DNA from: Bacillota bacterium
Lineage (GTDB): Bacteria; Bacillota; Clostridia; Acetivibrionales; DTU013
Direction of reading: 5' to 3'
Length of the DNA stretch: 57,983 nt
Assembly: GCA_023409615.1 (NCBI GenBank)
Contig: JAEYRF010000225.1
Span: forward strand, 1 to 57,983
The notes below the pieces were generated by a model, which had not been told where the DNA came from, did not search any database, and saw nothing but the letters and a program-made list of their open reading frames with translations. Of this stretch, positions 1-57,983 are shown one piece after another. Positions within the stretch are counted from its first letter, which is position 1, and each line of letters starts with the position of its first letter. The translations under genes and the position numbers were made by a program.

Positions 1-2
1 CT

Positions 3-1949
3 TTATTTGGCAACGAACCGGCTCCAAATGGTGGACGAATTAACATCGGTCGCTACGGCAACACTGTGGAAGCCTCTAAATCAGATGCTGTCTATCCGTC
101 CTATATTCACTACATCATTCACCCTGACGGTAAGGTTGACCAGTATGATGCTTATACCATTGATCCGGAGGAAGGCTATACTTCGCTTGTGGCATCCGGT
201 GGAAACTACAAATTTAAGGTTAATACAAATGCGTATCACTACAAGACAGGAGAATTAGTAGTCAAGGCCAATGGTGCTACTTTAACGCCTATAGGAGATG
301 TTTACACTATCAATAATATAACTCAAAACACAGCAATTACCGTAGACGGTATTGCACTGATACAGAGCTTTACTATTACCGGACAGCCTCAGAACCAGAC
401 TGTAGCTCCGGGTTCATCGGCAACCTTTTCTGTCGAAGTACAGGCTGAGGGCTATACGCCTACCTACAAATGGTGGATGCAAAGAGGTGTAGGCGCAGCT
501 CATGAAGAAGCGGGTTGTACCAGCTCAGCACTTACTATTCCTGAGGCAACTATTGCTCAAAGCGGGTGGATATACTACTGCAGTGTTGGCTATCCGACTG
601 GGGTCAACTGGTTTCCTGTTACAACTAGCAAAGCAACGCTTACAGTTGTGGATGACGGAACTCAGTACACTATCTCCGTCAGCGCAAGCCCTGCAGCGGG
701 CGGTACGGTCAGCGGCGGAGGCAGCGTCAATGCAGGCACATCTGTCACCGTGACAGCTACGCCCAATGCAGACTATAATTTTAAAAAGTGGACGGTGAAC
801 GGCTCACAGGTTAGCACAAGTGCCAGCTATACATTTAACGCCACAGCGAACCGTACTCTTGTCGCAGTCTTTGAGAGTACTCCTCCGCCTCCGCCACCGC
901 CGCCACCACCTCCACCGACAACACAAACAGTCACTCTGTCCCCTGTCACAGGTATTGGAAGCGGTGAAAGTATCACTTCCTCCAACCTCGAAAAGCTTAT
1001 CACGGAAGGCAAGGCGCTGACTGTGGAAGGCGATGACGGCGCTAAGCTAGTGTTTGACACTGACGCACTAAAAGGCATCAGCAGTCAAGCGAGCAGTAGT
1101 GTAAAGGCCGAACTCTCAGATGTGTCGGATGAGTATCAGCAAACCCATCCCGGCAAGCTTGTGTTTTCACTGACCGTTACTTCCGGAGATAAGGCAATCA
1201 CGGATTTTGGCGGTTCTGTTACAGTATTTCTTCCATATGAGCTAAAAGAAGGCGAGGATCCTGAGAATGTGAAGGTCTGGTATTTGGCGGGTGACGGCTC
1301 TATAACTGAAATCCCCTGCACCTATAATCCGGTGACAAAGCAGGTAAGCTTTGTTGTCAGCCACTTTTCTTTGTATATGGTAGGTGTCGTTTCTACACAG
1401 GTCAATCCTTTTACCGATGTGAATGAGAAGGACTGGTTCTATAACGCGGTGAGCTTCGCCTACGAAAACGGTTTAATGACCGGCACAGGCGATACGACCT
1501 TTAGTCCGGCGGCTAACACCTCCCGGGGCATGATAGTTACCATTCTATGGCGGCTTGAGGGTGAACCGGTTGCAGAAAAGCCCTTTACCTTTACTGACAC
1601 TGCTGAGAGCAAGTGGTATTATAAAGCCGTTGCATGGGCTGCTGAGAATGGCATAGTCGATGGTTACTCATCAGATAAATTCGGGCCGGAGGACAACATT
1701 ACCCGTGAGCAGATGGCCAAGATACTTTGCTCATATGCGGCTTACAAGAGCTACGATGTAAGCGCCCGCGGCGATCTCTCTGCCTTCACTGATAGCCCCT
1801 CCGGCTGGGCGCTGGAATATATGCAGTGGGCAGTTGCCGAAGGCCTGTTGCAAGGTAAGGGCAATGCTCTCCTTGACCCGAGAGGTAACACAAAGCGCAG
1901 CGAATGTGCAGCCATTTTACAGAGGTTCATTGAAAAGCATAACCCATAG
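3..1949 (+). CDS. Cell-surface protein, C-terminal part (5' end cut by the window): Ig-like and InlB-B-repeat-like modules, a poly-Pro linker, and three C-terminal SLH domains
   Basis: The frame of ORF 66..1949 stays open back to nt 3 (LFGNEPAPNGGRINIGRYGNTV...), so the GTG at 66 is not the start. There is an Ig-like stretch (ITGQPQNQTVAPGSSATFSVEV...YYCSV). There is an InlB-B-repeat-like stretch (GGTVSGGGSVNAGTSVTVTATPNADYNFKKWTVNG). The protein has 12 consecutive Pro residues. SLH motifs are present (FTDVNEKDWFYNAVSFAYENGLMTG..., FTDTAESKWYYKAVAWAAENGIVDG..., FTDSPSGWALEYMQWAVAEGLLQG...). Confidence 0.85.
   Translation, partial: LFGNEPAPNGGRINIGRYGNTVEASKSDAVYPSYIHYIIHPDGKVDQYDAYTIDPEEGYTSLVASGGNYKFKVNTNAYHYKTGELVVKANGATLTPIGDVYTINNITQNTAITVDGIALIQSFTITGQPQNQTVAPGSSATFSVEVQAEGYTPTYKWWMQRGVGAAHEEAGCTSSALTIPEATIAQSGWIYYCSVGYPTGVNWFPVTTSKATLTVVDDGTQYTISVSASPAAGGTVSGGGSVNAGTSVTVTATPNADYNFKKWTVNGSQVSTSASYTFNATANRTLVAVFESTPPPPPPPPPPPPTTQTVTLSPVTGIGSGESITSSNLEKLITEGKALTVEGDDGAKLVFDTDALKGISSQASSSVKAELSDVSDEYQQTHPGKLVFSLTVTSGDKAITDFGGSVTVFLPYELKEGEDPENVKVWYLAGDGSITEIPCTYNPVTKQVSFVVSHFSLYMVGVVSTQVNPFTDVNEKDWFYNAVSFAYENGLMTGTGDTTFSPAANTSRGMIVTILWRLEGEPVAEKPFTFTDTAESKWYYKAVAWAAENGIVDGYSSDKFGPEDNITREQMAKILCSYAAYKSYDVSARGDLSAFTDSPSGWALEYMQWAVAEGLLQGKGNALLDPRGNTKRSECAAILQRFIEKHNP
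882..917 (+). repeat. Twelve consecutive proline codons (mixed CCT/CCG/CCA) forming the linker of the first surface protein
   Basis: Read directly as cct ccg cct ccg cca ccg ccg cca cca cct cca ccg, in frame with the CDS. Confidence 0.9.
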
Positions 1950-2039
1950 CATAACAAGGTTACATAATGTTAATCACCTTACAAGATGCCTGGGCTATTC
2001 TGAGCAAACGCTACAAAAGATATGTAACACAATAATGAT

Positions 2040-2074
2040 AAGGGTGCGGCTACTAAAAACCGCACCCTTTTATT
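2040..2074. terminator. Bidirectional rho-independent terminator between convergent SLH genes
   Basis: Hairpin aagggtgcgg-ctactaaaaa-ccgcaccctt with a 10-bp stem. It is followed by ttttattt on the + strand and preceded by an A/T-rich run that serves the - strand. Confidence 0.7.
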
Positions 2075-2102
2075 TACCATTGTCCGATCCTTTTTTGATA
2101 CC

Positions 2103-5100
2103 TTATTTCATCACTGCTTCAATAAACCGCTGAATAATTGTTGCGACCTCGGCTCGGGTGGCGGTTTCCTGCGGGGCAAATACTCCTCCGGTTCTTCCTC
2201 CGATGATGCCTGTTGTCTGGCAGTATAGTGCCGCATCCTTGGCGTAGCTTGAAATGCTTGCATCATCGGGATATTCAAGCGAGGTGTCCATGCTATCCGG
2301 CAATACACTGAGGAAGTCTGCAAAACGGTATAGTATCGCCGCCATCTGCTCGCGGGTTATAAGCGTGTCTGGCGCGAATTTACCGCTGCCAATGCCCATA
2401 ATGATTTCATTCTCATCCGCCCAATCGACATACTTGCCATAGTATGAACCATAGTGACAATCGATGAAAGCGTGTGTGTCTGAGGATTCAATCCCTCCGA
2501 AGCTGCGCTCGTAAAGCCGCCCGATGACAGCTGCGAACATGGCTCGAGTCATGCCCAACTCTGGGGAGAATTTATTGCCGCCTGTGCCTAAGAAGAGCTC
2601 TCGTTCAGTTGTGAAGCCTACATACGGCAGTGCCCAATGTCCGGCGACGTCTGTGAAGCTCTTGTCGTTGTGCATCACCAAAACAGTCACACCTTCAGGA
2701 GCGATATACTTTCCGTTTGCCGCAAAGCCGATAAATATCTTGATTCCTTTCACGTCCGTGTAATATGGAACACCTGTAAATTCATCGTAGGCGCCTGTAA
2801 ATTCACCGAGGACACCTGCTGATTCATCGTTGCTCCTTGAGTTTTTGACCACCAGTGCATAGGGTGAGAATTCCGTTGCCTCAAAAACGAGATACCACAC
2901 GCTGTCTTTTTGTATAAGCCTTGAATTAAGTGTTGTAACCGTTCCATCACTGGACTTATGTGCTATCAATAGGGAGTTTCTTTTATTTACAAGGTTTTCC
3001 GGTATTGGAAGGGATATAGTTACGGCGTATCCGTCAGCAGGCTCGGTTTTCGTGTTGGTGCCTTTAATATAGAGCGAAATGTCAAACGGATAAACCTCAT
3101 CACTTGCACTGAGCCTGAAACTTGCTACATCCTCGGCTGTGTCGGTAACCTTTACTTCGACGGAGTTTGAGAAAGCGTTGTCCATATTTGCTTCTGCCGT
3201 TATCGTACCCTGCGCGCCGTCGAACAGTTTGCTGCTCGTCTCTGTGACGGTGATTGTCCTGGTAGGAGTATTAACTATAGGAACTGGGGGCGCCGGGAGT
3301 TCTGCAAATACGGCTTCTACCGTCACAGCGTATGCAGGCATTGTGAAGGAATTTCCACTTAAGCTGACCGTCGTGCCGGTGTCGCCGGTTTTATATACGT
3401 TCCATGAGGAAAATGTGTATCCGCTGCTCGGGGCGGCTGTCAGTGTTACAGTATCGCCCGGCGCGGCATGCGTGATGATAATGTCATCGACTTCCGCCGT
3501 AAGGCTTCCATTGGGGGCAGTGGTGCATGTGACGGCGTTCGACGGGGCAATACGAATGTAAGTGAGCATCGTATTGCCTTCCCTATAAGTCTTTTCGGAC
3601 CATGTGACGTTGGCAAGATTGTTGACGCGCGTTCCTGCTGTGTACACGCCGCCGGACACGCTTCCGCCTGTTTCCGCCCCAAGAATAGCCGTACCCACAA
3701 GTGTCGGTGCGTTCACCGAATTTGTAGAATTTATTGCGCCGTAAGGCCCCCCGCCGCCCTTTGCGGTCAGTGTGCCGTCAGTGACCGTAATCGTTCCTGT
3801 GTTAATAGTAATAACGCCGCAGTAACCACAGGCGTTTACTATAGCGTCATTGATCGTGAGGTTGCCGCCGTAGACACCGAGGCCTGCGTTGAAGGGTCCG
3901 CCAACCGCGTTGATTGTCCCACCTTCAATGGTTACATTCCCGACGTAGACCGATATGGCGTTGAGGATGGCGCGTATGTTCAGCGTACCGGTGCCGTATA
4001 TCCTCAGCGCACCGTCCTCTACGATGATACCACCGGGATTCGAGCCGTTCCCCTTGAGTGCGATATCATTGATACTGGTGCCTTCAAGAAAGAGATCTAT
4101 ATCCACGCCCACATTAGCGCAAATACCGGCTGGATTAGGATATCCCTTCGACTCTCTGATGCTGATACCGTTCATGTACAGGTTGTATCCCGCGTCGCTG
4201 GTATCATAACCCACGCGCCATGCGTAGCCGCCGTCGGCGGTAGCGCCTTCATTGTCATGGAAAAAATCCCCATAGACGGCGCTGTTGTCAACACCGGTCC
4301 ACAGCGTTGCGTCGTATTTACAAAATGGGAAGCCGCCCACCCACAAGTCGTTGCCTTCTGTTGGGTCAGCCGGGTTATATACAACAGGTGCCGCGGCGTT
4401 GTTATACAGCACCGTGAGCGTATAAGCCCCTGCCTCTACTTTTGTCATAATAACGGCGCATTTATTGTTAGCGGCCGATGGGTTGATATAATCCGATGGG
4501 TCACCCCTCACACCGAAGGCCGTAGTACCGCCCTGGGCGTATACGGCGCCGCCTAGAATCTCCACATAGTCGTCGGAGTATACACCGTAGCAATTATCGG
4601 TTCCCCCGACGGCGCTAGCGATCACGGTTCCCCCAACAATCACCACGCTGTTATTGCCGTATACGCCATAGCAGTTCGGGAATCCTTCAACGACCTCGGC
4701 AATCAAGGTTCCGCCGCGTATGACAACATGACCTCCTTCTTCAGCAACCTCACCTTCCCGAGCACCTACACCATAGGCGTCCCGGTCATCCAGGCTTTTG
4801 GCACTGACCGTTCCGCCGTTAATATTGATGTCGCCGCCATAGGAATTAATACCATACCATGCTCCTTCCGCGCTGATGTTGCCGCCATAAATATTGATAT
4901 CTCCACAGCTGGCAGAAATACCAATGTTTCCTTCGACGTCTATGCTTCCGCTGTGGATATCAATGTTTCCGTCAATGACGAAGATACCGGCTCTATTGGC
5001 ATTAATAATAATACTGCCGTCTCCGTCGAAATCAAGCCCGTCCTTTGTTACGATTCCTACTCCCGAAATGGCTGGCGCTATCTGGTTTTCGCCCTCCAGT

Positions 5101-6227
5101 ACAATGTTTAGACTCGATAGTGCGAAGACTGAGGCGGCGGTCTCAGATTCATCATCCGATGTAAGGTAACCCGAATGTACGCCGGTCAGGTTGGCATTAC
5201 GGAGCGTCAGCGTACGGGTGGATCTTTCATATTTGGCATTAAAGTGATCCGCGTCCGCACCGGAATCCGTAATGCTGCCGGTATTATCATTGAGCCAGTA
5301 GGTGACGGCGCCGGGTGCTCCGGATACCTTTTTTCCTCCGACATAGACTTCGTGGCAGGAAATGATTTCAACGTATTTTAATGTATTGTTGTTAGTAAAC
5401 TCAAGGTCGAGAGATTGTGTATAGTCACCAACCGGAGTCGAGGCGTCTGTGTTTGTTTTGAAGCTGTAGGGATTTGCGGTCACCGAAACGGAACCGGTGG
5501 TGTATAGAGCCTGCGAATTGCCAAGTGCAGTTAATTGTCCGCCGGAAATTATTATACCGGAGTTGTTTGCAGTGAGGCCATCTCCTAACGCAGAAGCAAT
5601 GACTGTGCCGCCCGAAACGGTTATGGGCCCACTGTTTGCTGTTATGCCAAAACCGACATTTGAAACAGTGACCTCGCCGGCTTCAATTGTGACGCCGTTG
5701 ACACCACAAATGCCCGTTTGTGAAGCCACATCGCTACCGGTAACGGTCAGATTCCCATCGCCTCTTATAGTAAGAATTCCCGGTGTGAATATGCCATAAG
5801 GAATATTTGTGTCAGCTACGTCGATGCTGTTGACTGCCTCGTCGTTCAGATAAATATTCAGTGCCGTGGTACATAGAATGCCATAGTTGATAGTTTCATC
5901 TTCGCCTACTTCTTCCTGAAGGTAACTTATAATATCTATACCATTAAGCGTAAGGGTAAAGCTCTCACTGTCCTCGTCAAAGTTCACAGAGAATAGGTAA
6001 TCATTAGAATTGCCTGTCTGAGCATATACATAATCTCCACTTTCCGCTTCATTCCAGTAATAGGTGGTCCCTGCCACCCAGGGTGATTCAGGAGAGTCTG
6101 CAGTGTAGTCAAACACAAGTGTATCACCCACATATAGCATATAAACCGCATCTGCCAGAGCAGTCGACGGCAGCAGGGTAAGCACCAAACACAGGGTCAG
6201 CAGGATACTGAGAACTCTTTTTCTCAT
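2103..6227 (-). CDS. Large secreted S-layer-anchored protein with beta-helix-like repeats, an InlB-B-repeat-like module, and three C-terminal SLH domains
   Basis: 1374-aa ORF with AAGGAG 9 nt upstream of the ATG. Signal peptide is MRKRVLSILLTLCLVLTLLPSTALA. The motif I-x-G-G-x-[VIL]-x-A recurs (VSGGTVIA, ISGGQLTA, IYGGNISA, INGGTVSA, IRGGTLIA, IVGGTVIA, IEGGTINA). SLH motifs are present (FTDVAGHWALPYVGFTTERELFLGTG..., YGKYVDWADENEIIMGIGSGKFAP..., ISSYAKDAALYCQTTGIIGG...). Confidence 0.9.
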   Translation of the reverse strand: MRKRVLSILLTLCLVLTLLPSTALADAVYMLYVGDTLVFDYTADSPESPWVAGTTYYWNEAESGDYVYAQTGNSNDYLFSVNFDEDSESFTLTLNGIDIISYLQEEVGEDETINYGILCTTALNIYLNDEAVNSIDVADTNIPYGIFTPGILTIRGDGNLTVTGSDVASQTGICGVNGVTIEAGEVTVSNVGFGITANSGPITVSGGTVIASALGDGLTANNSGIIISGGQLTALGNSQALYTTGSVSVTANPYSFKTNTDASTPVGDYTQSLDLEFTNNNTLKYVEIISCHEVYVGGKKVSGAPGAVTYWLNDNTGSITDSGADADHFNAKYERSTRTLTLRNANLTGVHSGYLTSDDESETAASVFALSSLNIVLEGENQIAPAISGVGIVTKDGLDFDGDGSIIINANRAGIFVIDGNIDIHSGSIDVEGNIGISASCGDINIYGGNISAEGAWYGINSYGGDININGGTVSAKSLDDRDAYGVGAREGEVAEEGGHVVIRGGTLIAEVVEGFPNCYGVYGNNSVVIVGGTVIASAVGGTDNCYGVYSDDYVEILGGAVYAQGGTTAFGVRGDPSDYINPSAANNKCAVIMTKVEAGAYTLTVLYNNAAAPVVYNPADPTEGNDLWVGGFPFCKYDATLWTGVDNSAVYGDFFHDNEGATADGGYAWRVGYDTSDAGYNLYMNGISIRESKGYPNPAGICANVGVDIDLFLEGTSINDIALKGNGSNPGGIIVEDGALRIYGTGTLNIRAILNAISVYVGNVTIEGGTINAVGGPFNAGLGVYGGNLTINDAIVNACGYCGVITINTGTITVTDGTLTAKGGGGPYGAINSTNSVNAPTLVGTAILGAETGGSVSGGVYTAGTRVNNLANVTWSEKTYREGNTMLTYIRIAPSNAVTCTTAPNGSLTAEVDDIIITHAAPGDTVTLTAAPSSGYTFSSWNVYKTGDTGTTVSLSGNSFTMPAYAVTVEAVFAELPAPPVPIVNTPTRTITVTETSSKLFDGAQGTITAEANMDNAFSNSVEVKVTDTAEDVASFRLSASDEVYPFDISLYIKGTNTKTEPADGYAVTISLPIPENLVNKRNSLLIAHKSSDGTVTTLNSRLIQKDSVWYLVFEATEFSPYALVVKNSRSNDESAGVLGEFTGAYDEFTGVPYYTDVKGIKIFIGFAANGKYIAPEGVTVLVMHNDKSFTDVAGHWALPYVGFTTERELFLGTGGNKFSPELGMTRAMFAAVIGRLYERSFGGIESSDTHAFIDCHYGSYYGKYVDWADENEIIMGIGSGKFAPDTLITREQMAAILYRFADFLSVLPDSMDTSLEYPDDASISSYAKDAALYCQTTGIIGGRTGGVFAPQETATRAEVATIIQRFIEAVMK

Positions 6228-6254
6228 ACTATTTTTCTCCTTTATTGTTCGATT

Positions 6255-6524
6255 TTATCTGTCGCTTTTTCGCGCTTCGGCGGTACGCCGCTTTTCCATC
6301 CGCGCATCGATTTTATCTCTTAGGCAGACTGGACATCCGGTGCTGCCCCTGACGCGGGATGAAAGCTGTGTCTGCCATGAATGGCTGTTTTCACACTTCC
6401 ACCATACCCGTTCCGTGCTGGTGGAGGCTATTCTCTCGGGAGTAAGCGGAGAGTTTTTCTCGGCATCCCATTGCTCCAGCAGAGATTTCTTATCATGCTT
6501 TAGGCAGTGACTGTATAGGCTCAT
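6255..6524 (-). CDS. Small zinc-ribbon protein (treble-clef, DUF4379-like)
   Basis: 89-aa ORF with GGAGGAG upstream of the ATG. The motif WWKCENSHSWQTQLSSRVRGSTGCPVC matches the W-x-C-x2-GH-x-W...GCPxC zinc-ribbon pattern. It ends 27 nt upstream of the 1374-aa gene on the same strand. Confidence 0.7.
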   Translation of the reverse strand: MSLYSHCLKHDKKSLLEQWDAEKNSPLTPERIASTSTERVWWKCENSHSWQTQLSSRVRGSTGCPVCLRDKIDARMEKRRTAEARKSDR

Positions 6525-6587
6525 AGCAGTCTCCTCCTTCTATAGTGGAAGATCCTCTTGTTATAGAAAATATTTAATGCTATTATA

Positions 6588-6618
6588 ATTTTACACCTCG
6601 TGTTAACACGAGAGTCAA
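6588..6618 (-). promoter_or_regulatory. MerR-type promoter/operator: -35 TTGACT, a 19-nt spacer carrying a 16-bp perfect dyad, and -10 TAAAAT, reading toward the zinc-ribbon and 1374-aa SLH genes
   Basis: The minus strand reads TTGACT-ctcgtgttaacacgaggtg-TAAAAT. The dyad CTCGTGTTAACACGAG lies at 6597..6612. The divergent MerR-family gene starts at 6690. Confidence 0.65.
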
Positions 6619-6689
6619 GATTAAAGTAAAAAATATCTTTTTTTGTCGATTATGTGGTGAATATATTATTAGAATAGGGGGTTCGTTTC

Positions 6690-7493
6690 ATGCCAAAACC
6701 GGTAGGATTGTTCCCCATTGGCTGGATTGCCGCCGCCTGCGGGATAAGCATCAACGCGCTGAGATTTTATGAAACGAAAGCGCTAATAAAGCCGGCTCAC
6801 ACAGACCCAGAGACCGGTTACCGCTATTACAGCCGTAAAAACCTGCTTCGACTACGGACGATTTTGAGACTTAAGGATGCGGGACTTTCATTGCCTGAGA
6901 TAAAGGAATATTTGGATGGTGACATTGACAAGGCTGCTAAAATAACTGCTCTGGAAGAACGGCGAGATGCGCTCATTATTGCAATTGAAGATTTGAAGAT
7001 AAGAAACACGCAGCCAGGTGAGCTTTCCGTTCGAAAGATTCTATTGCCGGAGCGCCTGTGTCTATGCCGGACGATAACGGCAAAAGACGGGGAGTCCGCC
7101 ATTATAGCTATCGGTGAATTCTATGACGAGCTTATATGCAAGGGCATACATATAAGCCGCGATTGGCCGGAGTTCTGTGAATATCTGGACTACGATCTTT
7201 TAAAGGGTGAGTTTAAGGTAACTGATTTTATTGTCACCGCCTGCCTTCCCATAGATAAGAAAAACGCACCGCCGGAAGCGGTTTTCTACCCCTCAGGAAA
7301 CGCGGTAGCGGTAAATTTCAGAGGTAGCTATTATGAGCTTTGTCAAGCATACGAGGCTTTAGGCAAATTCATTATTCAACATGGATATACTCCCTCAGGC
7401 TACCCGCAGGAGATTTATCTGGAGACTGAGGCTGACGGCTTGGTTCAAATCGGCAACACAAATAATGTTACACGTGTAATTATCCCGATATAA
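6690..7493 (+). CDS. MerR-family transcriptional regulator with a C-terminal GyrI-like (BmrR-type) effector-binding domain
   Basis: 267-aa ORF with AGGGGG RBS. N-terminal MerR helix-turn-helix (HTH): IGWIAAACGISINALRFYETKALIKP...GYRYYS. A coiled-coil linker follows. The roughly 150-aa C-terminal domain has the length and pattern of GyrI-like modules. Confidence 0.8.
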   Translation: MPKPVGLFPIGWIAAACGISINALRFYETKALIKPAHTDPETGYRYYSRKNLLRLRTILRLKDAGLSLPEIKEYLDGDIDKAAKITALEERRDALIIAIEDLKIRNTQPGELSVRKILLPERLCLCRTITAKDGESAIIAIGEFYDELICKGIHISRDWPEFCEYLDYDLLKGEFKVTDFIVTACLPIDKKNAPPEAVFYPSGNAVAVNFRGSYYELCQAYEALGKFIIQHGYTPSGYPQEIYLETEADGLVQIGNTNNVTRVIIPI

Positions 7494-7514
7494 TAGTTTT
7501 TGGATATATATGGT

Positions 7515-7709
7515 CAGATTGTCCGAAATGGCATTGAAAGTAGTACTTCTTTTTACCAGACTGCTGATAACCGCTATCGGTCAAAACTAGAATTTCATTA
7601 CAAATAATTTAACGAATCATACAACGCTGCCCATATTTGTAGCTTTGGGACAGAAAAAGTCTCAAATATGCTGAAAACCCGCTAAAATAGCGGGTTTTCG
7701 GACAATCTG
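7515..7709. repeat. Pair of 14-bp perfect inverted repeats (CAGATTGTCCGAAA / TTTCGGACAATCTG) bracketing 167 bp and abutting the tRNA 3' end
   Basis: The left copy is at 7515..7528 and the right copy at 7696..7709. The right copy ends one nt before the tRNA CCA end at 7710. Confidence 0.8.
7673..7699. terminator. Hairpin terminator downstream of tRNA-Arg, possibly also serving the MerR gene
   Basis: gaaaacccgc-taaaata-gcgggttttc, a GC core stem flanked by A/T runs on both sides. Confidence 0.5.
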
Positions 7710-7786
7710 TGGTGCGCCCGAGAGGATTCGAACCTCCGGCCTGCGGTTTAGGAAACCGACGCTCTATCCTGCTGAGCTACGGGCGC
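7710..7786 (-). tRNA. tRNA-Arg (anticodon CCU), 77 nt with encoded CCA
   Basis: The reverse complement is GCGCCCGTAGCTCAGCAGGATAGAGCGTCGGTTTCCTAAACCGCAGGCCGGAGGTTCGAATCCTCTCGGGCGCACCA. It has a 7-bp acceptor stem, a GCTC/GAGC D stem, an anticodon loop TTCCTAA, a GGAGG/CCTCT T stem with a TTCGAAT loop, discriminator A and CCA. Confidence 0.95.
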
Positions 7787-7827
7787 ATGTATCAAAAAAA
7801 TATTGCTTAGGAAACTAAGGCGTTATA

Positions 7828-7856
7828 ATTGTACAATGAAATATAGGCTTTGTCAA
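7828..7856 (-). promoter_or_regulatory. Sigma-A-type promoter for tRNA-Arg
   Basis: The minus strand reads TTGACA-17 nt-TACAAT. The -10 element ends about 40 nt upstream of the tRNA 5' end. Confidence 0.55.
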
Positions 7857-8041
7857 CCCTGCTGAAACCTCGTTGAAACACAGTATAAAGGCGGTTTTCG
7901 GTCACCATGAGTTCCAATAGTATGCCTCTCTATCGAAAGATCAATCTGCGATATCACAATCTGTAACGTAATTTGTTATGAGTTAATTTCATGCTTCTAT
8001 ATGCCGATATTTATATTGGAATATGCTTTCGGGGGGATTGT

Positions 8042-11000
8042 ATGAATTTATATATAAATAAGAACAGAGATAATATAGCAGTACATGAAAGACTAAATGG
8101 ATATGTACTTCTAAAACCACTTTTACTTCTGCTGCTAGTCATAGGGGTATTTGTGATTGTGTCGAATGGAGCATACGCCATAAGCCTGACAGCAACTACA
8201 GTCAGTCCGGATACGGATACGCAGGTTAGGCTGGACTGGACGCCTGTTCCCGCAGCACAGGCATACCGGCTAATGCGGCGTACTGATCCTAATCCTGTTA
8301 TAAGTCCTGATATTATAGTTACAACAATAGATGTGCTCAACACCCTTAATTCGTTGAGCTATAAAGATACAGGGCTCGAAGTAGAAACCTCATACTTCTA
8401 TACAATAAGAGCATTTTCTGATACCGCTTGTACGGTTCTTTTGGAAGAGATGACAGTACCGGCAACAACAACGTCAATGATTACTCCTTACAATGTTGAT
8501 GCAGTATTTGATATTAACACGAGAGAGGTTACATTGACATGGGACGTATCAAAATATGCTGACAGCTGTATTATCACACGTTATACCGGGATTGATTCTT
8601 TCACAGAGTTGCCTGCGGATAGTACTACCAGTACAACAATATATGAGAGTGGAATGGATGAGTTGCGGTATTGTGTCTCATCAAAAAGGGGCGCAACGGT
8701 GTCTGGTAAATCATCTATTGTGGCCGTTAAGCCGATAGCGGTTCCTGTTTTACAGGCAGATGTTAATGCGGAGGGTATCACTTTATATTCTTACATGGCA
8801 GTTAATGATTCCAACAAATTCAGGCTGGCACGATCCAAATGGAACGGGAGCTCCTGGAGTGATTGGACAACTGTCTGCGAATATTTTCAAAACGCAATTT
8901 TTACTGACCCGGTATCAGTCGGTGGTCAATATCGGTATAGACTGGAGGCACACTCCAAATACTCAGGGTATAGCAATGTGACAAATTATGTTCATGCTTT
9001 GGGTGCTCCTTCCGGTTTAGCTGCGGAGTTAACAATATTGGCAAAAGTAAGACTGTCATGGACGAATGCGGTGGGAAATAGTGGGAGTATAAGGGTTCTA
9101 CGAAGAGTTGGCACCTCAAACCATTACACTGAGATAGCCACGCTGGCTGCTGATGCAGTAACGTATACTGATGTCGGTATCACAGTTGTTCCAGGTACCG
9201 TTTATTCATATAGGGTAATCGCTTATGAATCTGATGCAAACTATTCCCAAAGCTCAGAAATAAGCATTTCTGAAACCTTACCCGCTGCTCCGACGTCTCT
9301 GCGGGCCGATCTCTCTTCAACAGCTGGGATAACTCTGACCTGGACTGATAACGCAAACAATGAAGATGAGTTTGTCATACAAAGAATGACAAACCCGGGA
9401 ACATATGCTGACTTAACACCGACTGTAGCTGCAAAAACCGGAACCGGCGGCACTGTGACATTTCTGGACGAGGATTTAACGCCGGGAAACACCTACATTT
9501 ACCGGGTTTGTTCTTCTAATGCCCTTGGCAGTTCCGCCTATTCCAATGAAGTTACCGTCAGCTCGTGGGACACGGTCGCACCCGCTTCGCTGACTGTTAC
9601 GCCGGTCTCTTCCAACCGGATGGATCTGGCATGGAGCTATACTGGAACATTGACCTACAACACCGTCATTGAGAGGAAAGTCGGTACAACCGGCTCATGG
9701 GCGACGATCTATACAGCGCCCCGGGGTGTATTGAAATACAGTGATACCGGCTTATCACCCAACACACAGTATTTCTACCGGATAAGAAAATCATTGGGGC
9801 CAAATGCCACTGGGATCTCCTTCCCTAATAATGAGATCGGCAAAGGTGCGTATACCATGCTTGGAAATTTGAGTTTATCAGGAGATGCTGTGTCCGGGAA
9901 TACCATCCGTCTTTCCTGGAGTGGTAATACATTTGCAGACGTGATCATTGAGAGAAAAATGGCCAATGGCAGCTTCAGTGTTATCACAACGGTAAATACA
10001 TATACAAATTCATGGTACGACAATACAGGACTGGTTCCAGGTGCATCATATACATACAGGGTAAAGACACAAACGGCTGCAAATGAATCATTATACTCTA
10101 ATGAGTTCACGGTACAGAATTTTTATCTTGAGGAACCATCTAGTCTCAGCGCTACAGTTGATACCGAGTCAACAATTACACTGAACTGGACGGACAATTC
10201 ACGGGATGAGACGGGCTTTGAGATTTGGAGGTATGTTTATGGTACCAGCGAATATACTCTTTATGCAACGGTTGGGCAGAATATAACTTCGTTTACAGAT
10301 ACAAAGGTCTCTAAGGGTATACAGTATTCTTATAAGGTAAGAGCATATATTGCAGCAGACAGCTACTACTCGCCATTTTCCGGAATAGCATCTACTGGTG
10401 TCGGGCTGATATCACCCCCTTCAAACCTAAGTTATACGTATGTTTCCAACAAAACGGTAATACTAAACTGGAAGGACAATTCTGAAAAAGAGAGCGGTTT
10501 TAAAATAGAGCGACGAGTAGGGACTGACGGAGAGTGGACGGTGGTGTACTCGGTATCCAGAAATGATACATCGTATACGGCTTATAATCTTAATCCAGAT
10601 ATAGAGTACTATTTCAGAGTGCGCGCATATACTTATTCAGAGAATGCGGATGCTGTGAGTGAGGAGGTCCTGGTTAGTACGGCTTTACCGATAGCACCAT
10701 CAAATGTATTGGCACAATCCGTTTCTGTTTCACAGGTCAAAATCACATGGCAGGATAATTCTGATAATGAAAAAGGTTTTAGGGTTTTGCGCAGACCCTC
10801 AACCAGTTCTACATATACTTCGGTTGCAACAGTCCTCAGCAATGCGACTATTTACTATGACAATACCGTAGTATACGGCAATCGTTACTATTATAAGGTG
10901 GCTGCTTATAATGATACTGGTTCGTCGGAAAGTCCTGTTGCTGAGGTAAGGACTAGTACAAAATCGAATTTTACTGATCTTGGAAGAGTATCATGGGCAA

Positions 11001-11518
11001 AGGATGCTATAGAAAGCCTTGCGGGATTGGGTATCATCAAGGGTGTCTCAAATAATTCATATGCACCTGATAGAACTATTTCCAAGGCAGAGTTTACTAC
11101 AATTGTAGTTAGGGCTTTTAAACTTGAAACGGCGCCGATAGGCGCACTTGCAGATGTCAAATCTAACAAATGGTATTATAAGGATGTCATGATAGCAGAG
11201 AATCTTGGAGTGATTGCAGGTGATGATAATAACAGATTCTATCCTGAGGTGGCAATCACCCGTGAGGAAATCTGTGTTATGCTTTTTAATGCGCTGCAGG
11301 CATCTGGGAAGAAGTTTACTATTCATGACAATTCTGAATTAGAGAGATTTATTGATAGAAATAATATATCACCAGTCGCCGTATCCAGCATGGCAACTCT
11401 AGCCGGCGAAGGCGTCATTGAAGGATTACCGGGAAATATTATCGGGCCGAAATATACGGCGACGAGAGCTCAGGCAGCCGTGTTACTGTACAGGACACTG
11501 AGCAGGATCAGTGAGTAA
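8042..11518 (+). CDS. Surface protein with about ten fibronectin type III-like repeats and three C-terminal SLH domains
   Basis: The ORF opens at 7991, but the ATG at 8042 follows GGGGGGA. The N-terminal signal/anchor is LLKPLLLLLLVIGVFVIVSNGAYA. FN3-like units recur (e.g. ITLTWTDNANNEDEFVIQR, ITLNWTDNSRDETGFEIWR, VILNWKDNSEKESGFKIER, VKITWQDNSDNEKGFRVLR). The SLH tail reads FTDLGRVSWAKDAIESLAGLGIIKG..., WYYKDVMIAENLGVIAGD..., ISPVAVSSMATLAGEGVIEG... Confidence 0.9.
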   Translation: MNLYINKNRDNIAVHERLNGYVLLKPLLLLLLVIGVFVIVSNGAYAISLTATTVSPDTDTQVRLDWTPVPAAQAYRLMRRTDPNPVISPDIIVTTIDVLNTLNSLSYKDTGLEVETSYFYTIRAFSDTACTVLLEEMTVPATTTSMITPYNVDAVFDINTREVTLTWDVSKYADSCIITRYTGIDSFTELPADSTTSTTIYESGMDELRYCVSSKRGATVSGKSSIVAVKPIAVPVLQADVNAEGITLYSYMAVNDSNKFRLARSKWNGSSWSDWTTVCEYFQNAIFTDPVSVGGQYRYRLEAHSKYSGYSNVTNYVHALGAPSGLAAELTILAKVRLSWTNAVGNSGSIRVLRRVGTSNHYTEIATLAADAVTYTDVGITVVPGTVYSYRVIAYESDANYSQSSEISISETLPAAPTSLRADLSSTAGITLTWTDNANNEDEFVIQRMTNPGTYADLTPTVAAKTGTGGTVTFLDEDLTPGNTYIYRVCSSNALGSSAYSNEVTVSSWDTVAPASLTVTPVSSNRMDLAWSYTGTLTYNTVIERKVGTTGSWATIYTAPRGVLKYSDTGLSPNTQYFYRIRKSLGPNATGISFPNNEIGKGAYTMLGNLSLSGDAVSGNTIRLSWSGNTFADVIIERKMANGSFSVITTVNTYTNSWYDNTGLVPGASYTYRVKTQTAANESLYSNEFTVQNFYLEEPSSLSATVDTESTITLNWTDNSRDETGFEIWRYVYGTSEYTLYATVGQNITSFTDTKVSKGIQYSYKVRAYIAADSYYSPFSGIASTGVGLISPPSNLSYTYVSNKTVILNWKDNSEKESGFKIERRVGTDGEWTVVYSVSRNDTSYTAYNLNPDIEYYFRVRAYTYSENADAVSEEVLVSTALPIAPSNVLAQSVSVSQVKITWQDNSDNEKGFRVLRRPSTSSTYTSVATVLSNATIYYDNTVVYGNRYYYKVAAYNDTGSSESPVAEVRTSTKSNFTDLGRVSWAKDAIESLAGLGIIKGVSNNSYAPDRTISKAEFTTIVVRAFKLETAPIGALADVKSNKWYYKDVMIAENLGVIAGDDNNRFYPEVAITREEICVMLFNALQASGKKFTIHDNSELERFIDRNNISPVAVSSMATLAGEGVIEGLPGNIIGPKYTATRAQAAVLLYRTLSRISE

Positions 11519-11530
11519 GGGTTCAGGGGT

Positions 11531-11678
11531 AGAGTCCGTAATTAGTAAATAAGAGAATTAGTAAACAGTCAAGAAGAGAATCCGTAAGAAGAGTAGAACA
11601 GGATATGTAATCAGCCAAGAAGAGGGACGGTAATAAGATATAGAATAGAACAGAATCCCTAATCAGTTAATAAGAGAA
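11531..11678 (+). repeat. Five to six degenerate 22-27-nt purine-rich repeats (core GTAAT-AG-AA-AAGAGAA) in the 3' region of the FN3/SLH gene
   Basis: The units read by eye are ccgtaattagtaaataagagaa, ttagtaaacagtcaagaagagaa, tccgtaagaagagtagaacagga, tatgtaatcagccaagaagaggga and tccctaatcagttaataagagaa. Confidence 0.5.
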
Positions 11679-11721
11679 CCCGGAGCAGCTTCATGAGGAT
11701 AGCTCATGAAGCTGCTCCGGG
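11679..11721. terminator. Long perfect hairpin (19-bp stem) between convergent genes
   Basis: cccggagcagcttcatgag-gata-gctcatgaagctgctccggg. There is no clear U-tract on the + side and a moderately U-rich tract on the - side. Confidence 0.6.
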
Positions 11722-11745
11722 TGGGAAATTATACGGGCTGCAGTC

Positions 11746-12888
11746 TTATTCGAACAGTGCTGCAGCCTTGTTCATGTTTTCAATAACTTTAACATGGAAA
11801 GGGCATATGGCTTCGCAGCTTCCGCAGGCGATACAGTCTGAAGCCTTGCTGCTCAGAGCATCATATTGCTCGCGGAGCTGAGGTGTTATCTTTCCATCCA
11901 GCGATGCTATATCCAGCAATTTTGTTGTTGCTGCAATGTCTATCTCAGATGGACATGGCAGACAATGGTTGCAATAAGCGCATTTCGCATGCAATGTACT
12001 CTTAAGGCCCTTGAGCGCATCGCTGTAATCCCTTTGTTCCTCTGTGAGGTTCAGGTAATTGACTGCCTCAAGCACCTCATCCCGGGTTTTACAGCCAATC
12101 AGCGTGCTTACGACAGCCGGGCGAGATAGAGCATAATGGATACACTGACCTACGGTCAATGCTTGATCAAACGGTGTGAAATCCTTTGAAAGCAACTTGC
12201 CTGCCGCAAGGGTTTTCATTGTGGTTATCGCAACACCCTTACTCTCACACAACTCATAGAGACGTGCACGCACCGGGTTGATGCCGTTTAGCTGAGTATT
12301 ATCTATTTTTTTATCCAGATATGAGAGAGAATATAGGTCAAGCGGCATCATATCAAAGGCCAGATTTGTACTAAACATCAGCAGATCTATAACCCCTGTT
12401 TCAACAACCCTTGCAGCCATTTCCGGGTCATGGGAGCTTGCACCTACTGCACGGATCTTGCCCTCCCGCTTCAATTGCTGTACATATGAGATGTAATCTG
12501 TATCAAAAACACCCTTGAAATCTTCTTCTGTATCGATAAAGAACATCATGCCCAAATCAATATAGTCTGTGTTGAAGGTACGCATAAGGTTTTCAAAGTA
12601 TTTGCGGCAGGTAGCTACATCGCGCGTCCTGTCATATTGCTCATTTGTGTCTACAGAACCGATATGACCCTGCAACAGAACCTGGTTTCTCCTGCCTTTG
12701 AGGGCTCTTGATATATTTTCTCTTACCGGAGTGCCGGGCATAAATACATCAAAAATATTTATGTCGGATTCGAGTGCTGCGTCAATAACTTCTTCGCTCA
12801 CTTCATAAGGCCGGTTATCTAAATGCTCCGTTCCAAGACCTATAATGCTTGCCTTCATTCCTGTTTTTCCAATTGGTCTGTAAATCAT
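11746..12888 (-). CDS. Aldo/keto reductase fused to a C-terminal 4Fe-4S ferredoxin-type domain
   Basis: 380-aa ORF. The AKR-like N-terminus is MKASIIGLGTEHL...FDVFMPG...AVGASSH. The C-terminal Cys clusters are CAYCNHCLPCP and CIACGSCEAICP. Confidence 0.8.
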   Translation of the reverse strand: MIYRPIGKTGMKASIIGLGTEHLDNRPYEVSEEVIDAALESDINIFDVFMPGTPVRENISRALKGRRNQVLLQGHIGSVDTNEQYDRTRDVATCRKYFENLMRTFNTDYIDLGMMFFIDTEEDFKGVFDTDYISYVQQLKREGKIRAVGASSHDPEMAARVVETGVIDLLMFSTNLAFDMMPLDLYSLSYLDKKIDNTQLNGINPVRARLYELCESKGVAITTMKTLAAGKLLSKDFTPFDQALTVGQCIHYALSRPAVVSTLIGCKTRDEVLEAVNYLNLTEEQRDYSDALKGLKSTLHAKCAYCNHCLPCPSEIDIAATTKLLDIASLDGKITPQLREQYDALSSKASDCIACGSCEAICPFHVKVIENMNKAAALFE

Positions 12889-12908
12889 GGCTACCCTCCG
12901 AAAATTAT

Positions 12909-13967
12909 TTATTTCTGGACGCTAAATTTGTAAATCGTAGCGTGCTTGTATTCCTCTCCCGCTCTTAGTATGGGTGACGGGAAATGCTTATGTTTCATTG
13001 CATTGGGGAAGTATTGCGTCTCAAGGCAAAGGCCGCCTCTTTTATTGTAAACAGCTCCGCCCTTGCCCGGGGCGTTATCGACGAAGTTACCAGTATAAAG
13101 CTGAACTCCGGGTTTTGTCGTGTACACCTCCATCTGCCGACCTGTCTTCGGGTCATATAATTCAGCCGCCTTCTCCGGAGCCTTTCCACTGACATTCAGA
13201 ACCCAGTTATGGTCATAACCCTTGCCGTAGACTATTTGTTCGTCAGGGCTGTCGATATTCGCGCCCACTCGCGTTAAAGAGGTAAAGTCCATCGGTGTAT
13301 TCTTAACTTCTCGTATTTCACCTGTCGGGATGCCCTCGCTGTTAATTACAGTGAAGCGATCTGCGTTGATTTTAAGCTCATGGGACAGAATATCTCCTGA
13401 AGCATGTCCGGATAAATTAAAGTAGGCATGGTTTGTCAGGTTGACAACCGTATCCTTGTCTGAGACGGCGAAGTACTCTATCTTCAATTCATTTTCCTCT
13501 GTAAGGGTATACAGGACCTTAACATCCAGATTACCCGGGTAATTTTCCTCTCCGTCCGGACTTCTGTAAAGCAGCTGCAGGGACTGACCGTCAGCGCTGT
13601 CAATTATACCGGCTTCCCATACTACCTTATCAAAACCTTTGATACCGCCATGCAGGTGATTTTTGCCGTCATTTACGGCAAGGTGGTATGTTACCCCATT
13701 TAACTCGAACTCAGAATTTTCTATTCTATTTGCATGCCTACCGATTAGGGCGCCAAAGAAGTAGGTGATATTGCAGTACTGCTCAAGGCTGTCAAAGCCA
13801 AGGGTAACGTCATCTATCTTTCCGTTTTTGTCAGGAACTTCGATAGATACTATAGTTCCGCCATAGTTTATGATTTTTACCTTCATATTGTTTGAGTTGG
13901 TGAGGGTGAAAATATCTACTGGTGACCCATCCTGTAAATTACCGTAATGATTCTTTTGAATGTTCAT
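12909..13967 (-). CDS. galM: Aldose 1-epimerase (galactose mutarotase)
   Basis: The ORF opens at 13991, but the ATG at 13967 has GGAGGA 7 nt upstream. Family motifs are present (GGTIVSIEVPDKNG, NHLHGG, NLTNHAYFNL, LCLETQYFPNA). Confidence 0.85.
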   Translation of the reverse strand: MNIQKNHYGNLQDGSPVDIFTLTNSNNMKVKIINYGGTIVSIEVPDKNGKIDDVTLGFDSLEQYCNITYFFGALIGRHANRIENSEFELNGVTYHLAVNDGKNHLHGGIKGFDKVVWEAGIIDSADGQSLQLLYRSPDGEENYPGNLDVKVLYTLTEENELKIEYFAVSDKDTVVNLTNHAYFNLSGHASGDILSHELKINADRFTVINSEGIPTGEIREVKNTPMDFTSLTRVGANIDSPDEQIVYGKGYDHNWVLNVSGKAPEKAAELYDPKTGRQMEVYTTKPGVQLYTGNFVDNAPGKGGAVYNKRGGLCLETQYFPNAMKHKHFPSPILRAGEEYKHATIYKFSVQK

Positions 13968-14013
13968 ACGTATCCTCCGCTTCATTTTCATTAGAAGTAT
14001 TAGCTATGTAGAT

Positions 14014-14049
14014 ATTATATCATGAATTTGCAAAAATTCATGATATAAT
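14014..14049. promoter_or_regulatory. 36-bp palindrome (16-bp arms, 4-bp spacer) carrying two outward-facing extended -10 boxes (TGATATAAT) between galM and the AraC gene
   Basis: attatatcatgaattt-gcaa-aaattcatgatataat. TGATATAAT occurs on the + strand at 14041..14049, and on the - strand as the complement of 14014..14022. Confidence 0.55.
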
Positions 14050-14215
14050 TAACCATGTGCGTTTTATGACATTTATTCTTGGGAAAGTACCCCAAAAAAG
14101 TATCCCTGATAAAGTATATGTTTCTTAATGCTGAAATATAGCGAAATTTATAGTATAATAAAACAATATATGGAATATCACTCTAAGCATTTGAATGCGA
14201 AGGAAGCGGAGAAAA

Positions 14216-14989
14216 ATGAGTAGTAATGTGGAAGGAACGCAAAATAACATTATGGAATCATTTCAATCGCTCTTTGGAAAAGAAGAACTGCTTGCCAAAG
14301 TGATCGAGTGCTTCCCTTACCCTATTGAGGTTTTCGCTCCCGATCGAACGACGGTGCTGGTGAATAAGGCTATACTATCTGAATATCACGTTTCCAGCCC
14401 GGACATGATTGTTGGGAAATACAATGTATTTAAAGATCCTGCAGTTATTGCAACGGGGCAGATCAACTTGCTAAGGCGCGCTTTTCAAGGAGAAACTGTC
14501 TTTTGCCCGGATGTTAAGGTTCCTTTGGAAGAAATTGTGGAGCGATACGGCATACAGGACTTTGACGTGGAGGTTGTATATCAGGACATCACTGTTTTCC
14601 CCATTCTGGATGACATGAAACGGGTTATATATGTTGTGGCATTTTTGATCAACAGGAGAGTTTATCGCGGCAAGGATGAAATTGAAAAGGCAAAAGAGTA
14701 TATGGAAAACCAGTGGCAGGAGCCGTTTGACGCCGGCGAAACGGCAAAGGCGGCATGTCTGAGCAAGGCCTATTTCACAAAGCTGTTCAAAAAGCATACC
14801 GGTATAACTCCCCATGAGTATTACATGAACTATAAAGTCAGCAAATTGAAGGAGAAGTTGCTTGATACCAATCTTACCATCGCACAGGCCTTTGCCGCCT
14901 GCAATATGGACTATAACGGCCATTCAGCCCGAGTATTTAGGGATAAAACCGGCGTGTCTCCGTCTGAATATCGAAAAATGTCGGAATAA
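14216..14989 (+). CDS. AraC-family transcriptional regulator with an N-terminal PAS-like sensor domain
   Basis: The ORF opens at 14195 and the ATG at 14216 follows GGAG. The C-terminal AraC HTH is LSKAYFTKLFKKHTGITPHEYY...HSARVFRDKTGVSPSEYRK. The N-terminal domain carries FPYPIEVFAPDRTTVLVNKA. Confidence 0.8.
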   Translation: MSSNVEGTQNNIMESFQSLFGKEELLAKVIECFPYPIEVFAPDRTTVLVNKAILSEYHVSSPDMIVGKYNVFKDPAVIATGQINLLRRAFQGETVFCPDVKVPLEEIVERYGIQDFDVEVVYQDITVFPILDDMKRVIYVVAFLINRRVYRGKDEIEKAKEYMENQWQEPFDAGETAKAACLSKAYFTKLFKKHTGITPHEYYMNYKVSKLKEKLLDTNLTIAQAFAACNMDYNGHSARVFRDKTGVSPSEYRKMSE

Positions 14990-15066
14990 GATGAATTGTA
15001 ATTAATTCCGCCTTCATTCATTGCCGACCTATTGAGGTCAGCATTTTCTTAATACACATATAAGGG

Positions 15067-15111
15067 AAAGCCGGATTCTAGTTTCGTACAGGAGTCCGGC
15101 TTCTTTTTTTT
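15067..15111 (+). terminator. Rho-independent terminator after the AraC gene
   Basis: aaagccggattc-tagtttcgtacag-gagtccggcttt stem with one mismatch, followed by a T-run (ttcttttttttt). Confidence 0.75.
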
Positions 15112-15257
15112 AACTAAAAATAACACTTTCCTTACTAAATATGAGTATATACAGTCTATCATTGCAATTGGCGGGCAAATAAAATATGGATAGGGCATTT
15201 GCAATGTGTCATATTTATGAAAACTGTCAGTGGTTCGGATAGATGGGGAGGATTCAT

Positions 15258-15743
15258 ATGGGCGACAAAACAAAAGAACAGCTGCTTGAGGAACTGTCAG
15301 AGGCACAGAAAATGTTGGAGGAGAAAACTGAGACACAGGGTCAAATGATAAAAAAATTGCAGATGATTATCGCTAATGAGGGACTGTTTTCGCAAATTAT
15401 TGACTTTTTCCCTTATCCCATTGCAATATTTGCGCCGCAGTATACTCTAGCTATGGTAAATAAGGCTTTTGAGTCGGAAATAAAATCGCGGTTTATGAGC
15501 CGGGAAAAAGAGGCTGTTCGCATTCTTCAATACATGATTGATGATACACAATTGGCTGTCGCCGTCTCGCATGTTTTTAGCGGAAAGACCTTTTTTTTAG
15601 AGGGAGTAAAGAACGCATTTTCTATGTTTTCGGCAGTTACACAACAAGGTGCGTCACAGCTTGATCATTTGAGTAAAGTACTGGTTTTTCCTGTCCCGGG
15701 CGATGGTGATAAAATCACCCACGGCGTAATTGTGTTTATGTGA
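15258..15743 (+). CDS. Stand-alone PAS-like sensor-domain protein with an N-terminal coiled coil, paralogous to the AraC regulator N-terminus
   Basis: The ATG at 15258 has GGAGGA 5 nt upstream (the ORF opens at 15243). It shares FPYPIAIFAPQYTLAMVNKA, F-x-G-x-T-x-F and VFP motifs with 14216..14989. It has no DNA-binding domain. Confidence 0.7.
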   Translation: MGDKTKEQLLEELSEAQKMLEEKTETQGQMIKKLQMIIANEGLFSQIIDFFPYPIAIFAPQYTLAMVNKAFESEIKSRFMSREKEAVRILQYMIDDTQLAVAVSHVFSGKTFFLEGVKNAFSMFSAVTQQGASQLDHLSKVLVFPVPGDGDKITHGVIVFM

Positions 15744-15822
15744 TGAGCAAAAAAGCACAGGACATGAGAAGTGAAAACTTTTGTCTATACTACACAAATT
15801 TATTTTATAGGGGGATGTTATT

Positions 15823-17367
15823 ATGTTAAGAAAGTTAATTATTCTAATGCTTTGCCTGATGCTGGTTATACCTACAATAGTACTGGCGGAGGAGGGTGAC
15901 ATGCCCGTTTTAGTAAAACCGGCCAGCATGACGGTACGTACCGATGAAAACAATAATCTGCAGCTTCGCTTGACACAACCTGACAGTATAATGGAATACA
16001 TTGAGAAGGAAGAGGATGAATTTTGGATATTATATGAGCTTGATTTCAAGATCAATGACGATCCGTGGAAATTCGATAAAAACTGGGCCGGGGTCACCGT
16101 CCAGAATGGTGTCATGGAATACTATGAAAGCTATTATGATAAAATGAACGTTGTAGCCTCCCTGAATAATATCGGTCATGATGAAAAAAATGCCTTTGAC
16201 ATTCCAATATTCCCTGAAAATCTGGGACTGGATGCATTTGACCTGCAAAACAATACATACTCTTTCCGCTATCGCTTCCTATATGAGTACGATGCTGAGG
16301 ATCCAGCTACCGGAGAATGGGGATACAAGGTTATTGCTTCACCTTATTCCGAGACAGCAGTAATCGGCAAGGCACAGGCAAGTGCGATTCCTGACAGTCT
16401 GGAGGCTCCCGTCAAGCTGACAGGAGAATTAAAAACCGGAGATCAAGGCCAGCCTTATTTTCACTTCAATTTTGTTATACCTCAAAGTGTAGAGGATGCC
16501 AATAAAGCTACCAATGTATGGACCAAGCTGGACTGGAAGATAGGCAGCGGAAAATGGGCAACGGAGCTGGCCGGAGTGGAACCTTTTGAAAAAGCCGACA
16601 GGATGCTTTCGGATGATGTGGATGTGGATCCCATTGATGAAGGTGGCTGGGGAGAGATAGACATCAAGGAAAACACTTACTATTTCCGGGCATTTTTTGA
16701 GTTAAAAAAGCCCGATGGTTCCTTTGTAAAATCACCATTCTCAAATGTAGTTGAAATAGGTACGGGGGCTTTCTACAGCGGAGCTTCAAACTGGGCAAAG
16801 CCTGAGCTTCAAAAAGCCAATGACTTGGGACTTATCCCCGGCATTTTGAAGGGAGCGGATATGACCAAGCCGATAACCCGCGAGGAATTTGTCGAGCTTG
16901 CAGTATTGCTGTATGAAAAGGTTTCGGAGAAAAAAAGCAGTGCATTTTCTCCGAACCCCTTTACCGATACAACGAATCCACAAATATTGAAGGCACTTAA
17001 CCTGGGAATAACAACGGGCATGTCTAATACTACATTTTCTCCGAAGGTGCTGATTAACAGGGAACAGTGTGCCACGATGCTGTTCAGAGCTATCAAGGCA
17101 ATAAACCCTGATGGAGATTACAGTATTGCTGGCGTTAAGGATTTTCCCGACCAGAAATACATTTCATCATATGCAGTTGAAGCAACAAAATATATGAGCA
17201 AAACCGGAATTATTGGCGGCGATGCAAAAGGCAATTTTATGCCAAAGGCAACAACTCCTGCACAGGAGGCCACCGGATACGGTATGGCAACGAGAGAGCA
17301 AGCGATAGCCTTATCGTTAAGAACATATGATAAAGGGGCAGAAATCAAAGCATCCGGCAGTAATTAA
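15823..17367 (+). CDS. Secreted protein of unknown function with C-terminal SLH-type repeats
   Basis: 514-aa ORF with GGGGGA RBS. The signal peptide is MLRKLIILMLCLMLVIPTIVLA. There is an internal duplication (DDPWKFDKNWAG / LDWKIGSGKWATELAG). SLH-like repeats are present (ASNWAKPELQKANDLGLIPG..., FTDTTNPQILKALNLGITTG..., ISSYAVEATKYMSKTGIIGG...). Confidence 0.8.
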   Translation: MLRKLIILMLCLMLVIPTIVLAEEGDMPVLVKPASMTVRTDENNNLQLRLTQPDSIMEYIEKEEDEFWILYELDFKINDDPWKFDKNWAGVTVQNGVMEYYESYYDKMNVVASLNNIGHDEKNAFDIPIFPENLGLDAFDLQNNTYSFRYRFLYEYDAEDPATGEWGYKVIASPYSETAVIGKAQASAIPDSLEAPVKLTGELKTGDQGQPYFHFNFVIPQSVEDANKATNVWTKLDWKIGSGKWATELAGVEPFEKADRMLSDDVDVDPIDEGGWGEIDIKENTYYFRAFFELKKPDGSFVKSPFSNVVEIGTGAFYSGASNWAKPELQKANDLGLIPGILKGADMTKPITREEFVELAVLLYEKVSEKKSSAFSPNPFTDTTNPQILKALNLGITTGMSNTTFSPKVLINREQCATMLFRAIKAINPDGDYSIAGVKDFPDQKYISSYAVEATKYMSKTGIIGGDAKGNFMPKATTPAQEATGYGMATREQAIALSLRTYDKGAEIKASGSN

Positions 17368-17423
17368 TATCCGGTTAACAAGCTCTGACGGCAGCACAGT
17401 GCTTCCGTAAATTCAACATAAGC

Positions 17424-17522
17424 TCATCCGCTGTAACCGGAAAAATTAGCGGCGAAGGCGGCTTGAGCAAGTGACAGAACTAACATGATAAATAAAATAA
17501 AGGAAATCAGTTTGCGCATCAT
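17424..17522 (-). CDS. Possible 32-aa mini-ORF: a Sec-type signal peptide plus an 8-residue tail
   Basis: Not in the ORF track. It reads MMRKLISFILFIMLVLSLAQAAFA-ANFSGYSG with AGGGGG about 10 nt upstream of the ATG. It could equally be the relic of a 5' gene end. Confidence 0.3.
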   Translation of the reverse strand: MMRKLISFILFIMLVLSLAQAAFAANFSGYSG

Positions 17523-17563
17523 TTCATATACCCCCTGCTTAGTCAATTAGCTTCACTTAGGGA

Positions 17564-17591
17564 GTCAGGTGGAGACTGAACTCCACCTGAC
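17564..17591. other. 11-bp perfect hairpin without a U-tract, downstream of the RCC1/SLH gene
   Basis: gtcaggtggag-actgaa-ctccacctgac. Confidence 0.5.
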
Positions 17592-17848
17592 CAAGGGACA
17601 TTATTACTATTCGACGATAAAGCGTCTGCTGAAAAATATTGATATTACACCATATCGCCCAGCATTGGAAGGCGGGTGAATGTCGTTGCATGTATTTTGT
17701 TTATACATTCGATGGTCTTTACGAGGATGCTGCCGTCGATTATATGATGATGCTCATTGATAACGGCTGGAAAGGCGACGATATGTTTGTCAGCAAAACT
17801 TTTGAGTGGAACGGTAAAAAGCATAAAGCATCCATTCACTTCGCCACC

Positions 17849-20179
17849 TTATTTCGCTGTAATTCCAACATCAGTCGGTTTAAGTATTCTCCATTCATCG
17901 GTATCGAGCCAGTCAAAATCTCCCTCGCGGTGTGTGCGATCATTGAGTCCCCAGCCCATTATCCTGCCATCCTTCAATAATGCAAAGGCGTTTTGATCGG
18001 TGGCACTAATTTCAACCACTCCATCCAGTATTTTTACCGGACTTGACAGATATTCAGGGGTCAGTTTTCCAACTCCGCATCTTCCGTAAGTGTTATCCCC
18101 ATAAGCCCATACGGTTCCGTCATTCTTCAGGGCTATCAGGAATCCTTCGCCCGGAGACACTTCCCTGACATTGTCCATAATTTTAGCAGGTCGGAGCAGG
18201 CTTTGTTTTAAACCGGAATTTGTTTCATGCGCTTGCCATACCCAAAGGCTGTTGTCATTTTTGATCATGCAGCATAGTGAGTGGCTGGCTTCAATCTTTT
18301 TTACCCCGTTCATAACCTTGATTGGAGTCGTTCTTCCGGGAGTCACTCCGCCATCTCCACAGTTCCCTTCTCCCCAGGTCCAGACACTGCCATCGATCTT
18401 CAGAACCATTATCAGGCCGTCATCATAATAGTCTAAACTTGCGCTTTGGACCGCATCCACCACATTATCCAATACCTTTTCGGGCACAAGCCTGTCGGAT
18501 TCTGTTTGTTCCAAGACAGAAAAGACTGGGCCTGAAAATCCCCAAATCCACAAAGTATTGTCGGTTTTCACCGCAATACCGTTTTGGCCGATGTTGGCAG
18601 TCCTGACATTATCCAGTATTTTTGCAGGAGGATAATCGCCATACAGGTAAGCCTCACCATTCCCAAGAAGGGAAGAATCGTTTGATCCATACGACCAGAG
18701 GCTTTTATCGGATTTTAAAACATAGTAATTAGTGGATTGCGTACCAAGGCAATAACCATCCTGGTCAATCATTGTCCATATTGCATTTTTTTTAACCGGC
18801 TTCCATCCATATTCATCCTTAACTGCTCCGATATATAGATCATTACCAAAGCCCCAGAGGCTTTTATCATCCTTCCTTATAAAAATATTCGTCGAATACG
18901 GGTCTGTAGCAGCCGAGCCGGCAACCAGCCTGCCGTGTATCATTGCATTTGGGTTTGAAACGCCGCTAGCATCTATTATTCCATCCGAGTAATCTGTTTT
19001 GGCGTAATGCTCGCTTAACTCAGCATTATGCTCCTGGTTAGTTTCCGCAGTACCTGTACCGTCCGTAACTTCTGTACCGTCTTCACCTGCTATAACAGTA
19101 TTTCTGTCATCCTCAGGTTCATCGGGTATACCCTCAGGGAAGTTTAATGTCATACTTACCGTTATATTCCCTACGTCAGCTATCATCAAGGTCAATTCAT
19201 AATCTGGCATTTCAGCCATAAAAACAGAATAGGTTTCGTCTTTCGTCTCCTGGAAATCGCTGTCATATTGCTTAATAAAGTTTCTGTAGAGAGTTACCAG
19301 GTCAGCGAGCTTCTTATCGGACTCGTATTGCAGAAAGATGCTGCCTTCGCTCGCTTCTTTGGCTACATTGTATGCATCATCAGTGAAGGGAATGCTTTTG
19401 GGGAAGCCTTTTGGTAGACTCAGTTTCGACTGGGAAGGATGCGCTCCTGAGGTTGTTGCAGCATCAGTGCCGGTACCCACAGCAGAACTTTTTCCGGACA
19501 ATGATTCATAAACTCTCAGCGAAACCAAGACAGCCTGCTCCCGTGTGGCGTTTCCGTCAGGATCAAACCGGTCGGCTCCATTTGTTTTTCCAACGCCTTT
19601 TACAATCTGGACCTTATAACAATAATAAACTCCTTCCCTTGCCCAGGATTCTACCTTATTGTCATCGGCAAACACTGCTGCGCCCTCGGTTTGGTAGTCT
19701 ACTGCAGGACTGATAACTTTCATAGCCCGAAAAAGAATAGTGGCCATCTGCTCCCTGGTGACAAGCTCTGATGGTGCATATTGGTTGCCTCCGACACCTG
19801 TTATAATGCCTAGATTAGCAGCCTTCAGTATTTCGGGATTGGAGGTATCGGAAAAATGTATATTCCCTTGCGATGCGGTTTTCCCTGTGTATTTCTCATA
19901 CAACTTCAGTGCGATTTCCGCAAATTCTTCCCTGGTGACCTTTGCTGCCATGTTATTTTTTATTCGATTGGTGATTAGACCGTATTCCACTGCCTTGTCC
20001 AGTTCTACGACAGCCCAGCTGGAAGCGCCGCTGTATGCAGTAGTAGTTATGGCTAATTCAGAGAAGTGAGGTATATGAAGCTCGTCAGGTTCCGGGTTCA
20101 AGGCCGAAGAAGCGGAAGAAGGCAGAAAAAATATTGCTAAAACAGTAAGCAATGAAATTATTGACAGATTTCTTCTCAT
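17849..20179 (-). CDS. Secreted protein with N-terminal SLH domains and a C-terminal RCC1-like beta-propeller
   Basis: The ORF opens at 20233, but the ATG at 20179 has AAGGAGAG upstream. The signal peptide is MRRNLSIISLLTVLAIFFLPSSASSA. SLH repeats are present (ASSWAVVELDKAVEYGLIT..., FSDTSNPEILKAANLGIITG..., VESWAREGVYYCYKVQIVKG...). There are about seven RCC1-type blades (SLWGFGNDLYIG, SLWSYGSNDSSLLGNG, TLWIWGFSG, SVWTWGEGNCGDGG, SLWVWQ, TVWAYGDNTYGRCG, RIMGWGLNDRTHREG). Confidence 0.85.
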   Translation of the reverse strand: MRRNLSIISLLTVLAIFFLPSSASSALNPEPDELHIPHFSELAITTTAYSGASSWAVVELDKAVEYGLITNRIKNNMAAKVTREEFAEIALKLYEKYTGKTASQGNIHFSDTSNPEILKAANLGIITGVGGNQYAPSELVTREQMATILFRAMKVISPAVDYQTEGAAVFADDNKVESWAREGVYYCYKVQIVKGVGKTNGADRFDPDGNATREQAVLVSLRVYESLSGKSSAVGTGTDAATTSGAHPSQSKLSLPKGFPKSIPFTDDAYNVAKEASEGSIFLQYESDKKLADLVTLYRNFIKQYDSDFQETKDETYSVFMAEMPDYELTLMIADVGNITVSMTLNFPEGIPDEPEDDRNTVIAGEDGTEVTDGTGTAETNQEHNAELSEHYAKTDYSDGIIDASGVSNPNAMIHGRLVAGSAATDPYSTNIFIRKDDKSLWGFGNDLYIGAVKDEYGWKPVKKNAIWTMIDQDGYCLGTQSTNYYVLKSDKSLWSYGSNDSSLLGNGEAYLYGDYPPAKILDNVRTANIGQNGIAVKTDNTLWIWGFSGPVFSVLEQTESDRLVPEKVLDNVVDAVQSASLDYYDDGLIMVLKIDGSVWTWGEGNCGDGGVTPGRTTPIKVMNGVKKIEASHSLCCMIKNDNSLWVWQAHETNSGLKQSLLRPAKIMDNVREVSPGEGFLIALKNDGTVWAYGDNTYGRCGVGKLTPEYLSSPVKILDGVVEISATDQNAFALLKDGRIMGWGLNDRTHREGDFDWLDTDEWRILKPTDVGITAK

Positions 20180-20433
20180 TTCGGATCTCTCCTTTACAAT
20201 AGGAACACGCTGCAAAATACAACAGCTGTCCATTCATATTTTATTTACCTGCCATCTGAATAGATAGGTCGAATATAGTTGTAATTAGTAAGAAAAATCT
20301 TATTTTGAAGCGAACGAAAGGCCTGCCTATACAAAACTGGTAAAAACACCTAAGCTGGGATATAATATAAACGTCACTAACGTCGCCATTTTTACGTTAA
20401 AGTGATACATATATTCGCATGAGAGGTGAACTT

Positions 20434-22242
20434 ATGAGCAATACAAATAGAAACGCACTGTCGGCAAGAGAAGAAATCGAAGCTAAGTATAAGTGGAAGC
20501 TTGAGGACATTTACGCAAGTGATGCTCAATGGGAAGATGATTTTAAGAAGGTACGAGGTATGTCCGGGTCAATGGCCTCTTACAAGGGGAAACTGGCCGG
20601 AGACATGAAGGTGCTGCTGGAATGCCTGAAGCTCAGCGAAGAGATGATGGCTTTGAATGATAAAATATTTGTCTACGCCAGAATGAGGCGGGACGAAAAC
20701 AATGCTCAGTCTAAGTATCAGGCGCTGACCGACAGGGCAATGGCGCTTGGAACAGAAGTTTACGCATCTGTTTCATTTATGGTGCCGGAGATACTTTCTA
20801 TAGATGAGGCTCTGCTAAAAAAGAGCATTGATGAGGTTGAGGGACTTGTCATATACAGACAGTACATTGATGAACTGCTCAGACAGAAGCAGCATATCCT
20901 CTCAGACAAGGAAGAGGAACTTCTTGCGCTTTCCGCAGAAATAGCCGAGGCGCCCTCGGACATATTCACAATGTTCAACAATGCAGATATCAAGTTTGGA
21001 TATATAAAGGATGAGAACGGGGAAGAGGTGGAAGTGACCAAGGGAAGGTATATCAAGTTCCTTGAGTCACGTGACAGGAGAGTCAGGGAGGATGCTTTCC
21101 GAACCTTGTACGGGTCTTACTCCGCGATGATCAATACTTTGGCAGCATCGCTGAATAGCAACATTAAAAAGAACAAATTCTATTCTACAGTCAGAAAATA
21201 TGATTCAAGCCGCAGTGCATCGCTGGACAGTGATAATGTACCTACTTCCGTATATGATAATCTGATTGATACCGTCAACAGAAATCTGCCGTTGCTGCAT
21301 AGGTATCTGAAGCTTCGCAAGAAGGCGTTGAAGCTGGAACAGCTGCATATGTACGATCTCTATGTCCCGATTGTCGAGGAACCGCCAAAGCAGATCGGCT
21401 ATGAGGATGCACTTGAAATGGTGAAAAAAGGGCTTGCTCCAATGGGTGGCCGCTATCTGGAGGATCTGGAGAATGCATTTAAATCAGGCTGGATTGATGT
21501 GTTTGAAAATCAGGGTAAGACCAGCGGGGCTTATTCATGGGGAACACACCTGACACACCCCTATGTGTTGCTGAACTATCAGGGAACGATTAATGATGTT
21601 TTCACTATTGCACATGAAATGGGCCATGCTTTGCATTCCTTCTATACAAACAAAACCCAGCCGTATATCTATTCCGAATATAAGATATTTGTAGCTGAGG
21701 TGGCCTCTACTGTTAACGAATCACTGCTGATAAGGTATCTGCTGTCGGTCACACCGGACAGAAGGGAGCGGGCTTATCTGCTCAATCACTATCTGGAGGA
21801 GTTCCGCGGCACCCTTTTCCGCCAAACTATGTTTGCCGAATTTGAGAAGATCACTCACAGTATGATTGAAAGCGGAGAGGCATTGACGGCGCAGGAATTC
21901 TGCAGGATATACAGGGAATTAAATGAGAAATACTTCGGCTCGGAGGTCGTCATTGACGACGAGATTGCCTTGGAATGGGCACGTATACCGCACTTCTATT
22001 CCAGCTTTTATGTATATAAATATGCTACCGGCATTTCAGCGGCAGTATCTCTTTCACAGCAAATACTGAAGGAGGGCGAACCTGCGGTGAGCCGTTATAC
22101 TGAGTTTTTAAAGAGCGGCGGATCGGATTATCCATTGGAACTGCTGAAGAAGGCTGGTGTGGATCTGACGCGGCCGGAGCCTGTTGAGGATGCGATGAAA
22201 ACGTTCGAGTCTATTTTGGATGAACTGGAAAGGCTTATTTAG
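20434..22242 (+). CDS. pepF: Oligoendopeptidase F (M3B metallopeptidase)
   Basis: The ATG at 20434 is preceded by GAGAGGTGA (the ORF opens at 20419). It has the HEMGHALH zinc motif and an N-terminus typical of the family (REEIEAKYKWKLEDIY). Confidence 0.9.
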   Translation: MSNTNRNALSAREEIEAKYKWKLEDIYASDAQWEDDFKKVRGMSGSMASYKGKLAGDMKVLLECLKLSEEMMALNDKIFVYARMRRDENNAQSKYQALTDRAMALGTEVYASVSFMVPEILSIDEALLKKSIDEVEGLVIYRQYIDELLRQKQHILSDKEEELLALSAEIAEAPSDIFTMFNNADIKFGYIKDENGEEVEVTKGRYIKFLESRDRRVREDAFRTLYGSYSAMINTLAASLNSNIKKNKFYSTVRKYDSSRSASLDSDNVPTSVYDNLIDTVNRNLPLLHRYLKLRKKALKLEQLHMYDLYVPIVEEPPKQIGYEDALEMVKKGLAPMGGRYLEDLENAFKSGWIDVFENQGKTSGAYSWGTHLTHPYVLLNYQGTINDVFTIAHEMGHALHSFYTNKTQPYIYSEYKIFVAEVASTVNESLLIRYLLSVTPDRRERAYLLNHYLEEFRGTLFRQTMFAEFEKITHSMIESGEALTAQEFCRIYRELNEKYFGSEVVIDDEIALEWARIPHFYSSFYVYKYATGISAAVSLSQQILKEGEPAVSRYTEFLKSGGSDYPLELLKKAGVDLTRPEPVEDAMKTFESILDELERLI

Positions 22243-22287
22243 TAGAAGCTGTTTTTACCGATACTTAAGGGAAAGGGACAAATAAAA

Positions 22288-23403
22288 ATGACGGACCAAA
22301 GAATAGAGACACTTGCGAAAAATTTAGTGAATTACTCCTGTGAAGTTAAACCGGGAGAGAAGGTACTGATTGAGGCAAAGGGTTTTGAACTTCCCCTTAC
22401 GAAGGCTTTGATAAAGGAAACATATAAGGCGGGCGGTATTCCGTTTGTCACCATAAAGAATGACGAGATAACCAGGGCGCTGCTCAATGGCTGCAGTGAG
22501 GAACAGGTCAGATTGATGGCAGAGTTTGAGCTGGACAGGATGAAGAAGATGGACGCGTATATTGGAGTAAGGTACGCAGATAATACCAATGAATTGGGAG
22601 ATGTCCCGGAGGATAAGATGCGACTGTACAACTCCCTCTTCAATAAACCGGTTCACTCGGAGCAAAGAGTTGAGCACACCAAGTGGGTTGTTCTGAGATA
22701 TCCCAACAGTGCAATGGCACAGATGGCTGAAATGTCCACAGAGGCCTTTGAAGACTTTTACTTCAATGTATGCAATCTGGATTATTCGAAGATGTCCAAG
22801 GCGATGGATCCGCTTGTCCAATGGATGGAGAAGTCTGACCGTGTAAGGATCACCGGCAGGAATACAGATCTGTCGTTCTCGATAAAAGGACTGCCGGGCA
22901 TTAAGTGTGACGGGGGCCGGAACATCCCGGATGGTGAGGTTTTTACTGCACCGGTGAGGGAATCGGTTAATGGGATCATTAGCTATAACACCCCGGCAAA
23001 ATACCAGGGCTTCACATATGAGAATGTGACACTGGAATTCAAGGACGGCAAGATTATTAAAGCCACTGCCAACGATACTGAGAGAATAAATAAGATATTT
23101 GACACGGATGAAGGCGCGAGATTTGTAGGCGAATTTTCGCTGGGAGTCAACCCGTATATTGAGAAGCCTATGAAGGACACTCTGTTTGATGAAAAGATAA
23201 AGGGCAGCCTTCATTTTACACCGGGCAGCTGTTATGACGAGTGTAATAACGGAAACAAGTCAGCAATACACTGGGATCTGGTATTTATTCAGAGGCCTGA
23301 ATACGGCGGTGGAGAAATCTGGCTTGACGATGTATTGATTCGAAAGGACGGAGTTTTTGTGCCGGAAGAACTGCAGTGTTTGAACCCGGAAAAATTAAAA
23401 TGA
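22288..23403 (+). CDS. M29-family aminopeptidase (AmpS/PepS-like)
   Basis: 371-aa ORF. Family-typical stretches are present (LAKNLVNYSCEVKPGEKVLI, NIPDGEVFTAP, GEFSLGVNP, IHWDLV). Confidence 0.85.
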   Translation: MTDQRIETLAKNLVNYSCEVKPGEKVLIEAKGFELPLTKALIKETYKAGGIPFVTIKNDEITRALLNGCSEEQVRLMAEFELDRMKKMDAYIGVRYADNTNELGDVPEDKMRLYNSLFNKPVHSEQRVEHTKWVVLRYPNSAMAQMAEMSTEAFEDFYFNVCNLDYSKMSKAMDPLVQWMEKSDRVRITGRNTDLSFSIKGLPGIKCDGGRNIPDGEVFTAPVRESVNGIISYNTPAKYQGFTYENVTLEFKDGKIIKATANDTERINKIFDTDEGARFVGEFSLGVNPYIEKPMKDTLFDEKIKGSLHFTPGSCYDECNNGNKSAIHWDLVFIQRPEYGGGEIWLDDVLIRKDGVFVPEELQCLNPEKLK

Positions 23404-23509
23404 TTTAGAGGGGACGTGGGTTGGGTAATCAGAGAGAATTCAGCAGCTCGTACCCGTATAGCCCCTGTCCCCTTTGATTATCGTATTTTTGGTTATCATG
23501 TGAGGTTAT

Positions 23510-24670
23510 ATGGAAAGCTGGATGATTGGTACCAGGCTGGTTATTTTGATATACTGTTTTATGAATTATTTGCGGGGAGATATGGAAAGCATCCCCCTGG
23601 TTTTGTTGTTACTCCTTGCCTATATCTCCTTTACTACAACGTATTACATGTTTAAAAATTCTATTGTCAGAAGACTCTCACGGGTCGCTTCCATAGCTAT
23701 TGTCACTGTTATTGCTATTGTTACGGAACCTCCATTCCTGCTGCTCATTTCTGTTGATATCCTTGAGCTGCTATCTGGCTTTTCCAACGATTGGAGAGTA
23801 TATATTGCCGGTATTGCAGTACCATGTGCTCTGGCCGGCGAGATTTGGCTGCCGGAATATGTGACCTTCAGTCTGCTTGTATTATTGATTTTTCTGTTAG
23901 CGACGAATCATTTCCAATCTCTTAGTGCTTTGAAAAAAGCCAATGAAAGGCTCCGGGACAGAAACGATGAACTGCTCGGCAGACTGGATGCCGGTAGTGA
24001 ATATGAGTCGCAGATGCGCTATTTGTCACAGATTGAAGAAAGAAACAGCATTGCCCAGGAAATCCATGATAGAGTGGGGCACACACTGGCAGGCAGCATA
24101 ATTCAGCTGGAAGCGGCCGGATTGATTCTGGATAAGGATCCGGTCAAATCCGGAAATATGGTCAGAGGCGTGACTGAAAACCTTAAAGAAGGTATGGAGA
24201 GTATACGTTCGACACTGCGAACAATCAAACCTGCTCCTGAACAGTTGGGCATCAACCGCCTGAAGCTGATTCTGGAAGAGTTTACGATGAACAATACCAT
24301 TAAAACGCACTTTTCCTATACAGGCAGCTTGGATGTAATTTCCCACCTGCAGTGGAAGATCATTATAGACAACATAAAGGAGTCACTTACAAATACGCTT
24401 AAATATTCGAAAGCTACAATGATTAATGTTAAGCTTGAAGTAATGAACAGGTTGGTCAAGGTTGAGGTGATTGATAATGGCAAGGGCACATATTCTATCA
24501 AGAAGGGCATGGGTCTGTCGGGGATGGAGGAGCGTACGGAGAATGCGGGAGGTAAGCTGATTCTTGACGGTTCCAATGGGTTTTCCGTCATTATGCTCCT
24601 GCCTGCGGGCGGTTCAAATGGTATCTCAGTAAATTCAAATGAGAATAGGGAGGGCGCAAATGCCAATTAG
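23510..24670 (+). CDS. Membrane sensor histidine kinase (HisKA_3 / NarX-DesK-LiaS class)
   Basis: 386-aa ORF with several N-terminal TM helices. The H-box is ERNSIAQEIHDRVGHTLAG. The ATPase G-boxes are DNGKG and GMGLSGMEER. Confidence 0.85.
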   Translation: MESWMIGTRLVILIYCFMNYLRGDMESIPLVLLLLLAYISFTTTYYMFKNSIVRRLSRVASIAIVTVIAIVTEPPFLLLISVDILELLSGFSNDWRVYIAGIAVPCALAGEIWLPEYVTFSLLVLLIFLLATNHFQSLSALKKANERLRDRNDELLGRLDAGSEYESQMRYLSQIEERNSIAQEIHDRVGHTLAGSIIQLEAAGLILDKDPVKSGNMVRGVTENLKEGMESIRSTLRTIKPAPEQLGINRLKLILEEFTMNNTIKTHFSYTGSLDVISHLQWKIIIDNIKESLTNTLKYSKATMINVKLEVMNRLVKVEVIDNGKGTYSIKKGMGLSGMEERTENAGGKLILDGSNGFSVIMLLPAGGSNGISVNSNENREGANAN

Positions 24671-25304
24671 AGTTTTAATAGCAGATGATGATGCATTAAT
24701 AAGGGAGGGGCTGAAGATTATCCTTCAGACAGATGGCCGTTTTGAAGTGGCGGGATGTGTGGAAAACGGTCTTAAGGCACTGGAGTTCTGCATTAGGGAA
24801 CAGGTGGATGTTGTTCTGCTGGACGTTAGAATGCCGGTACTGGATGGACTTCAGGCTGCCCGGAAGATCTCCGATGCGACTGATGTCAAGCCATTGATCT
24901 TAACGACCTTTGATGATGATGATTTCATTCTCAACGCAGTTAAAAACGGTGCTAAGGGCTATTTGCTCAAAGGCAGCCCCCCGTCACAGATCATGGATGC
25001 TATCCGCGTTGTGAATGAAGGCGGCACAGTGATGCAGGATGCAGCGATGGATATAATAAAGAAGGAGATATCAACGGGCAGACGAGGAAGCATTCCCGAA
25101 GGATTGCTTACAGAGAAGGAAATGGAAATAGCAGCATTGATTGCAAAAGGCCACCCAAATAAGGAAATTGCCAACAAGCTTTTCATGTCGGAGGGTACTA
25201 TAAAGAACTATATTTCAACCATCCTGGACAAGACAGGACTGGGGCATAGAACACAAATTGCAATCTACTATCTGACAGGTGAAAAATGCGAAATGAGTGA
25301 ATGA
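24660..25304 (+). CDS. NarL/LuxR-family response regulator
   Basis: The ATG at 24660 overlaps the kinase end (the ORF opens at 24639). The receiver is IRVLIADDD...DVVLLDVRMP. The C-terminal LuxR HTH is LTEKEMEIAALIAKGHPNKEIANKLFMSEGTIKNYIS. Confidence 0.9.
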   Translation: MPIRVLIADDDALIREGLKIILQTDGRFEVAGCVENGLKALEFCIREQVDVVLLDVRMPVLDGLQAARKISDATDVKPLILTTFDDDDFILNAVKNGAKGYLLKGSPPSQIMDAIRVVNEGGTVMQDAAMDIIKKEISTGRRGSIPEGLLTEKEMEIAALIAKGHPNKEIANKLFMSEGTIKNYISTILDKTGLGHRTQIAIYYLTGEKCEMSE

Positions 25305-25339
25305 AGTAACCCTAAGCACATGACTTAAGTCATACAGAA

Positions 25340-25379
25340 CAGTGACCTTACGGACTAGCCGAAGGAAGCTGTTTTTTTT
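25340..25379 (+). terminator. Probable rho-independent terminator after the two-component operon
   Basis: Imperfect stem cagtgaccttacgg / ccgaaggaagctg followed by eight T residues. Confidence 0.55.
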
Positions 25380-25445
25380 ATAATGAGGAAACAAAGATAT
25401 CCCCCACTTCTATATAGTGGCGGGTACCGATTTGATTTTCAGATA

Positions 25446-25471
25446 TTTTCTTTCGAATATTCGAAAGAAAA
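25446..25471. promoter_or_regulatory. 26-bp perfect palindrome upstream of the ABC-2 operon, a candidate response-regulator operator
   Basis: TTTTCTTTCGAAT|ATTCGAAAGAAAA. It lies about 90 nt upstream of a TATAAT (25562..25567) that has no good -35 element. Confidence 0.45.
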
Positions 25472-25630
25472 CGGTGTGAGCATATCTCACGCCTCATTGA
25501 AACGCCGCTGAAGTAATGAAATTTTTCTACAGCCGAAAAATTTTATTTTGAACCGAGGCGTTATAATGGGAGAAACAATGGATGAGTTGGCGAAAGTCAA
25601 TAGACCAATAAGAGGTAAGGGGTGCGATAA

Positions 25631-26569
25631 ATGAGTATAGTAAAGATGGAACAGGTCACTAAGAATTTTGGTGATGTAACAGCGGTTGACAAAATGTCTC
25701 TGAGTATAGAAGAAGGAGAAGTATTTGGGCTGCTCGGACCGAATGGTGCCGGTAAAAGTACCGCAATCAATATGATTACCGGGCTTTTGAATATCGATAA
25801 AGGATCAATCAGTGTTACAGGCAGCGATGTAAAAAAAGCAAAAATGACAGCAAAAGCAAATATCGGAATTGTTCCGCAGGATATTGCTATTTATGAGGAT
25901 CTGACTAGCCTGGAGAATGTAAAATTTTTTGCAAGTCTTTACGGCCTCAGTGGAAAAGCCTTGGAAGATTCGGCAATGGAAGCGTTGGAGTTTGCCGGCC
26001 TGTCTGATAACATCAAGAGCTTTCCCAAGAACTTTTCGGGTGGTATGAAAAGGCGGTTGAATATTGCTTGTGCTATTGCCCATAAACCGAAGCTCATCAT
26101 CATGGATGAACCTACTGTGGGCATTGATCCCCAGTCCAGAAACCACATCCTCCAGTCGGTAAAGAAGTTGAATGAGCAGGGGAGCACAATTATATACACT
26201 AGCCACTACATGGAAGAGGTCGAGGAGATTTGCAGCCGGATTGCGATCATGGACCACGGCAAGGTGATTGCGCTTGGAACCTGTGAAGAACTTGAGGACC
26301 TTATCGATGACAGGAATATTGTATTGGTGACTGTCATGGATTCTGTTTCGAAGATTAATGAGGATAGTATAAAGGAAATTCAAGGTGTTGACAGTGTGGA
26401 AATTGATGAGAACACAATAAAAATCTCGAGTTTCCGGGAAGTAAATAATCTGGACAAAATTATCTATTATTTTACCTCTAATGAGATTTCTATCAAAAGT
26501 GTTGAAAGTAAGAAACCGGATCTTGAGACTGTGTTTTTATCATTGACCGGAAGAAAACTCAGGGACTAG
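25631..26569 (+). CDS. ABC transporter ATP-binding protein (ABC-2 exporter type)
   Basis: Walker A is GPNGAGKST, the signature is FSGGMKRRL, and Walker B is LIIMDEPT. Confidence 0.9.
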   Translation: MSIVKMEQVTKNFGDVTAVDKMSLSIEEGEVFGLLGPNGAGKSTAINMITGLLNIDKGSISVTGSDVKKAKMTAKANIGIVPQDIAIYEDLTSLENVKFFASLYGLSGKALEDSAMEALEFAGLSDNIKSFPKNFSGGMKRRLNIACAIAHKPKLIIMDEPTVGIDPQSRNHILQSVKKLNEQGSTIIYTSHYMEEVEEICSRIAIMDHGKVIALGTCEELEDLIDDRNIVLVTVMDSVSKINEDSIKEIQGVDSVEIDENTIKISSFREVNNLDKIIYYFTSNEISIKSVESKKPDLETVFLSLTGRKLRD

Positions 26570-26582
26570 GGGGGACTGGATA

Positions 26583-27722
26583 ATGAGAGTACTCAGAATA
26601 ATTATAAAAGAATTTAAACAGAATATGCGGGATTATAAAGCAAATGCGTTGATGGTGCTTTTCCCAATTGTTCTGATCGTCATACTGGGAGCGGCGTTTA
26701 CCAGACAATTCAGTGATTCTGTTACGCTGACAGACGAGAAAGTGCTGTATAAGGTAGAGGTAAAGGAAGATATACAGTTTGCTGATGCGCTTGGTGATTT
26801 TTTATCTGCATTATCGGCGGAAACAGGGATCGTCTTTGAAGAGGCTGAGGATATAGAAGCTGCTAAAGCCAGCACTGAGAGTCGCGCCTATTCTGCGCTT
26901 TTGCATATCACTGAAAATCCGCTTCAGATAAACCTCTACAAAAATGAAAGAGCCGGCTTCAGTACAACACTGATGGAGAATGCATTAAATAGCTTTATCA
27001 AGTCATACGATGCCATGGCGGTGATTGCGGATATTAACCCTGCAGCGTTTAACAAGCCTGAATTGCAGGAAAATAATAAGCATGTACAGATCAGATCATT
27101 AGACAAGATAAGGCAGCCCGGTTCAACGGATTATTATGCGATTACAATGCTGACACTGATTATGTTGTATTCTTCTCTTACAGGATTTTGGGGTTTTAGG
27201 AACGAAGTCGAGCAGAAAACCGGTCCCAGAATACTGTGCAGTCCGATCCGCAATTATGAGATGCTTACCGGAAAGGTAATAGGCGCTATTACTGTAACAA
27301 TTGTCCAGGCATTGGTAGTAATTTTGTTCAGCAAATGGGTGCTGAATGCTTATTGGGGACAGGATTTTCTCCCTGTGGCACTGCTTATTTTTGCATACGC
27401 TGTCATGACAGTCAGCCTTGGTGTAGCGCTAGCTTTTCTGATCAAAAGCAGTGATGCCGCCGCGGGCATCCTGAACACAATAATACCGATACTTGTTTTT
27501 CTCGGAGGAGGCTATGTACCATTAAGTGTTATGGGTGACTCGTTTTCAAAAATTGGTATGGTGTCGCCGGTTTACTGGATCAATACGGCTCTGTTTAAAA
27601 TCATTTATGAGAGGGACTATTCAGGTATAGCTGCTTCGCTAGGCGTGAATCTAGGCTTGGCAGTACTTTTCATCACAATCTCAGCGTTATTTTCAAGAAG
27701 GGGGAACAGGGCATATGCGTAA
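26583..27722 (+). CDS. ABC-2 family permease
   Basis: 379-aa ORF with an N-terminal TM helix, a large extracytoplasmic loop and a C-terminal multi-TM bundle. It lies 13 nt after the ATPase gene. Confidence 0.8.
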   Translation: MRVLRIIIKEFKQNMRDYKANALMVLFPIVLIVILGAAFTRQFSDSVTLTDEKVLYKVEVKEDIQFADALGDFLSALSAETGIVFEEAEDIEAAKASTESRAYSALLHITENPLQINLYKNERAGFSTTLMENALNSFIKSYDAMAVIADINPAAFNKPELQENNKHVQIRSLDKIRQPGSTDYYAITMLTLIMLYSSLTGFWGFRNEVEQKTGPRILCSPIRNYEMLTGKVIGAITVTIVQALVVILFSKWVLNAYWGQDFLPVALLIFAYAVMTVSLGVALAFLIKSSDAAAGILNTIIPILVFLGGGYVPLSVMGDSFSKIGMVSPVYWINTALFKIIYERDYSGIAASLGVNLGLAVLFITISALFSRRGNRAYA

Positions 27723-28860
27723 CATTTTATTAATAGTATCAAATATACTTAAGGCGACATTTAGAAAAAAAGGTAATATTATCATATATGTTTTTCTACC
27801 GCTCCTGGGGGTGCTGCTGTCACTTGTGATTTATTCAAGCTCAGGTTCGTCGGTATTAAGGGTGGGGTACATAAGTAATGACAATGGGGTAATGGCAGAA
27901 GAGGTTAAAGATATGTTGAGCTCCAATGAGGGATTTGCAGTATCTGATGTAGATGAAGCAGAGATTAACGATATGCTGTCGGAACAGATGCTCGATTTAG
28001 TCATAGCTCTACCTGAGGGCTTTACAGAAAGCGTTTACAGTGGTGATCTGAAGGATATTGAGATCATCTCCCTGAAGGGACTCGAAACAACAACCTGGGC
28101 TGAACAATTACTGGGCAGCTATACGGATGTTCTTGTGAAAATATCAGCAGCTTCTGATGGAGATAAAGTGATGTTTAGCGAGATGTACGAGCGCTATAAG
28201 GAAGGTTCGGTTATTATGAAGGTTTCTCTTCTGGAGGATAAGCAGGTCGGAAAATCCATGACAGTGACTTCAATAGGGTTCCTGATCATGTTTATGATGC
28301 TTGGGACCAGCTTTACTTCTATAATTATCCTGAAGGAAAAAAGAAGCCGTACGTTCTTCAGAATATGCACTGCTCCTGTCAACTCACGCCAATATATACT
28401 GGCTAATGCTATAACAAGTTTGCTGATTGTTATCATTCAAATTATTGTTATCCAGCTTGCGATGAAATTTATTCTGCGCATTGATACCGGAATAAGTGAT
28501 CCTGCATTATTTTTTATACTTCTCATGTTTGGACTTGTAGCTATTGGCATAGGGCTTGTAATTACGGCGTTTTCAAGCTCATCCTACATGGCAAGCAGTC
28601 TCACGACGCTTATTATGACGCCTACTTGTATGTTGGGAGGATGCTTCTGGGAAATAGATTTCATGCCGGAGTTTATGCAGAAAATGAGCCTTTTTATGCC
28701 CCAGCGATGGGCGATCGATGCTGTGGAGAAGCTGCAGATGAGTGGAGCTGGTGCGGACATTTACTTGAATTTGCTGGTGCTTGCAGCCTTTGCACTGGCG
28801 CTGATCCTTGTGGCTTCGTACAGGTTTACCAGAACAGACAATCTGCGGAAGTTTGTGTAG
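27715..28860 (+). CDS. ABC-2 family permease (second subunit)
   Basis: 381-aa ORF with the same topology as the preceding gene. Its start overlaps the upstream stop by 8 nt. Confidence 0.8.
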   Translation: MRNILLIVSNILKATFRKKGNIIIYVFLPLLGVLLSLVIYSSSGSSVLRVGYISNDNGVMAEEVKDMLSSNEGFAVSDVDEAEINDMLSEQMLDLVIALPEGFTESVYSGDLKDIEIISLKGLETTTWAEQLLGSYTDVLVKISAASDGDKVMFSEMYERYKEGSVIMKVSLLEDKQVGKSMTVTSIGFLIMFMMLGTSFTSIIILKEKRSRTFFRICTAPVNSRQYILANAITSLLIVIIQIIVIQLAMKFILRIDTGISDPALFFILLMFGLVAIGIGLVITAFSSSSYMASSLTTLIMTPTCMLGGCFWEIDFMPEFMQKMSLFMPQRWAIDAVEKLQMSGAGADIYLNLLVLAAFALALILVASYRFTRTDNLRKFV

Positions 28861-28864
28861 GAAG

Positions 28865-31800
28865 CTACTCAAATAGTGCCTGAAGCTCCTCCTGGGTCAT
28901 TTTGGACAGAAGAGTCTCACCGGGCTGGATGACAGCGTCTATGAGGCTTCGCTTCTTTTCCTGGAGAGCGAGTATTTTCTCCTCGATGGTGCCCTTTGTG
29001 ACGAGTTTTACAACATAGACTGCTTTCTTCTGACCGATTCGGTAGGACCGGTCTGTTGCTTGATCCTCAACGGCAGGATTCCACCAGGGATCATAATGGA
29101 TGACTGTATCGGCGCCGGTTAGGTTCAGACCTGTACCACCGGCTTTCAGTGAGATCAAAAAGACCTTACCCAGACCGTCGTTGAAAGAATTTACCAGGAA
29201 TCCCCTGTCTGAAATTGGTGTTGATCCATCAAGATAAAGGCAGGGTATTTTCAAGTCAGCCAGCCTTTTCCGGATTATCTGAAGCATTGCAGTAAATTGT
29301 GAAAAGAGCAATATCCTGTGTCCACCTTCCACGGATTCCTGAATGATCTCCTCCAGCAGCTGCATTTTACCACTTTCGCCAGTGTAGTTTTCTATAAAAA
29401 GGGACGGATGACAACAAAGCTGTCTGAGCCTTGTCAAGGCAGCCAGAATCCTGATCCTGCTCTTTTCAAAGCCCGATTCTTCGATATTTTTATTGATTTC
29501 TCCCTTGATGTCTTCCAGGTAGGCCAGATATATTTTTTTCTGATCCTCTGTAAGCTCTGCGATCATTGTATGCTCAATTTTCTCAGGCAGCTCGTTCAAT
29601 ACGTCCTTTTTCAACCTTCTGAGTACAAAGGGTTTAATCTGACGATTCAGATCACTGAAAGTCTCATGGCTGTCTTCATCGAAAGCCGGCTGAACGTATT
29701 TTTCGTTAAAGCGGCCGTAAGAGTAAAGATAACCGGGCAGCACAAAGTCGAAAATTGACCAGAGTTCGTATAAATTATTCTCTATCGGTGTACCGGTAAG
29801 GGCAAAACGGGTTTCTGCCTTAACAAGCTTAACGGATCTTGCGTTTCTTGATGATGGATTCTTTATGTGTTGTGCTTCATCCAGTATACAGTAACGGAAG
29901 TTATGTTCCGAATAAAGTTCAATATCTCTTCTGATCAGCGGATATGAAGTGATAACAACATCGAACCCGTCAAGATGAGCGATCAAGTTATGTCGTTCAT
30001 TCCTGTCCCCGACAATGGTGATATACTTTAATCCGGGAGCGAACTTGTCAAGCTCGGCACACCAGTTAAATACCAGAGAGGTCGGAACGATTATCAGCGA
30101 TGGGGCAGTGCCTCTCTCATGTTTTGAGGATAATAGCATGGCAATAATCTGCAGGGTTTTACCAAGCCCCATGTCATCAGCCAGTATGCCGCCCAGTTTA
30201 TAGTGATCCAGTGTTTTCAGCCACTTAAATCCAAACTTCTGATAGTCTCTTAACAAACCCTTCAGTTCGGGCGGTAAGGCAAAGGCCATATCCTCAGGCT
30301 CTTTTATATTCTGTACAAATTCTTTGAATGCACTGTTTCTTTCTATATTGTGAAATCCTGAATCGCGAATATTCTGATCGAGGTAGGCAGCCCTAAAGCG
30401 AGGCAATTCGATATATTCATTTTCCATCAACTCCGGCGCTACATCCAGCTTCTCCATAAAGTCATTCAATCTGGTAAATTCGCTGGAATCCAGATGAATA
30501 AAGCTGCCGCTTCTCAGCTGATAGAACTTTTTCTTTTTTCTGATAGAAGCAAAAATGTCGGCAAGCTCGGTACGTTCAATACCATCTGCGTCAAACGAGA
30601 ATTCAAGCATGTTTGAATCTGTATTGAGCCGGAACTGCGCCGTAAATGATACGGATGACTTCAACTTCAGGTTTTTCAGGTTCTCTGAATAATAGATCGA
30701 CGCATAATCCTGAAGCATTGGTACCAGCCTGAAAACAAAATCATAAATTGCTTCATCACCGGACAGATGGACAGTTCCTTCCATTACCTTAAAATCGGCC
30801 ATTCCCAGGATGTCAAGAATAGCTTCTTCGTTGCGGATCTGCCGAATCAAAAGCTTATCATGTGCAGTTGTGAGACGGTTATATGGAAGGAAAGGGTTTA
30901 TTGTATTATCTCCATATTTAAATCGGACCTCTGCAGAAATATCTGACCCATTGCGATCAAGGTATATTTCTGCTTCAAGAGGCAACTTATCGATTGTTGA
31001 GAGCACCTGTTCAGTAATGGATAGCTTGCCGGCTTTTTCTGCAAAGGGCAATATTTCAGAAACGAAACGCTGCTTATCTTCCTCAATAAAACGCAGTTTG
31101 CGTCCGTTTTGATACATCATGGCCATGTAAAAAGGCTTCAGGTACTCGCTCTGTTGTTTTGATACATGATAGATCCCGCTGCCGGAATAAAAATACTCTC
31201 CGTCTTCTGTCAGAGGAAGCATTGTACCTTCAAAATCTATATTCAGCACAAGATCCCGACCTTCATTTGATAGCAGGAAATCCACTGGGATGTCCTCATT
31301 TTTTACAGTGAGTGATTTAGACTCATTTCCAAGGATAACAGCTGAAAAAGCGCTTTTTTCATATATTCGCAGAAAGTTCTTGAGGGTACTGTCAGTCAGG
31401 TACACCTTCGTGTCCATAAAAATGCCTGTATTCGTATTTCCGTGGGTATAAGCCGTCACCAGCTTATCGGTCTCATATATTTCTTTTAAAAGGTTTATCA
31501 ATTCAAGGTCTTCATCCTTAAACTCATGGCGGGAGGGCGAATATGTAAATTTTTTGCCGAAGTTCAAATCCAGGTTATTTTCCATATGGTATAGAAGTCT
31601 CCGGATATCCTTGACTATATAAAGCCTCTCTTGCCCGATCCGCAGCTTTAATGAGGGCGATAGTGCCTGACCTGTGCCATTAACCTTTGCCAGTTCAAAG
31701 GTCGGTTCCAAAAATACTGTTGATTTTATTGCGACCTGTTTGTCACTGAATAAATTAAAGATATCCTTTGCGGCCCGTCGGAAGCGAAGCTCACGGAAAA

Positions 31801-32095
31801 AGCCCTGACTGTCTTTCTCACTGATGAGCAGCAGAACCGCTACCATATGCTTGCAGCAGCCCCAACCGTCATTGCCGACAGGGCAGGTACAATCGATCTC
31901 TGAAAGCTTTCCTGCAAGAGTGAACTTCAGATGTTGGGTATACAACTTATCCCCGAGCACCGTTGATGTAAATGTGAGTTTTTCTTGATTGAACTGGACG
32001 GATTTTATCCGCCTGTTCCGAAAATATTCCTGACCGGCATTATATTCATTGGTCGATGTCTTCGCCAAAATTGATTCTTTAGTTAAATCAAACAT
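28865..32095 (-). CDS. SNF2-family helicase with an N-terminal SWIM zinc finger and a bacterial SNF2-associated region
   Basis: 1076-aa ORF. The SWIM motif is CTCPVGNDGWGCCKHMVAVLL. SNF2 motifs are ILADDMGLGKT, DEAQHIKN and LTGTPIENN. The helicase C-terminal motifs are FLISLKAGGTGLNLTGADTVIHYDPWWNPAVEDQATDRSYRIGQ. Confidence 0.9.
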   Translation of the reverse strand: MFDLTKESILAKTSTNEYNAGQEYFRNRRIKSVQFNQEKLTFTSTVLGDKLYTQHLKFTLAGKLSEIDCTCPVGNDGWGCCKHMVAVLLLISEKDSQGFFRELRFRRAAKDIFNLFSDKQVAIKSTVFLEPTFELAKVNGTGQALSPSLKLRIGQERLYIVKDIRRLLYHMENNLDLNFGKKFTYSPSRHEFKDEDLELINLLKEIYETDKLVTAYTHGNTNTGIFMDTKVYLTDSTLKNFLRIYEKSAFSAVILGNESKSLTVKNEDIPVDFLLSNEGRDLVLNIDFEGTMLPLTEDGEYFYSGSGIYHVSKQQSEYLKPFYMAMMYQNGRKLRFIEEDKQRFVSEILPFAEKAGKLSITEQVLSTIDKLPLEAEIYLDRNGSDISAEVRFKYGDNTINPFLPYNRLTTAHDKLLIRQIRNEEAILDILGMADFKVMEGTVHLSGDEAIYDFVFRLVPMLQDYASIYYSENLKNLKLKSSVSFTAQFRLNTDSNMLEFSFDADGIERTELADIFASIRKKKKFYQLRSGSFIHLDSSEFTRLNDFMEKLDVAPELMENEYIELPRFRAAYLDQNIRDSGFHNIERNSAFKEFVQNIKEPEDMAFALPPELKGLLRDYQKFGFKWLKTLDHYKLGGILADDMGLGKTLQIIAMLLSSKHERGTAPSLIIVPTSLVFNWCAELDKFAPGLKYITIVGDRNERHNLIAHLDGFDVVITSYPLIRRDIELYSEHNFRYCILDEAQHIKNPSSRNARSVKLVKAETRFALTGTPIENNLYELWSIFDFVLPGYLYSYGRFNEKYVQPAFDEDSHETFSDLNRQIKPFVLRRLKKDVLNELPEKIEHTMIAELTEDQKKIYLAYLEDIKGEINKNIEESGFEKSRIRILAALTRLRQLCCHPSLFIENYTGESGKMQLLEEIIQESVEGGHRILLFSQFTAMLQIIRKRLADLKIPCLYLDGSTPISDRGFLVNSFNDGLGKVFLISLKAGGTGLNLTGADTVIHYDPWWNPAVEDQATDRSYRIGQKKAVYVVKLVTKGTIEEKILALQEKKRSLIDAVIQPGETLLSKMTQEELQALFE

Positions 32096-32455
32096 TCAAT
32101 ACTCCCGGGGCATTTTGCTGTACGCAAAAGCTTTTCCTAAAATGTTATTGTACTTCAAAAACAGTATCCTTATATTATATAACAATTCAGGATTCTTTTA
32201 ATCAAAAATTTCAAAATGCTATTTTTATGTATGTGTTACTATAATATTTATAGTTTTGATATGTTTACCTGTTTACATAATGTGCCATGGTTGGTTGAAG
32301 AAAAGCACGGTTTTTGTTATACTTATTTCAAGCAGCTGTTGCTGATGAAAGCTCATTTTGACAGTGCGGTTTCTATGAGGCTGTATGTGCATATATCAGG
32401 TAACAACATATGATGTATAAATCTTCTTATCCGGGAAAGGTTGTGGCTCTCTAGA

Positions 32456-34933
32456 ATGCAGCAGCATATCCTGAAACGCAAACACATCAAAACAGAGTTA
32501 GAAAATATATTCAATTATCCGCTGACCTTGGCAGTGGCGGCAATGGGGTACGGAAAAACTACGTCGGTCAGAGATTTTCTCGCCGACGGAGCGTTTCGAT
32601 ATACATGGTTGACAGTCGACAGCGACGAGTCCTCCCCTCAGTTTATTTGGGATAGCCTGACAAGCCAGCTTTCCAAGGTCAAACCGGAACTGGGTGCACA
32701 GTTGAGTGCCTTTGGCTTCCCCGTCGACGCATCTCAAAGGGATAAGATTCTCCGCATCATCGAAGACCTTACATATATGACCAACTCGGTACTTGTTATA
32801 GATGATTACCATAACGTGCATTCACCGGAGTGGGATAAGCTGGTGGAACGGCTTGTTCGGGCAAATATACAAGGTTTTCATATCCTGATTCTTTCCAGAA
32901 CGATGCCGGAAATAAGTATTGACGAGCTGCGGCTTAAAGGTTGCTGCTATGTGATAAAAAGCAGTGTGTTCGAAATGAATGTGTCTGAAATCAAGGAATT
33001 TTTCGGGCTCTACGGCAACAATATATCAGACAAGGCCGCAGAGCAGATTCATGATATTTCTGAAGGCTGGGTATCCGCTGTTTATCTGATAATGCAGGAA
33101 TATGACGAAACGGGAAGGATTTCGACAGGGCAGAGTTTGGAACGTCTGATTGAAACGTCGGTCATGAAGAAATATACGCCAACTGAAGAGCGCATTCTCA
33201 AAGCTCTTTGCATTCTCGACAGCTTTACACCGCAGCAGGCGGTCTATGTGACGAACGAGCAGGATGCTGAGGATATACTGCGTAAAATAAGTTACTTCAA
33301 CTCTTTTATTCGTTACGACAAACAGGAGGATGTTTACCGTATACATAACGTCCTCGGCGGCTATTTGCAAAAGCGGCTTGAGGCCGAGCCTTCTGAAATT
33401 TCCGAAAAAGAACTGTACAAGCGCTCGGGCGTGTGGTGTGTTCAAAATGAGCATGTCCTTACAGGGCTGAAATATCTGCTGAAGGCAGAGGAATATGACC
33501 TGATTTTGGGCGAGTTTGATAAAAGCATCAGTATCACCCGGTTGATGGACAGCAGTCCTGCGTATATTATAGAAATTTTTGAACGTATTCCGGAGGAGAC
33601 AAAGTTATGCCATCCTATTAGTTATCTGGCCTATATGGGTTTTTTTATTACAAATGTAGATAGGGATATAGGCGCTCGCCGGTTGTCGGAGCTTGAGCAG
33701 CATTACGAGCGTGATCGCGGGCTGACCGCCGATATGCAAAGGCGCATTCGCGGTGAAATAGAGCTGATTGGAGCCTATATCGCCTTTAACGATGTGCCGC
33801 TGATGCATGAAAGATTTAAGAAAGCATATAAACTGCTCGAAGGGCACTCCGCTATCGCAAATGAAAGAAAAATTATCACCTTTGGCTCTCCACATTCTCT
33901 TTACCTATATTACCGCAACGCCGGAGGTCTGCTTGGGGTGAAGGAATCCGTTCAAGAAATGTTCCAATACTATACCGAACTGGCAGGAGGCTGCGGCAGG
34001 GGCTTTGATGACCTTTTGGAAGCGGAATATTTTCTGGAAACAGGTGAACTGGATAAAGCCGAGCTCTACGCGCGCAGGGCCAATCATAAGGCGGAGAGCT
34101 TAAATCAACTCTCGGTTTCCATCTGCGCGGAATTTTCGATAGCAAGAGTGTTTGCCGCACGGGGCAAATTTGATGAAGCCCTGGAGGTCATGGCTGAGCT
34201 CAGAGATGATGTGGAGGCGGCAAGTGGGCCTATATTAGGCAGTGCCTTTGATGTGAGCTTCGGTTATATCGGTGGGATAACCGGGTGCGAAGACAGTTTC
34301 AGTCAGTGGCTTGGCGAGGGAGACCTGGCGCAAAGTGAAATACTCTATCAAGGCATGGGATTTAACTATATTGCTTATGGAAAGTATATTTTGTTTACAG
34401 GAGACTTCATCAAGCTTGAGGTTGTCTGTGAGCAGATGCAGCAGGTTTTTTCCCAATTCCATAATATGCTCGGATATCTGCACATGCATATTCTATCCGC
34501 CATTGCCCGCCATCGGCTTTATGGGATAGACAGTGCAATGGAATCCATAATCCCGGCTCTGGAGATTGGGAAAGCGGACGGGATCATCCTTCCTTTTGCA
34601 GAATATGGCGAACATATTCTGGATATCTTGAGGGAGCTGTTAAAAGGTGGTGGGGTGGATGAATACCTTGGCCGGCTTCTGGATGGCGCCTCCTGCTACG
34701 TGGATAACCTCAGGGCTTTCCACGGGCAGAAAACGGAGAAGCCCATACTGACCCCCCGGGAAAAGGAAATTCTGGTGCTCGTCGTCGAGGGAAGGAGCAA
34801 CCGGGAGATCGCCTCCGAGCTTTATATTGCGGAGGTGACGGTAAGAAAGAACATCACTGCCATCTACCGGAAGCTGCATGTCACTGGACGCGCCGCGGCC
34901 GTCCGCAGGGCGCTGGAGATAAAGATATTGTAG
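32456..34933 (+). CDS. Large ATP-binding LuxR-family regulator (LAL / MalT-like STAND NTPase with a C-terminal HTH)
   Basis: The ORF opens at 32441 (TTG). The first ATG is at 32456, so the start is uncertain. Walker A is AAMGYGKTT and Walker B is VLVIDDYH. There is a helical/TPR-like middle region. The C-terminal LuxR HTH is LTPREKEILVLVVEGRSNREIASELYIAEVTVRKNI. Confidence 0.8.
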   Translation: MQQHILKRKHIKTELENIFNYPLTLAVAAMGYGKTTSVRDFLADGAFRYTWLTVDSDESSPQFIWDSLTSQLSKVKPELGAQLSAFGFPVDASQRDKILRIIEDLTYMTNSVLVIDDYHNVHSPEWDKLVERLVRANIQGFHILILSRTMPEISIDELRLKGCCYVIKSSVFEMNVSEIKEFFGLYGNNISDKAAEQIHDISEGWVSAVYLIMQEYDETGRISTGQSLERLIETSVMKKYTPTEERILKALCILDSFTPQQAVYVTNEQDAEDILRKISYFNSFIRYDKQEDVYRIHNVLGGYLQKRLEAEPSEISEKELYKRSGVWCVQNEHVLTGLKYLLKAEEYDLILGEFDKSISITRLMDSSPAYIIEIFERIPEETKLCHPISYLAYMGFFITNVDRDIGARRLSELEQHYERDRGLTADMQRRIRGEIELIGAYIAFNDVPLMHERFKKAYKLLEGHSAIANERKIITFGSPHSLYLYYRNAGGLLGVKESVQEMFQYYTELAGGCGRGFDDLLEAEYFLETGELDKAELYARRANHKAESLNQLSVSICAEFSIARVFAARGKFDEALEVMAELRDDVEAASGPILGSAFDVSFGYIGGITGCEDSFSQWLGEGDLAQSEILYQGMGFNYIAYGKYILFTGDFIKLEVVCEQMQQVFSQFHNMLGYLHMHILSAIARHRLYGIDSAMESIIPALEIGKADGIILPFAEYGEHILDILRELLKGGGVDEYLGRLLDGASCYVDNLRAFHGQKTEKPILTPREKEILVLVVEGRSNREIASELYIAEVTVRKNITAIYRKLHVTGRAAAVRRALEIKIL

Positions 34934-35103
34934 CAATCTCTCGAAATGTATCGGATGCGATAATATGCGATTATGGTAAACTCCGCTATGATAAGCATAG
35001 TGGAGTTATATCTGAGACTTGACAATAATATACACTGAAATACATACTATAAATGGGTGCAAAAAAAGCAGATTTCCGACAGGAGAGCAGATCGGAGGTA
35101 TCA

Positions 35104-36501
35104 ATGCCAATTAATGAATTGTGGCCTGTGATTATCCCCGGAGCAGTATTGCAGATTCTGATACAGGTATATTACATCCGGCATTGCTGGAAAAACACCC
35201 GGCTCAGAGTGCATCAGAAATGGATTTATACCTTTGTCATTTCCGTGTTCAGCCTTCCGGCAGCAGCAATATACCTTATTAATAACCGGGACAAAACATC
35301 GATACACGACAATGATTTTATTGACGTTGATATTGACAGTTATGTACGGCAGGGGATATTCATTCTACTCATTGTGGCGTTTGAGGTTTTTGCGCTGCGC
35401 GTCATTGCTGATAATGCACAAAATTCGTATTATATTCTGATTGTCAGCCTGCTGGCTTATTGTTTTGTTATAATGCTTGTTAATAATTTACTTTCGGTGG
35501 AGCGCTCCCGTTTGCTGTATTATTTGCTGCCCGCTATCCAACTGCTCCTTGCGATTCCGTTACAATATCTGGACAGGACATATAATGCGCAGTATATATT
35601 AATGATTCTAGCTGCCGGTATTATCAACAAATTTCCCATGCCGCCTGCTAAAACTTATACAATTGCTGCATTTGCTGCTTTTCTTATCGGAAGTACTGCT
35701 AAAGCACTAAAGTACTACCGCATGGTGGACTTCAATGATATAATCAGCTATCTATACATAAATACCTTAGTATTCTTACTAATTATTGCGGCATTCTACA
35801 CTCTTAAGAAGCAGCTTTTAACTAATCGACGGTTGGATGCAGCACTTCAAAGAGTAAGAGAACAGGCCGGACAGATTGAAAAAATGGGCGCTCTTGCCGA
35901 ACGAAATCGTATTACCGGAGAAATACATGACACAGTTGGTCATACGTTGACCAGTGCAGTCATTTCCATTGAAGCAGCTGAAAAGCTGCTTGGGAAGGAC
36001 GTTGTGAAAGCTGCAGAAAAGCTGTCACTGGCCAGAATACAGGTTAAACGTGGTCTTGAGGATATACGCAGCTCAGTTAGAGCTATACGAATTGGCGGTG
36101 AAGAAACCTTCGAGCATGCACTCGCACAAATGCTCGAAGATGTCCGTCAGACCACCGGTTTAGTTATAAACTGTATTATTGAGACTAAATCTGTTCTGTT
36201 ATCCGTTCAGCAGGGCATTCTCCTGCTTGCAATAAAAGAATGTATAACCAATGCATTAAAGCATGGAAAATGTACCGAGATAGATGTTCTTGTGCAGGAA
36301 TACAAGGAAGCCGTTCGGCTGACCTTTTCTGATAATGGAACGGGCACAGATCAGGTCGTGCCCGGGTCGGGGCTATCCATTATGAAAGAGCGTGTGCAAA
36401 GCATTGGAGGAGTCCTTCAGGTTGAAAGTTTTAAAGGGGAAGGCTTTACAGTCAATATTTCTATACCTGTCGGTATCAGTCTGGGAGGTGATTGTACATG
36501 A
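35104..36501 (+). CDS. Membrane sensor histidine kinase (HisKA_3 class) whose first two TM helices resemble a PLDc_N module
   Basis: The ATG at 35104 has GGAGG 6 nt upstream (the ORF opens at 35053). The H-box is ERNRITGEIHDTVGHTLTS and the ATPase domain carries DNGTG and GSGLSIMKER. The N-terminus is PVIIPGAVLQILIQVYYI...KWIYTFVISVFSLPAAAIYL. Confidence 0.85.
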   Translation: MPINELWPVIIPGAVLQILIQVYYIRHCWKNTRLRVHQKWIYTFVISVFSLPAAAIYLINNRDKTSIHDNDFIDVDIDSYVRQGIFILLIVAFEVFALRVIADNAQNSYYILIVSLLAYCFVIMLVNNLLSVERSRLLYYLLPAIQLLLAIPLQYLDRTYNAQYILMILAAGIINKFPMPPAKTYTIAAFAAFLIGSTAKALKYYRMVDFNDIISYLYINTLVFLLIIAAFYTLKKQLLTNRRLDAALQRVREQAGQIEKMGALAERNRITGEIHDTVGHTLTSAVISIEAAEKLLGKDVVKAAEKLSLARIQVKRGLEDIRSSVRAIRIGGEETFEHALAQMLEDVRQTTGLVINCIIETKSVLLSVQQGILLLAIKECITNALKHGKCTEIDVLVQEYKEAVRLTFSDNGTGTDQVVPGSGLSIMKERVQSIGGVLQVESFKGEGFTVNISIPVGISLGGDCT

Positions 36502-37133
36502 GAATAATTAGAGTAATGCTGGCTGACGATCAGACGATTATCCGTGATGGCCTGCGGGCATTGCTAGAAGCCTGCAAGGATATATGTATTGTTGCTGAAG
36601 CAAATAATGGAAGACAGGCCTATGAAATGGTCAAGGAGCATCAGCCTGACGTCGTTCTGATGGATATTCGGATGCCCGAAACTGACGGTGTTGAGGCTAC
36701 CCGTCTTATTAAAAAGGATTTTCCCGAAACGAAAATCATTGTTCTGACTACCTTTGACGATGACGAGTATATCATCAATGCCATGACTTTCGGTGCCGCA
36801 GGATATCTTTTAAAGGACATAGGCGGAGAGAAGCTAATTGAAGCGATCCGCGACGGCTATGCAGGAAATATTATTCTGCCTGGTAGAATTGCTTCAAAGA
36901 TTACGGCACGCCTTACGCAAACAGAGATGCCAAAAACAGAACTTAGTGATTTTACAGGACGTGAACAGGAGATTATAAGACTCCTTTTACTTGGAAAAAG
37001 CAATAAGGAAATAGCCGAAAAGCTGTTTCTTACAGTCGGTACTGTGAAAAATTATATCAGTCAAATTTACAGCAAAGCGGAAATTACAGACAGGGCAAAC
37101 GCTGTGCTGTTCTTTAAGAAGCTGGGACTATAG
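36498..37133 (+). CDS. NarL/LuxR-family response regulator
   Basis: The start is ATGA-coupled to the kinase stop, with GGGAGGTGA as RBS. The receiver is IRVMLADDQ...DVVLMDIRMP. The LuxR HTH is FTGREQEIIRLLLLGKSNKEIAEKLFLTVGTVKNYIS. Confidence 0.9.
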   Translation: MRIIRVMLADDQTIIRDGLRALLEACKDICIVAEANNGRQAYEMVKEHQPDVVLMDIRMPETDGVEATRLIKKDFPETKIIVLTTFDDDEYIINAMTFGAAGYLLKDIGGEKLIEAIRDGYAGNIILPGRIASKITARLTQTEMPKTELSDFTGREQEIIRLLLLGKSNKEIAEKLFLTVGTVKNYISQIYSKAEITDRANAVLFFKKLGL

Positions 37134-37176
37134 CTATGAGATGGTGAGTATTGATCCTTCCCTTTTATTCTGAATA

Positions 37177-37216
37177 ATATGACTCATGATATGACCCGAG
37201 TCACTTATCATATGAC
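37177..37216 (+). promoter_or_regulatory. Three phased direct copies of ATATGAC upstream of the lipoprotein/ABC operon, a candidate response-regulator binding site
   Basis: Copies start at 37177, 37189 and 37210, giving spacings of 12 and 21 bp. The first copy lies inside the 9-bp palindrome ATGACTCAT. Confidence 0.4.
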
Positions 37217-37270
37217 CTTATCCGCAGTTAAAATGTTACTGTAAATCTATTTAATTGTCGGAGGCGCCAT

Positions 37271-37735
37271 ATGAAAAGAATTAGTTTGATTTTAGTCCTT
37301 ATTTTTATCATAGTCATATCGTCTGGATGCAATCTTTTCTCACAATCAAATAGCACGAATAACCCGGGTATGCCAACAAAGCAGCAGACGGAGGTGCTGT
37401 CGTCTCAAGAGGCTGTCGGGAATACATCGTCGGATAATATACAAGTACCGTCTAATGATACACAGACGGATGACAAATCGCAGCAAGAAATAAAGATCGA
37501 TACAGGAACCTATCAGGGGCAAATTGACAGCAACTTTATAGAAATTGCTATTTCGGGCGTTCCTGAAGAAAATGCAACAAAGGTATTTATGTTATTCGGT
37601 GAGCTCAAAGAGAAATTTGATGAAATGCAGCTTAGCACCGGTGAGGGTATTACGTTTCAGTATTTCATCAATGAAGCTGAGCAGAATGTTATTAGGAAAA
37701 TTCAAAGGCTGGATAGAGAGAGTGATGATAAATGA
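37271..37735 (+). CDS. Putative lipoprotein
   Basis: 154-aa ORF with GGAGG RBS. The signal peptide has a lipobox-like VISSGC. A Ser/Thr/Gln-rich linker follows, then a small globular domain. Confidence 0.65.
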   Translation: MKRISLILVLIFIIVISSGCNLFSQSNSTNNPGMPTKQQTEVLSSQEAVGNTSSDNIQVPSNDTQTDDKSQQEIKIDTGTYQGQIDSNFIEIAISGVPEENATKVFMLFGELKEKFDEMQLSTGEGITFQYFINEAEQNVIRKIQRLDRESDDK

Positions 37736-37944
37736 GTGAATTTACTTTAACAACCGACATCATCCTCATGTTGCTTCCTCTGGCGGCAATACAGATAGGT
37801 CTTGCGATTTACTGTACTGTAATAATCTTCAGAGAAGGCGTTCAGAATCTCAACAAGTGGGTATGGGCTGCAATATGTCTGTTTATTAATTTGTTGGGAC
37901 CCATCACCTTCCTGATAGTTGGCAGAAAGAAGGAATATCGATGA
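37732..37944 (+). CDS. Small two-TM membrane protein, PLDc_N (cardiolipin-synthase N-terminal-like) family, YxlE-like
   Basis: 70-aa ORF that is ATGA-coupled at both ends. The pattern LPLAAIQIGLAIYCTVII...NKWVWAAICLFINLLGPITFLIVGRK is typical of PLDc_N peptides found next to ABC transporters. Confidence 0.65.
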   Translation: MSEFTLTTDIILMLLPLAAIQIGLAIYCTVIIFREGVQNLNKWVWAAICLFINLLGPITFLIVGRKKEYR

Positions 37945-38843
37945 TAACTGTAAAGGGACTGCACAAGAAATTCAAAGGCTTTCATGCTCTCAGAGGTGTG
38001 GATATGCATGTTAAAAAAGGTGAAATATATGGTTTCATCGGGCATAATGGAGCGGGAAAGTCGACTGCGATGAGCATACTTGCGGGGCTATCCCGACCAA
38101 CGCAGGGGGAATGCATTGTTAATGGAAGAAACATTTCGGAAATAAAGCATCCCGGCGACCTGCATATCGGGTATCTTCCTGAAGATCCAAGGTTTTACTC
38201 GTGGATGACAGCATATGAGATGCTTGAACATCTCGGAAGCGGCATTAGTCGGGGGCGTATTGCTGAAATGCTGGAATGGGTTGGGCTTGCTGATGCGGCC
38301 GGCCGCCGGGTTGGAGGATTTTCGAGAGGTATGAGGCAGCGGCTTGGAATTGGAGCCGCATTGATACGTAACCCGGATGTGCTTATTCTTGATGAGCCAT
38401 CCTCCGCACTTGACCCCGAGGGACGCAGTGATGTATTGCGCCTCATTGCGGAAATGAAGCACATGAGCAAAACGGTCTTATTCTCCACACATATCCTTAG
38501 CGATGTGGAACGCATCTGTGATACGGTCGGTATGATATCAGACGGTAGCATTGTAATGGAAAAGCCCCTTGAAAAGCTACAAAGAGACAATATACGGCCT
38601 GTTTTTGATATAATTCTGACGGAGCCGTGTAATCCTGATATTACAACAAAGCTTCTGGAGCTTGATACTGTATTGGGAGCAGCATTCACAGGGAATACAT
38701 TAACAATAACGACGTCCGAAGAGGCAGAAGCCTCAAGAAGCCTCCTGCGATTTTTTGCCGATCATGGAACAGCTGTCCGTTCGTTCGGGCTAAGAAAAAA
38801 TAATTTGGAGGAGCTATATATACAGGAGGTGAAGTCATTATGA
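37941..38843 (+). CDS. ABC transporter ATP-binding protein
   Basis: Walker A is GHNGAGKST, the signature is FSRGMRQRL, and Walker B is VLILDEPSS. Confidence 0.9.
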   Translation: MITVKGLHKKFKGFHALRGVDMHVKKGEIYGFIGHNGAGKSTAMSILAGLSRPTQGECIVNGRNISEIKHPGDLHIGYLPEDPRFYSWMTAYEMLEHLGSGISRGRIAEMLEWVGLADAAGRRVGGFSRGMRQRLGIGAALIRNPDVLILDEPSSALDPEGRSDVLRLIAEMKHMSKTVLFSTHILSDVERICDTVGMISDGSIVMEKPLEKLQRDNIRPVFDIILTEPCNPDITTKLLELDTVLGAAFTGNTLTITTSEEAEASRSLLRFFADHGTAVRSFGLRKNNLEELYIQEVKSL

Positions 38844-39613
38844 TGCAGTATATCGGAAAGGAACTAAAATTTGGCTTTCGCAGCGGAAAGCTATTGATTT
38901 TGGCGGCAAGTTTTCTGTTTTTTGCTTTGTTGACGCCTGTTATGCTCAAGATTGTTTTGCCTCAGATACTTCAAAGCCAGGGAGTACCATCGGAAGACCT
39001 TTCGGGAATAATGAGCATGACACAAACGGCTTGTATTCAAATCTATATGAACGATGTCTTTGAAATTGGTACAATTATTATTGCATTTACCCTGTGTGGT
39101 CTGCTGGCGCAGGAGATACGTGATAACACCCTGGTTCTGCCTCTTTGTTCAGGCAGACACTTTGTCTGTATTGTCGGCGGAAAGCTTTCAGTCTTTGGCT
39201 TAGCTTTGATTATGATACCGGTTATTGCATTGATTGTCAATTACCTATATGCAGGGCTGCTTTACTCCTATGAAACAGAATTGCTTCCAATCCTGCGAGC
39301 CGGAACACTGCAAGGCATATACATGGTGTTTTTACTTTCCTGTATTATGATGTGGGGTGCAATTCTAAAAAAGCCTGTTCCTGCAGGGTTTTTAACACTT
39401 GCTTCATCCTTTGGTCTGCATTTTGCCGGAGGACTGTTGGGAATTCATCAATGGCTGCCATCAGGGCTGCTTATTCAGGCACAGCGTCTAACGGAAGCGC
39501 TTGAGCTGTCTGTGTTTTTCACACTGGCTGTCACTATTGCTTTAATAATTATCATGGCCGTTTTTACTGTGATGCGCCTGAAAAGCATCGAATGGAACGA
39601 ACGGCAGGCTTAG
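38840..39613 (+). CDS. ABC-2-type transporter permease
   Basis: 257-aa ORF with about six TM helices. It is ATGA-coupled to the ATPase gene. Confidence 0.75.
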   Translation: MMQYIGKELKFGFRSGKLLILAASFLFFALLTPVMLKIVLPQILQSQGVPSEDLSGIMSMTQTACIQIYMNDVFEIGTIIIAFTLCGLLAQEIRDNTLVLPLCSGRHFVCIVGGKLSVFGLALIMIPVIALIVNYLYAGLLYSYETELLPILRAGTLQGIYMVFLLSCIMMWGAILKKPVPAGFLTLASSFGLHFAGGLLGIHQWLPSGLLIQAQRLTEALELSVFFTLAVTIALIIIMAVFTVMRLKSIEWNERQA

Positions 39614-39727
39614 AAAAGGAGGAACTATGGAACACATAGCATATGTTGCTAAGTGATATGAAAATAAAGGTATAACTTTATTCATAACTAACTCGTTTCA
39701 AAATTATAATAGAAGGAGGTTCTCTTA

Positions 39728-39895
39728 ATGAAGAAAAAATTGATTATGTCAGATTTCTGGAATATAGGAATATCTATTGTTCTATGTGCAGCTATTGGAA
39801 TAGTGCTTGGCGTTCTGTTGAACAATGTTTCACTGTGGCTTTGCATAGGATCGGGGGTAGGCGTTGTTCTTGGAACGATTACGCAAATAAAATAA
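39728..39895 (+). CDS. 55-aa two-TM hydrophobic peptide
   Basis: Not in the ORF track. GAAGGAGG lies 8 nt upstream of the ATG. The product is MKKKLIMSDFWNIGISIVLCAAIGIVLGVLLNNVSLWLCIGSGVGVVLGTITQIK. Confidence 0.55.
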   Translation: MKKKLIMSDFWNIGISIVLCAAIGIVLGVLLNNVSLWLCIGSGVGVVLGTITQIK

Positions 39896-39898
39896 AAA

Positions 39899-42181
39899 TT
39901 ATTTCAGAAGCGGAGTAAGCTCGCCGGTATGATAGATGTACAGCTTGTGAAGAGGTCTGGTCATAGCGACATAAAGCAGCTTGATGTCCAGCTCATCAAT
40001 TGTGTAACCGGTACTATTTGCGTTAAAGATCAACACTGCATCGAATTCAAGACCTTTTGCAAGGCAGGATGGCAGAACTACGATACCGCTTTTGTAGACC
40101 TCCTCCTTGCCGCTGATCAGCGTCACATCCTTCACCTTCTTTGATATCAACGCATATACATCCTTGCATTCCTTGAGGGTCTTGCAGATTATCGCAATGG
40201 ATTTGTAAGACAGCTTTTGAAAATCCCTTATGTTCTTTGCTATTTCTTCGGCAATCTCTTTCTGGTCAGCTAAACCAGTGATTTTAACTTCTTCACCATG
40301 GCGAATTACCGGCCGTCCTTTATTGATCTCGCGGCTCCTTATTTTATCCAGTACCGTATTTGCCGCGTTCATGATCTCAACAGTGGTACGGTAACTTTGC
40401 TCGAGTGTCAGGAATTCATTTTTCCTGTCGCTGAACACATGCTCAGTGATCTCGCTCCAGTTCCGGATGCCTCTATAAGAGTGGATTCCCTGGTTCAGGT
40501 CACCCAGTATTGTAAAGGAGCTGTCCTTGATGATTCTCTTCATGACATATATCTGAAAGGCGCTGAAATCTTGTGCTTCATCAATGACCACATGCTTGAC
40601 CGGTATTTTTTCATCCATTCCGTATATGCAGTACTTTAAATAAATGATCGGCGCCAGGTCCTCAATCTCCAGAAAGCCTGATTTGAGAATATCTGCGGTA
40701 TATTCGCGAGCGAATTCGCACAATTGCTCACAAATAAATGGGCGTACTGACATTGTGAACATATTGCTGTCATTGATAAAGTCCTTGTAGTATTCATAGG
40801 GGCTCAGCCTTGATATCTTTTTGACGTATTCCGTAATAGCTGATTTTGACAGTGTTTCCAAGTGCTCTATATCATAATCTCTCTGTGTGATCTTCTGTGA
40901 AACCTGTCGCTGTCGCTCCTCCTCGTCCGGTATAACAGCTTTTAGAAGAGCGACATGCTTGTCACAATCCTCATACAGCTTATTGATCATAACTTGTTTT
41001 CGGACTTGCAGTCGTGTTTTCAGGTTTTTCTTGATTTCATTGACTCTGCGGGCGATCGGCCACATTTTATACTGATGTACGAACAGCTCGTTCAACTCTT
41101 CATATTTATAGATGAGTGTTGAATTGACAATAAAATTTTCTTTTGGTATAAAATTCTCTTCAATAACCTTCAAATAAGTATCCAGGGCCTCTTTGAAATA
41201 CATGGAGGCTTTGAACTCCGAGGTCTTTTGGACTAGAGCCAGACGTTCTTTTTCTTCAGTGCTCCTGGTGTAGTCCACAAATGCCAGCAACTTTTCGTTT
41301 GCATCCCGCAGCTTGAATTTTTTGCCGATCAAGTCCTGGGCAAAGTCTTCAAAGGTGGTTTGCCGAACCTTTTCAACGCCTAATTCAGGAAGTACATCGG
41401 AGATATAGTTCAGAAAAAGCTTGTTCGGAGCAATGATCATGAAATTCTCCGGAGAAAATGATTTCTCATAGTTGTAAATCAGGTAAGCAATACGATGGAG
41501 GGCAATGGTGGTTTTTCCGCTGCCGGCCGCGCCCTGCACAATAAGGGGCCGCCACATATCTGCACGTATGATTGCATTCTGCTCTGCCTGTATAGTGGTA
41601 ACGATGTCCTTGAGCCTGTTATCGGCATTTGCGCCTAGATTGCTCTGTAGAAATTCGTCATTGGTGGTTATATCGATATCGAATATGTCATTTAGCTTGC
41701 CATTATCAATGGAAAATTGCCTCTTCAGTTCAAGCGTACCTTTAATATTACCGTCGGGGCAGTCATATGAAGCGTCTCCAAGACGTCCTTCATAATAAAG
41801 GTTTGCCACAGGCGCCCTCCAGTCCACAATAATCAGCTTCTGATCTTCATCTCGTATGAGGGACATCTTACCGATGTAGAGCTTTTCTGTCTCTTTTCTC
41901 CCTTTTTCGGAAAAATCTATCCGTGCGAAGTAAGGCTTGCTCTTTGCTGCCATAAGGTTTCTCAGCTTTAAGTCCATATGTCCCTGCAGCAGGTTGTTGA
42001 CTATGATATCAATGTAGTCCTGACTATTCTCTGCATTGAAGTGTTTTCTGACTTTTTCCAGATCATTGTCGACACGGCCTTTCTTTACCGCAAAGGCTTC
42101 GAGGCTTTTGTCGACATATCCCAGAGTGTACCGGCATCTGTCCAGCTCTTCCCTGTAATTGGGATGATTTTTTGCAGGCAT
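39899..42181 (-). CDS. helD: HelD-type UvrD-like helicase (helicase IV, an RNA-polymerase-associated ATPase)
   Basis: 760-aa ORF. The N-terminal region is typical of HelD (YFARIDF...LYIGK...VDWRAPVANLYY). Walker A is GAAGSGKTTIALHRIAYL. The UvrD C-terminal motif is LYVAMTRPLHKLYI. Confidence 0.8.
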   Translation of the reverse strand: MPAKNHPNYREELDRCRYTLGYVDKSLEAFAVKKGRVDNDLEKVRKHFNAENSQDYIDIIVNNLLQGHMDLKLRNLMAAKSKPYFARIDFSEKGRKETEKLYIGKMSLIRDEDQKLIIVDWRAPVANLYYEGRLGDASYDCPDGNIKGTLELKRQFSIDNGKLNDIFDIDITTNDEFLQSNLGANADNRLKDIVTTIQAEQNAIIRADMWRPLIVQGAAGSGKTTIALHRIAYLIYNYEKSFSPENFMIIAPNKLFLNYISDVLPELGVEKVRQTTFEDFAQDLIGKKFKLRDANEKLLAFVDYTRSTEEKERLALVQKTSEFKASMYFKEALDTYLKVIEENFIPKENFIVNSTLIYKYEELNELFVHQYKMWPIARRVNEIKKNLKTRLQVRKQVMINKLYEDCDKHVALLKAVIPDEEERQRQVSQKITQRDYDIEHLETLSKSAITEYVKKISRLSPYEYYKDFINDSNMFTMSVRPFICEQLCEFAREYTADILKSGFLEIEDLAPIIYLKYCIYGMDEKIPVKHVVIDEAQDFSAFQIYVMKRIIKDSSFTILGDLNQGIHSYRGIRNWSEITEHVFSDRKNEFLTLEQSYRTTVEIMNAANTVLDKIRSREINKGRPVIRHGEEVKITGLADQKEIAEEIAKNIRDFQKLSYKSIAIICKTLKECKDVYALISKKVKDVTLISGKEEVYKSGIVVLPSCLAKGLEFDAVLIFNANSTGYTIDELDIKLLYVAMTRPLHKLYIYHTGELTPLLK

Positions 42182-42261
42182 TTGTTGAGTACCTCCTCCA
42201 TTTTTTTAAGCGCGGACTTATATTTTACTGCAATTTGATCAAAAAAGAAAGAGGCATTTTT

Positions 42262-42426
42262 ATGTGCAAAATCCAGATTGAAAGACATGAAAGGATTACT
42301 CCTCCTGCACCTGTCCAGATGACTACTCAGTCAGCTGAAAGCTGTAAATATCAAGAGGGAGTGTCTAAAATTTCAACAATGGATGTCGTAGACGAAGTAA
42401 GGCTTATGGTCGAAAAGTTTAAGTGA
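42262..42426 (+). CDS. Possible 54-aa hypothetical protein
   Basis: The internal ATG of ORF 42172..42426 has AAGAGG 8 nt upstream. I see no recognisable motif. Confidence 0.3.
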   Translation: MCKIQIERHERITPPAPVQMTTQSAESCKYQEGVSKISTMDVVDEVRLMVEKFK

Positions 42427-42444
42427 AAAGAAATAAAAAGACTG

Positions 42445-44187
42445 CTAATACTTGATGTTGAGGATACGTACAATCCCAATGGTATCATTTATAGAAAAGC
42501 TGTATCTCCTGACTGAGTTTGAACTGAAAATAATATCGCGTATGACCTCTTTGGAATAATTACTATCTGAATAATCCATGACCTTTAGTTCAATTGTGGA
42601 ACGGCGCTTTTCAATCCCATTTTGTACTGCCTTGCTGAAGGCAGCTTTGTCCCTTACCACCATGTTGTATTTGTTAAAATAGCTGTTTTTCGTACTTGTG
42701 CAGGCGGGATATGCTGTCCTGTTCCAGTCGCAATAAAGCTTCATCTCACTGTCAGGTAAATTGAAATAATCATATAGTAGTACACTTGAGCCGTCTGATG
42801 CCACCTGACCGTCGTCATTTGTGACATCTAAATGATAATACTCACCATCGATTTTGACTATGTTCCATGCATGGGGTTCACGAATTCCGCTGCTTATGGA
42901 ATAACCGGTGACAATAATACATTCAATTCCGGATAGATCACACATCAGCTTCATTGCTCGTGTATAGCCCTCACATACGGCGACACCCAGGACAAGAGCA
43001 CCGTATTCATTAAAGGAGGACTCCGGTATATTATTTTTTAAATAATTATCATAGTCGTACCTGGTATTATTAACAATGTAATCATGCAAAGATAATTCTT
43101 TCTCGAATTCGGTCATTTTGGATGTGATACGGTTTGCGACAATATATCTGGCTTTATTCAGAGCGGCTTTCACATTTTCAAGCCTCTTTATAAACTCATC
43201 TTTGGAGTATTTGTATTCGAAGGTCAATGTCATTTGTGTACCACGGGAGGAGTACCTTAACTTTGAGGAGTAAGATTTAACACCCGTGAACTCTTCAGCA
43301 GAGGTTTTTGCCCTAGCATACACATTGATGAAATCATCATTGTAGCTTCCGCTGTAATTTCTAATATCCAGAGTGAGTGAGTCTATAAAATTACACAAAC
43401 CATATCGGACTACCTTATAGAAATCCTCACTGTTTTTTACCTCGATGCCGCTATTAGTCTTGAGTAGAGTGAGCGTGGATATATCTTCATATTCCTTTTT
43501 CACATCGGAAGTGTAAAGACCGAGTGCTGTTGCCGCCGGTTTGTAGATTGCGTTATCTATATTGACAAGCTTGTCCAGAAGTGTGATTGTGGAATCCTTC
43601 AAGGTTGCTGACAGAGCGCTATAGGAAACTGAAACCATGTCTTCTCTTAAAAATGTGGCGGGACCCTTCATTGCAGACGCTTCCGCTGATGATACAATAT
43701 TCAAAGCAAGAGCCTTATCGATTGCCTGATTGTAATCGAAGTCTGTTCCATCCTTATATCCTATAGAACGCAGCACAAAGGTGACATACTGTTTAGCTGA
43801 GAGCAGCTGGCTGGAACCGAACAACGTACTGCTTACACCATTTGACAGACCGCTTTCGTACATATATCCGACATACTTGTCTGCCCAGACTTGCACGTCC
43901 GTGAAAGGATGTTTATAAGTACCCCGCAGCACTTGATCTTCTATTCCCAGCAGGCGGATGAGCATTACAGCCCCTTCTACCCTGGTAGGTGCCCGGCCTA
44001 ATTGGAAATTGTTTGGAGCGCTGGCCAAAAGGCCCAGAATCTTAAGATCTATGGCTTTTTCATAATTTTTTGAAGCGGCTGGTGTATTTGTGGGAATGTC
44101 TGCAGCATCTATTCGCAGTGGCGTTATGGACAATGCAATGACGAATATCAATATGTATGTAAAGTATTTAGTTATATTTTTCCTCAT
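42445..44187 (-). CDS. Secreted protein with N-terminal SLH-like repeats and a C-terminal transglutaminase-like cysteine-protease core
   Basis: 580-aa ORF with signal peptide MRKNITKYFTYILIFVIALSITPLRIDA. The SLH-like stretch is FTDVQVWADKYVGYMYESGLSNG. The transglutaminase core is GVAVCEGYTRAMKLMC...PHAWNIVKIDGEYYHLDVT, giving a Cys-His-Asp triad. Confidence 0.8.
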   Translation of the reverse strand: MRKNITKYFTYILIFVIALSITPLRIDAADIPTNTPAASKNYEKAIDLKILGLLASAPNNFQLGRAPTRVEGAVMLIRLLGIEDQVLRGTYKHPFTDVQVWADKYVGYMYESGLSNGVSSTLFGSSQLLSAKQYVTFVLRSIGYKDGTDFDYNQAIDKALALNIVSSAEASAMKGPATFLREDMVSVSYSALSATLKDSTITLLDKLVNIDNAIYKPAATALGLYTSDVKKEYEDISTLTLLKTNSGIEVKNSEDFYKVVRYGLCNFIDSLTLDIRNYSGSYNDDFINVYARAKTSAEEFTGVKSYSSKLRYSSRGTQMTLTFEYKYSKDEFIKRLENVKAALNKARYIVANRITSKMTEFEKELSLHDYIVNNTRYDYDNYLKNNIPESSFNEYGALVLGVAVCEGYTRAMKLMCDLSGIECIIVTGYSISSGIREPHAWNIVKIDGEYYHLDVTNDDGQVASDGSSVLLYDYFNLPDSEMKLYCDWNRTAYPACTSTKNSYFNKYNMVVRDKAAFSKAVQNGIEKRRSTIELKVMDYSDSNYSKEVIRDIIFSSNSVRRYSFSINDTIGIVRILNIKY

Positions 44188-44437
44188 AGTGTTATCCTTT
44201 GTATTTAATTATTTTATAGTGATTCTAATAATATATTTGGCAAAGGCCGTAAGATTTGCAAGGTAATTACCAGAAAACATAAATTACATCTTTTATTATA
44301 TCAATGCCTATAAAGCATTTCAATAAATGAAAAGAAAATGAAATATAAGGGAAACAAACAAAAGAGACATCATCCATCAACTACAGATGCAGCTGTGGAG
44401 GTGTCCCCCTTTTTCATGAGCACATTGTTATAGACTG

Positions 44438-44587
44438 TTATTCTTTATAGTATCCTTCGTCTTCTCTTCCGAATATCCCCGGGAATATCAGGAGAATCAC
44501 AAGAATAATGATAATGATCCAGATCCAACTGTTCCCTCCACCTCCGCATCCTAAACCGAATAGTCCACCTCTCTCATTGTCTGCCAT
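44438..44587 (-). CDS. 49-aa Gly-rich/hydrophobic mini-protein (YjcZ-like small sporulation-type peptide, tentative)
   Basis: Not in the ORF track. The product is MADNERGGLFGLGCGGGGNSWIWIIIIILVILLIFPGIFGREDEGYYKE, with AAAGGGG upstream of the ATG. Confidence 0.5.
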   Translation of the reverse strand: MADNERGGLFGLGCGGGGNSWIWIIIIILVILLIFPGIFGREDEGYYKE

Positions 44588-44703
44588 GTAATACAACCCC
44601 TTTCATATAATAAAATTACTATTCAACCAATTAAGTAAGATCTTATCAAGCCAGTTACTGTCCAATACACTCTATATCATATTCAGCCCATCATTTTTGT
44701 GTT

Positions 44704-44738
44704 ACCAAAAAGCGAAACCACCCCTTAAGGGTGGCTTC
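44704..44738 (-). terminator. Rho-independent terminator after the 32-aa mini-ORF
   Basis: The minus strand reads gaagccaccc-ttaag-gggtggtttc followed by gcttttt. Confidence 0.6.
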
Positions 44739-44786
44739 TTCTAATCTCATGTAATGCAACCGGCTTTTCCTTTTCTGTCTTTCCTA

Positions 44787-44885
44787 TCAGCAGAGATCTC
44801 TATCAAAGAACAGCAGCAGGAATAGAATAATAAAGAATAAAATAGCGCAATTGTCACCCAGGAAATTACCGCCTCTTTCTGCCAT
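44787..44885 (-). CDS. 32-aa hydrophobic mini-protein, paralogous in N-terminus to 44438..44587
   Basis: Not in the ORF track. The product is MAERGGNFLGDNCAILFFIILFLLLFFDRDLC. AAGGAGG lies 9 nt upstream of the ATG and a terminator follows. Confidence 0.5.
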   Translation of the reverse strand: MAERGGNFLGDNCAILFFIILFLLLFFDRDLC

Positions 44886-45104
44886 TACGGAGTCCTCCTT
44901 TCGACCAGAGAGTTAACATAAATTTTCTGTACTAATTCAATTTATTCTTCTTTAGTAGAAAGTGTTACAGTTTAGACAGATTCTAAAGCCGGACCTTCGC
45001 ATCATGTCTTCCCTGTCAATACCATTATATTAGCTCTGTGCCCAGTAGGTGACAGTAAACTTAGCGGAATGAGATATCGAAGTTATTACAAGAAAACATG
45101 ATTT

Positions 45105-45133
45105 TTTACAAATTTATATAAATACTATATAAT
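45105..45133 (+). promoter_or_regulatory. Sigma-A-type promoter of the PilZ gene
   Basis: TTTACA-17 nt-TATAAT, about 30 nt upstream of the ATG at 45165. Confidence 0.6.
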
Positions 45134-45164
45134 AGTTACAACAGAAAAATCAAAGAGGTGTGTT

Positions 45165-45776
45165 ATGCTGGAAGTTGGTTCGGTAATCACCATCAGACAT
45201 TATTCCATGACGAGTGTTTTTAAAAGCATCATATTGGATGTAAGTACATACTCAATTGAGGTAAAGCTGCCAAAGGAATGTATGAATGCGGTGTTCCTGC
45301 CCGGTGATCCGCTAGTCGTAGCATATGAGACCGGAAATTCCGCTGAAATCAAGGGTGGCAGGATTATTGATTTCAACAGACAGAATGAACTGCTGGCCTT
45401 CTCCGAAGACACCTATGATGAGGGTATGAGAATGAGGTCATACAATCGCTTCCCCGTGTCACTCTATGCCGATTACAGGGTCATTGAGGGATACGTAAAC
45501 AATAAGAATTTTGCACTTGTGAAGGATATCAGCGAGTATGGACTTATGGTTTATTCTAATAATAACCACTTCAAGGGTACGAAGATGAATATGGATATTT
45601 ATCTCACCAGGGATGTTTTGACCCTGACTGCCGAAATTGCTAGAAAAGTCGAGCATGATGGCTATTATGAATATGGGTTGAAAATCAAACATGAAGGTCC
45701 CTATGTGTTCAATCACATCAAAAATTTCGTCAAAAAATATGAAAATGAGCTCCTCGGGCCCTATGCAAGGGATTAG
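45165..45776 (+). CDS. PilZ-domain (c-di-GMP receptor) protein
   Basis: 203-aa ORF with AGAGGTG RBS. The two halves of the PilZ c-di-GMP motif are RSYNR (RxxxR) and DISEYG (D/NxSxxG), separated by about 30 residues. Confidence 0.75.
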   Translation: MLEVGSVITIRHYSMTSVFKSIILDVSTYSIEVKLPKECMNAVFLPGDPLVVAYETGNSAEIKGGRIIDFNRQNELLAFSEDTYDEGMRMRSYNRFPVSLYADYRVIEGYVNNKNFALVKDISEYGLMVYSNNNHFKGTKMNMDIYLTRDVLTLTAEIARKVEHDGYYEYGLKIKHEGPYVFNHIKNFVKKYENELLGPYARD

Positions 45777-45845
45777 AGAACGGGGAAGCTGTCAAAACAA
45801 AATGGGAGTTCCTAATATATTTAGAAAAAAATAGAATATTAGCAA

Positions 45846-45874
45846 TTGACATATGGGAATATCTTACATATAAT
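45846..45874 (+). promoter_or_regulatory. Perfect-consensus sigma-A promoter of the tad operon
   Basis: TTGACA (45846..45851), a 17-nt spacer, then TATAAT (45869..45874). Confidence 0.75.
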
Positions 45875-45963
45875 TAGAAGCGCAACCATATTATTACATT
45901 TTGCTGTCAGAATTCGTGCGAGAATACCGACAGTTTAAGCCGGGGGTGAGCGCTTTGGGAAGA

Positions 45964-47202
45964 ATGAGCATAATTATTGTAGATAATGATATAGAATATC
46001 TGGCGAATCTTGAAAAATTTCTGCTTGTCAATTATCCGCAACGTTTTGAATTATTTACATTCTCTTCAGCAGATAAACTAACTGACTTTTTTAAGCACAA
46101 GCAAAGCATTGACATATTGATCATCAGCAGCCAAATCTATAGAAAAGATATGAAGACTGTAAAAGCTGAACTTTCACTGATTCTTCTGGAGGATAGCAAT
46201 TTCAGGGCGCCAAAGGCAGGTGTACTGTCGCCAAATTGTGAGAGACTGTCTGCCGAGGGAGAGAGGCAGTCTGCCGAAGTGACAGGTGTCATTGAAACAA
46301 TATATAAGTATCAGCATATGGACAAGCTGGTGTCAGAAATTATTAGACTATATTCTGAAAAAAGTCTCAAAAACATCTCAATAACAGGACAGGGAAATAC
46401 ACGGGTCGTCGGCGTTTATTCTCCGTCAGGTGGAACCGGGAGCAGCAGTATTGCAGCAGGATGCAGCATTTTGTGCGCTGGGAGGGGAGTGAGATCCTTC
46501 TATCTGAACATGGAGGTAATCCCGTCCACGGACCTGTTTTTCAATGGGGACTGTGCAAGAACCTTTTCCAATGTGATTTTTCATCTGAAAGGGAAGGGTG
46601 ATAATCTGCAGCTCAAATTGGAAGGCGCAAAATGTGTAGATACTAAATCAGGTGTTCATTATTTCAAGCCTCCGGAGAGCATACTGGAGTTGAATGAATT
46701 GACTGATCTTGAGATTGAATATCTGGTGAGCGGGCTAAAAAACAGTGCAGTTTATGATTATGTTTTCATTGATATGTCTTCAGGACTCAACTCCTTTAAC
46801 ACGGCAATATTACCGCTTGCGGATGTAATTTTACTGGTGATTGATCAAGATCGCCGAACTATGATCAAACTTGAGAAATTTCGGGCGGGACTGAACTTAC
46901 TGGAGCATAAAAGCGGGATAGGTATTGCCAATCGGATCATTCCGGTATTGAACCGCTTTGATGGCAGAAGTGAGGCTGTCAAACAAATCGCTCACCTCAA
47001 AGGCTGCAGGCCGATGATAGCACTCGGTGATTGCTCCCGCCCTGAAGCTGCTGACGCCGGTACTGCTGCTATTGCTGGTATTGTCACCTCTCCGGTTGAA
47101 AACAAAGCATTTCTTACAGGATTGAACAGTATAATGGAGAACTTTTCATTCTGTTCCAGTGTTAATAAGGTTATTCCTAACGGGGGTGAAAATATTGCTT
47201 GA
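45964..47202 (+). CDS. tadZ: TadZ/CpaE-like pilus-assembly ATPase: an atypical receiver-like N-domain plus a MinD/ParA-type domain
   Basis: The ORF opens at TTG 45901 and the first ATG is at 45964 (MSIIIVDNDIEYL). The N-domain is receiver-like but has Ser rather than Asp at the end of beta-3 (IDILIISS). The deviant Walker A is VVGVYSPSGGTGSSSIAAG. Confidence 0.75.
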   Translation: MSIIIVDNDIEYLANLEKFLLVNYPQRFELFTFSSADKLTDFFKHKQSIDILIISSQIYRKDMKTVKAELSLILLEDSNFRAPKAGVLSPNCERLSAEGERQSAEVTGVIETIYKYQHMDKLVSEIIRLYSEKSLKNISITGQGNTRVVGVYSPSGGTGSSSIAAGCSILCAGRGVRSFYLNMEVIPSTDLFFNGDCARTFSNVIFHLKGKGDNLQLKLEGAKCVDTKSGVHYFKPPESILELNELTDLEIEYLVSGLKNSAVYDYVFIDMSSGLNSFNTAILPLADVILLVIDQDRRTMIKLEKFRAGLNLLEHKSGIGIANRIIPVLNRFDGRSEAVKQIAHLKGCRPMIALGDCSRPEAADAGTAAIAGIVTSPVENKAFLTGLNSIMENFSFCSSVNKVIPNGGENIA

Positions 47203-48496
47203 TGTGGATGCGCCGAACGGAGTAATGCTTGCTGAGGAAATCAGAAGAGAGATCACGCAAGGACTCGACCGGTCAAAAGATATTACAGACGATGAAGTCA
47301 TGGAGTTTGTCACGGAGGCTGTTTTTAGCAGATCAGCCAAAAAGTATTTAAGTATTGCTGAAAAGCATGATCTGGCGGAAATGGTCTTCAACTCAATGAG
47401 GCGGTTGGATATTCTTCAGCCTGTAATAGACGATAAAAGCATAACCGAGATTATGATAAATGGACCGGACAATCTTTTCATTGAACGTGCCGGCCATGTC
47501 TCCAGGTTGGAGCTTGGGTTCGAAAGCACAGAAAAGTTGGAGGATGTAATCCAGACTATTGTCTCAAGAACAAACAGAACTGTTAATGAAGCTTCACCTA
47601 TAGTGGATATTAGCCTTCCGGATGGTTCAAGGGTGAATGTTGTGTTAAAACCTGTTGCTCTGAACGGACCTATTATGACTATCAGAAAATTCCCGGATAA
47701 GCCAATAACGATGGAAAGGCTTGTTGAGACAGGATCGGTAAGTGCAGAAGCTGCAGAAGATCTAAGCTGTCTAGTGCGGGCGAAATACAACATCTTCATT
47801 TGCGGAGGAACCGGCTCAGGGAAGACTACTTTCCTTAACGCGCTGTCAGGAAGGATTCCCGGGGATGAAAGACTGATTACCATAGAGGATTCGGCTGAAC
47901 TGCAGATTGAGGGTGTGGATAACATAGTTCGTCTCGAGACCCGTAATGCAAACAGTGAGGGCAGAGGCAGGATTACAATTCGGGAGTTGATAAAAACATC
48001 GCTCAGGATGAGACCGGAGAGGATAATTGTTGGGGAGGTAAGGGGAGAAGAGGCGCTCGACATGCTGCAGGCAATGAATACCGGACATGACGGGTCGCTA
48101 TCTACAGGGCATGCCAATTCTGCTGCAGATATGCTAAAAAGGCTTGAGACCATGGTGCTTGCTGCTGCTCCACTGCCATTGGAGGCAGTCAGACAACAGA
48201 TTTCTTCTGCGATAAATATTATCATACATCTTGGGAGGCTTCGTGACAGGAGCAGGCGTGTATTGGAGATATGTGAGATCACTGGCTGCTGTAATGGCCA
48301 AATTCAGATGAACCCGCTTTACTTATTCGAAGAGATCGAGGCACTTGAACAAAAGCAAGCAAGCCGTAGAGATCCGGCAGGTGATGCTCTGCAGAGTTCA
48401 GTTAATGGATGCCTAAGTTGGACCGGGAACAGGCTGCTAAACACAGTTAAACTAAAAATGGCAGGTATACACTGCAGATTGAGTGGAGAGACGTGA
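47195..48496 (+). CDS. cpaF: CpaF/TadA-family secretion ATPase (T2SSE/VirB11-like)
   Basis: The ORF opens at 47159. The TTG at 47195 has GGGGGTGA 5 nt upstream and overlaps the tadZ stop by 8 nt, but the start is uncertain. Walker A is GGTGSGKTT, Walker B is RIIVGEVRGEEA, and the His box is GHDGSLSTGHAN. Confidence 0.9.
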   Translation: MLDVDAPNGVMLAEEIRREITQGLDRSKDITDDEVMEFVTEAVFSRSAKKYLSIAEKHDLAEMVFNSMRRLDILQPVIDDKSITEIMINGPDNLFIERAGHVSRLELGFESTEKLEDVIQTIVSRTNRTVNEASPIVDISLPDGSRVNVVLKPVALNGPIMTIRKFPDKPITMERLVETGSVSAEAAEDLSCLVRAKYNIFICGGTGSGKTTFLNALSGRIPGDERLITIEDSAELQIEGVDNIVRLETRNANSEGRGRITIRELIKTSLRMRPERIIVGEVRGEEALDMLQAMNTGHDGSLSTGHANSAADMLKRLETMVLAAAPLPLEAVRQQISSAINIIIHLGRLRDRSRRVLEICEITGCCNGQIQMNPLYLFEEIEALEQKQASRRDPAGDALQSSVNGCLSWTGNRLLNTVKLKMAGIHCRLSGET

Positions 48497-49239
48497 TGCA
48501 GGATTTTGACACTTATATTATGAGTTTACGTGAAAAAGTTCTATATACGGCTGTCGCGGGGGTTGCTATTTTCCTGATTGCTTATATTTTCTACAGAAGT
48601 GTTTTGCTTTCATTATTACTTATACCGCTTGCGCTGATATATCCGGGAGTAAAGTTAAAAGACATTATCAGGAAGCGGAAAAAAGAGCTTAATATTCAAT
48701 TCAAGGACTTGCTTTACTCGCTCTCATCTTCACTATCAGCCGGCAAGACAGTTGAGTCCGCATTCAGGGAAGCATTGAAGGATTTATCCGTCCTGTATCC
48801 TGAACCGTCGACTTATATTCTGATTGAGATACACAGGATTATAAGCAGACTTGATACAAATGAAACATTGGAACATGCCCTGTCAGACTTCGCAAGCCGT
48901 GCGAAACTGGAGGATGTTGATAACTTTGTAGATGTGTTCAATATCAGCAAGAGATCAGGCGGAAATATTGCAGAGGTAATCAAGAACACATCTGCCATCA
49001 TCAGTGACAGAATTGAGGTGGGGCAGGAGGTGGATACGATGCTTGCGGAGAGAAGATTTGAGCAAAAGGTGCTCAATATGGTACCAATTTTGATGATCTT
49101 ACTGCTGTCAGTCAGTGCACCAGATTATCTGAGCCCTGTATTCGATACAATTGCGGGCCGTCTTACAATGACCGCCTCCATAGCACTGTTGATTATTGCA
49201 TGGGTAATTACTGCAAAAATTAATGATATTAAAATGTGA
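48496..49239 (+). CDS. tadB: TadB-like inner-membrane platform protein (T2SSF family)
   Basis: The ATG overlaps the cpaF stop (TGATG). It has an N-terminal TM helix, the T2SSF-like segment QFKDLLYSLSSSLSAGKTVESAF, and C-terminal TM helices. Confidence 0.8.
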   Translation: MQDFDTYIMSLREKVLYTAVAGVAIFLIAYIFYRSVLLSLLLIPLALIYPGVKLKDIIRKRKKELNIQFKDLLYSLSSSLSAGKTVESAFREALKDLSVLYPEPSTYILIEIHRIISRLDTNETLEHALSDFASRAKLEDVDNFVDVFNISKRSGGNIAEVIKNTSAIISDRIEVGQEVDTMLAERRFEQKVLNMVPILMILLLSVSAPDYLSPVFDTIAGRLTMTASIALLIIAWVITAKINDIKM

Positions 49240-49247
49240 GGTTCTCG

Positions 49248-50108
49248 ATGATTTTAATTTTTATTGTGTACTCTTGTATATTAGCTGCAATTTTTTTGAT
49301 CTCACGCAATCAGTATATTGCAGTAATTGAACAATTGGATAAAAAGACCTATCCCTTGAAAAGTTTTTTTCCGGTTGGGTTATACCTGCTGGATACCTTT
49401 AAATATAGTTTCAATACCGGCTATGACCGAAGGCTGATATCGGCTATAGCTGAGCTTTATGATCACCGGCGTGCCGTCGCGCTGCTCAAAGTCCATTGGG
49501 GAAACAAGATATTGATGATTCTTTTATCTCTACTATTTGCTTTTTTTGTGGGTATTTTTGCCGAATTGGATATTGGATATGTGTTATTTTGTGTTGCTCT
49601 GCCAATTGGTATTGCGCTTTTTGGCGACAGAGATCTGTTTGAAAGGGTGAAAAAAAGAAGACTTGCTATTCAATCAGATTTTCCGGACTTTGTAAACAAG
49701 CTTACTCTTTTGATAAATGCAGGAATGACAGTTTCAAAGGCATGGGGGAAAATTGCGTCTGACAGCAATAGCCAGATGCCGTTGTATCTGGAGTTGATAT
49801 CGGCCTCAGCTGAAATAAGATCCGGAACTCCAGAGCAAAAGGCTTATGAAGAATTCGCGAAAAGGTGTCGTGTACCTGTAATTACACGTTTTATTTCTGT
49901 AATTCTACAGAACATCAAGAAGGGAAATGCTGAGCTTGTGCCTATCTTAAGGGTGTTTGCAAATGAGTGCTGGGAACTTCGCAAGAACACCGCTAAAAGG
50001 TATGGCGAAGAAGCCTCCACAAAACTATTGCTTCCAATGATGATGATGTTTGCGGCAATTTTACTTATTGTTGGTATGCCGGCGGTGCTGGCTTTAAAAA
50101 ATATGTAG
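49248..50108 (+). CDS. tadC: TadC-like inner-membrane platform protein (T2SSF family)
   Basis: The ORF opens at GTG 49236 and the ATG at 49248 follows GAGG. The T2SSF-like segment is DFPDFVNKLTLLINAGMTVSKAW. TM helices are present at both ends. Confidence 0.8.
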   Translation: MILIFIVYSCILAAIFLISRNQYIAVIEQLDKKTYPLKSFFPVGLYLLDTFKYSFNTGYDRRLISAIAELYDHRRAVALLKVHWGNKILMILLSLLFAFFVGIFAELDIGYVLFCVALPIGIALFGDRDLFERVKKRRLAIQSDFPDFVNKLTLLINAGMTVSKAWGKIASDSNSQMPLYLELISASAEIRSGTPEQKAYEEFAKRCRVPVITRFISVILQNIKKGNAELVPILRVFANECWELRKNTAKRYGEEASTKLLLPMMMMFAAILLIVGMPAVLALKNM

Positions 50109-50125
50109 GGATGGGGGTGAGTTGT

Positions 50126-50341
50126 ATGAGTTTACTGATAAAGAGGTTTATCAAGGAAGAGGACGGACTTGGCACGGTCGAAATTGTTGTTATTATTGCT
50201 GTTCTTGTAGGTATTGCTCTGATTTTCAGAGATGCAATCATCAATTTTGTGACTAGTATTATGAAAGGTGTATTCGATGATGATACCATTGCTAAGGATT
50301 TAAACAGCAGCAGTATCAGAAAAGACAATAAGATTAATTAG
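50126..50341 (+). CDS. flp: Flp1-type (type IVb, Tad) prepilin
   Basis: GGGGGTGA lies 5 nt upstream of the ATG at 50126 (the ORF opens at 50111). The product is MSLLIKRFIKEEDG-LGTVEIVVIIAVLVGIALIF... Cleavage after Gly would place Glu at +5, followed by a hydrophobic helix. The protein is 71 aa. Confidence 0.85.
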   Translation: MSLLIKRFIKEEDGLGTVEIVVIIAVLVGIALIFRDAIINFVTSIMKGVFDDDTIAKDLNSSSIRKDNKIN

Positions 50342-50374
50342 CATAAAAATTAATTGCCCGTACAATACCGGGAT

Positions 50375-50407
50375 GTGCTGCAGCTGTTGAAACTTTGGCT
50401 GCAGCGC
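50375..50407 (+). other. Stem-loop directly after the pilin gene, a possible attenuator or mRNA-stabilising hairpin
   Basis: gtgctgcagc-tgttgaaactttg-gctgcagcgc, with an 8-bp perfect core and no U-tract. Confidence 0.45.
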
Positions 50408-50436
50408 TCCCAAGCTGTTAAAAGGAGTTGAATCAT

Positions 50437-51870
50437 ATGGCTCAGGTACAAGAGCAGATGAAGGGTTTGACATATTTTTTTGAGAGTGAGGCATCAGCCA
50501 GTTTTCTTGTTGTTATATGTGAAACTAAGTTAATTGAGTATCAAATGCAAATGCTGGAGAATAATCCAATCAGGAATGTCATTCCGCCTGAGATGGTAAA
50601 AAAGGAAGGTGTAAACCACTTCTACTATAATGTTACATCAAAGATTTCTCTTTCCTTTTTCCTAAAAAGATATAAACTCAGCAGAGAAGAATTTCTGAAA
50701 CTGATCCTTCAAATTACTTCATCTGTAAGTGACGCATCCGGTTATCTATTAGGAAGTTCTAATTTCATTTTAGATCCGGACTATATCTATTTAAACCCTG
50801 AGACCCTTGAACCGGCATTGGTCTATGTCCCTGCGGCTATTAACCAGAATGGATGTGAAGTGCTGCAAGGCTTTATTTCTGATTTGCTTTTGATGCATAT
50901 CCATGTAGATGGTTTTGACAGGGGTAATTTTGTACAGAAAATACTGTCGGCAGTTAACAGTGACACCTTTAATATAAAAGGCTGCGTAGCCTTTTTAAAT
51001 GGACTAATGTATGGACATGAGGTGAATAACGTGTCGATACAGCCAGATGGGTCAATACAGCCAGATGGGTCAATACGGTCATCCGGATCAATAATACCAC
51101 CAGGTTATGGTGATAAAGATAGTATTTCGGCCTCAATAAATTACAAAAAAAATAAAAAAGAGGAAATAAAGGAAGAAATGAAGAATAAAACTGCTGATGG
51201 TAACAGGAGACTGTCTATTACAATTGCATCCGTATTACTGCAGTTTATTATGGGTGGTATTATCTACCTGGGCCGCGGATTTTTGCAGCAGATCGGTGAT
51301 AATCAGACTACTACATTTGTGGCAGTCGCAATGATCGTGCTTGCGGTAGATGTGCTTTTGTACAAAAAGATATCGGCTGCAAAACTTATATCTGTGAATA
51401 GTAAGTCAGGAGATTCTATGGAAGAAAAAGAAACGGATGAGGCAGAACCCGTGAGACTATCGCTGCCAAACCTGATACCGGACAATGCACTGGATCAGAT
51501 AGAGATATCAGCGATTAAGACTGAAAAGATTATTTGTGAGACAGAACTACTTGTCGGTAATAAAAGCGGAGGTTGCTTTCTGCGAAGTACAGGTAAACAT
51601 AGTGGCGATGAAGACATTACTATTGATAAAGATGATTTCATCATAGGCAGACTAGATGGGCATGTAGATTATATTCTTAACAACAATGCTGTTGGAAAGC
51701 TGCATACAGAGCTGATTAAGAGAAATGGTGCCTGCTTTGTAAAGGATTTGAATACTGTGAATGGAACTTTTATCAACAACACACGGATCGTTAGTAATAA
51801 AGAGGTAGAACTAAAGGAAAATGACAGACTGCGGTTGGCAAACAGCGAGTTTGTGCTGGTATACGAATAA
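50437..51870 (+). CDS. Membrane protein with an N-terminal domain of unknown function, two TM helices and a C-terminal FHA domain
   Basis: AAGGAG lies 9 nt upstream of the ATG at 50437. The TM segments are ITIASVLLQFIMGGIIYLG and FVAVAMIVLAVDVLLY. The FHA-like C-terminus is FIIGRLDGHVDYILNNNAVGKLHTELIKRNGACFVKDLNTVNGTFINN. Confidence 0.8.
   Translation: MAQVQEQMKGLTYFFESEASASFLVVICETKLIEYQMQMLENNPIRNVIPPEMVKKEGVNHFYYNVTSKISLSFFLKRYKLSREEFLKLILQITSSVSDASGYLLGSSNFILDPDYIYLNPETLEPALVYVPAAINQNGCEVLQGFISDLLLMHIHVDGFDRGNFVQKILSAVNSDTFNIKGCVAFLNGLMYGHEVNNVSIQPDGSIQPDGSIRSSGSIIPPGYGDKDSISASINYKKNKKEEIKEEMKNKTADGNRRLSITIASVLLQFIMGGIIYLGRGFLQQIGDNQTTTFVAVAMIVLAVDVLLYKKISAAKLISVNSKSGDSMEEKETDEAEPVRLSLPNLIPDNALDQIEISAIKTEKIICETELLVGNKSGGCFLRSTGKHSGDEDITIDKDDFIIGRLDGHVDYILNNNAVGKLHTELIKRNGACFVKDLNTVNGTFINNTRIVSNKEVELKENDRLRLANSEFVLVYE
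51034..51105 (+). repeat. Four tandem 18-bp units inside the FHA gene (SIQPDG SIQPDG SIRSSG SIIPPG)
   Basis: tcgatacagccagatggg / tcaatacagccagatggg / tcaatacggtcatccgga / tcaataataccaccaggt. The first two units differ at one base. Confidence 0.85.
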
Positions 51871-51916
51871 TTGTTGCTCTGGAGGTATTAAAAAAAATTA
51901 TTTCAGGGGGAGTAAA

Positions 51917-53230
51917 ATGACAAGTAAAATTCAGATATGGTGTTTGAAAGCAGAAGTGAGAAAATGCGTGGAGATTCTGTTGTTGATTGTTTTTATTTCC
52001 ATGACAATATTCTGTACCTCGGGGCGGGCTTTTGCAGAGAACCAGGAGGAAACAATATCCCCCGCCCCCAGCCCGGAGGAACAGATGAATGAAACGCTTT
52101 ACCGGATAAGGCCTATGCAGGACAGGCTGGGATCTATGGATGCGGCCTCTATCGACGGCTATGTCAATAAGTATGCTGATATGAATTCTCATTGGAGCAG
52201 AGCAGCGGTCGGAAAACTGTCCGGGCTTGATATTATAGCTGGTTATGGTGGTAAGTTCCGGCCTGACTCACCTGTTCAGGCGGACCAGTTTATCAAAATG
52301 GCTGTGATGGCAATGGGCCACAAAATTGAGCAGGGTACAGAGTATTGGGCACAGCCTTATATAGATACCGCTTTAAGCGAAGGGCTTGTGGATAAGGGCG
52401 AATTTGTTGATTACAAAGTGCCATTGAGCCGCGAGCAGATGGCAAGGATTATTGTGCGGACTATGCTGAAGGTGGATGAAAAACCAGATGATAGATACGA
52501 TAAATACATCATTGGGAAGATTTCTGATTATGAAAAGGTTTCAGACAATTTGAAGCAGTTTGTGATTGACGGCTATAGGTTGGGATTGGTACAAGGCTCT
52601 GCTGATAAATATAATCCAAAGTCTACTTTGACGAGAGCGGAGGCTGCCGCAGTCATCATACGCTTTCTGGATGCGACTGAGCGGAAGCCGATGGCGCCGG
52701 GACCGGATGAAGTGATCGAGCTTGTTGATAACCTTGGTAATCCCATGGAGATTTATCCGGGAAATATAGCGGAATACTTTGAAATTGAAAAGGTTATGCG
52801 AGACGCTATACCAAAGGCAAAAGGGTATGCTCCGTTTTTTTACAGCCCTGAAACTGGAGCAGTTTGTGTTGTTTTTTATGAAAGTCATGAAGCATGGCAA
52901 CAGGATAGCACAATAAATAAAATTGCTACATTTAGGTCAAACAACATATACAAAGAGCCGGGCAATTCATACGCATATACCTTATCAGTCTGGAACAGGC
53001 AGTTGTATAAAGAGCTGTTTGTGGACTATATGCACGAGATATTAAAGGCACTATATGGAGAAGATGCAGATAAGGCTATCAGACTTCACGATAAATACAT
53101 GAATCTGACTTCAGGTAAGCCCGACGGGAGCAGCTATTACGAAACACCGCGGCTAAATGACAGATTTACAGAAATCAGAGGCGGCGGCAGCGGATTTTCA
53201 ATGCATATCAAGCTTTTTGGTGAGAAATAG
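51917..53230 (+). CDS. Secreted protein with three N-terminal SLH domains and a C-terminal domain of unknown function, encoded inside the tad cluster
   Basis: GGGGGAG lies 5 nt upstream of the ATG at 51917 (the ORF opens at 51821). The signal peptide ends SGRAFA-ENQ. The SLH repeats are NSHWSRAAVGKLSGLDIIAGYGGKFRPD..., YWAQPYIDTALSEGLVDKG... and VSDNLKQFVIDGYRLGLVQGSADKYNP...TRAEAAAVIIRFL. Confidence 0.8.
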   Translation: MTSKIQIWCLKAEVRKCVEILLLIVFISMTIFCTSGRAFAENQEETISPAPSPEEQMNETLYRIRPMQDRLGSMDAASIDGYVNKYADMNSHWSRAAVGKLSGLDIIAGYGGKFRPDSPVQADQFIKMAVMAMGHKIEQGTEYWAQPYIDTALSEGLVDKGEFVDYKVPLSREQMARIIVRTMLKVDEKPDDRYDKYIIGKISDYEKVSDNLKQFVIDGYRLGLVQGSADKYNPKSTLTRAEAAAVIIRFLDATERKPMAPGPDEVIELVDNLGNPMEIYPGNIAEYFEIEKVMRDAIPKAKGYAPFFYSPETGAVCVVFYESHEAWQQDSTINKIATFRSNNIYKEPGNSYAYTLSVWNRQLYKELFVDYMHEILKALYGEDADKAIRLHDKYMNLTSGKPDGSSYYETPRLNDRFTEIRGGGSGFSMHIKLFGEK

Positions 53231-53244
53231 TTTTTGGAGGTCTT

Positions 53245-56200
53245 ATGAATATAAAAATAATGAGTTACCGTATAATACCGGTATTTCTATCGGTTATAAT
53301 ACTCCTGACTGTTATATTGCTGACCAGCTTTTCGGCAGCTGGTGAGCCGAGATATGAAAGTCCCGGTATGACATTCATGGATGAGACAAAAGCGGGAAAG
53401 GATTTGTACGAAAAATACAAAATAGAGCTGCCGTCTCTTCCCGGCGGCGGAGTACCGCCCCAGTATATAACAGGTCCTGAGGGGACAAAGCTATACGTCA
53501 ATCTGAAGCTATGGCTGGATCATAGTATTCTTTGTTACGGTGAATGGTCGGATGTGCCCGACAACTATAAAACCAGTGGTACAGTTGGTTTTAAAAGTTC
53601 CACCCAAAAGCCGGGATATCCCGTCGAAAAGAATAAGGGGTACTATTTAAAAAATGGCAGGCGCGGAGAATACCGCTACCACGGCTATGACATCAATGGG
53701 AACAAGCTCACAAACCTATACTTTGAGGTAGACTCCTCTGTAACAAAGTTCGATGAAAGAGCATGGATTAAGAATCCGTGGGATGAATTACCACTCAGTT
53801 ATATGCACAAACCTGATCATGAAAGTATATACAACAATGCAGCCATAGGTTTTGACCCGTACCCTAATCCTGCTGTGCAACCGGGAGTGCAGAACTGGAT
53901 CAACAAGGCTATGCAGCTATACGGCGGTGTCCCGCTGATTGGAGCTGTCGTCGACCCGGAGGTATTCAGATATCTTTATGTGGAATCCGCACCTACGACT
54001 CTGGGCTTGGGACAGGGACGCATGTGGCACGAGAGGGATAACGGGTCGATATGGTACCAGACCATAGCGGTGCCTCAGCTCACAGAGAAGAAGAACCTGC
54101 CGGTAGAGGCTGAAATTGTATTACTTACAGAGCTGCCTGAGAACATTACGGACGTCGGTACTGCTATGGATGATATGGAAATAACTCTTGAATTTGAGGT
54201 TAGCGCTATCCTTAAGGATGATGACATATTTGATGACCCTGTTCAGCAGACCGTGTTCTATACAAGGTATGATATAAAGGATTGGAATATCACATTTTCG
54301 GCACCGGAGCAGACAGAACAGGCCGACCCGAAGGCAATTAACACAGTAAACAGAGGAAGCCGCAAATTTAGGTATACAACCACATACGGTTATCTGAAAG
54401 CACACAGCAAAAGTATAGGCGGCAAGACTACATGGAATCTCCACTTTACTGCCACTGCCAGGCCAAATTACAAGAATGGCAGCTATGGACTCATAGACAA
54501 CGCCGCATATGATCTCGGTATCGGAGTGGTGCAAGCTCCAGAACCGCCTGCTCAGGTAGTCGTGGGCTTTACGCCTGCTCCGGACATTCCTGAGATTGCT
54601 TTCGATGGTGTTCCTTTCACAGCAAGTGACATATCTGACATGTCAATCGTGGAATACCGAAAGGTATTTGTAGATGGTATTGAAGTGGATGGAAGCCAGT
54701 TTTTCTCCGGCAGCTATATTTTTCCCGGAGCAGTCGGAGTAAACGGACGGTTTGCATATGTGGACTGTGAGTATAAAGTGGAGGGCTTTCCATCTGAGAC
54801 CGGCAAAGCTGTTACAAGAGACGTGGTATATATCTATCCCACAAAGCCTATTGCTAACTATAAGATATCTTCTGATACATGGAAACAGAACAGGCTGATA
54901 AAAGTACAGGAAGCAAGCGACGAGGGAAATATTCGGCTTGTGATCGATAAATACCCGATAGTGGAGTATCAATGGACATTCGGCGGCAATACTTCGCAGC
55001 TTCGAAAAGGCGCTGATTCAGATATCTCAAAAGAGCTATTGTATAAAGAACCGGGTATATACTCGTTGACACTCAAGGTAAAGAATACCTTAGGCAAATG
55101 GTCCGATCCCTATAATGTTACATTTGAGGTGTTGGAGGATATCGCGCCGGCTGTTGGTGTAAATCTTTCAGAATCCGTATACACCCGTAACGATAAAGTG
55201 AGCGCCTGGTATTATCTTGCTGCCAGTACAGACGGCGACATAATTAAATCATCGGAGATAGAGCTATGGCATGACTCCGACAATGATGGCACAGTGGATA
55301 AAAAACTGAAGACATGGAGCAATCAGGATGAATTTCCTGCCTTCAATCCGACTAAACTGGGCTACTATAAATACATTATATCGGCGAAAGAAGACATCAT
55401 TGACGATACTCTATTTCAGTACATCACAGAGGAAGATAAAAAATCCGCAACATACGAAGTGGAGTTCTGGGTGGATAATTATCAGCCAATCAGCGATCTT
55501 TATGTCAATATTCCCATCCAGCGCCCGTCGATTGATGTATATTTCATGCTGGATAAAAACCTGTCTACCGAAAAGGCAGACTATATCAAAAGCAGCAGGG
55601 TGAATATGTCAAACTGGCTTCTGGGTAAAAACATCATACCAAATGTGAACATATGGGATATGAAGACCTATACCTACTCGCAACCCGCGAATACAAGTGT
55701 CAATACAGGTGAAAGTTATCCTTCAACAACATATGTTTATTCAAGCAGCGGGTATTCAGGAACACTAGAAAGGACAAGTGTATCGAATAACAGCTATTCG
55801 AGGGATCAGGGCAAGTATGAGACAAGACAAGAAAGCAAATCATTGTCACAAGCGGCCTCCAATACTAATTCAGTAACATATCGATGGTCAGGTAGTTCAT
55901 GGGTTCAGGTTGGTAAAGATGAAAGTCAGCTTCCATCCTCCAGATCCTACACAGACAGTAGTGGATACAGTGGAACGCTTCAGAAAAGTTCCGGTATCAA
56001 GACAGGAACGTCAGGTTCCGCACCTTCAAACCCAAATATTGGTCAAACCTATACCTATTACAGCTACTGGTCGTGTACTTACTCGGGCACTGTATACAGA
56101 ACTGTTAATGTGTGGGTTCCAAACATTGTATGGTACGACAATTATACCGGATATTACAGCGGAACGATTAATAAAAATGTTAGGCAGCCCTATACTGACC

Positions 56201-57983
56201 CATTTAAAGCAACTTCAGCAAAATATGTTGTATATATAAGTGACGGAGCCATTTCAGAGCCTTCTGACCTGAGCACAGTAATGGGTTATGCAAGTACAGC
56301 GAAGCTTTATCTGGCTGGAGCGGATGAAATAAAGACACAACGGGAGCATGACAAATATTTTTCAATGACTGATGAAACTATAGATGTTGTGCTCGATGAA
56401 ATACTTAATTATTTTTCATCGAACAGTCCTGATGTTGAGCGATTCTACCTGCTTCAGAATGAGAATTTCGTGATGAATGCAGGTCAACTGGATCTTGAAA
56501 ACGATCCGATTGTTGAGACTGGGATGCAGTATGTTCATGAAGCTAACTATTATGATAATCCTACCGGCAATGAACCGGGAACGGTTGTGGAATTTAATGA
56601 AAATATCGGCTGGAGCGCTACCGTAAAGTCAAGCCTTAGCAACGTGGGCAAATATACGGTATATCGAAGGGTAAAGGATAAGCCCACAACTGATCCGAAT
56701 TTTGCGCAATACTCATATTACTCAGGCAATACATCTCTTGAAATTTATGTGGTGCGCAAACCGATTGCCCTTGCGACACTTGATTGGGATTACGACACGT
56801 CATCAAGCATATACAAGACAACCTGGATTGATCAGTCCTATGACCCTGATCACCAGTACAGCCGGGCAGATAAGGGAATTGTGGAACGAAATATTATGTG
56901 GAAAAGGTCAGGAGGCCAATGGAATTATGGTATTCCTGATAACCTTACACCCGGGAATTATGAACTGAATTACTATGTGCTTGATCCTGAGGGATATTGG
57001 TCGGATCCGTTTACAATGAACTTTACCTTGTCTGAGGCGCCGTCTATACAATTTACTGCTGCATTGCGTACACTAAATAGTGATTTCAGTCTTTCAGGAA
57101 TTCCTGCATCAGAAAAGCTGGAGGCATTTAATCTATGGACTCGCCACCCGCAAAATGTAAAGCTTGAAATGGCTTTATACAATGGCGCTTCACGGGTCAG
57201 TCCATTAAAAACTGTTACTTTCGGCGAATCCACCGGAACAAGGGTGAATAATGATATTACATGGAGTAATGTAATCTATCAGATTCCAGAAACATTGCCG
57301 GATCGTGCTTATGATTTCAGAATCTCAGCAGTTGGAGACGACGGGCAAAGAACAGATAAGAGTTTTATAGTAAACGTTTCTACTCCATTGAAGCTTGAAC
57401 CGGTCATGCCCGCTGAGGTTAATGGCGGGGTAACTACAGAGGTATCAGCACATACAACAGAATATGCCGAAGATGTGAATGTCATATTGTTCTATGGGAC
57501 TCCATATGCAAGGCCGCCATACACTTTAACTGAATTTGAAAATGCAGCAGGCGGAGGTAAACTGTGGGAGGGAAGTCCTAATGTACTGACCGGTATACCT
57601 GAAGGAGACTATGTTGCCAGATTTACCGCAACTGCACCTAATGGGACAACTCAGTCAAGAAATTTATCTTTCACATTGGTGAATCTCGGCATATCAAATG
57701 TCAGTATTAGCGGCTACTGGAATCACTGGCGCGGGCAGGTTGACATTTTTGGTAAACGCCTGACTAATGAGCCACACAGATTCCTGTCTCTGGAACGTGT
57801 CAAAATTAATGTTTCAACTATTGGAGAACCCGAACGTGTCACTATACGTTTCAGCCCTGAGCTTGAGGCAATGCAATACACTGATCCGAAAGGCCATTCC
57901 TATGATTATGCAGAAGACTTCTTTGACTATGATGTAGCATTTCCTGAGGATTCAACTTTTTCGGGCTCAGCGAATTCTATAGC
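53245..57983 (+). CDS. Giant secreted or membrane-anchored protein (at least 1579 aa, 3' end beyond the window) with a PKD-like module and a possible split vWA-like region
   Basis: It is absent from the ORF track because no stop occurs. I read all 79 sequence lines from 53281 onward in frame 1 and found no TAA, TAG or TGA. GGAGG lies upstream of the ATG at 53245. The N-terminus is MNIKIMSYRIIPVFLSVIILLTVILLTSFSAAG. The PKD-like stretch is YQWTFGGNTSQL...GIYSLTLKVKNTLGKWSDPYNVTFEV. Confidence 0.85.
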   Translation, partial: MNIKIMSYRIIPVFLSVIILLTVILLTSFSAAGEPRYESPGMTFMDETKAGKDLYEKYKIELPSLPGGGVPPQYITGPEGTKLYVNLKLWLDHSILCYGEWSDVPDNYKTSGTVGFKSSTQKPGYPVEKNKGYYLKNGRRGEYRYHGYDINGNKLTNLYFEVDSSVTKFDERAWIKNPWDELPLSYMHKPDHESIYNNAAIGFDPYPNPAVQPGVQNWINKAMQLYGGVPLIGAVVDPEVFRYLYVESAPTTLGLGQGRMWHERDNGSIWYQTIAVPQLTEKKNLPVEAEIVLLTELPENITDVGTAMDDMEITLEFEVSAILKDDDIFDDPVQQTVFYTRYDIKDWNITFSAPEQTEQADPKAINTVNRGSRKFRYTTTYGYLKAHSKSIGGKTTWNLHFTATARPNYKNGSYGLIDNAAYDLGIGVVQAPEPPAQVVVGFTPAPDIPEIAFDGVPFTASDISDMSIVEYRKVFVDGIEVDGSQFFSGSYIFPGAVGVNGRFAYVDCEYKVEGFPSETGKAVTRDVVYIYPTKPIANYKISSDTWKQNRLIKVQEASDEGNIRLVIDKYPIVEYQWTFGGNTSQLRKGADSDISKELLYKEPGIYSLTLKVKNTLGKWSDPYNVTFEVLEDIAPAVGVNLSESVYTRNDKVSAWYYLAASTDGDIIKSSEIELWHDSDNDGTVDKKLKTWSNQDEFPAFNPTKLGYYKYIISAKEDIIDDTLFQYITEEDKKSATYEVEFWVDNYQPISDLYVNIPIQRPSIDVYFMLDKNLSTEKADYIKSSRVNMSNWLLGKNIIPNVNIWDMKTYTYSQPANTSVNTGESYPSTTYVYSSSGYSGTLERTSVSNNSYSRDQGKYETRQESKSLSQAASNTNSVTYRWSGSSWVQVGKDESQLPSSRSYTDSSGYSGTLQKSSGIKTGTSGSAPSNPNIGQTYTYYSYWSCTYSGTVYRTVNVWVPNIVWYDNYTGYYSGTINKNVRQPYTDPFKATSAKYVVYISDGAISEPSDLSTVMGYASTAKLYLAGADEIKTQREHDKYFSMTDETIDVVLDEILNYFSSNSPDVERFYLLQNENFVMNAGQLDLENDPIVETGMQYVHEANYYDNPTGNEPGTVVEFNENIGWSATVKSSLSNVGKYTVYRRVKDKPTTDPNFAQYSYYSGNTSLEIYVVRKPIALATLDWDYDTSSSIYKTTWIDQSYDPDHQYSRADKGIVERNIMWKRSGGQWNYGIPDNLTPGNYELNYYVLDPEGYWSDPFTMNFTLSEAPSIQFTAALRTLNSDFSLSGIPASEKLEAFNLWTRHPQNVKLEMALYNGASRVSPLKTVTFGESTGTRVNNDITWSNVIYQIPETLPDRAYDFRISAVGDDGQRTDKSFIVNVSTPLKLEPVMPAEVNGGVTTEVSAHTTEYAEDVNVILFYGTPYARPPYTLTEFENAAGGGKLWEGSPNVLTGIPEGDYVARFTATAPNGTTQSRNLSFTLVNLGISNVSISGYWNHWRGQVDIFGKRLTNEPHRFLSLERVKINVSTIGEPERVTIRFSPELEAMQYTDPKGHSYDYAEDFFDYDVAFPEDSTFSGSANSI

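Follow-up and report, generated by a model that had tools for sequence, protein, structure and literature searches.

Between position 45105 and its 3′-end, the window (the whole stretch of 57,983 nucleotides of DNA analysed) carries what is probably a functional Tad/Flp (type IVc) pilus operon pared down to its core genes. By comparison of sequences, this operon would work with a membrane protein in which a pseudokinase-like domain is joined to an FHA domain and may serve as a hub, and with a PilZ-domain protein, and the genes for an SLH-domain protein and a giant exoprotein at its 3′-end would form a separate cassette. Judging by the nearest relatives, the host is a monoderm, S-layer-bearing member of the Clostridia (Acetivibrionales or Hungateiclostridiaceae-like) from anaerobic digesters. 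The features of the locus are listed below.

45105..45133, + strand: sigma-70-type promoter 5′ of the PilZ gene, TTTACA-17-TATAAT (11/12 consensus positions)
45165..45776, + strand: PilZ-domain protein, 203 aa, predicted c-di-GMP receptor (PF07238, 2.4e-7)
45846..45874, + strand: tad operon promoter, perfect TTGACA-17-TATAAT (12/12; top-scoring site within 44200-53400)
45955..47202, + strand: TadZ, with a receiver-like domain and a MinD/ParA-like domain with the P-loop SPSGGTGSS (match to PDB 3FKQ, 2.7e-31)
47195..48496, + strand: CpaF/TadA secretion ATPase, TTG start (T2SSE, 3.8e-58; TIGR03819, 6e-87)
48496..49239, + strand: TadB platform protein (T2SSF, 8.6e-7)
49248..50108, + strand: TadC platform protein (T2SSF, 8.7e-9)
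50126..50341, + strand: Flp1-like prepilin, 71 aa, leader MSLLIKRFIKEEDG, predicted cut before LGTVEIVV (PF16982, 5.6e-17)
~50370..50411, + strand: stem-loop 3′ of flp, without a T-run (MFE -30.6 kcal/mol, z -3.3; 0/200 shuffles equally stable)
50437..51870, + strand: membrane protein, 477 aa, DUF6382 and FHA (DUF6382, PF19909, 5e-28; FHA, PF00498, 2e-12)
51917..53230, + strand: SLH-domain protein, 437 aa, with a signal peptide, SLH repeats and a conserved C-terminal domain (SLH, 1.3e-16)
53245..57983, + strand: giant secreted protein, 1579 aa up to the contig end, which truncates it (NF047340, 1.6e-39; weak PKD)

The genes, start overlaps, promoters, hairpin and absences reported in a preliminary description of this DNA were all rechecked and all hold, and the gene models of the window agreed with those called independently on the source scaffold. 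Its assignment of the locus to the Tad/Flp1 type was borne out by matches to T2SSE, two T2SSF and Flp1_like and by the structural match of TadZ. Residues 40-341 of TadZ align with the E. rectale TadZ structure 3FKQ across both domains; the Pfam matches of this protein, TadZ-like_ARD and AAA_31, were weak (ARD 27.3 bits, against a cut-off of 27.4 bits), and a TTG at 45901 offers an alternative, upstream start. CpaF scored 292 bits against the TIGR03819 TadA family, which is below the equivalog cut-off of 373 bits. The platform is represented by two paralogous proteins, TadB and TadC, encoded by neighbouring genes. As described earlier, Flp is the only product in the window with a class III leader of the form G-xxxx-E, and its leader and cleavage site (EEDG/LGTVEIVV, the slash marking the cut) were nearly invariant across more than 40 loci of the types A, B and C defined below.

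Reading of the junctions confirmed the tight coupling of the genes. The tadZ stop codon at 47200-47202 lies within cpaF, which starts with the TTG at 47195, giving an overlap of 8 nt; the TGATG at 48494-48498 is shared by the cpaF TGA and the tadB ATG; and the tadC ATG at 49248 follows 8 nt past the tadB stop codon, with a GTG at 49236 as an alternative. Both promoters were recovered, the perfect one in front of tadZ and the separate one in front of the PilZ gene. The hairpin after flp was recovered as well, and since it has no T-run it is not called a terminator; it is probably an attenuator or an mRNA stabiliser rather than a full terminator. In a partial survey of six loci the spacers after flp were structured yet non-homologous.

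The preliminary description had seen no prepilin peptidase, pseudopilins or TadG, and none of peptidase A24, TadE and TadG was found in the whole 58-kb window or in 27 related loci. HMMs for A24, for two TadE-like families (c9 and c11) and for DUF5702 were built from type B loci. They gave 0 matches in 6264 six-frame ORFs (552 kb) from the 27 type A loci and strong matches in control loci, A24 reaching 1e-37 to 1e-48. Both the source scaffold and another assembly of the same organism stop within the giant gene, and the DNA past this gene was viewed by way of orthologous contigs. The giant orthologue of locus L003 (75% identical, 1754 aa) is followed by a DUF975 gene and a rhomboid-like gene and by no tad genes, and profile searches likewise found none of the missing tad genes past the giant gene in relatives with visible DNA.

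In the CpaF tree the locus of the window falls into a monophyletic clade, here named type A, and its sister loci of types B and C carry genes for TadE-like proteins, DUF5702 and A24; these comparisons were drawn from MAG contigs with crude in-house ORF calling and neighbour-joining trees without support values. The same reduced set of genes, with intact ORFs, was present in 23 species-level genomes that form this single clade, which argues for function. Since the cleavage site of Flp is conserved, it is likely that a peptidase gene at another place in the genome provides for its processing; this is an assumption, as the search covered the loci themselves.

The preliminary description had suggested that the FHA membrane protein is a lineage-specific part of the machine, and it can now be seen as a conserved partner of tad genes throughout clostridial loci. 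The DUF6382-FHA gene stood beside tad genes in 38 of 50 species-level Clostridia genomes, across both the full and the core-only layout, and on 4/4 contigs that were looked up. For most of the remaining genomes it adjoined an A24 prepilin peptidase gene, even where no tad ATPase was nearby. A PP2C phosphatase gene lay directly 3′ of it in L028, L031 and L053, and no kinase or phosphatase gene was found in the window. None of the 50 genome homologues retrieved (0/50) had a recognisable T7SS beside it. Loci named type D, where the FHA gene neighbours a gene for a 1250-aa protein, had been considered as the published T7SS context and were rejected, the Pfam content of this protein being GGDEF, STAND NTPase and TPR, not EssC.

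The protein begins with a cytoplasmic pseudokinase-like domain (aa 10-190), followed by a linker, two TM helices (aa 257-314; 257-278 and 290-314 in the AF2 model) and a second linker that contains an invariant T369-x-x-L372, and ends with the FHA domain (aa 380-476). With the full-length model Foldseek returned FHA matches only, and a model of DUF6382 only (pLDDT 91, pTM 0.88) was then used. Its top match was 8CBA, TraF-N of the pIP501 T4SS (E 9e-7), then many Hanks kinases and the Rv3910 pseudokinase, and the domain is modelled with confidence as a pseudokinase fold. Homology to EssB and TraF is deduced from the fold alone because sequence identity is ~14%. The catalytic Lys or Asp was not conserved in an alignment of 70 sequences, and the invariant columns of the DUF6382 part contain no Lys and no Asp. 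In the FHA domain G404-R405, H423 and N442-G443-T444 are conserved, and a nearly invariant Gly420 stands at the position of the canonical phosphate-binding Ser (VGKLH versus SxxH); binding of phosphothreonine by this domain is therefore uncertain.

The PilZ protein is a predicted c-di-GMP receptor by its motifs RSYNR (RxxxR) and DISEYG (DxSxxG), which are intact and recur as RSY(N/E)R and DIS(E/D)(Y/H)G in 14/14 aligned homologues. A PDB sequence search with this protein gave no match. Among tad loci the PilZ gene was seen only in type A.

In the SLH protein two SLH stretches exceeded the threshold, and Sap SLH structures align at aa 143-249. The giant protein consists of a Sec signal peptide, an N-terminal Athe_2463 domain (aa 86-273; 136.2 bits against NF047340, cut-off 36) and Ig/PKD-like repeats; it gave no match in a PDB sequence search. 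Its homologues were gathered by an exhaustive search of representatives, as single-sequence and alignment searches gave 2-3 proteins, and they comprise ~70 full-length representatives when clustered at 50% identity. Wherever upstream DNA was present, an SLH gene preceded the giant homologue. The SLH gene lies ~46 nt behind the FHA gene in the window and the giant gene 14 nt behind the SLH gene, all on the same strand; the first of these gaps is conserved at ~45-60 nt among loci, and no promoter above 9/12 occurs in the last 400 nt. The cassette is probably co-transcribed with tad in the window, which is co-regulation and not evidence of membership in the machine.

Such membership was the earlier proposal for the SLH and giant genes: as lineage-specific pilus parts they would replace TadE, TadF and TadG, providing a conduit or anchor at the wall or S-layer and a tip or associated adhesin. 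The close spacing on one strand speaks for it, as does the occurrence of the pair behind tad and FHA genes in at least 10 complete and ~9 truncated genome loci and in ~15 metagenome loci, together with the lack of TadG-like and TadE-like genes in type A loci and the reappearance of a distant giant (40% identical) behind a very divergent Tad-like cluster in L076. We nevertheless consider it unlikely, since the pair proved separable from tad in both directions. Five sister genomes with intact tad-FHA genes and identical flanks lack it (L005, L014, L015, L023 and L045), and at least three others (L077, L078 and L079) have full-length orthologues of it in surroundings free of tad genes for 10 kb to each side; in L062 the 8.6 kb readable upstream of it contained metabolic genes and no tad genes. 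The diversity of the giant family also far exceeds that of the type A clade, the giants of type A are not monophyletic in the giant tree, and the leader of the giant is an ordinary Sec signal peptide and not one of class III. That the giant or the SLH protein is a diverged TadG or TadE was rejected by hhalign against DUF5702 and TadE-like families (probability ~1%). The SLH and giant genes are, in our view, a self-contained two-gene cassette and not pilus parts. The short conserved FHA-SLH gap and the arrangement in L076 leave room for a functional tie. With the cassette placed behind the tad-FHA operon throughout the type A clade, the pared-down core, free of minor pilins, might insert, extend or display the S-layer-anchored giant or drive a short Flp stalk through the S-layer for it, and to this we give a slight chance.

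Two further readings concern the machine itself. The type A operon might be a remnant that, after loss of the peptidase and the minor pilins, builds no filament and is decaying or idle, as the absence of A24, TadE and TadG genes from 552 kb of type A loci would allow, and as the truncated cpaF and absent tadZ in L004 and the apparently fragmented L038 would suggest. This is very improbable, given ORFs that stay intact over a clade whose FHA protein has diverged to 34-68% identity, an Flp that keeps 76-79% identity in L003-L005 and a cleavage motif that does not vary, and a perfect promoter with coupled starts. A remote tadV is moreover normal in other monoderm Tad systems, for example in Bifidobacterium breve. 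The alternative that the locus encodes a Tad-derived, non-adhesive machine, a signalling-gated export or contact-dependent device of the Kil kind instead of a long adhesive pilus, draws on the over-representation of FHA proteins in the Tad-like killing apparatus Kil (PMC8460266), on the DUF6382-FHA proteins that are components of T7SSe and T7SSf (PMC11217815) and on the type B sister loci, in which a TadE-like pseudopilin is fused to a CDI-toxin EC869-like nuclease domain. The toxin-like pseudopilin is, however, exactly the part that type A is without, neither the type A locus nor the window showed a toxin, immunity or effector-like gene, and Flp is a typical short Flp1-like pilin, so that this alternative is unlikely. 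A functional core-only operon with its hub and PilZ protein, and with the cassette apart, remains the reading that we prefer.

The working of such a core-only system may be depicted as follows: The single strong promoter drives tadZ-cpaF-tadB-tadC-flp and the translationally coupled junctions fit a fixed stoichiometry, both as read in the sequence, and the hairpin after flp would probably tune how far the transcript reads on downstream. Flp would first be cut at the conserved G/LGTVE by an A24 peptidase encoded elsewhere, and CpaF would power the TadB/TadC platform to polymerise it. The DUF6382-FHA protein would sit in the membrane as a hairpin with both soluble domains in the cytoplasm and, by analogy to EssB/YukC and TraF, may be the hub at which the parts of the machine interact. 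Ser/Thr phosphorylation could control how it associates with TadZ, CpaF or itself, the invariant T369-x-x-L just N-terminal of the FHA domain being a candidate phosphosite, and PilZ upstream may add a second-messenger input by c-di-GMP. The cassette would supply a Sec-exported, wall-anchored SLH partner and the giant exoprotein, and in the type A clade it would have come to lie behind the operon, at its 3′-end. Pilus and surface protein would then be deployed together, neither needing the other.

Tad pili have received much study in diderms and Actinobacteria and hardly any in Clostridia. The loci compared here have at least two conserved layouts, a full one with TadE-like, DUF5702 and A24 genes and a core-only one, and they share a pseudokinase-FHA partner that has relatives placed in T7SS variants and a fold that matches the hubs EssB/YukC of T7SS and TraF of a Gram-positive T4SS. 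Should the proposed role as a hub be true, three unrelated Gram-positive envelope machines would use one scaffold principle, and Tad assembly would be linked with Ser/Thr phosphorylation, to which the core-only clade would add c-di-GMP by way of PilZ. The SLH gene and the giant gene with its Athe_2463 domain define a widespread cassette in S-layer-bearing Firmicutes. If this cassette were coupled to Tad after all, monoderms would have put type IV filament machinery to a new use, with a pseudokinase-FHA hub and c-di-GMP as its gate. As a comparative picture of uncultured organisms, the whole serves to sharpen such hypotheses.

Compared with the E. rectale-type clostridial Tad, the Aggregatibacter tad and the Caulobacter cpa systems, the locus has in common TadZ, CpaF/TadA, TadB, TadC, a G/xxxxE Flp and a tightly coupled operon. 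It differs from canonical Tad/Cpa loci in being without TadV, TadE, TadF and TadG, and without secretin/Rcp as is expected in a monoderm, and in the addition of the pseudokinase-FHA membrane protein and the PilZ gene. The statement that this combination is uncharacterised holds within the literature searched, although DUF6382-FHA proteins themselves have already been described as TseJ and TsfJ of T7SSe and T7SSf (PMC11217815, Microlife 2024). TsfJ of T7SSf has two TM helices, as has the protein of the window, and both soluble domains are therefore predicted to be cytoplasmic in each. The context differs: the neighbours here are tad genes, and the window contains neither an EssC-like ATPase gene nor WXG100 or YukD-like genes.

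The pseudokinase TraF is a homologue of YukC/EssB, which functions as an interaction hub (PMC13037476). EssB/YukC of T7SSb and TraF of the pIP501 T4SS resemble the DUF6382-FHA protein in their pseudokinase fold, their membrane anchor and their encoding inside the operon of a secretion machine; in them a single TM helix leads to a C-terminal domain outside the cell, whereas the DUF6382-FHA protein would cross the membrane as a hairpin and keep its FHA domain in the cytoplasm. A precedent for FHA proteins in a Tad-like machine is Kil of Myxococcus xanthus (PMC8460266), which is Tad-derived and whose associated FHA proteins suggest control by phospho-signalling, like that of the locus described here. 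Kil belongs to a diderm and has a secretin, an FHA domain fused to the ATPase, pseudopilins and a peptidase, in all of which the locus of the window differs, and the FHA-bearing proteins of the two are not homologous outside the FHA domain. Finally, Athe_2463 of Caldicellulosiruptor bescii, a secreted protein encoded in an operon with Athe_2464 (PMC5865380), is the namesake of NF047340, the domain model matched by the N-terminal domain of the giant. The giant family differs from Athe_2463 in its size of 1.6-1.9 kaa, its Ig/PKD-like repeats and its constant pairing with an SLH protein.

From position 45105 onwards the window carries, up to its end, ten features on the + strand, in the layout given in the preliminary description. 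The signals, junctions and downstream genes are as follows.

45105 (+): TTTACA-17-TATAAT promoter-like site, upstream of the PilZ gene
45165-45776 (+): PilZ protein of 203 aa, PilZ domain match
45846 (+): perfect TTGACA-17-TATAAT, upstream of tadZ
cpaF start TTG 47195, tadZ stop TGA 47200-47202 (+): tadZ/cpaF junction, 8-nt overlap
48494-48498 (+): cpaF/tadB junction, common TGATG
49248 (+): tadC start ATG, 8 nt 3′ of the tadB stop
50437-51870 (+): FHA membrane protein
51917-53230 (+): SLH protein
53245-57983 (+): giant secreted protein, cut by the contig end

The coordinates are identical in the stored gene calls of the source scaffold (ENA ERZ28597484, scaffold_326). Domain searches of the core returned PilZ, T2SSE (3.8e-58), two T2SSF and Flp1_like (5.6e-17) matches, and further downstream DUF6382 and FHA in one protein and SLH in the next. 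The giant matched the NCBIfam "Athe_2463 domain" (1.6e-39) and, weakly, PKD. The crystal structure of Eubacterium rectale TadZ (3FKQ) matched the window TadZ at 2.7e-31, and its lysine-less P-loop is also present in the window protein. A stable hairpin without a T-run lies 3′ of flp (−30.6 kcal/mol, z −3.3). Pfam scans of the window's other 26 large ORFs detected no peptidase A24, TadE or TadG-like protein, and searching its six frames with a regular expression gave no second G-xxxx-E leader. Promoters, junctions, domains and absences were all as first described, and the profile-HMM check proposed for the window products recovered the Tad core domains without A24, TadE or TadG-like proteins. 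The locus is a genuine Tad/Flp locus and a conserved, core-only clostridial variant.

The giant gene runs into the assembly end in every readable assembly of the source organism. The closest genome, the MAG GCA_023435745.1 (locus L003), is collinear with the window from UvrD through the giant at 62-85% identity; its giant has 1754 aa, and the window copy can be aligned up to residue 1694. A DUF975 protein, a rhomboid-like protein and then opposite-strand genes follow the L003 giant, and therefore, judged from this orthologous contig, the DNA immediately beyond the window edge contains none of tadV, tadE, tadF and tadG, where the preliminary description had considered that they might be found.

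Scanning one genome per species for homologues of the FHA protein gave 50 loci in Clostridia, spanning Acetivibrio, Ruminiclostridium, Hungateiclostridiaceae and many MAGs. Layouts were assigned by ORF calling and clustering of the retrieved stretches; the relatives are all represented by MAG contigs that reach no further than 10 kb to each side, read with a crude ORF caller of our own and crude NJ trees. Tad genes were within the retrieved stretch in 38 of the 50 loci, the remainder being mostly short contigs or loci with an A24 peptidase adjoining the FHA gene. Type A (23 genomes, the relatives of the window included) has the order [UvrD, transglutaminase] PilZ, TadZ, CpaF, TadB, TadC, Flp, FHA, followed by an optional SLH protein and giant and then by PRPP synthetase, DUF975 and a rhomboid-like gene. 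Types B and C (15 genomes, e.g. Ruminiclostridium papyrosolvens and Acetivibrio mesophilus) carry extra genes between flp and the FHA gene: a TadE-like protein, a DUF5702 protein of 715-1121 aa with a TadG-like N-terminus, another TadE-like protein, and one or two Peptidase_A24 genes. In the CpaF tree (NJ), type A formed a single clade apart from types B and C.

HMMs for the A24, TadE-like and DUF5702 families were built from type B loci and run at a threshold of E ≤ 0.01. They had no match among 6264 six-frame ORFs (552 kb) from 27 type A loci, the whole window included, and gave own-family matches of 1e-37 to 1e-304 on control loci. Because the type A loci were empty and the controls positive, the reduced gene set is a stable trait of the lineage and not an accident of the window's contig. 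Across all layouts the leader and cleavage site of Flp (…EEDG↓LGTVE…) hardly vary, an argument for continued processing of type A Flp, by a peptidase that would be encoded elsewhere.

The rhomboid-like and DUF975 genes are always found 3′ of the tad region in type A loci, cassette (SLH protein gene plus giant gene) present or not, and this position probably reflects synteny alone. The rhomboid-like gene, the sole membrane-protease-like gene near the type A locus, encodes a polytopic protein with a Cys-rich, zinc-ribbon-like C-terminal tail (L013:18631-19464; weak Rhomboid match, 2.7e-4). In a further group, from Acetivibrio-like genomes (L033:5917-12119, also L035, L036, L051 and L031), the FHA gene is flanked by an A24 peptidase and a 1250-aa GGDEF, STAND-NTPase and TPR protein, and no tad ATPase was found within 10 kb of it. 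Among the fuller loci, a TadE-like pseudopilin of R. papyrosolvens C7 (L042:8353-9399) has a class III-type N-terminus (RGSITVEAA…) and a C-terminal CDI_toxin_EC869_like nuclease-like domain (PF21111, 9.5e-15), and the same family occurs in L006, L034, L039, L041, L043, L047, L049, L050, L055 and L056. A toxin domain carried on a pilin in this way would be reminiscent of the contact-dependent killing that Tad-like systems perform.

The PilZ gene is located 5′ of tadZ in 12 type A loci and in none of type B or C. Both of its motifs, RxxxR and DxSxxG, are preserved intact in each of the 14 aligned homologues. The position is weak evidence, since type A genomes also share flanking genes unrelated to tad. 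The proposed c-di-GMP input through PilZ is plausible.

The SLH protein and the giant had been proposed as lineage-specific parts of the pilus machine. In the window, co-transcription of the cassette with tad is suggested by its 46-nt and 14-nt spacers and by the absence of any good promoter inside. An SLH protein of 400-490 aa precedes the giant by 14-30 nt wherever upstream DNA is visible, so the two form a unit. Five type A genomes whose tad-FHA genes are intact and whose flanks are the same lack this unit (L005, L014, L015, L023 and L045); these genomes are scattered across the CpaF tree. Clustered at 50%, the N-terminal domain of the giant yields 152 representatives, of which about 70 are full-length giants that carry Sec signal peptides. 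Four distant giants were examined for their neighbourhood: three (L077, L078 and L079) have the SLH partner and no tad genes within 10 kb on either side, and the fourth (L076) lies downstream of a very divergent Tad-like cluster, a recurrence of the Tad-type neighbourhood. A full-length orthologous pair in L062 is found downstream of metabolic genes. In the giant tree (NJ), type A giants fell into two groups interleaved with giants of other contexts, and by hhalign neither protein was related to the DUF5702 or TadE-like families. With the pair missing from intact loci and present outside the tad context, the proposal of machine parts is not supported; the cassette is not tied to Tad, and the most economical reading is a surface-protein passenger at the operon's end.

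The L076 cluster (L076:571-15310) is directly 5′ of its SLH and giant pair, the giant being 40% identical to that of the window. It encodes a 386-aa TadZ-like protein, a 493-aa ATPase with 25% identity to CpaF and a pair of polytopic proteins of 322 and 293 aa. It also includes a hydrophobic pilin-like ORF of 49 aa in which no G-xxxx-E site is obvious, and is interrupted by an RRXRR/HNH gene.

SLH domains are common in the source organism, as the window holds five further SLH surface proteins, with InlB B-repeat-like, fn3 and RCC1 domains.

66-1949 (+): SLH surface protein
2103-6227 (−): SLH surface protein
7991-11518 (+): SLH surface protein
15823-17367 (+): SLH surface protein
17849-20233 (−): SLH surface protein

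An S-layer-type envelope is clear from the genes of the organism. Between the transglutaminase gene and PilZ are two tiny Gly-rich hydrophobic peptides (44438-44596 (−) and about 44840-44890 (−)), which we take to resemble YjcZ-type sporulation peptides, and a bidirectional terminator-like hairpin (44714-44738); the 52-aa one of the two peptides is kept in at least seven related loci. Two similar modules (23510-28860, with ABC-2 type membrane proteins, and 35053-39613) combine a HisKA_3 histidine kinase, a LuxR-type response regulator, an ABC ATPase and membrane proteins, and look like peptide or antibiotic sensing-and-export sets.

The FHA protein, also proposed as a machine component, is a genuine partner of Tad loci in Clostridia. 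More than 100 homologues share its DUF6382-FHA architecture, and all four examined (68%, 44%, 35% and 30% identity) are encoded directly 3′ of tad genes. AlphaFold2 with 70 homologues gave a confidently modelled domain at the N-terminus (residues 10-190, pLDDT above 90), two transmembrane helices (257-314) and, at the C-terminus, an FHA domain, with disordered linkers between. DUF6382 modelled alone reached pLDDT 91 and pTM 0.88, and the best Foldseek match of this model was TraF-N (8CBA, 9e-7), ahead of dozens of Hanks-type kinases and the Rv3910 pseudokinase. Because the homologue alignment has no Lys or Asp among the invariant columns of this part, DUF6382 is predicted to be a pseudokinase. 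The FHA domain keeps its G-R, His and N-G-T residues, but has Gly at the position of the phosphate-binding Ser (VGKLH). About ten residues before it, in the disordered linker, T369 is invariant and L372 nearly so; this T-x-x-L may be a self- or trans-binding phospho-motif, as in GarA/OdhI. In three loci (L028, L031 and L053) a PP2C phosphatase gene lies directly 3′ of the FHA gene. The conserved partnership (38 of the 50 loci) stands, and the suggested phospho-control role is reasonable.

In the literature searched, no paper was found that ties the DUF6382-FHA family to Tad loci. In Myxococcus, FHA proteins have been noted as a feature of the Tad-like Kil system (PMC8460266). TraF-N, a pseudokinase, is structurally homologous to EssB/YukC, the hub protein of T7SSb (PMC13037476). 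DUF6382-FHA proteins have already been described as TseJ and TsfJ of T7SSe and T7SSf, and TsfJ has two transmembrane helices (PMC11217815), as does the window protein. The putative pseudokinase-FHA membrane hub of the window locus is in this respect partly known from T7SS variants.

Follow-up and report, generated by a model that had tools for sequence, protein, structure and literature searches.

The long open frame at the 3' end of the window, i.e., the 57,983-nucleotide stretch of Bacillota DNA analysed here, is a real and nearly complete gene, whose product is a secreted surface protein of ~1640 residues belonging to a small uncharacterised Gram-positive family. On balance, two genes probably encode a surface adhesin module that is anchored by SLH repeats and has this giant protein as its exposed subunit; in this genome the module has been appended to a Tad/Flp pilus operon. 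There is direct support for the gene and its domains, the secretion signals on both proteins of the module, their near-invariant pairing, and a Tad linkage that is facultative and recurrent.

A nearly complete giant gene

Translation bore out the claim of the original prediction that frame 1 of the plus strand runs from the ATG at 53245 to 57983, 1579 codons, without a stop. A GGAGG lies 5 nt upstream of the ATG, the other five frames have 55-144 stops each, and the probability of no stop over such a length, given the base composition of the window, is ~1e-42. The absence of the gene from the supplied ORF track, also noted at the time, was an artefact of a lister that omits ORFs running off an end, and the track over this region held only short off-frame ORFs. 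That a giant exoprotein runs off the window end was true although overstated, since by comparison with the full-length homologue P0001 only ~58 residues are missing, with the stop codon predicted ~174 nt past the end.

Architecture of the giant protein

The anticipated N-terminal hydrophobic segment was present, and MNIKIMSYR, 20 hydrophobic residues and SFSAA/G read as a Sec signal peptide; no prepilin G/xxxxE motif was found on reading this N-terminus. A compact α+β head module (aa 34-292) contains the Athe_2463 domain, whose match to NCBIfam NF047340 spans model positions 2-175 of 177 at a score that places it within that family (curated cutoff 36 bits). In the family alignment, Glu142 and His262 of the head were invariant and many of its Tyr and Trp residues conserved. 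Its structure model (pLDDT 89.7, pTM 0.86) had no PDB fold match, the best E value being 0.94.

Few parts of the protein are as well conserved as the central module, which occurs in 155 clusters at 50% identity among 1.84 billion proteins. Its AlphaFold2 model (pLDDT 89.9) has the order β-α-β, 175 residues of long β-hairpins, then β-α-β-α-β-α, which supports the earlier placing of two strands, IDVYFMLDKNLS at 55531-55566 and KYVVYISDGAISEP at 56221-56262 (both coordinates exact), in one α/β domain interrupted by a large insertion. The insertion is all-β, with two nested repeat units, has a high content of Ser (21%), Thr and Tyr, and carries four YSGT(L/V/I) motifs, conserved across the family, where 0.01 would be expected. 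The second SSGYSGTL at 55957, YSGTV at 56080 and GYYSGTI at 56149 were located exactly from the outset, and the first SSGYSGTL, although present, starts at 55744 rather than 55741, a slip of one codon. Other extracellular proteins contain the YSGT module as well: it stands alone in RHS (RHS/DUF6531) and FN3 proteins, is found in one cohesin/dockerin protein, and forms tandem repeats in P0142. The head and the central module are both modelled confidently (pLDDT ~90); neither has a significant PDB match or any resemblance to known adhesin or lectin folds.

The proposal of a multi-domain secreted protein with PKD/Ig-like modules was supported. The PKD-like module placed originally at 54967-55131 overlaps a marginal Pfam PKD match, above the gathering threshold with partial model coverage (28-79/80); PKD_4 and Y_Y_Y matches in the same module were sub-threshold, and precomputed PKD matches are present in several homologues. 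The second such module lies in a C-terminal Ig-like stalk (aa 1067-1579), with sub-threshold Pfam DUF4625 and Big_13 matches at aa 1220-1254. Full-length P0001 ends in …NIYDLTYIQPKD, and has no SLH domain and neither the LPXTG motif nor the hydrophobic C-terminal tail of a sortase-anchored adhesin. Profile searches found no SLH repeats in the giant protein itself, and did find them in the adjacent partner.

Table 1. Features of the Tad/Flp operon, the SLH partner and the giant protein
Feature	Position	Strand	Basis
PilZ-domain protein, possible c-di-GMP input	45165..45776	+	Pfam PilZ 2.4e-07; immediately upstream of operon; conserved in loci L001 and L018
Perfect σ70-type promoter consensus, TTGACA-17-TATAAT	45846..45874	+	ahead of operon; consensus scan only
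Tad machinery genes	45901..50108	+	Pfam TadZ-like_ARD, T2SSE 3.8e-58, T2SSF twice
TadZ-like gene	45901-47202	+	Pfam TadZ-like_ARD
TadA/CpaF ATPase gene	47159-48496	+	Pfam T2SSE 3.8e-58
TadB-like gene	48493-49239	+	Pfam T2SSF
TadC-like gene	49236-50108	+	Pfam T2SSF
Flp-type pilin, …DGLG/TVEIVVIIAVLVGIALIF…	50111..50341	+	ORF and sequence
DUF6382-TM-FHA protein	50428..51870	+	Pfam DUF6382 5e-28, FHA 1.8e-12; conserved in closest clade
SLH partner gene, 437-aa secreted protein	51917..53230	+	Pfam SLH, E 1.3e-16; start codon, Shine-Dalgarno, signal peptide
Giant exoprotein gene, partial	53245..57983	+	1579 of ~1637 codons; 97% identical to 1637-aa P0001
Sec-type signal peptide, aa 1-33	53245..53343	+	predicted cleavage SFSAA/GEP; from reading the sequence
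Athe_2463 domain, aa 86-273	53500..54063	+	NCBIfam NF047340, E 1.6e-39, 136.2 bits
PKD-like Ig module, aa 571-626	54955..55122	+	Pfam PF00801, 23.9 bits vs cutoff 23.5
Central conserved module, aa 743-1066	55471..56442	+	α/β core split by β-insertion; conservation profile, alignment, model
YSGT β-hairpin insertion, aa 808-980	55666..56184	+	long strands in model; motif positions, composition
Second PKD/Ig-like module, aa 1170-1262	56752..57030	+	PKD-like pattern read from sequence; strong conservation

A constant SLH partner and a facultative Tad operon

Only 14 nt separate the end of the SLH partner gene from the start of the giant gene. In 63/67 loci a homologue of this SLH-domain gene was found directly upstream of the giant gene homologue and in the same orientation (gaps of 9-30 nt where gene calls exist), and in 4/67 none was detectable. 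The partner has a conserved non-SLH C-terminal region of ~170 aa, detectable by tblastn in 25 loci, including loci without Tad, and too divergent for tblastn in Paenibacillus and Cohnella. No cohesin or dockerin model matched either protein, as cohesin-dockerin anchoring would require. At least five SLH proteins are encoded in these 58 kb of the host.

The pair forms the 3' end of the window's Tad operon, in which a scan from the one promoter-like site to the window end gave no convincing plus-strand terminator. The orthologue of the Flp-type pilin in locus L001 carries PF16982 (Flp1_like), the DUF6382-TM-FHA protein probably serves this Tad variant as a membrane scaffold or regulator, and no TadE/F/G, CpaB or TadV was recognised in the operon.

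All 80 genomic loci of the family were from Bacillota except one contig, probably mis-binned, in a MAG labelled Aliarcobacter. A Tad-type (T2SSE) ATPase was encoded near the giant gene homologue in 19/58 loci (in 16 of the 19 upstream on the same strand) and not in the other 39, a count that covers ~7.7 kb upstream and 8 kb downstream per locus and, because of the short upstream reach, is a lower bound; three loci with the full 10 kb upstream had none. The linkage is far above a rough chance estimate of 1-2%. Tad-linked operons differ in composition, their ATPases are 22-34% identical to the window's, and since the linkage recurs in divergent lineages (Vallitalea, Cohnella, Paenibacillus and several MAG lineages), some of it is real. 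Some genomes have one Tad-linked and one unlinked paralogue, and several have multiple paralogues, some of them plasmid-borne, as is typical of adhesin families.

A proposed two-gene surface module

In the mechanism that we propose, Sec would export the giant protein and its partner separately, the SLH repeats of the partner would bind the secondary cell-wall polymer, and its conserved C-terminal region would hold the giant protein non-covalently, a hold proposed because the giant protein itself lacks an anchor. The Ig/PKD-like stalk would project two family-specific modules as ligand-binding (adhesin) surfaces, namely the Athe_2463 head and the α/β module, the latter with the YSGT β-hairpins as a prong. 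As the pair closes a Tad/Flp pilus operon, it may be co-produced with the pilus for attachment to surfaces. What we infer is the docking on the SLH partner, a role as adhesin and the kind of ligand.

Alternative readings

The possibility that the split α/β domain is vWA-like, with DKNLS standing in for the MIDAS motif, was raised originally, and HMM and profile searches detected no such homology. No Pfam vWA model matched at E<=1 in 28 family members, a PDB sequence-profile search of the central core gave no match to vWA or anything else, and hhalign against a verified integrin/vWF A-domain profile returned a probability of 1.3%. The only compact α/β match of the central module in Foldseek was an integrin I-domain at rank 50 (E 0.33, prob 0.47, 96 columns, rmsd 4.8 Å), which is not significant. 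In the family alignment only the first Asp of DKNLS (aa 770) is invariant, position 3 varies as N/D/S/E/G and position 5 as S/T/D/E/K, and an S-D-G-like motif at the fourth strand has a variable Asp, so a conserved MIDAS (DxSxS … T … D) was rejected. If the protein were nonetheless a true vWA/MIDAS adhesin like TadG or RrgA, highly diverged and bearing an inserted arm, this would fit the modelled element order (compatible with a vWA sheet), the position of the first insertion strand directly after β2, the invariant Asp, the S-D-G-like motif and the I-domain match; against the negative searches and the variable MIDAS positions, we regard this reading as very unlikely. The giant protein is not demonstrably a vWA/TadG-type pilus protein. 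The analogy with TadG also failed at the N-terminus, which is not TadE/G-like or pseudopilin-like (no TadE or Tad Pfam model matched the protein at E<=1), and the constant partner is an SLH protein (63/67) and not a Tad locus (19/58).

The pair could instead be a dedicated Tad/Flp pilus accessory of single-membrane bacteria, i.e., a wall-level docking/exit structure or pilus-associated adhesin that stands in for missing TadG-type and outer-membrane components. Its place at the end of an operon with no internal terminator and no recognised TadE/F/G, CpaB or TadV, and the recurrence of this arrangement far above chance with divergent Tad operons, argue for this, but the 39 ATPase-free loci, the three with longer upstream sequence, the coexistence of linked and unlinked paralogues, and the lack of pseudopilin-like, TadE/G and vWA signatures make it unlikely. 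A more specific version, in which the pair is a wall-level part of Tad/Flp pili in single-membrane Bacillota that has so far gone unrecognised, takes the place of the secretin and the TadG-type components found in Gram-negative systems, and works as a docking/exit platform or pilus-coupled adhesin made from two folds without solved relatives, is quite doubtful. Another reading holds that the protein is an extracellular polysaccharide-active protein, enzymatic or carbohydrate-binding, on plant or microbial glycans, with the head as its active module. The Athe_2463 protein of Caldicellulosiruptor bescii was detected in the extracellular proteome, with its abundance ~16-fold higher on xylan and xylose; the authors, who also mention Athe_1870/1871, suggested that it takes part in deconstructing C5 substrates (PMC5865380). 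The invariant Glu and His, judged from the alignment, could make the head an enzyme rather than a binder, its many conserved aromatic residues are in keeping with such activity, many hosts degrade plant biomass (e.g., Ruminiclostridium, Paenibacillus and Cohnella), and the neighbours in Paenibacillus nanensis include xylose isomerase-like and sugar-kinase genes. Yet no Pfam glycoside-hydrolase or carbohydrate-binding-module model matches the giant protein, no fold match of the head to a solved enzyme was found, neighbours besides the SLH and Tad genes are not conserved, and Athe_2463 shares only the N-terminal domain, so that polysaccharide activity appears rather improbable.

Comparison with known systems

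The SLH-anchored adhesin module that we favour has partial precedents. Athe_2463 shares the N-terminal domain, for which the giant protein scores well above the cutoff, and it also has a signal peptide and is found outside the cell (PMC5865380); the NF047340 name, taken from it, is already attached to two distant full-length homologues. That name, however, covers a 177-position domain of unknown function and not the whole protein, C. bescii is not among the loci carrying the central module, and the operon partner of Athe_2463 is a lipoprotein (Athe_2464) rather than an SLH protein.

Classical TadG has a pseudopilin-like N-terminus and a vWA domain. The giant protein is likewise large, not a pilin, and encoded last in a Tad operon, but it begins with a Sec signal peptide rather than a TadE/G-like N-terminus, shows neither detectable vWA homology nor a conserved MIDAS, and has a facultative Tad linkage. 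In the anchoring scaffoldins of Clostridium thermocellum, SLH and cohesin domains hold a dockerin-bearing scaffoldin, and the HMW/LMW subunits of C. difficile SlpA are a two-component surface system of the SLH-anchored type. In both, as here, a wall-binding subunit is encoded beside a large exposed subunit without its own anchor, although neither of our proteins has a cohesin or dockerin match and their docking is proposed. Tāpirins, which we take Athe_1870/1871 to be, are adhesins of Caldicellulosiruptor whose genes adjoin a type IV pilus locus and, like the giant protein, are structurally unusual non-pilin surface proteins adjoining a type IV filament operon in Clostridia; they are, however, much smaller, single-fold, linked to T4aP and not Tad, and without any sequence relationship found to the giant protein. 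The Gram-positive pilus tip adhesins RrgA and GBS104, whose vWA domains have inserted arms, are alike in design, with long β insertions in an α/β domain that an Ig-like stalk carries, but these are sortase substrates with clear vWA/MIDAS signatures, and the giant protein has neither trait.

Significance

For Tad/Flp pili, as for other surface machines, passage through and attachment to the thick Gram-positive wall are poorly understood, and the surface proteomes of Clostridia and Paenibacillus are full of unannotated giants. Overall, the family described here (~155 clusters at 50% identity, confined to Bacillota apart from the one contig) is clearly delimited, functionally uncharacterised and no great surprise. 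The pair makes a compact unit that lends itself to testing, consisting of an SLH anchor gene and an exoprotein of ~1600-1900 aa. If the protein is an adhesin, it adds a new family of binding modules, one shared with RHS toxins; if it is coupled to the pilus, it would fill a gap in the parts list of the monoderm Tad system.

The Giant Gene and Its Protein

Frame 1 is free of stops from the ATG at 53245 (+), which has a GGAGG 5 nt on its 5' side, to the end of the window at 57983, a translation of 1579 codons, and the remaining five frames hold 55 to 144 stops over the same stretch. With the base composition of the window, the probability of no stop in such a run is ~1e-42, so the long frame noted in the original prediction is real. 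It was missing from the ORF track, which has only short off-frame ORFs here, because the ORF lister omits ORFs that run off an end. The nearest homologue, P0001, is 97% identical, has an identical gene neighbourhood and is 1637 aa long, and the window therefore lacks only ~58 C-terminal residues of the giant protein. The motif positions first reported within the frame were exact, save that the first SSGYSGTL begins at 55744, not 55741.

The N-terminus reads as a Sec signal peptide and not as a prepilin or pseudopilin leader, and in the full-length homologue neither an LPXTG motif nor a C-terminal hydrophobic tail is present, nor are there SLH repeats. Whole-protein Pfam and NCBIfam scans returned the Athe_2463 domain of the N-terminal head module and a marginal PKD match only, and a PHROGs scan of the whole protein gave no match. 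Searches of PDB sequences (phmmer/hmmsearch) with the full protein, an N-terminal profile and a core-only profile of the central module produced nothing meaningful, and word-indexed homology searches by segment retrieved fragments that added little. Among 40 homologues, conservation was highest at aa 741-850, 961-1000 and 1140-1260.

Features of the giant protein (positions in aa) and of the window (positions in nt)
Feature	Position	Strand	Remarks
Signal peptide	aa 1-33		Basic n-region, 20-residue hydrophobic core, SFSAA/G site; read from sequence
Athe_2463_dom	aa 86-273		Curated NCBIfam model NF047340, 136 bits (cutoff 36)
Ig-like modules, β-rich	aa ~285-745		Include the marginal Pfam PKD match, aa 571-626
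Central module	aa 743-1066		
Further Ig/PKD-like modules	aa 1067-1637		Sub-threshold DUF4625 and Big_13 matches
PilZ-domain gene	45105-45776		Directly upstream of Tad operon; own promoter-like site; conserved in relatives' loci L001 and L018
Perfect −35/−10 consensus	45846-45874		Ahead of Tad genes
TadZ-like, TadA/CpaF, TadB-like and TadC-like genes			Tad operon
Flp-type pilin			Tad operon
DUF6382-TM-FHA protein	50428-51870		
Secreted SLH protein, 437 aa	51917-53230	+	Ends 14 nt before giant gene
Other SLH-domain proteins	66-1949; 2103-6227; 7991-11518; 17849-20233	+; -; +; -	
Unrelated neighbours	39899-44187; 28865-32095; 7710-7786	-; -; -	UvrD-like helicase, transglutaminase-core protein, bacterial SNF2 helicase, tRNA-Arg(CCT)

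The Central Module

The central module had been proposed to be a vWA-like fold split by a large insertion, with DKNLS standing in for the MIDAS motif and the whole gene likened to TadG. AlphaFold2, using an alignment of 28 members, modelled it at a mean pLDDT of 89.9, and in module numbering the order of elements was β(20-27), α(33-51), β(56-63), then ~175 residues of very long β-hairpins (66-238), and lastly β(250-256), α, β(278-283), α, β(295-298), α(304-318). The two strands picked out by the original prediction therefore belong to one α/β domain with a large insertion, and this much of the proposal was borne out. The evidence from sequence went against the vWA assignment itself: Pfam vWA models had no match at E≤1 in any of the 28 members, the core-only profile found no vWA entries among PDB sequences at E≤10, and hhalign of that profile with an integrin/vWF A-domain alignment (verified against PDB) gave 1.3% probability over 11 columns. 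DKNLS is invariant at its first Asp alone, which argues against its being a MIDAS. By Foldseek, the model had nothing at E≤1e-3 in PDB or BFVD, and the integrin α1 I-domain appeared at rank 50 (E 0.33, prob 0.47, 96 columns, rmsd 4.8 Å). Membership of the vWA family is thus not supported by these comparisons, although the topology may be vWA-like. The vWA/TadG interpretation is largely unsupported; the parts of it that hold are the split α/β domain and a degree of association with Tad genes. The top Foldseek matches were elongated β-sheet proteins (rotavirus VP5*, herpesvirus gB, aerolysin-like toxins and phage fibres) at TM<0.25, which we regard as shape noise; a pore-forming toxin or phage-fibre identity, prompted by these and by a weak Pfam Gp80 match (E 0.026), was rejected for want of a significant score.

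The four YSGT[LVI] motifs of the insertion, against 0.01 expected, are conserved family-wide, and in the model three of them lie just past tight turns, where long strands begin. The repeat unit runs …YPPST··YSD··GYSGTL·R··V… and then …YTG·YSGTV·K·V…; two such units are nested in the giant protein, in agreement with the paired long hairpins of the model. When 1.84 billion representatives were searched exhaustively by profile, 155 proteins scored E≤1e-3, most of them with the architecture of the giant protein. In others (P0142, P0147, P0150, P0171, P0175 and P0180) the insertion occurs alone, close to the N-terminus in RHS/DUF6531 proteins, including one that also has cohesin and dockerin, and in multi-FN3 proteins; P0142 (1282 aa) has ~8 tandem YSGT units and no Pfam match. 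Pfam has no family for this YSGT β-hairpin repeat, which is a portable module not yet catalogued.

The Operon and Its Surroundings

No + strand terminator-like site was found in the window between the genes from PilZ to the giant gene, and the PilZ gene may point to control by c-di-GMP. In two relatives' loci, L060 and L086, an HD-domain (HD_5) gene is found within or after the operon. The Tad operon (45901-53230) has no recognisable TadV prepilin peptidase, TadE/F pseudopilins or CpaB/RcpC, and in their place occurs the DUF6382-TM-FHA protein. The mechanical ORFs of the TadZ-like protein and TadA share 44 nt (47159-47202); TadA is 433 aa, not 445, in the gene call of L001, the 97%-identical contig, and the true start of TadA is therefore probably later by a few codons.

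The 58 kb code for five or more proteins with SLH domains, joined in various combinations to InlB-B-repeat-like, FN3 or RCC1 domains, and the host envelope is clearly of the SLH/secondary-cell-wall-polymer type. The first four carry SLH repeats fused to functional domains, unlike the giant protein.

The SLH Pairing in Related Loci

Relatives were sought in one genome per species, and of the 93 found, 80 loci were kept. The hosts are Bacillota (Oscillospiraceae and other Clostridia MAGs, Ruminiclostridium, Paenibacillus, Cohnella, Fusibacter, Vallitalea, Alkaliphilus), the sole other being L052 (OY781916.1), a MAG contig with the gene pair labelled “uncultured Aliarcobacter sp.”, probably through mis-binning or mislabelling. 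By tblastn of the window proteins, 63 of the 67 informative loci have a homologue of the SLH partner immediately 5' of the giant gene and in the same orientation. The non-SLH C-terminal region of the partner, aa ~266-437, is conserved as well: 25 loci, Tad-free ones included, retain it at 23-35% identity, and the partner is therefore a specific orthologue.

A T2SSE-type ATPase was nearby in 19 of 58 loci (six close orthologous Tad operons and 13 divergent), and in the other 39 there was none in the locus DNA examined; three distant loci with the full 10 kb upstream have the SLH gene and no Tad genes. Around the divergent ATPases lie true Tad-type operons that differ in gene content: L021 has genes for DUF4320 and CpaB-like proteins, a second locus has one for an HD-domain protein, and in both the SLH and giant genes come last, while in Vallitalea the Tad cluster is divergently oriented and adjoined by a Ser/Thr kinase. 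The conserved unit is the pair, and its Tad linkage is facultative, yet far commoner than a rough chance expectation of 1-2%, and has arisen with different types of Tad operon.

A conserved downstream partner was also considered and rejected, as the downstream genes differ even between the closest relatives. In L001 the gene after the giant ORF (14981-15205) encodes a tandem 11-residue repeat (SDITGLRTEFK…), unlike the DUF975 and rhomboid genes of other close relatives. Several genomes have two paralogues, and some copies are plasmid-borne. In L086 (15267-25238), Rep3_N, resolvase, SSB and methylase genes follow, and the Vallitalea pronyensis plasmid pVpro (L087, NZ_CP058650.1) has two tandem pairs of an SLH protein and a giant hypothetical protein, with family membership for the second giant only.

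A Two-Subunit Surface Module?

The most economical mechanism, and one we hold to be somewhat better than an even prospect, is a two-subunit surface module. Both proteins would be exported by Sec, and the SLH partner would bind the secondary cell-wall polymer and, presumably by docking, retain the giant protein, itself lacking an anchor. At the end of an Ig-like stalk, the head and the YSGT-α/β module of the latter would serve as surfaces for binding, possibly as an adhesin, and where the pair is appended to a Tad operon, two attachment devices would be co-expressed. A dedicated accessory of the monoderm Tad system would suit the excess of Tad-linked loci; most loci have no T2SSE-type ATPase in the DNA examined, and we consider such a role unlikely. 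That the protein is a true, highly diverged vWA adhesin, for which the split α/β core might be cited, appears very improbable alongside the profile comparisons.

A glycan-active enzyme or binder is suggested by the head module, in which Glu142 and His262 are invariant and Tyr and Trp are conserved at many positions. The one relative with experimental data is Athe_2463 of C. bescii, which is extracellular and ~16-fold induced on xylan or xylose (PMC5865380). However, the head domain is the sole part that it has in common with the giant protein, and its neighbour is a lipoprotein rather than an SLH protein. The head was modelled at pLDDT 89.7 and pTM 0.86, and Foldseek against PDB gave no hit at E≤1e-3 and no fold match (best E 0.94, TM ≤0.14); we view a glycan-directed function as quite unlikely, and keep to the two-subunit surface module.

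The family is catalogued by domain name alone, its members carrying the labels “hypothetical protein” or “PKD domain-containing” and one, implausibly, “transcriptional regulator”, and we found no paper on its pairing with an SLH gene, on its linkage to Tad or on the YSGT repeat. The giant protein is probably an SLH-anchored multidomain surface protein, with two modules that have no solved structural relatives, and it and its SLH partner form a well defined and testable unit.
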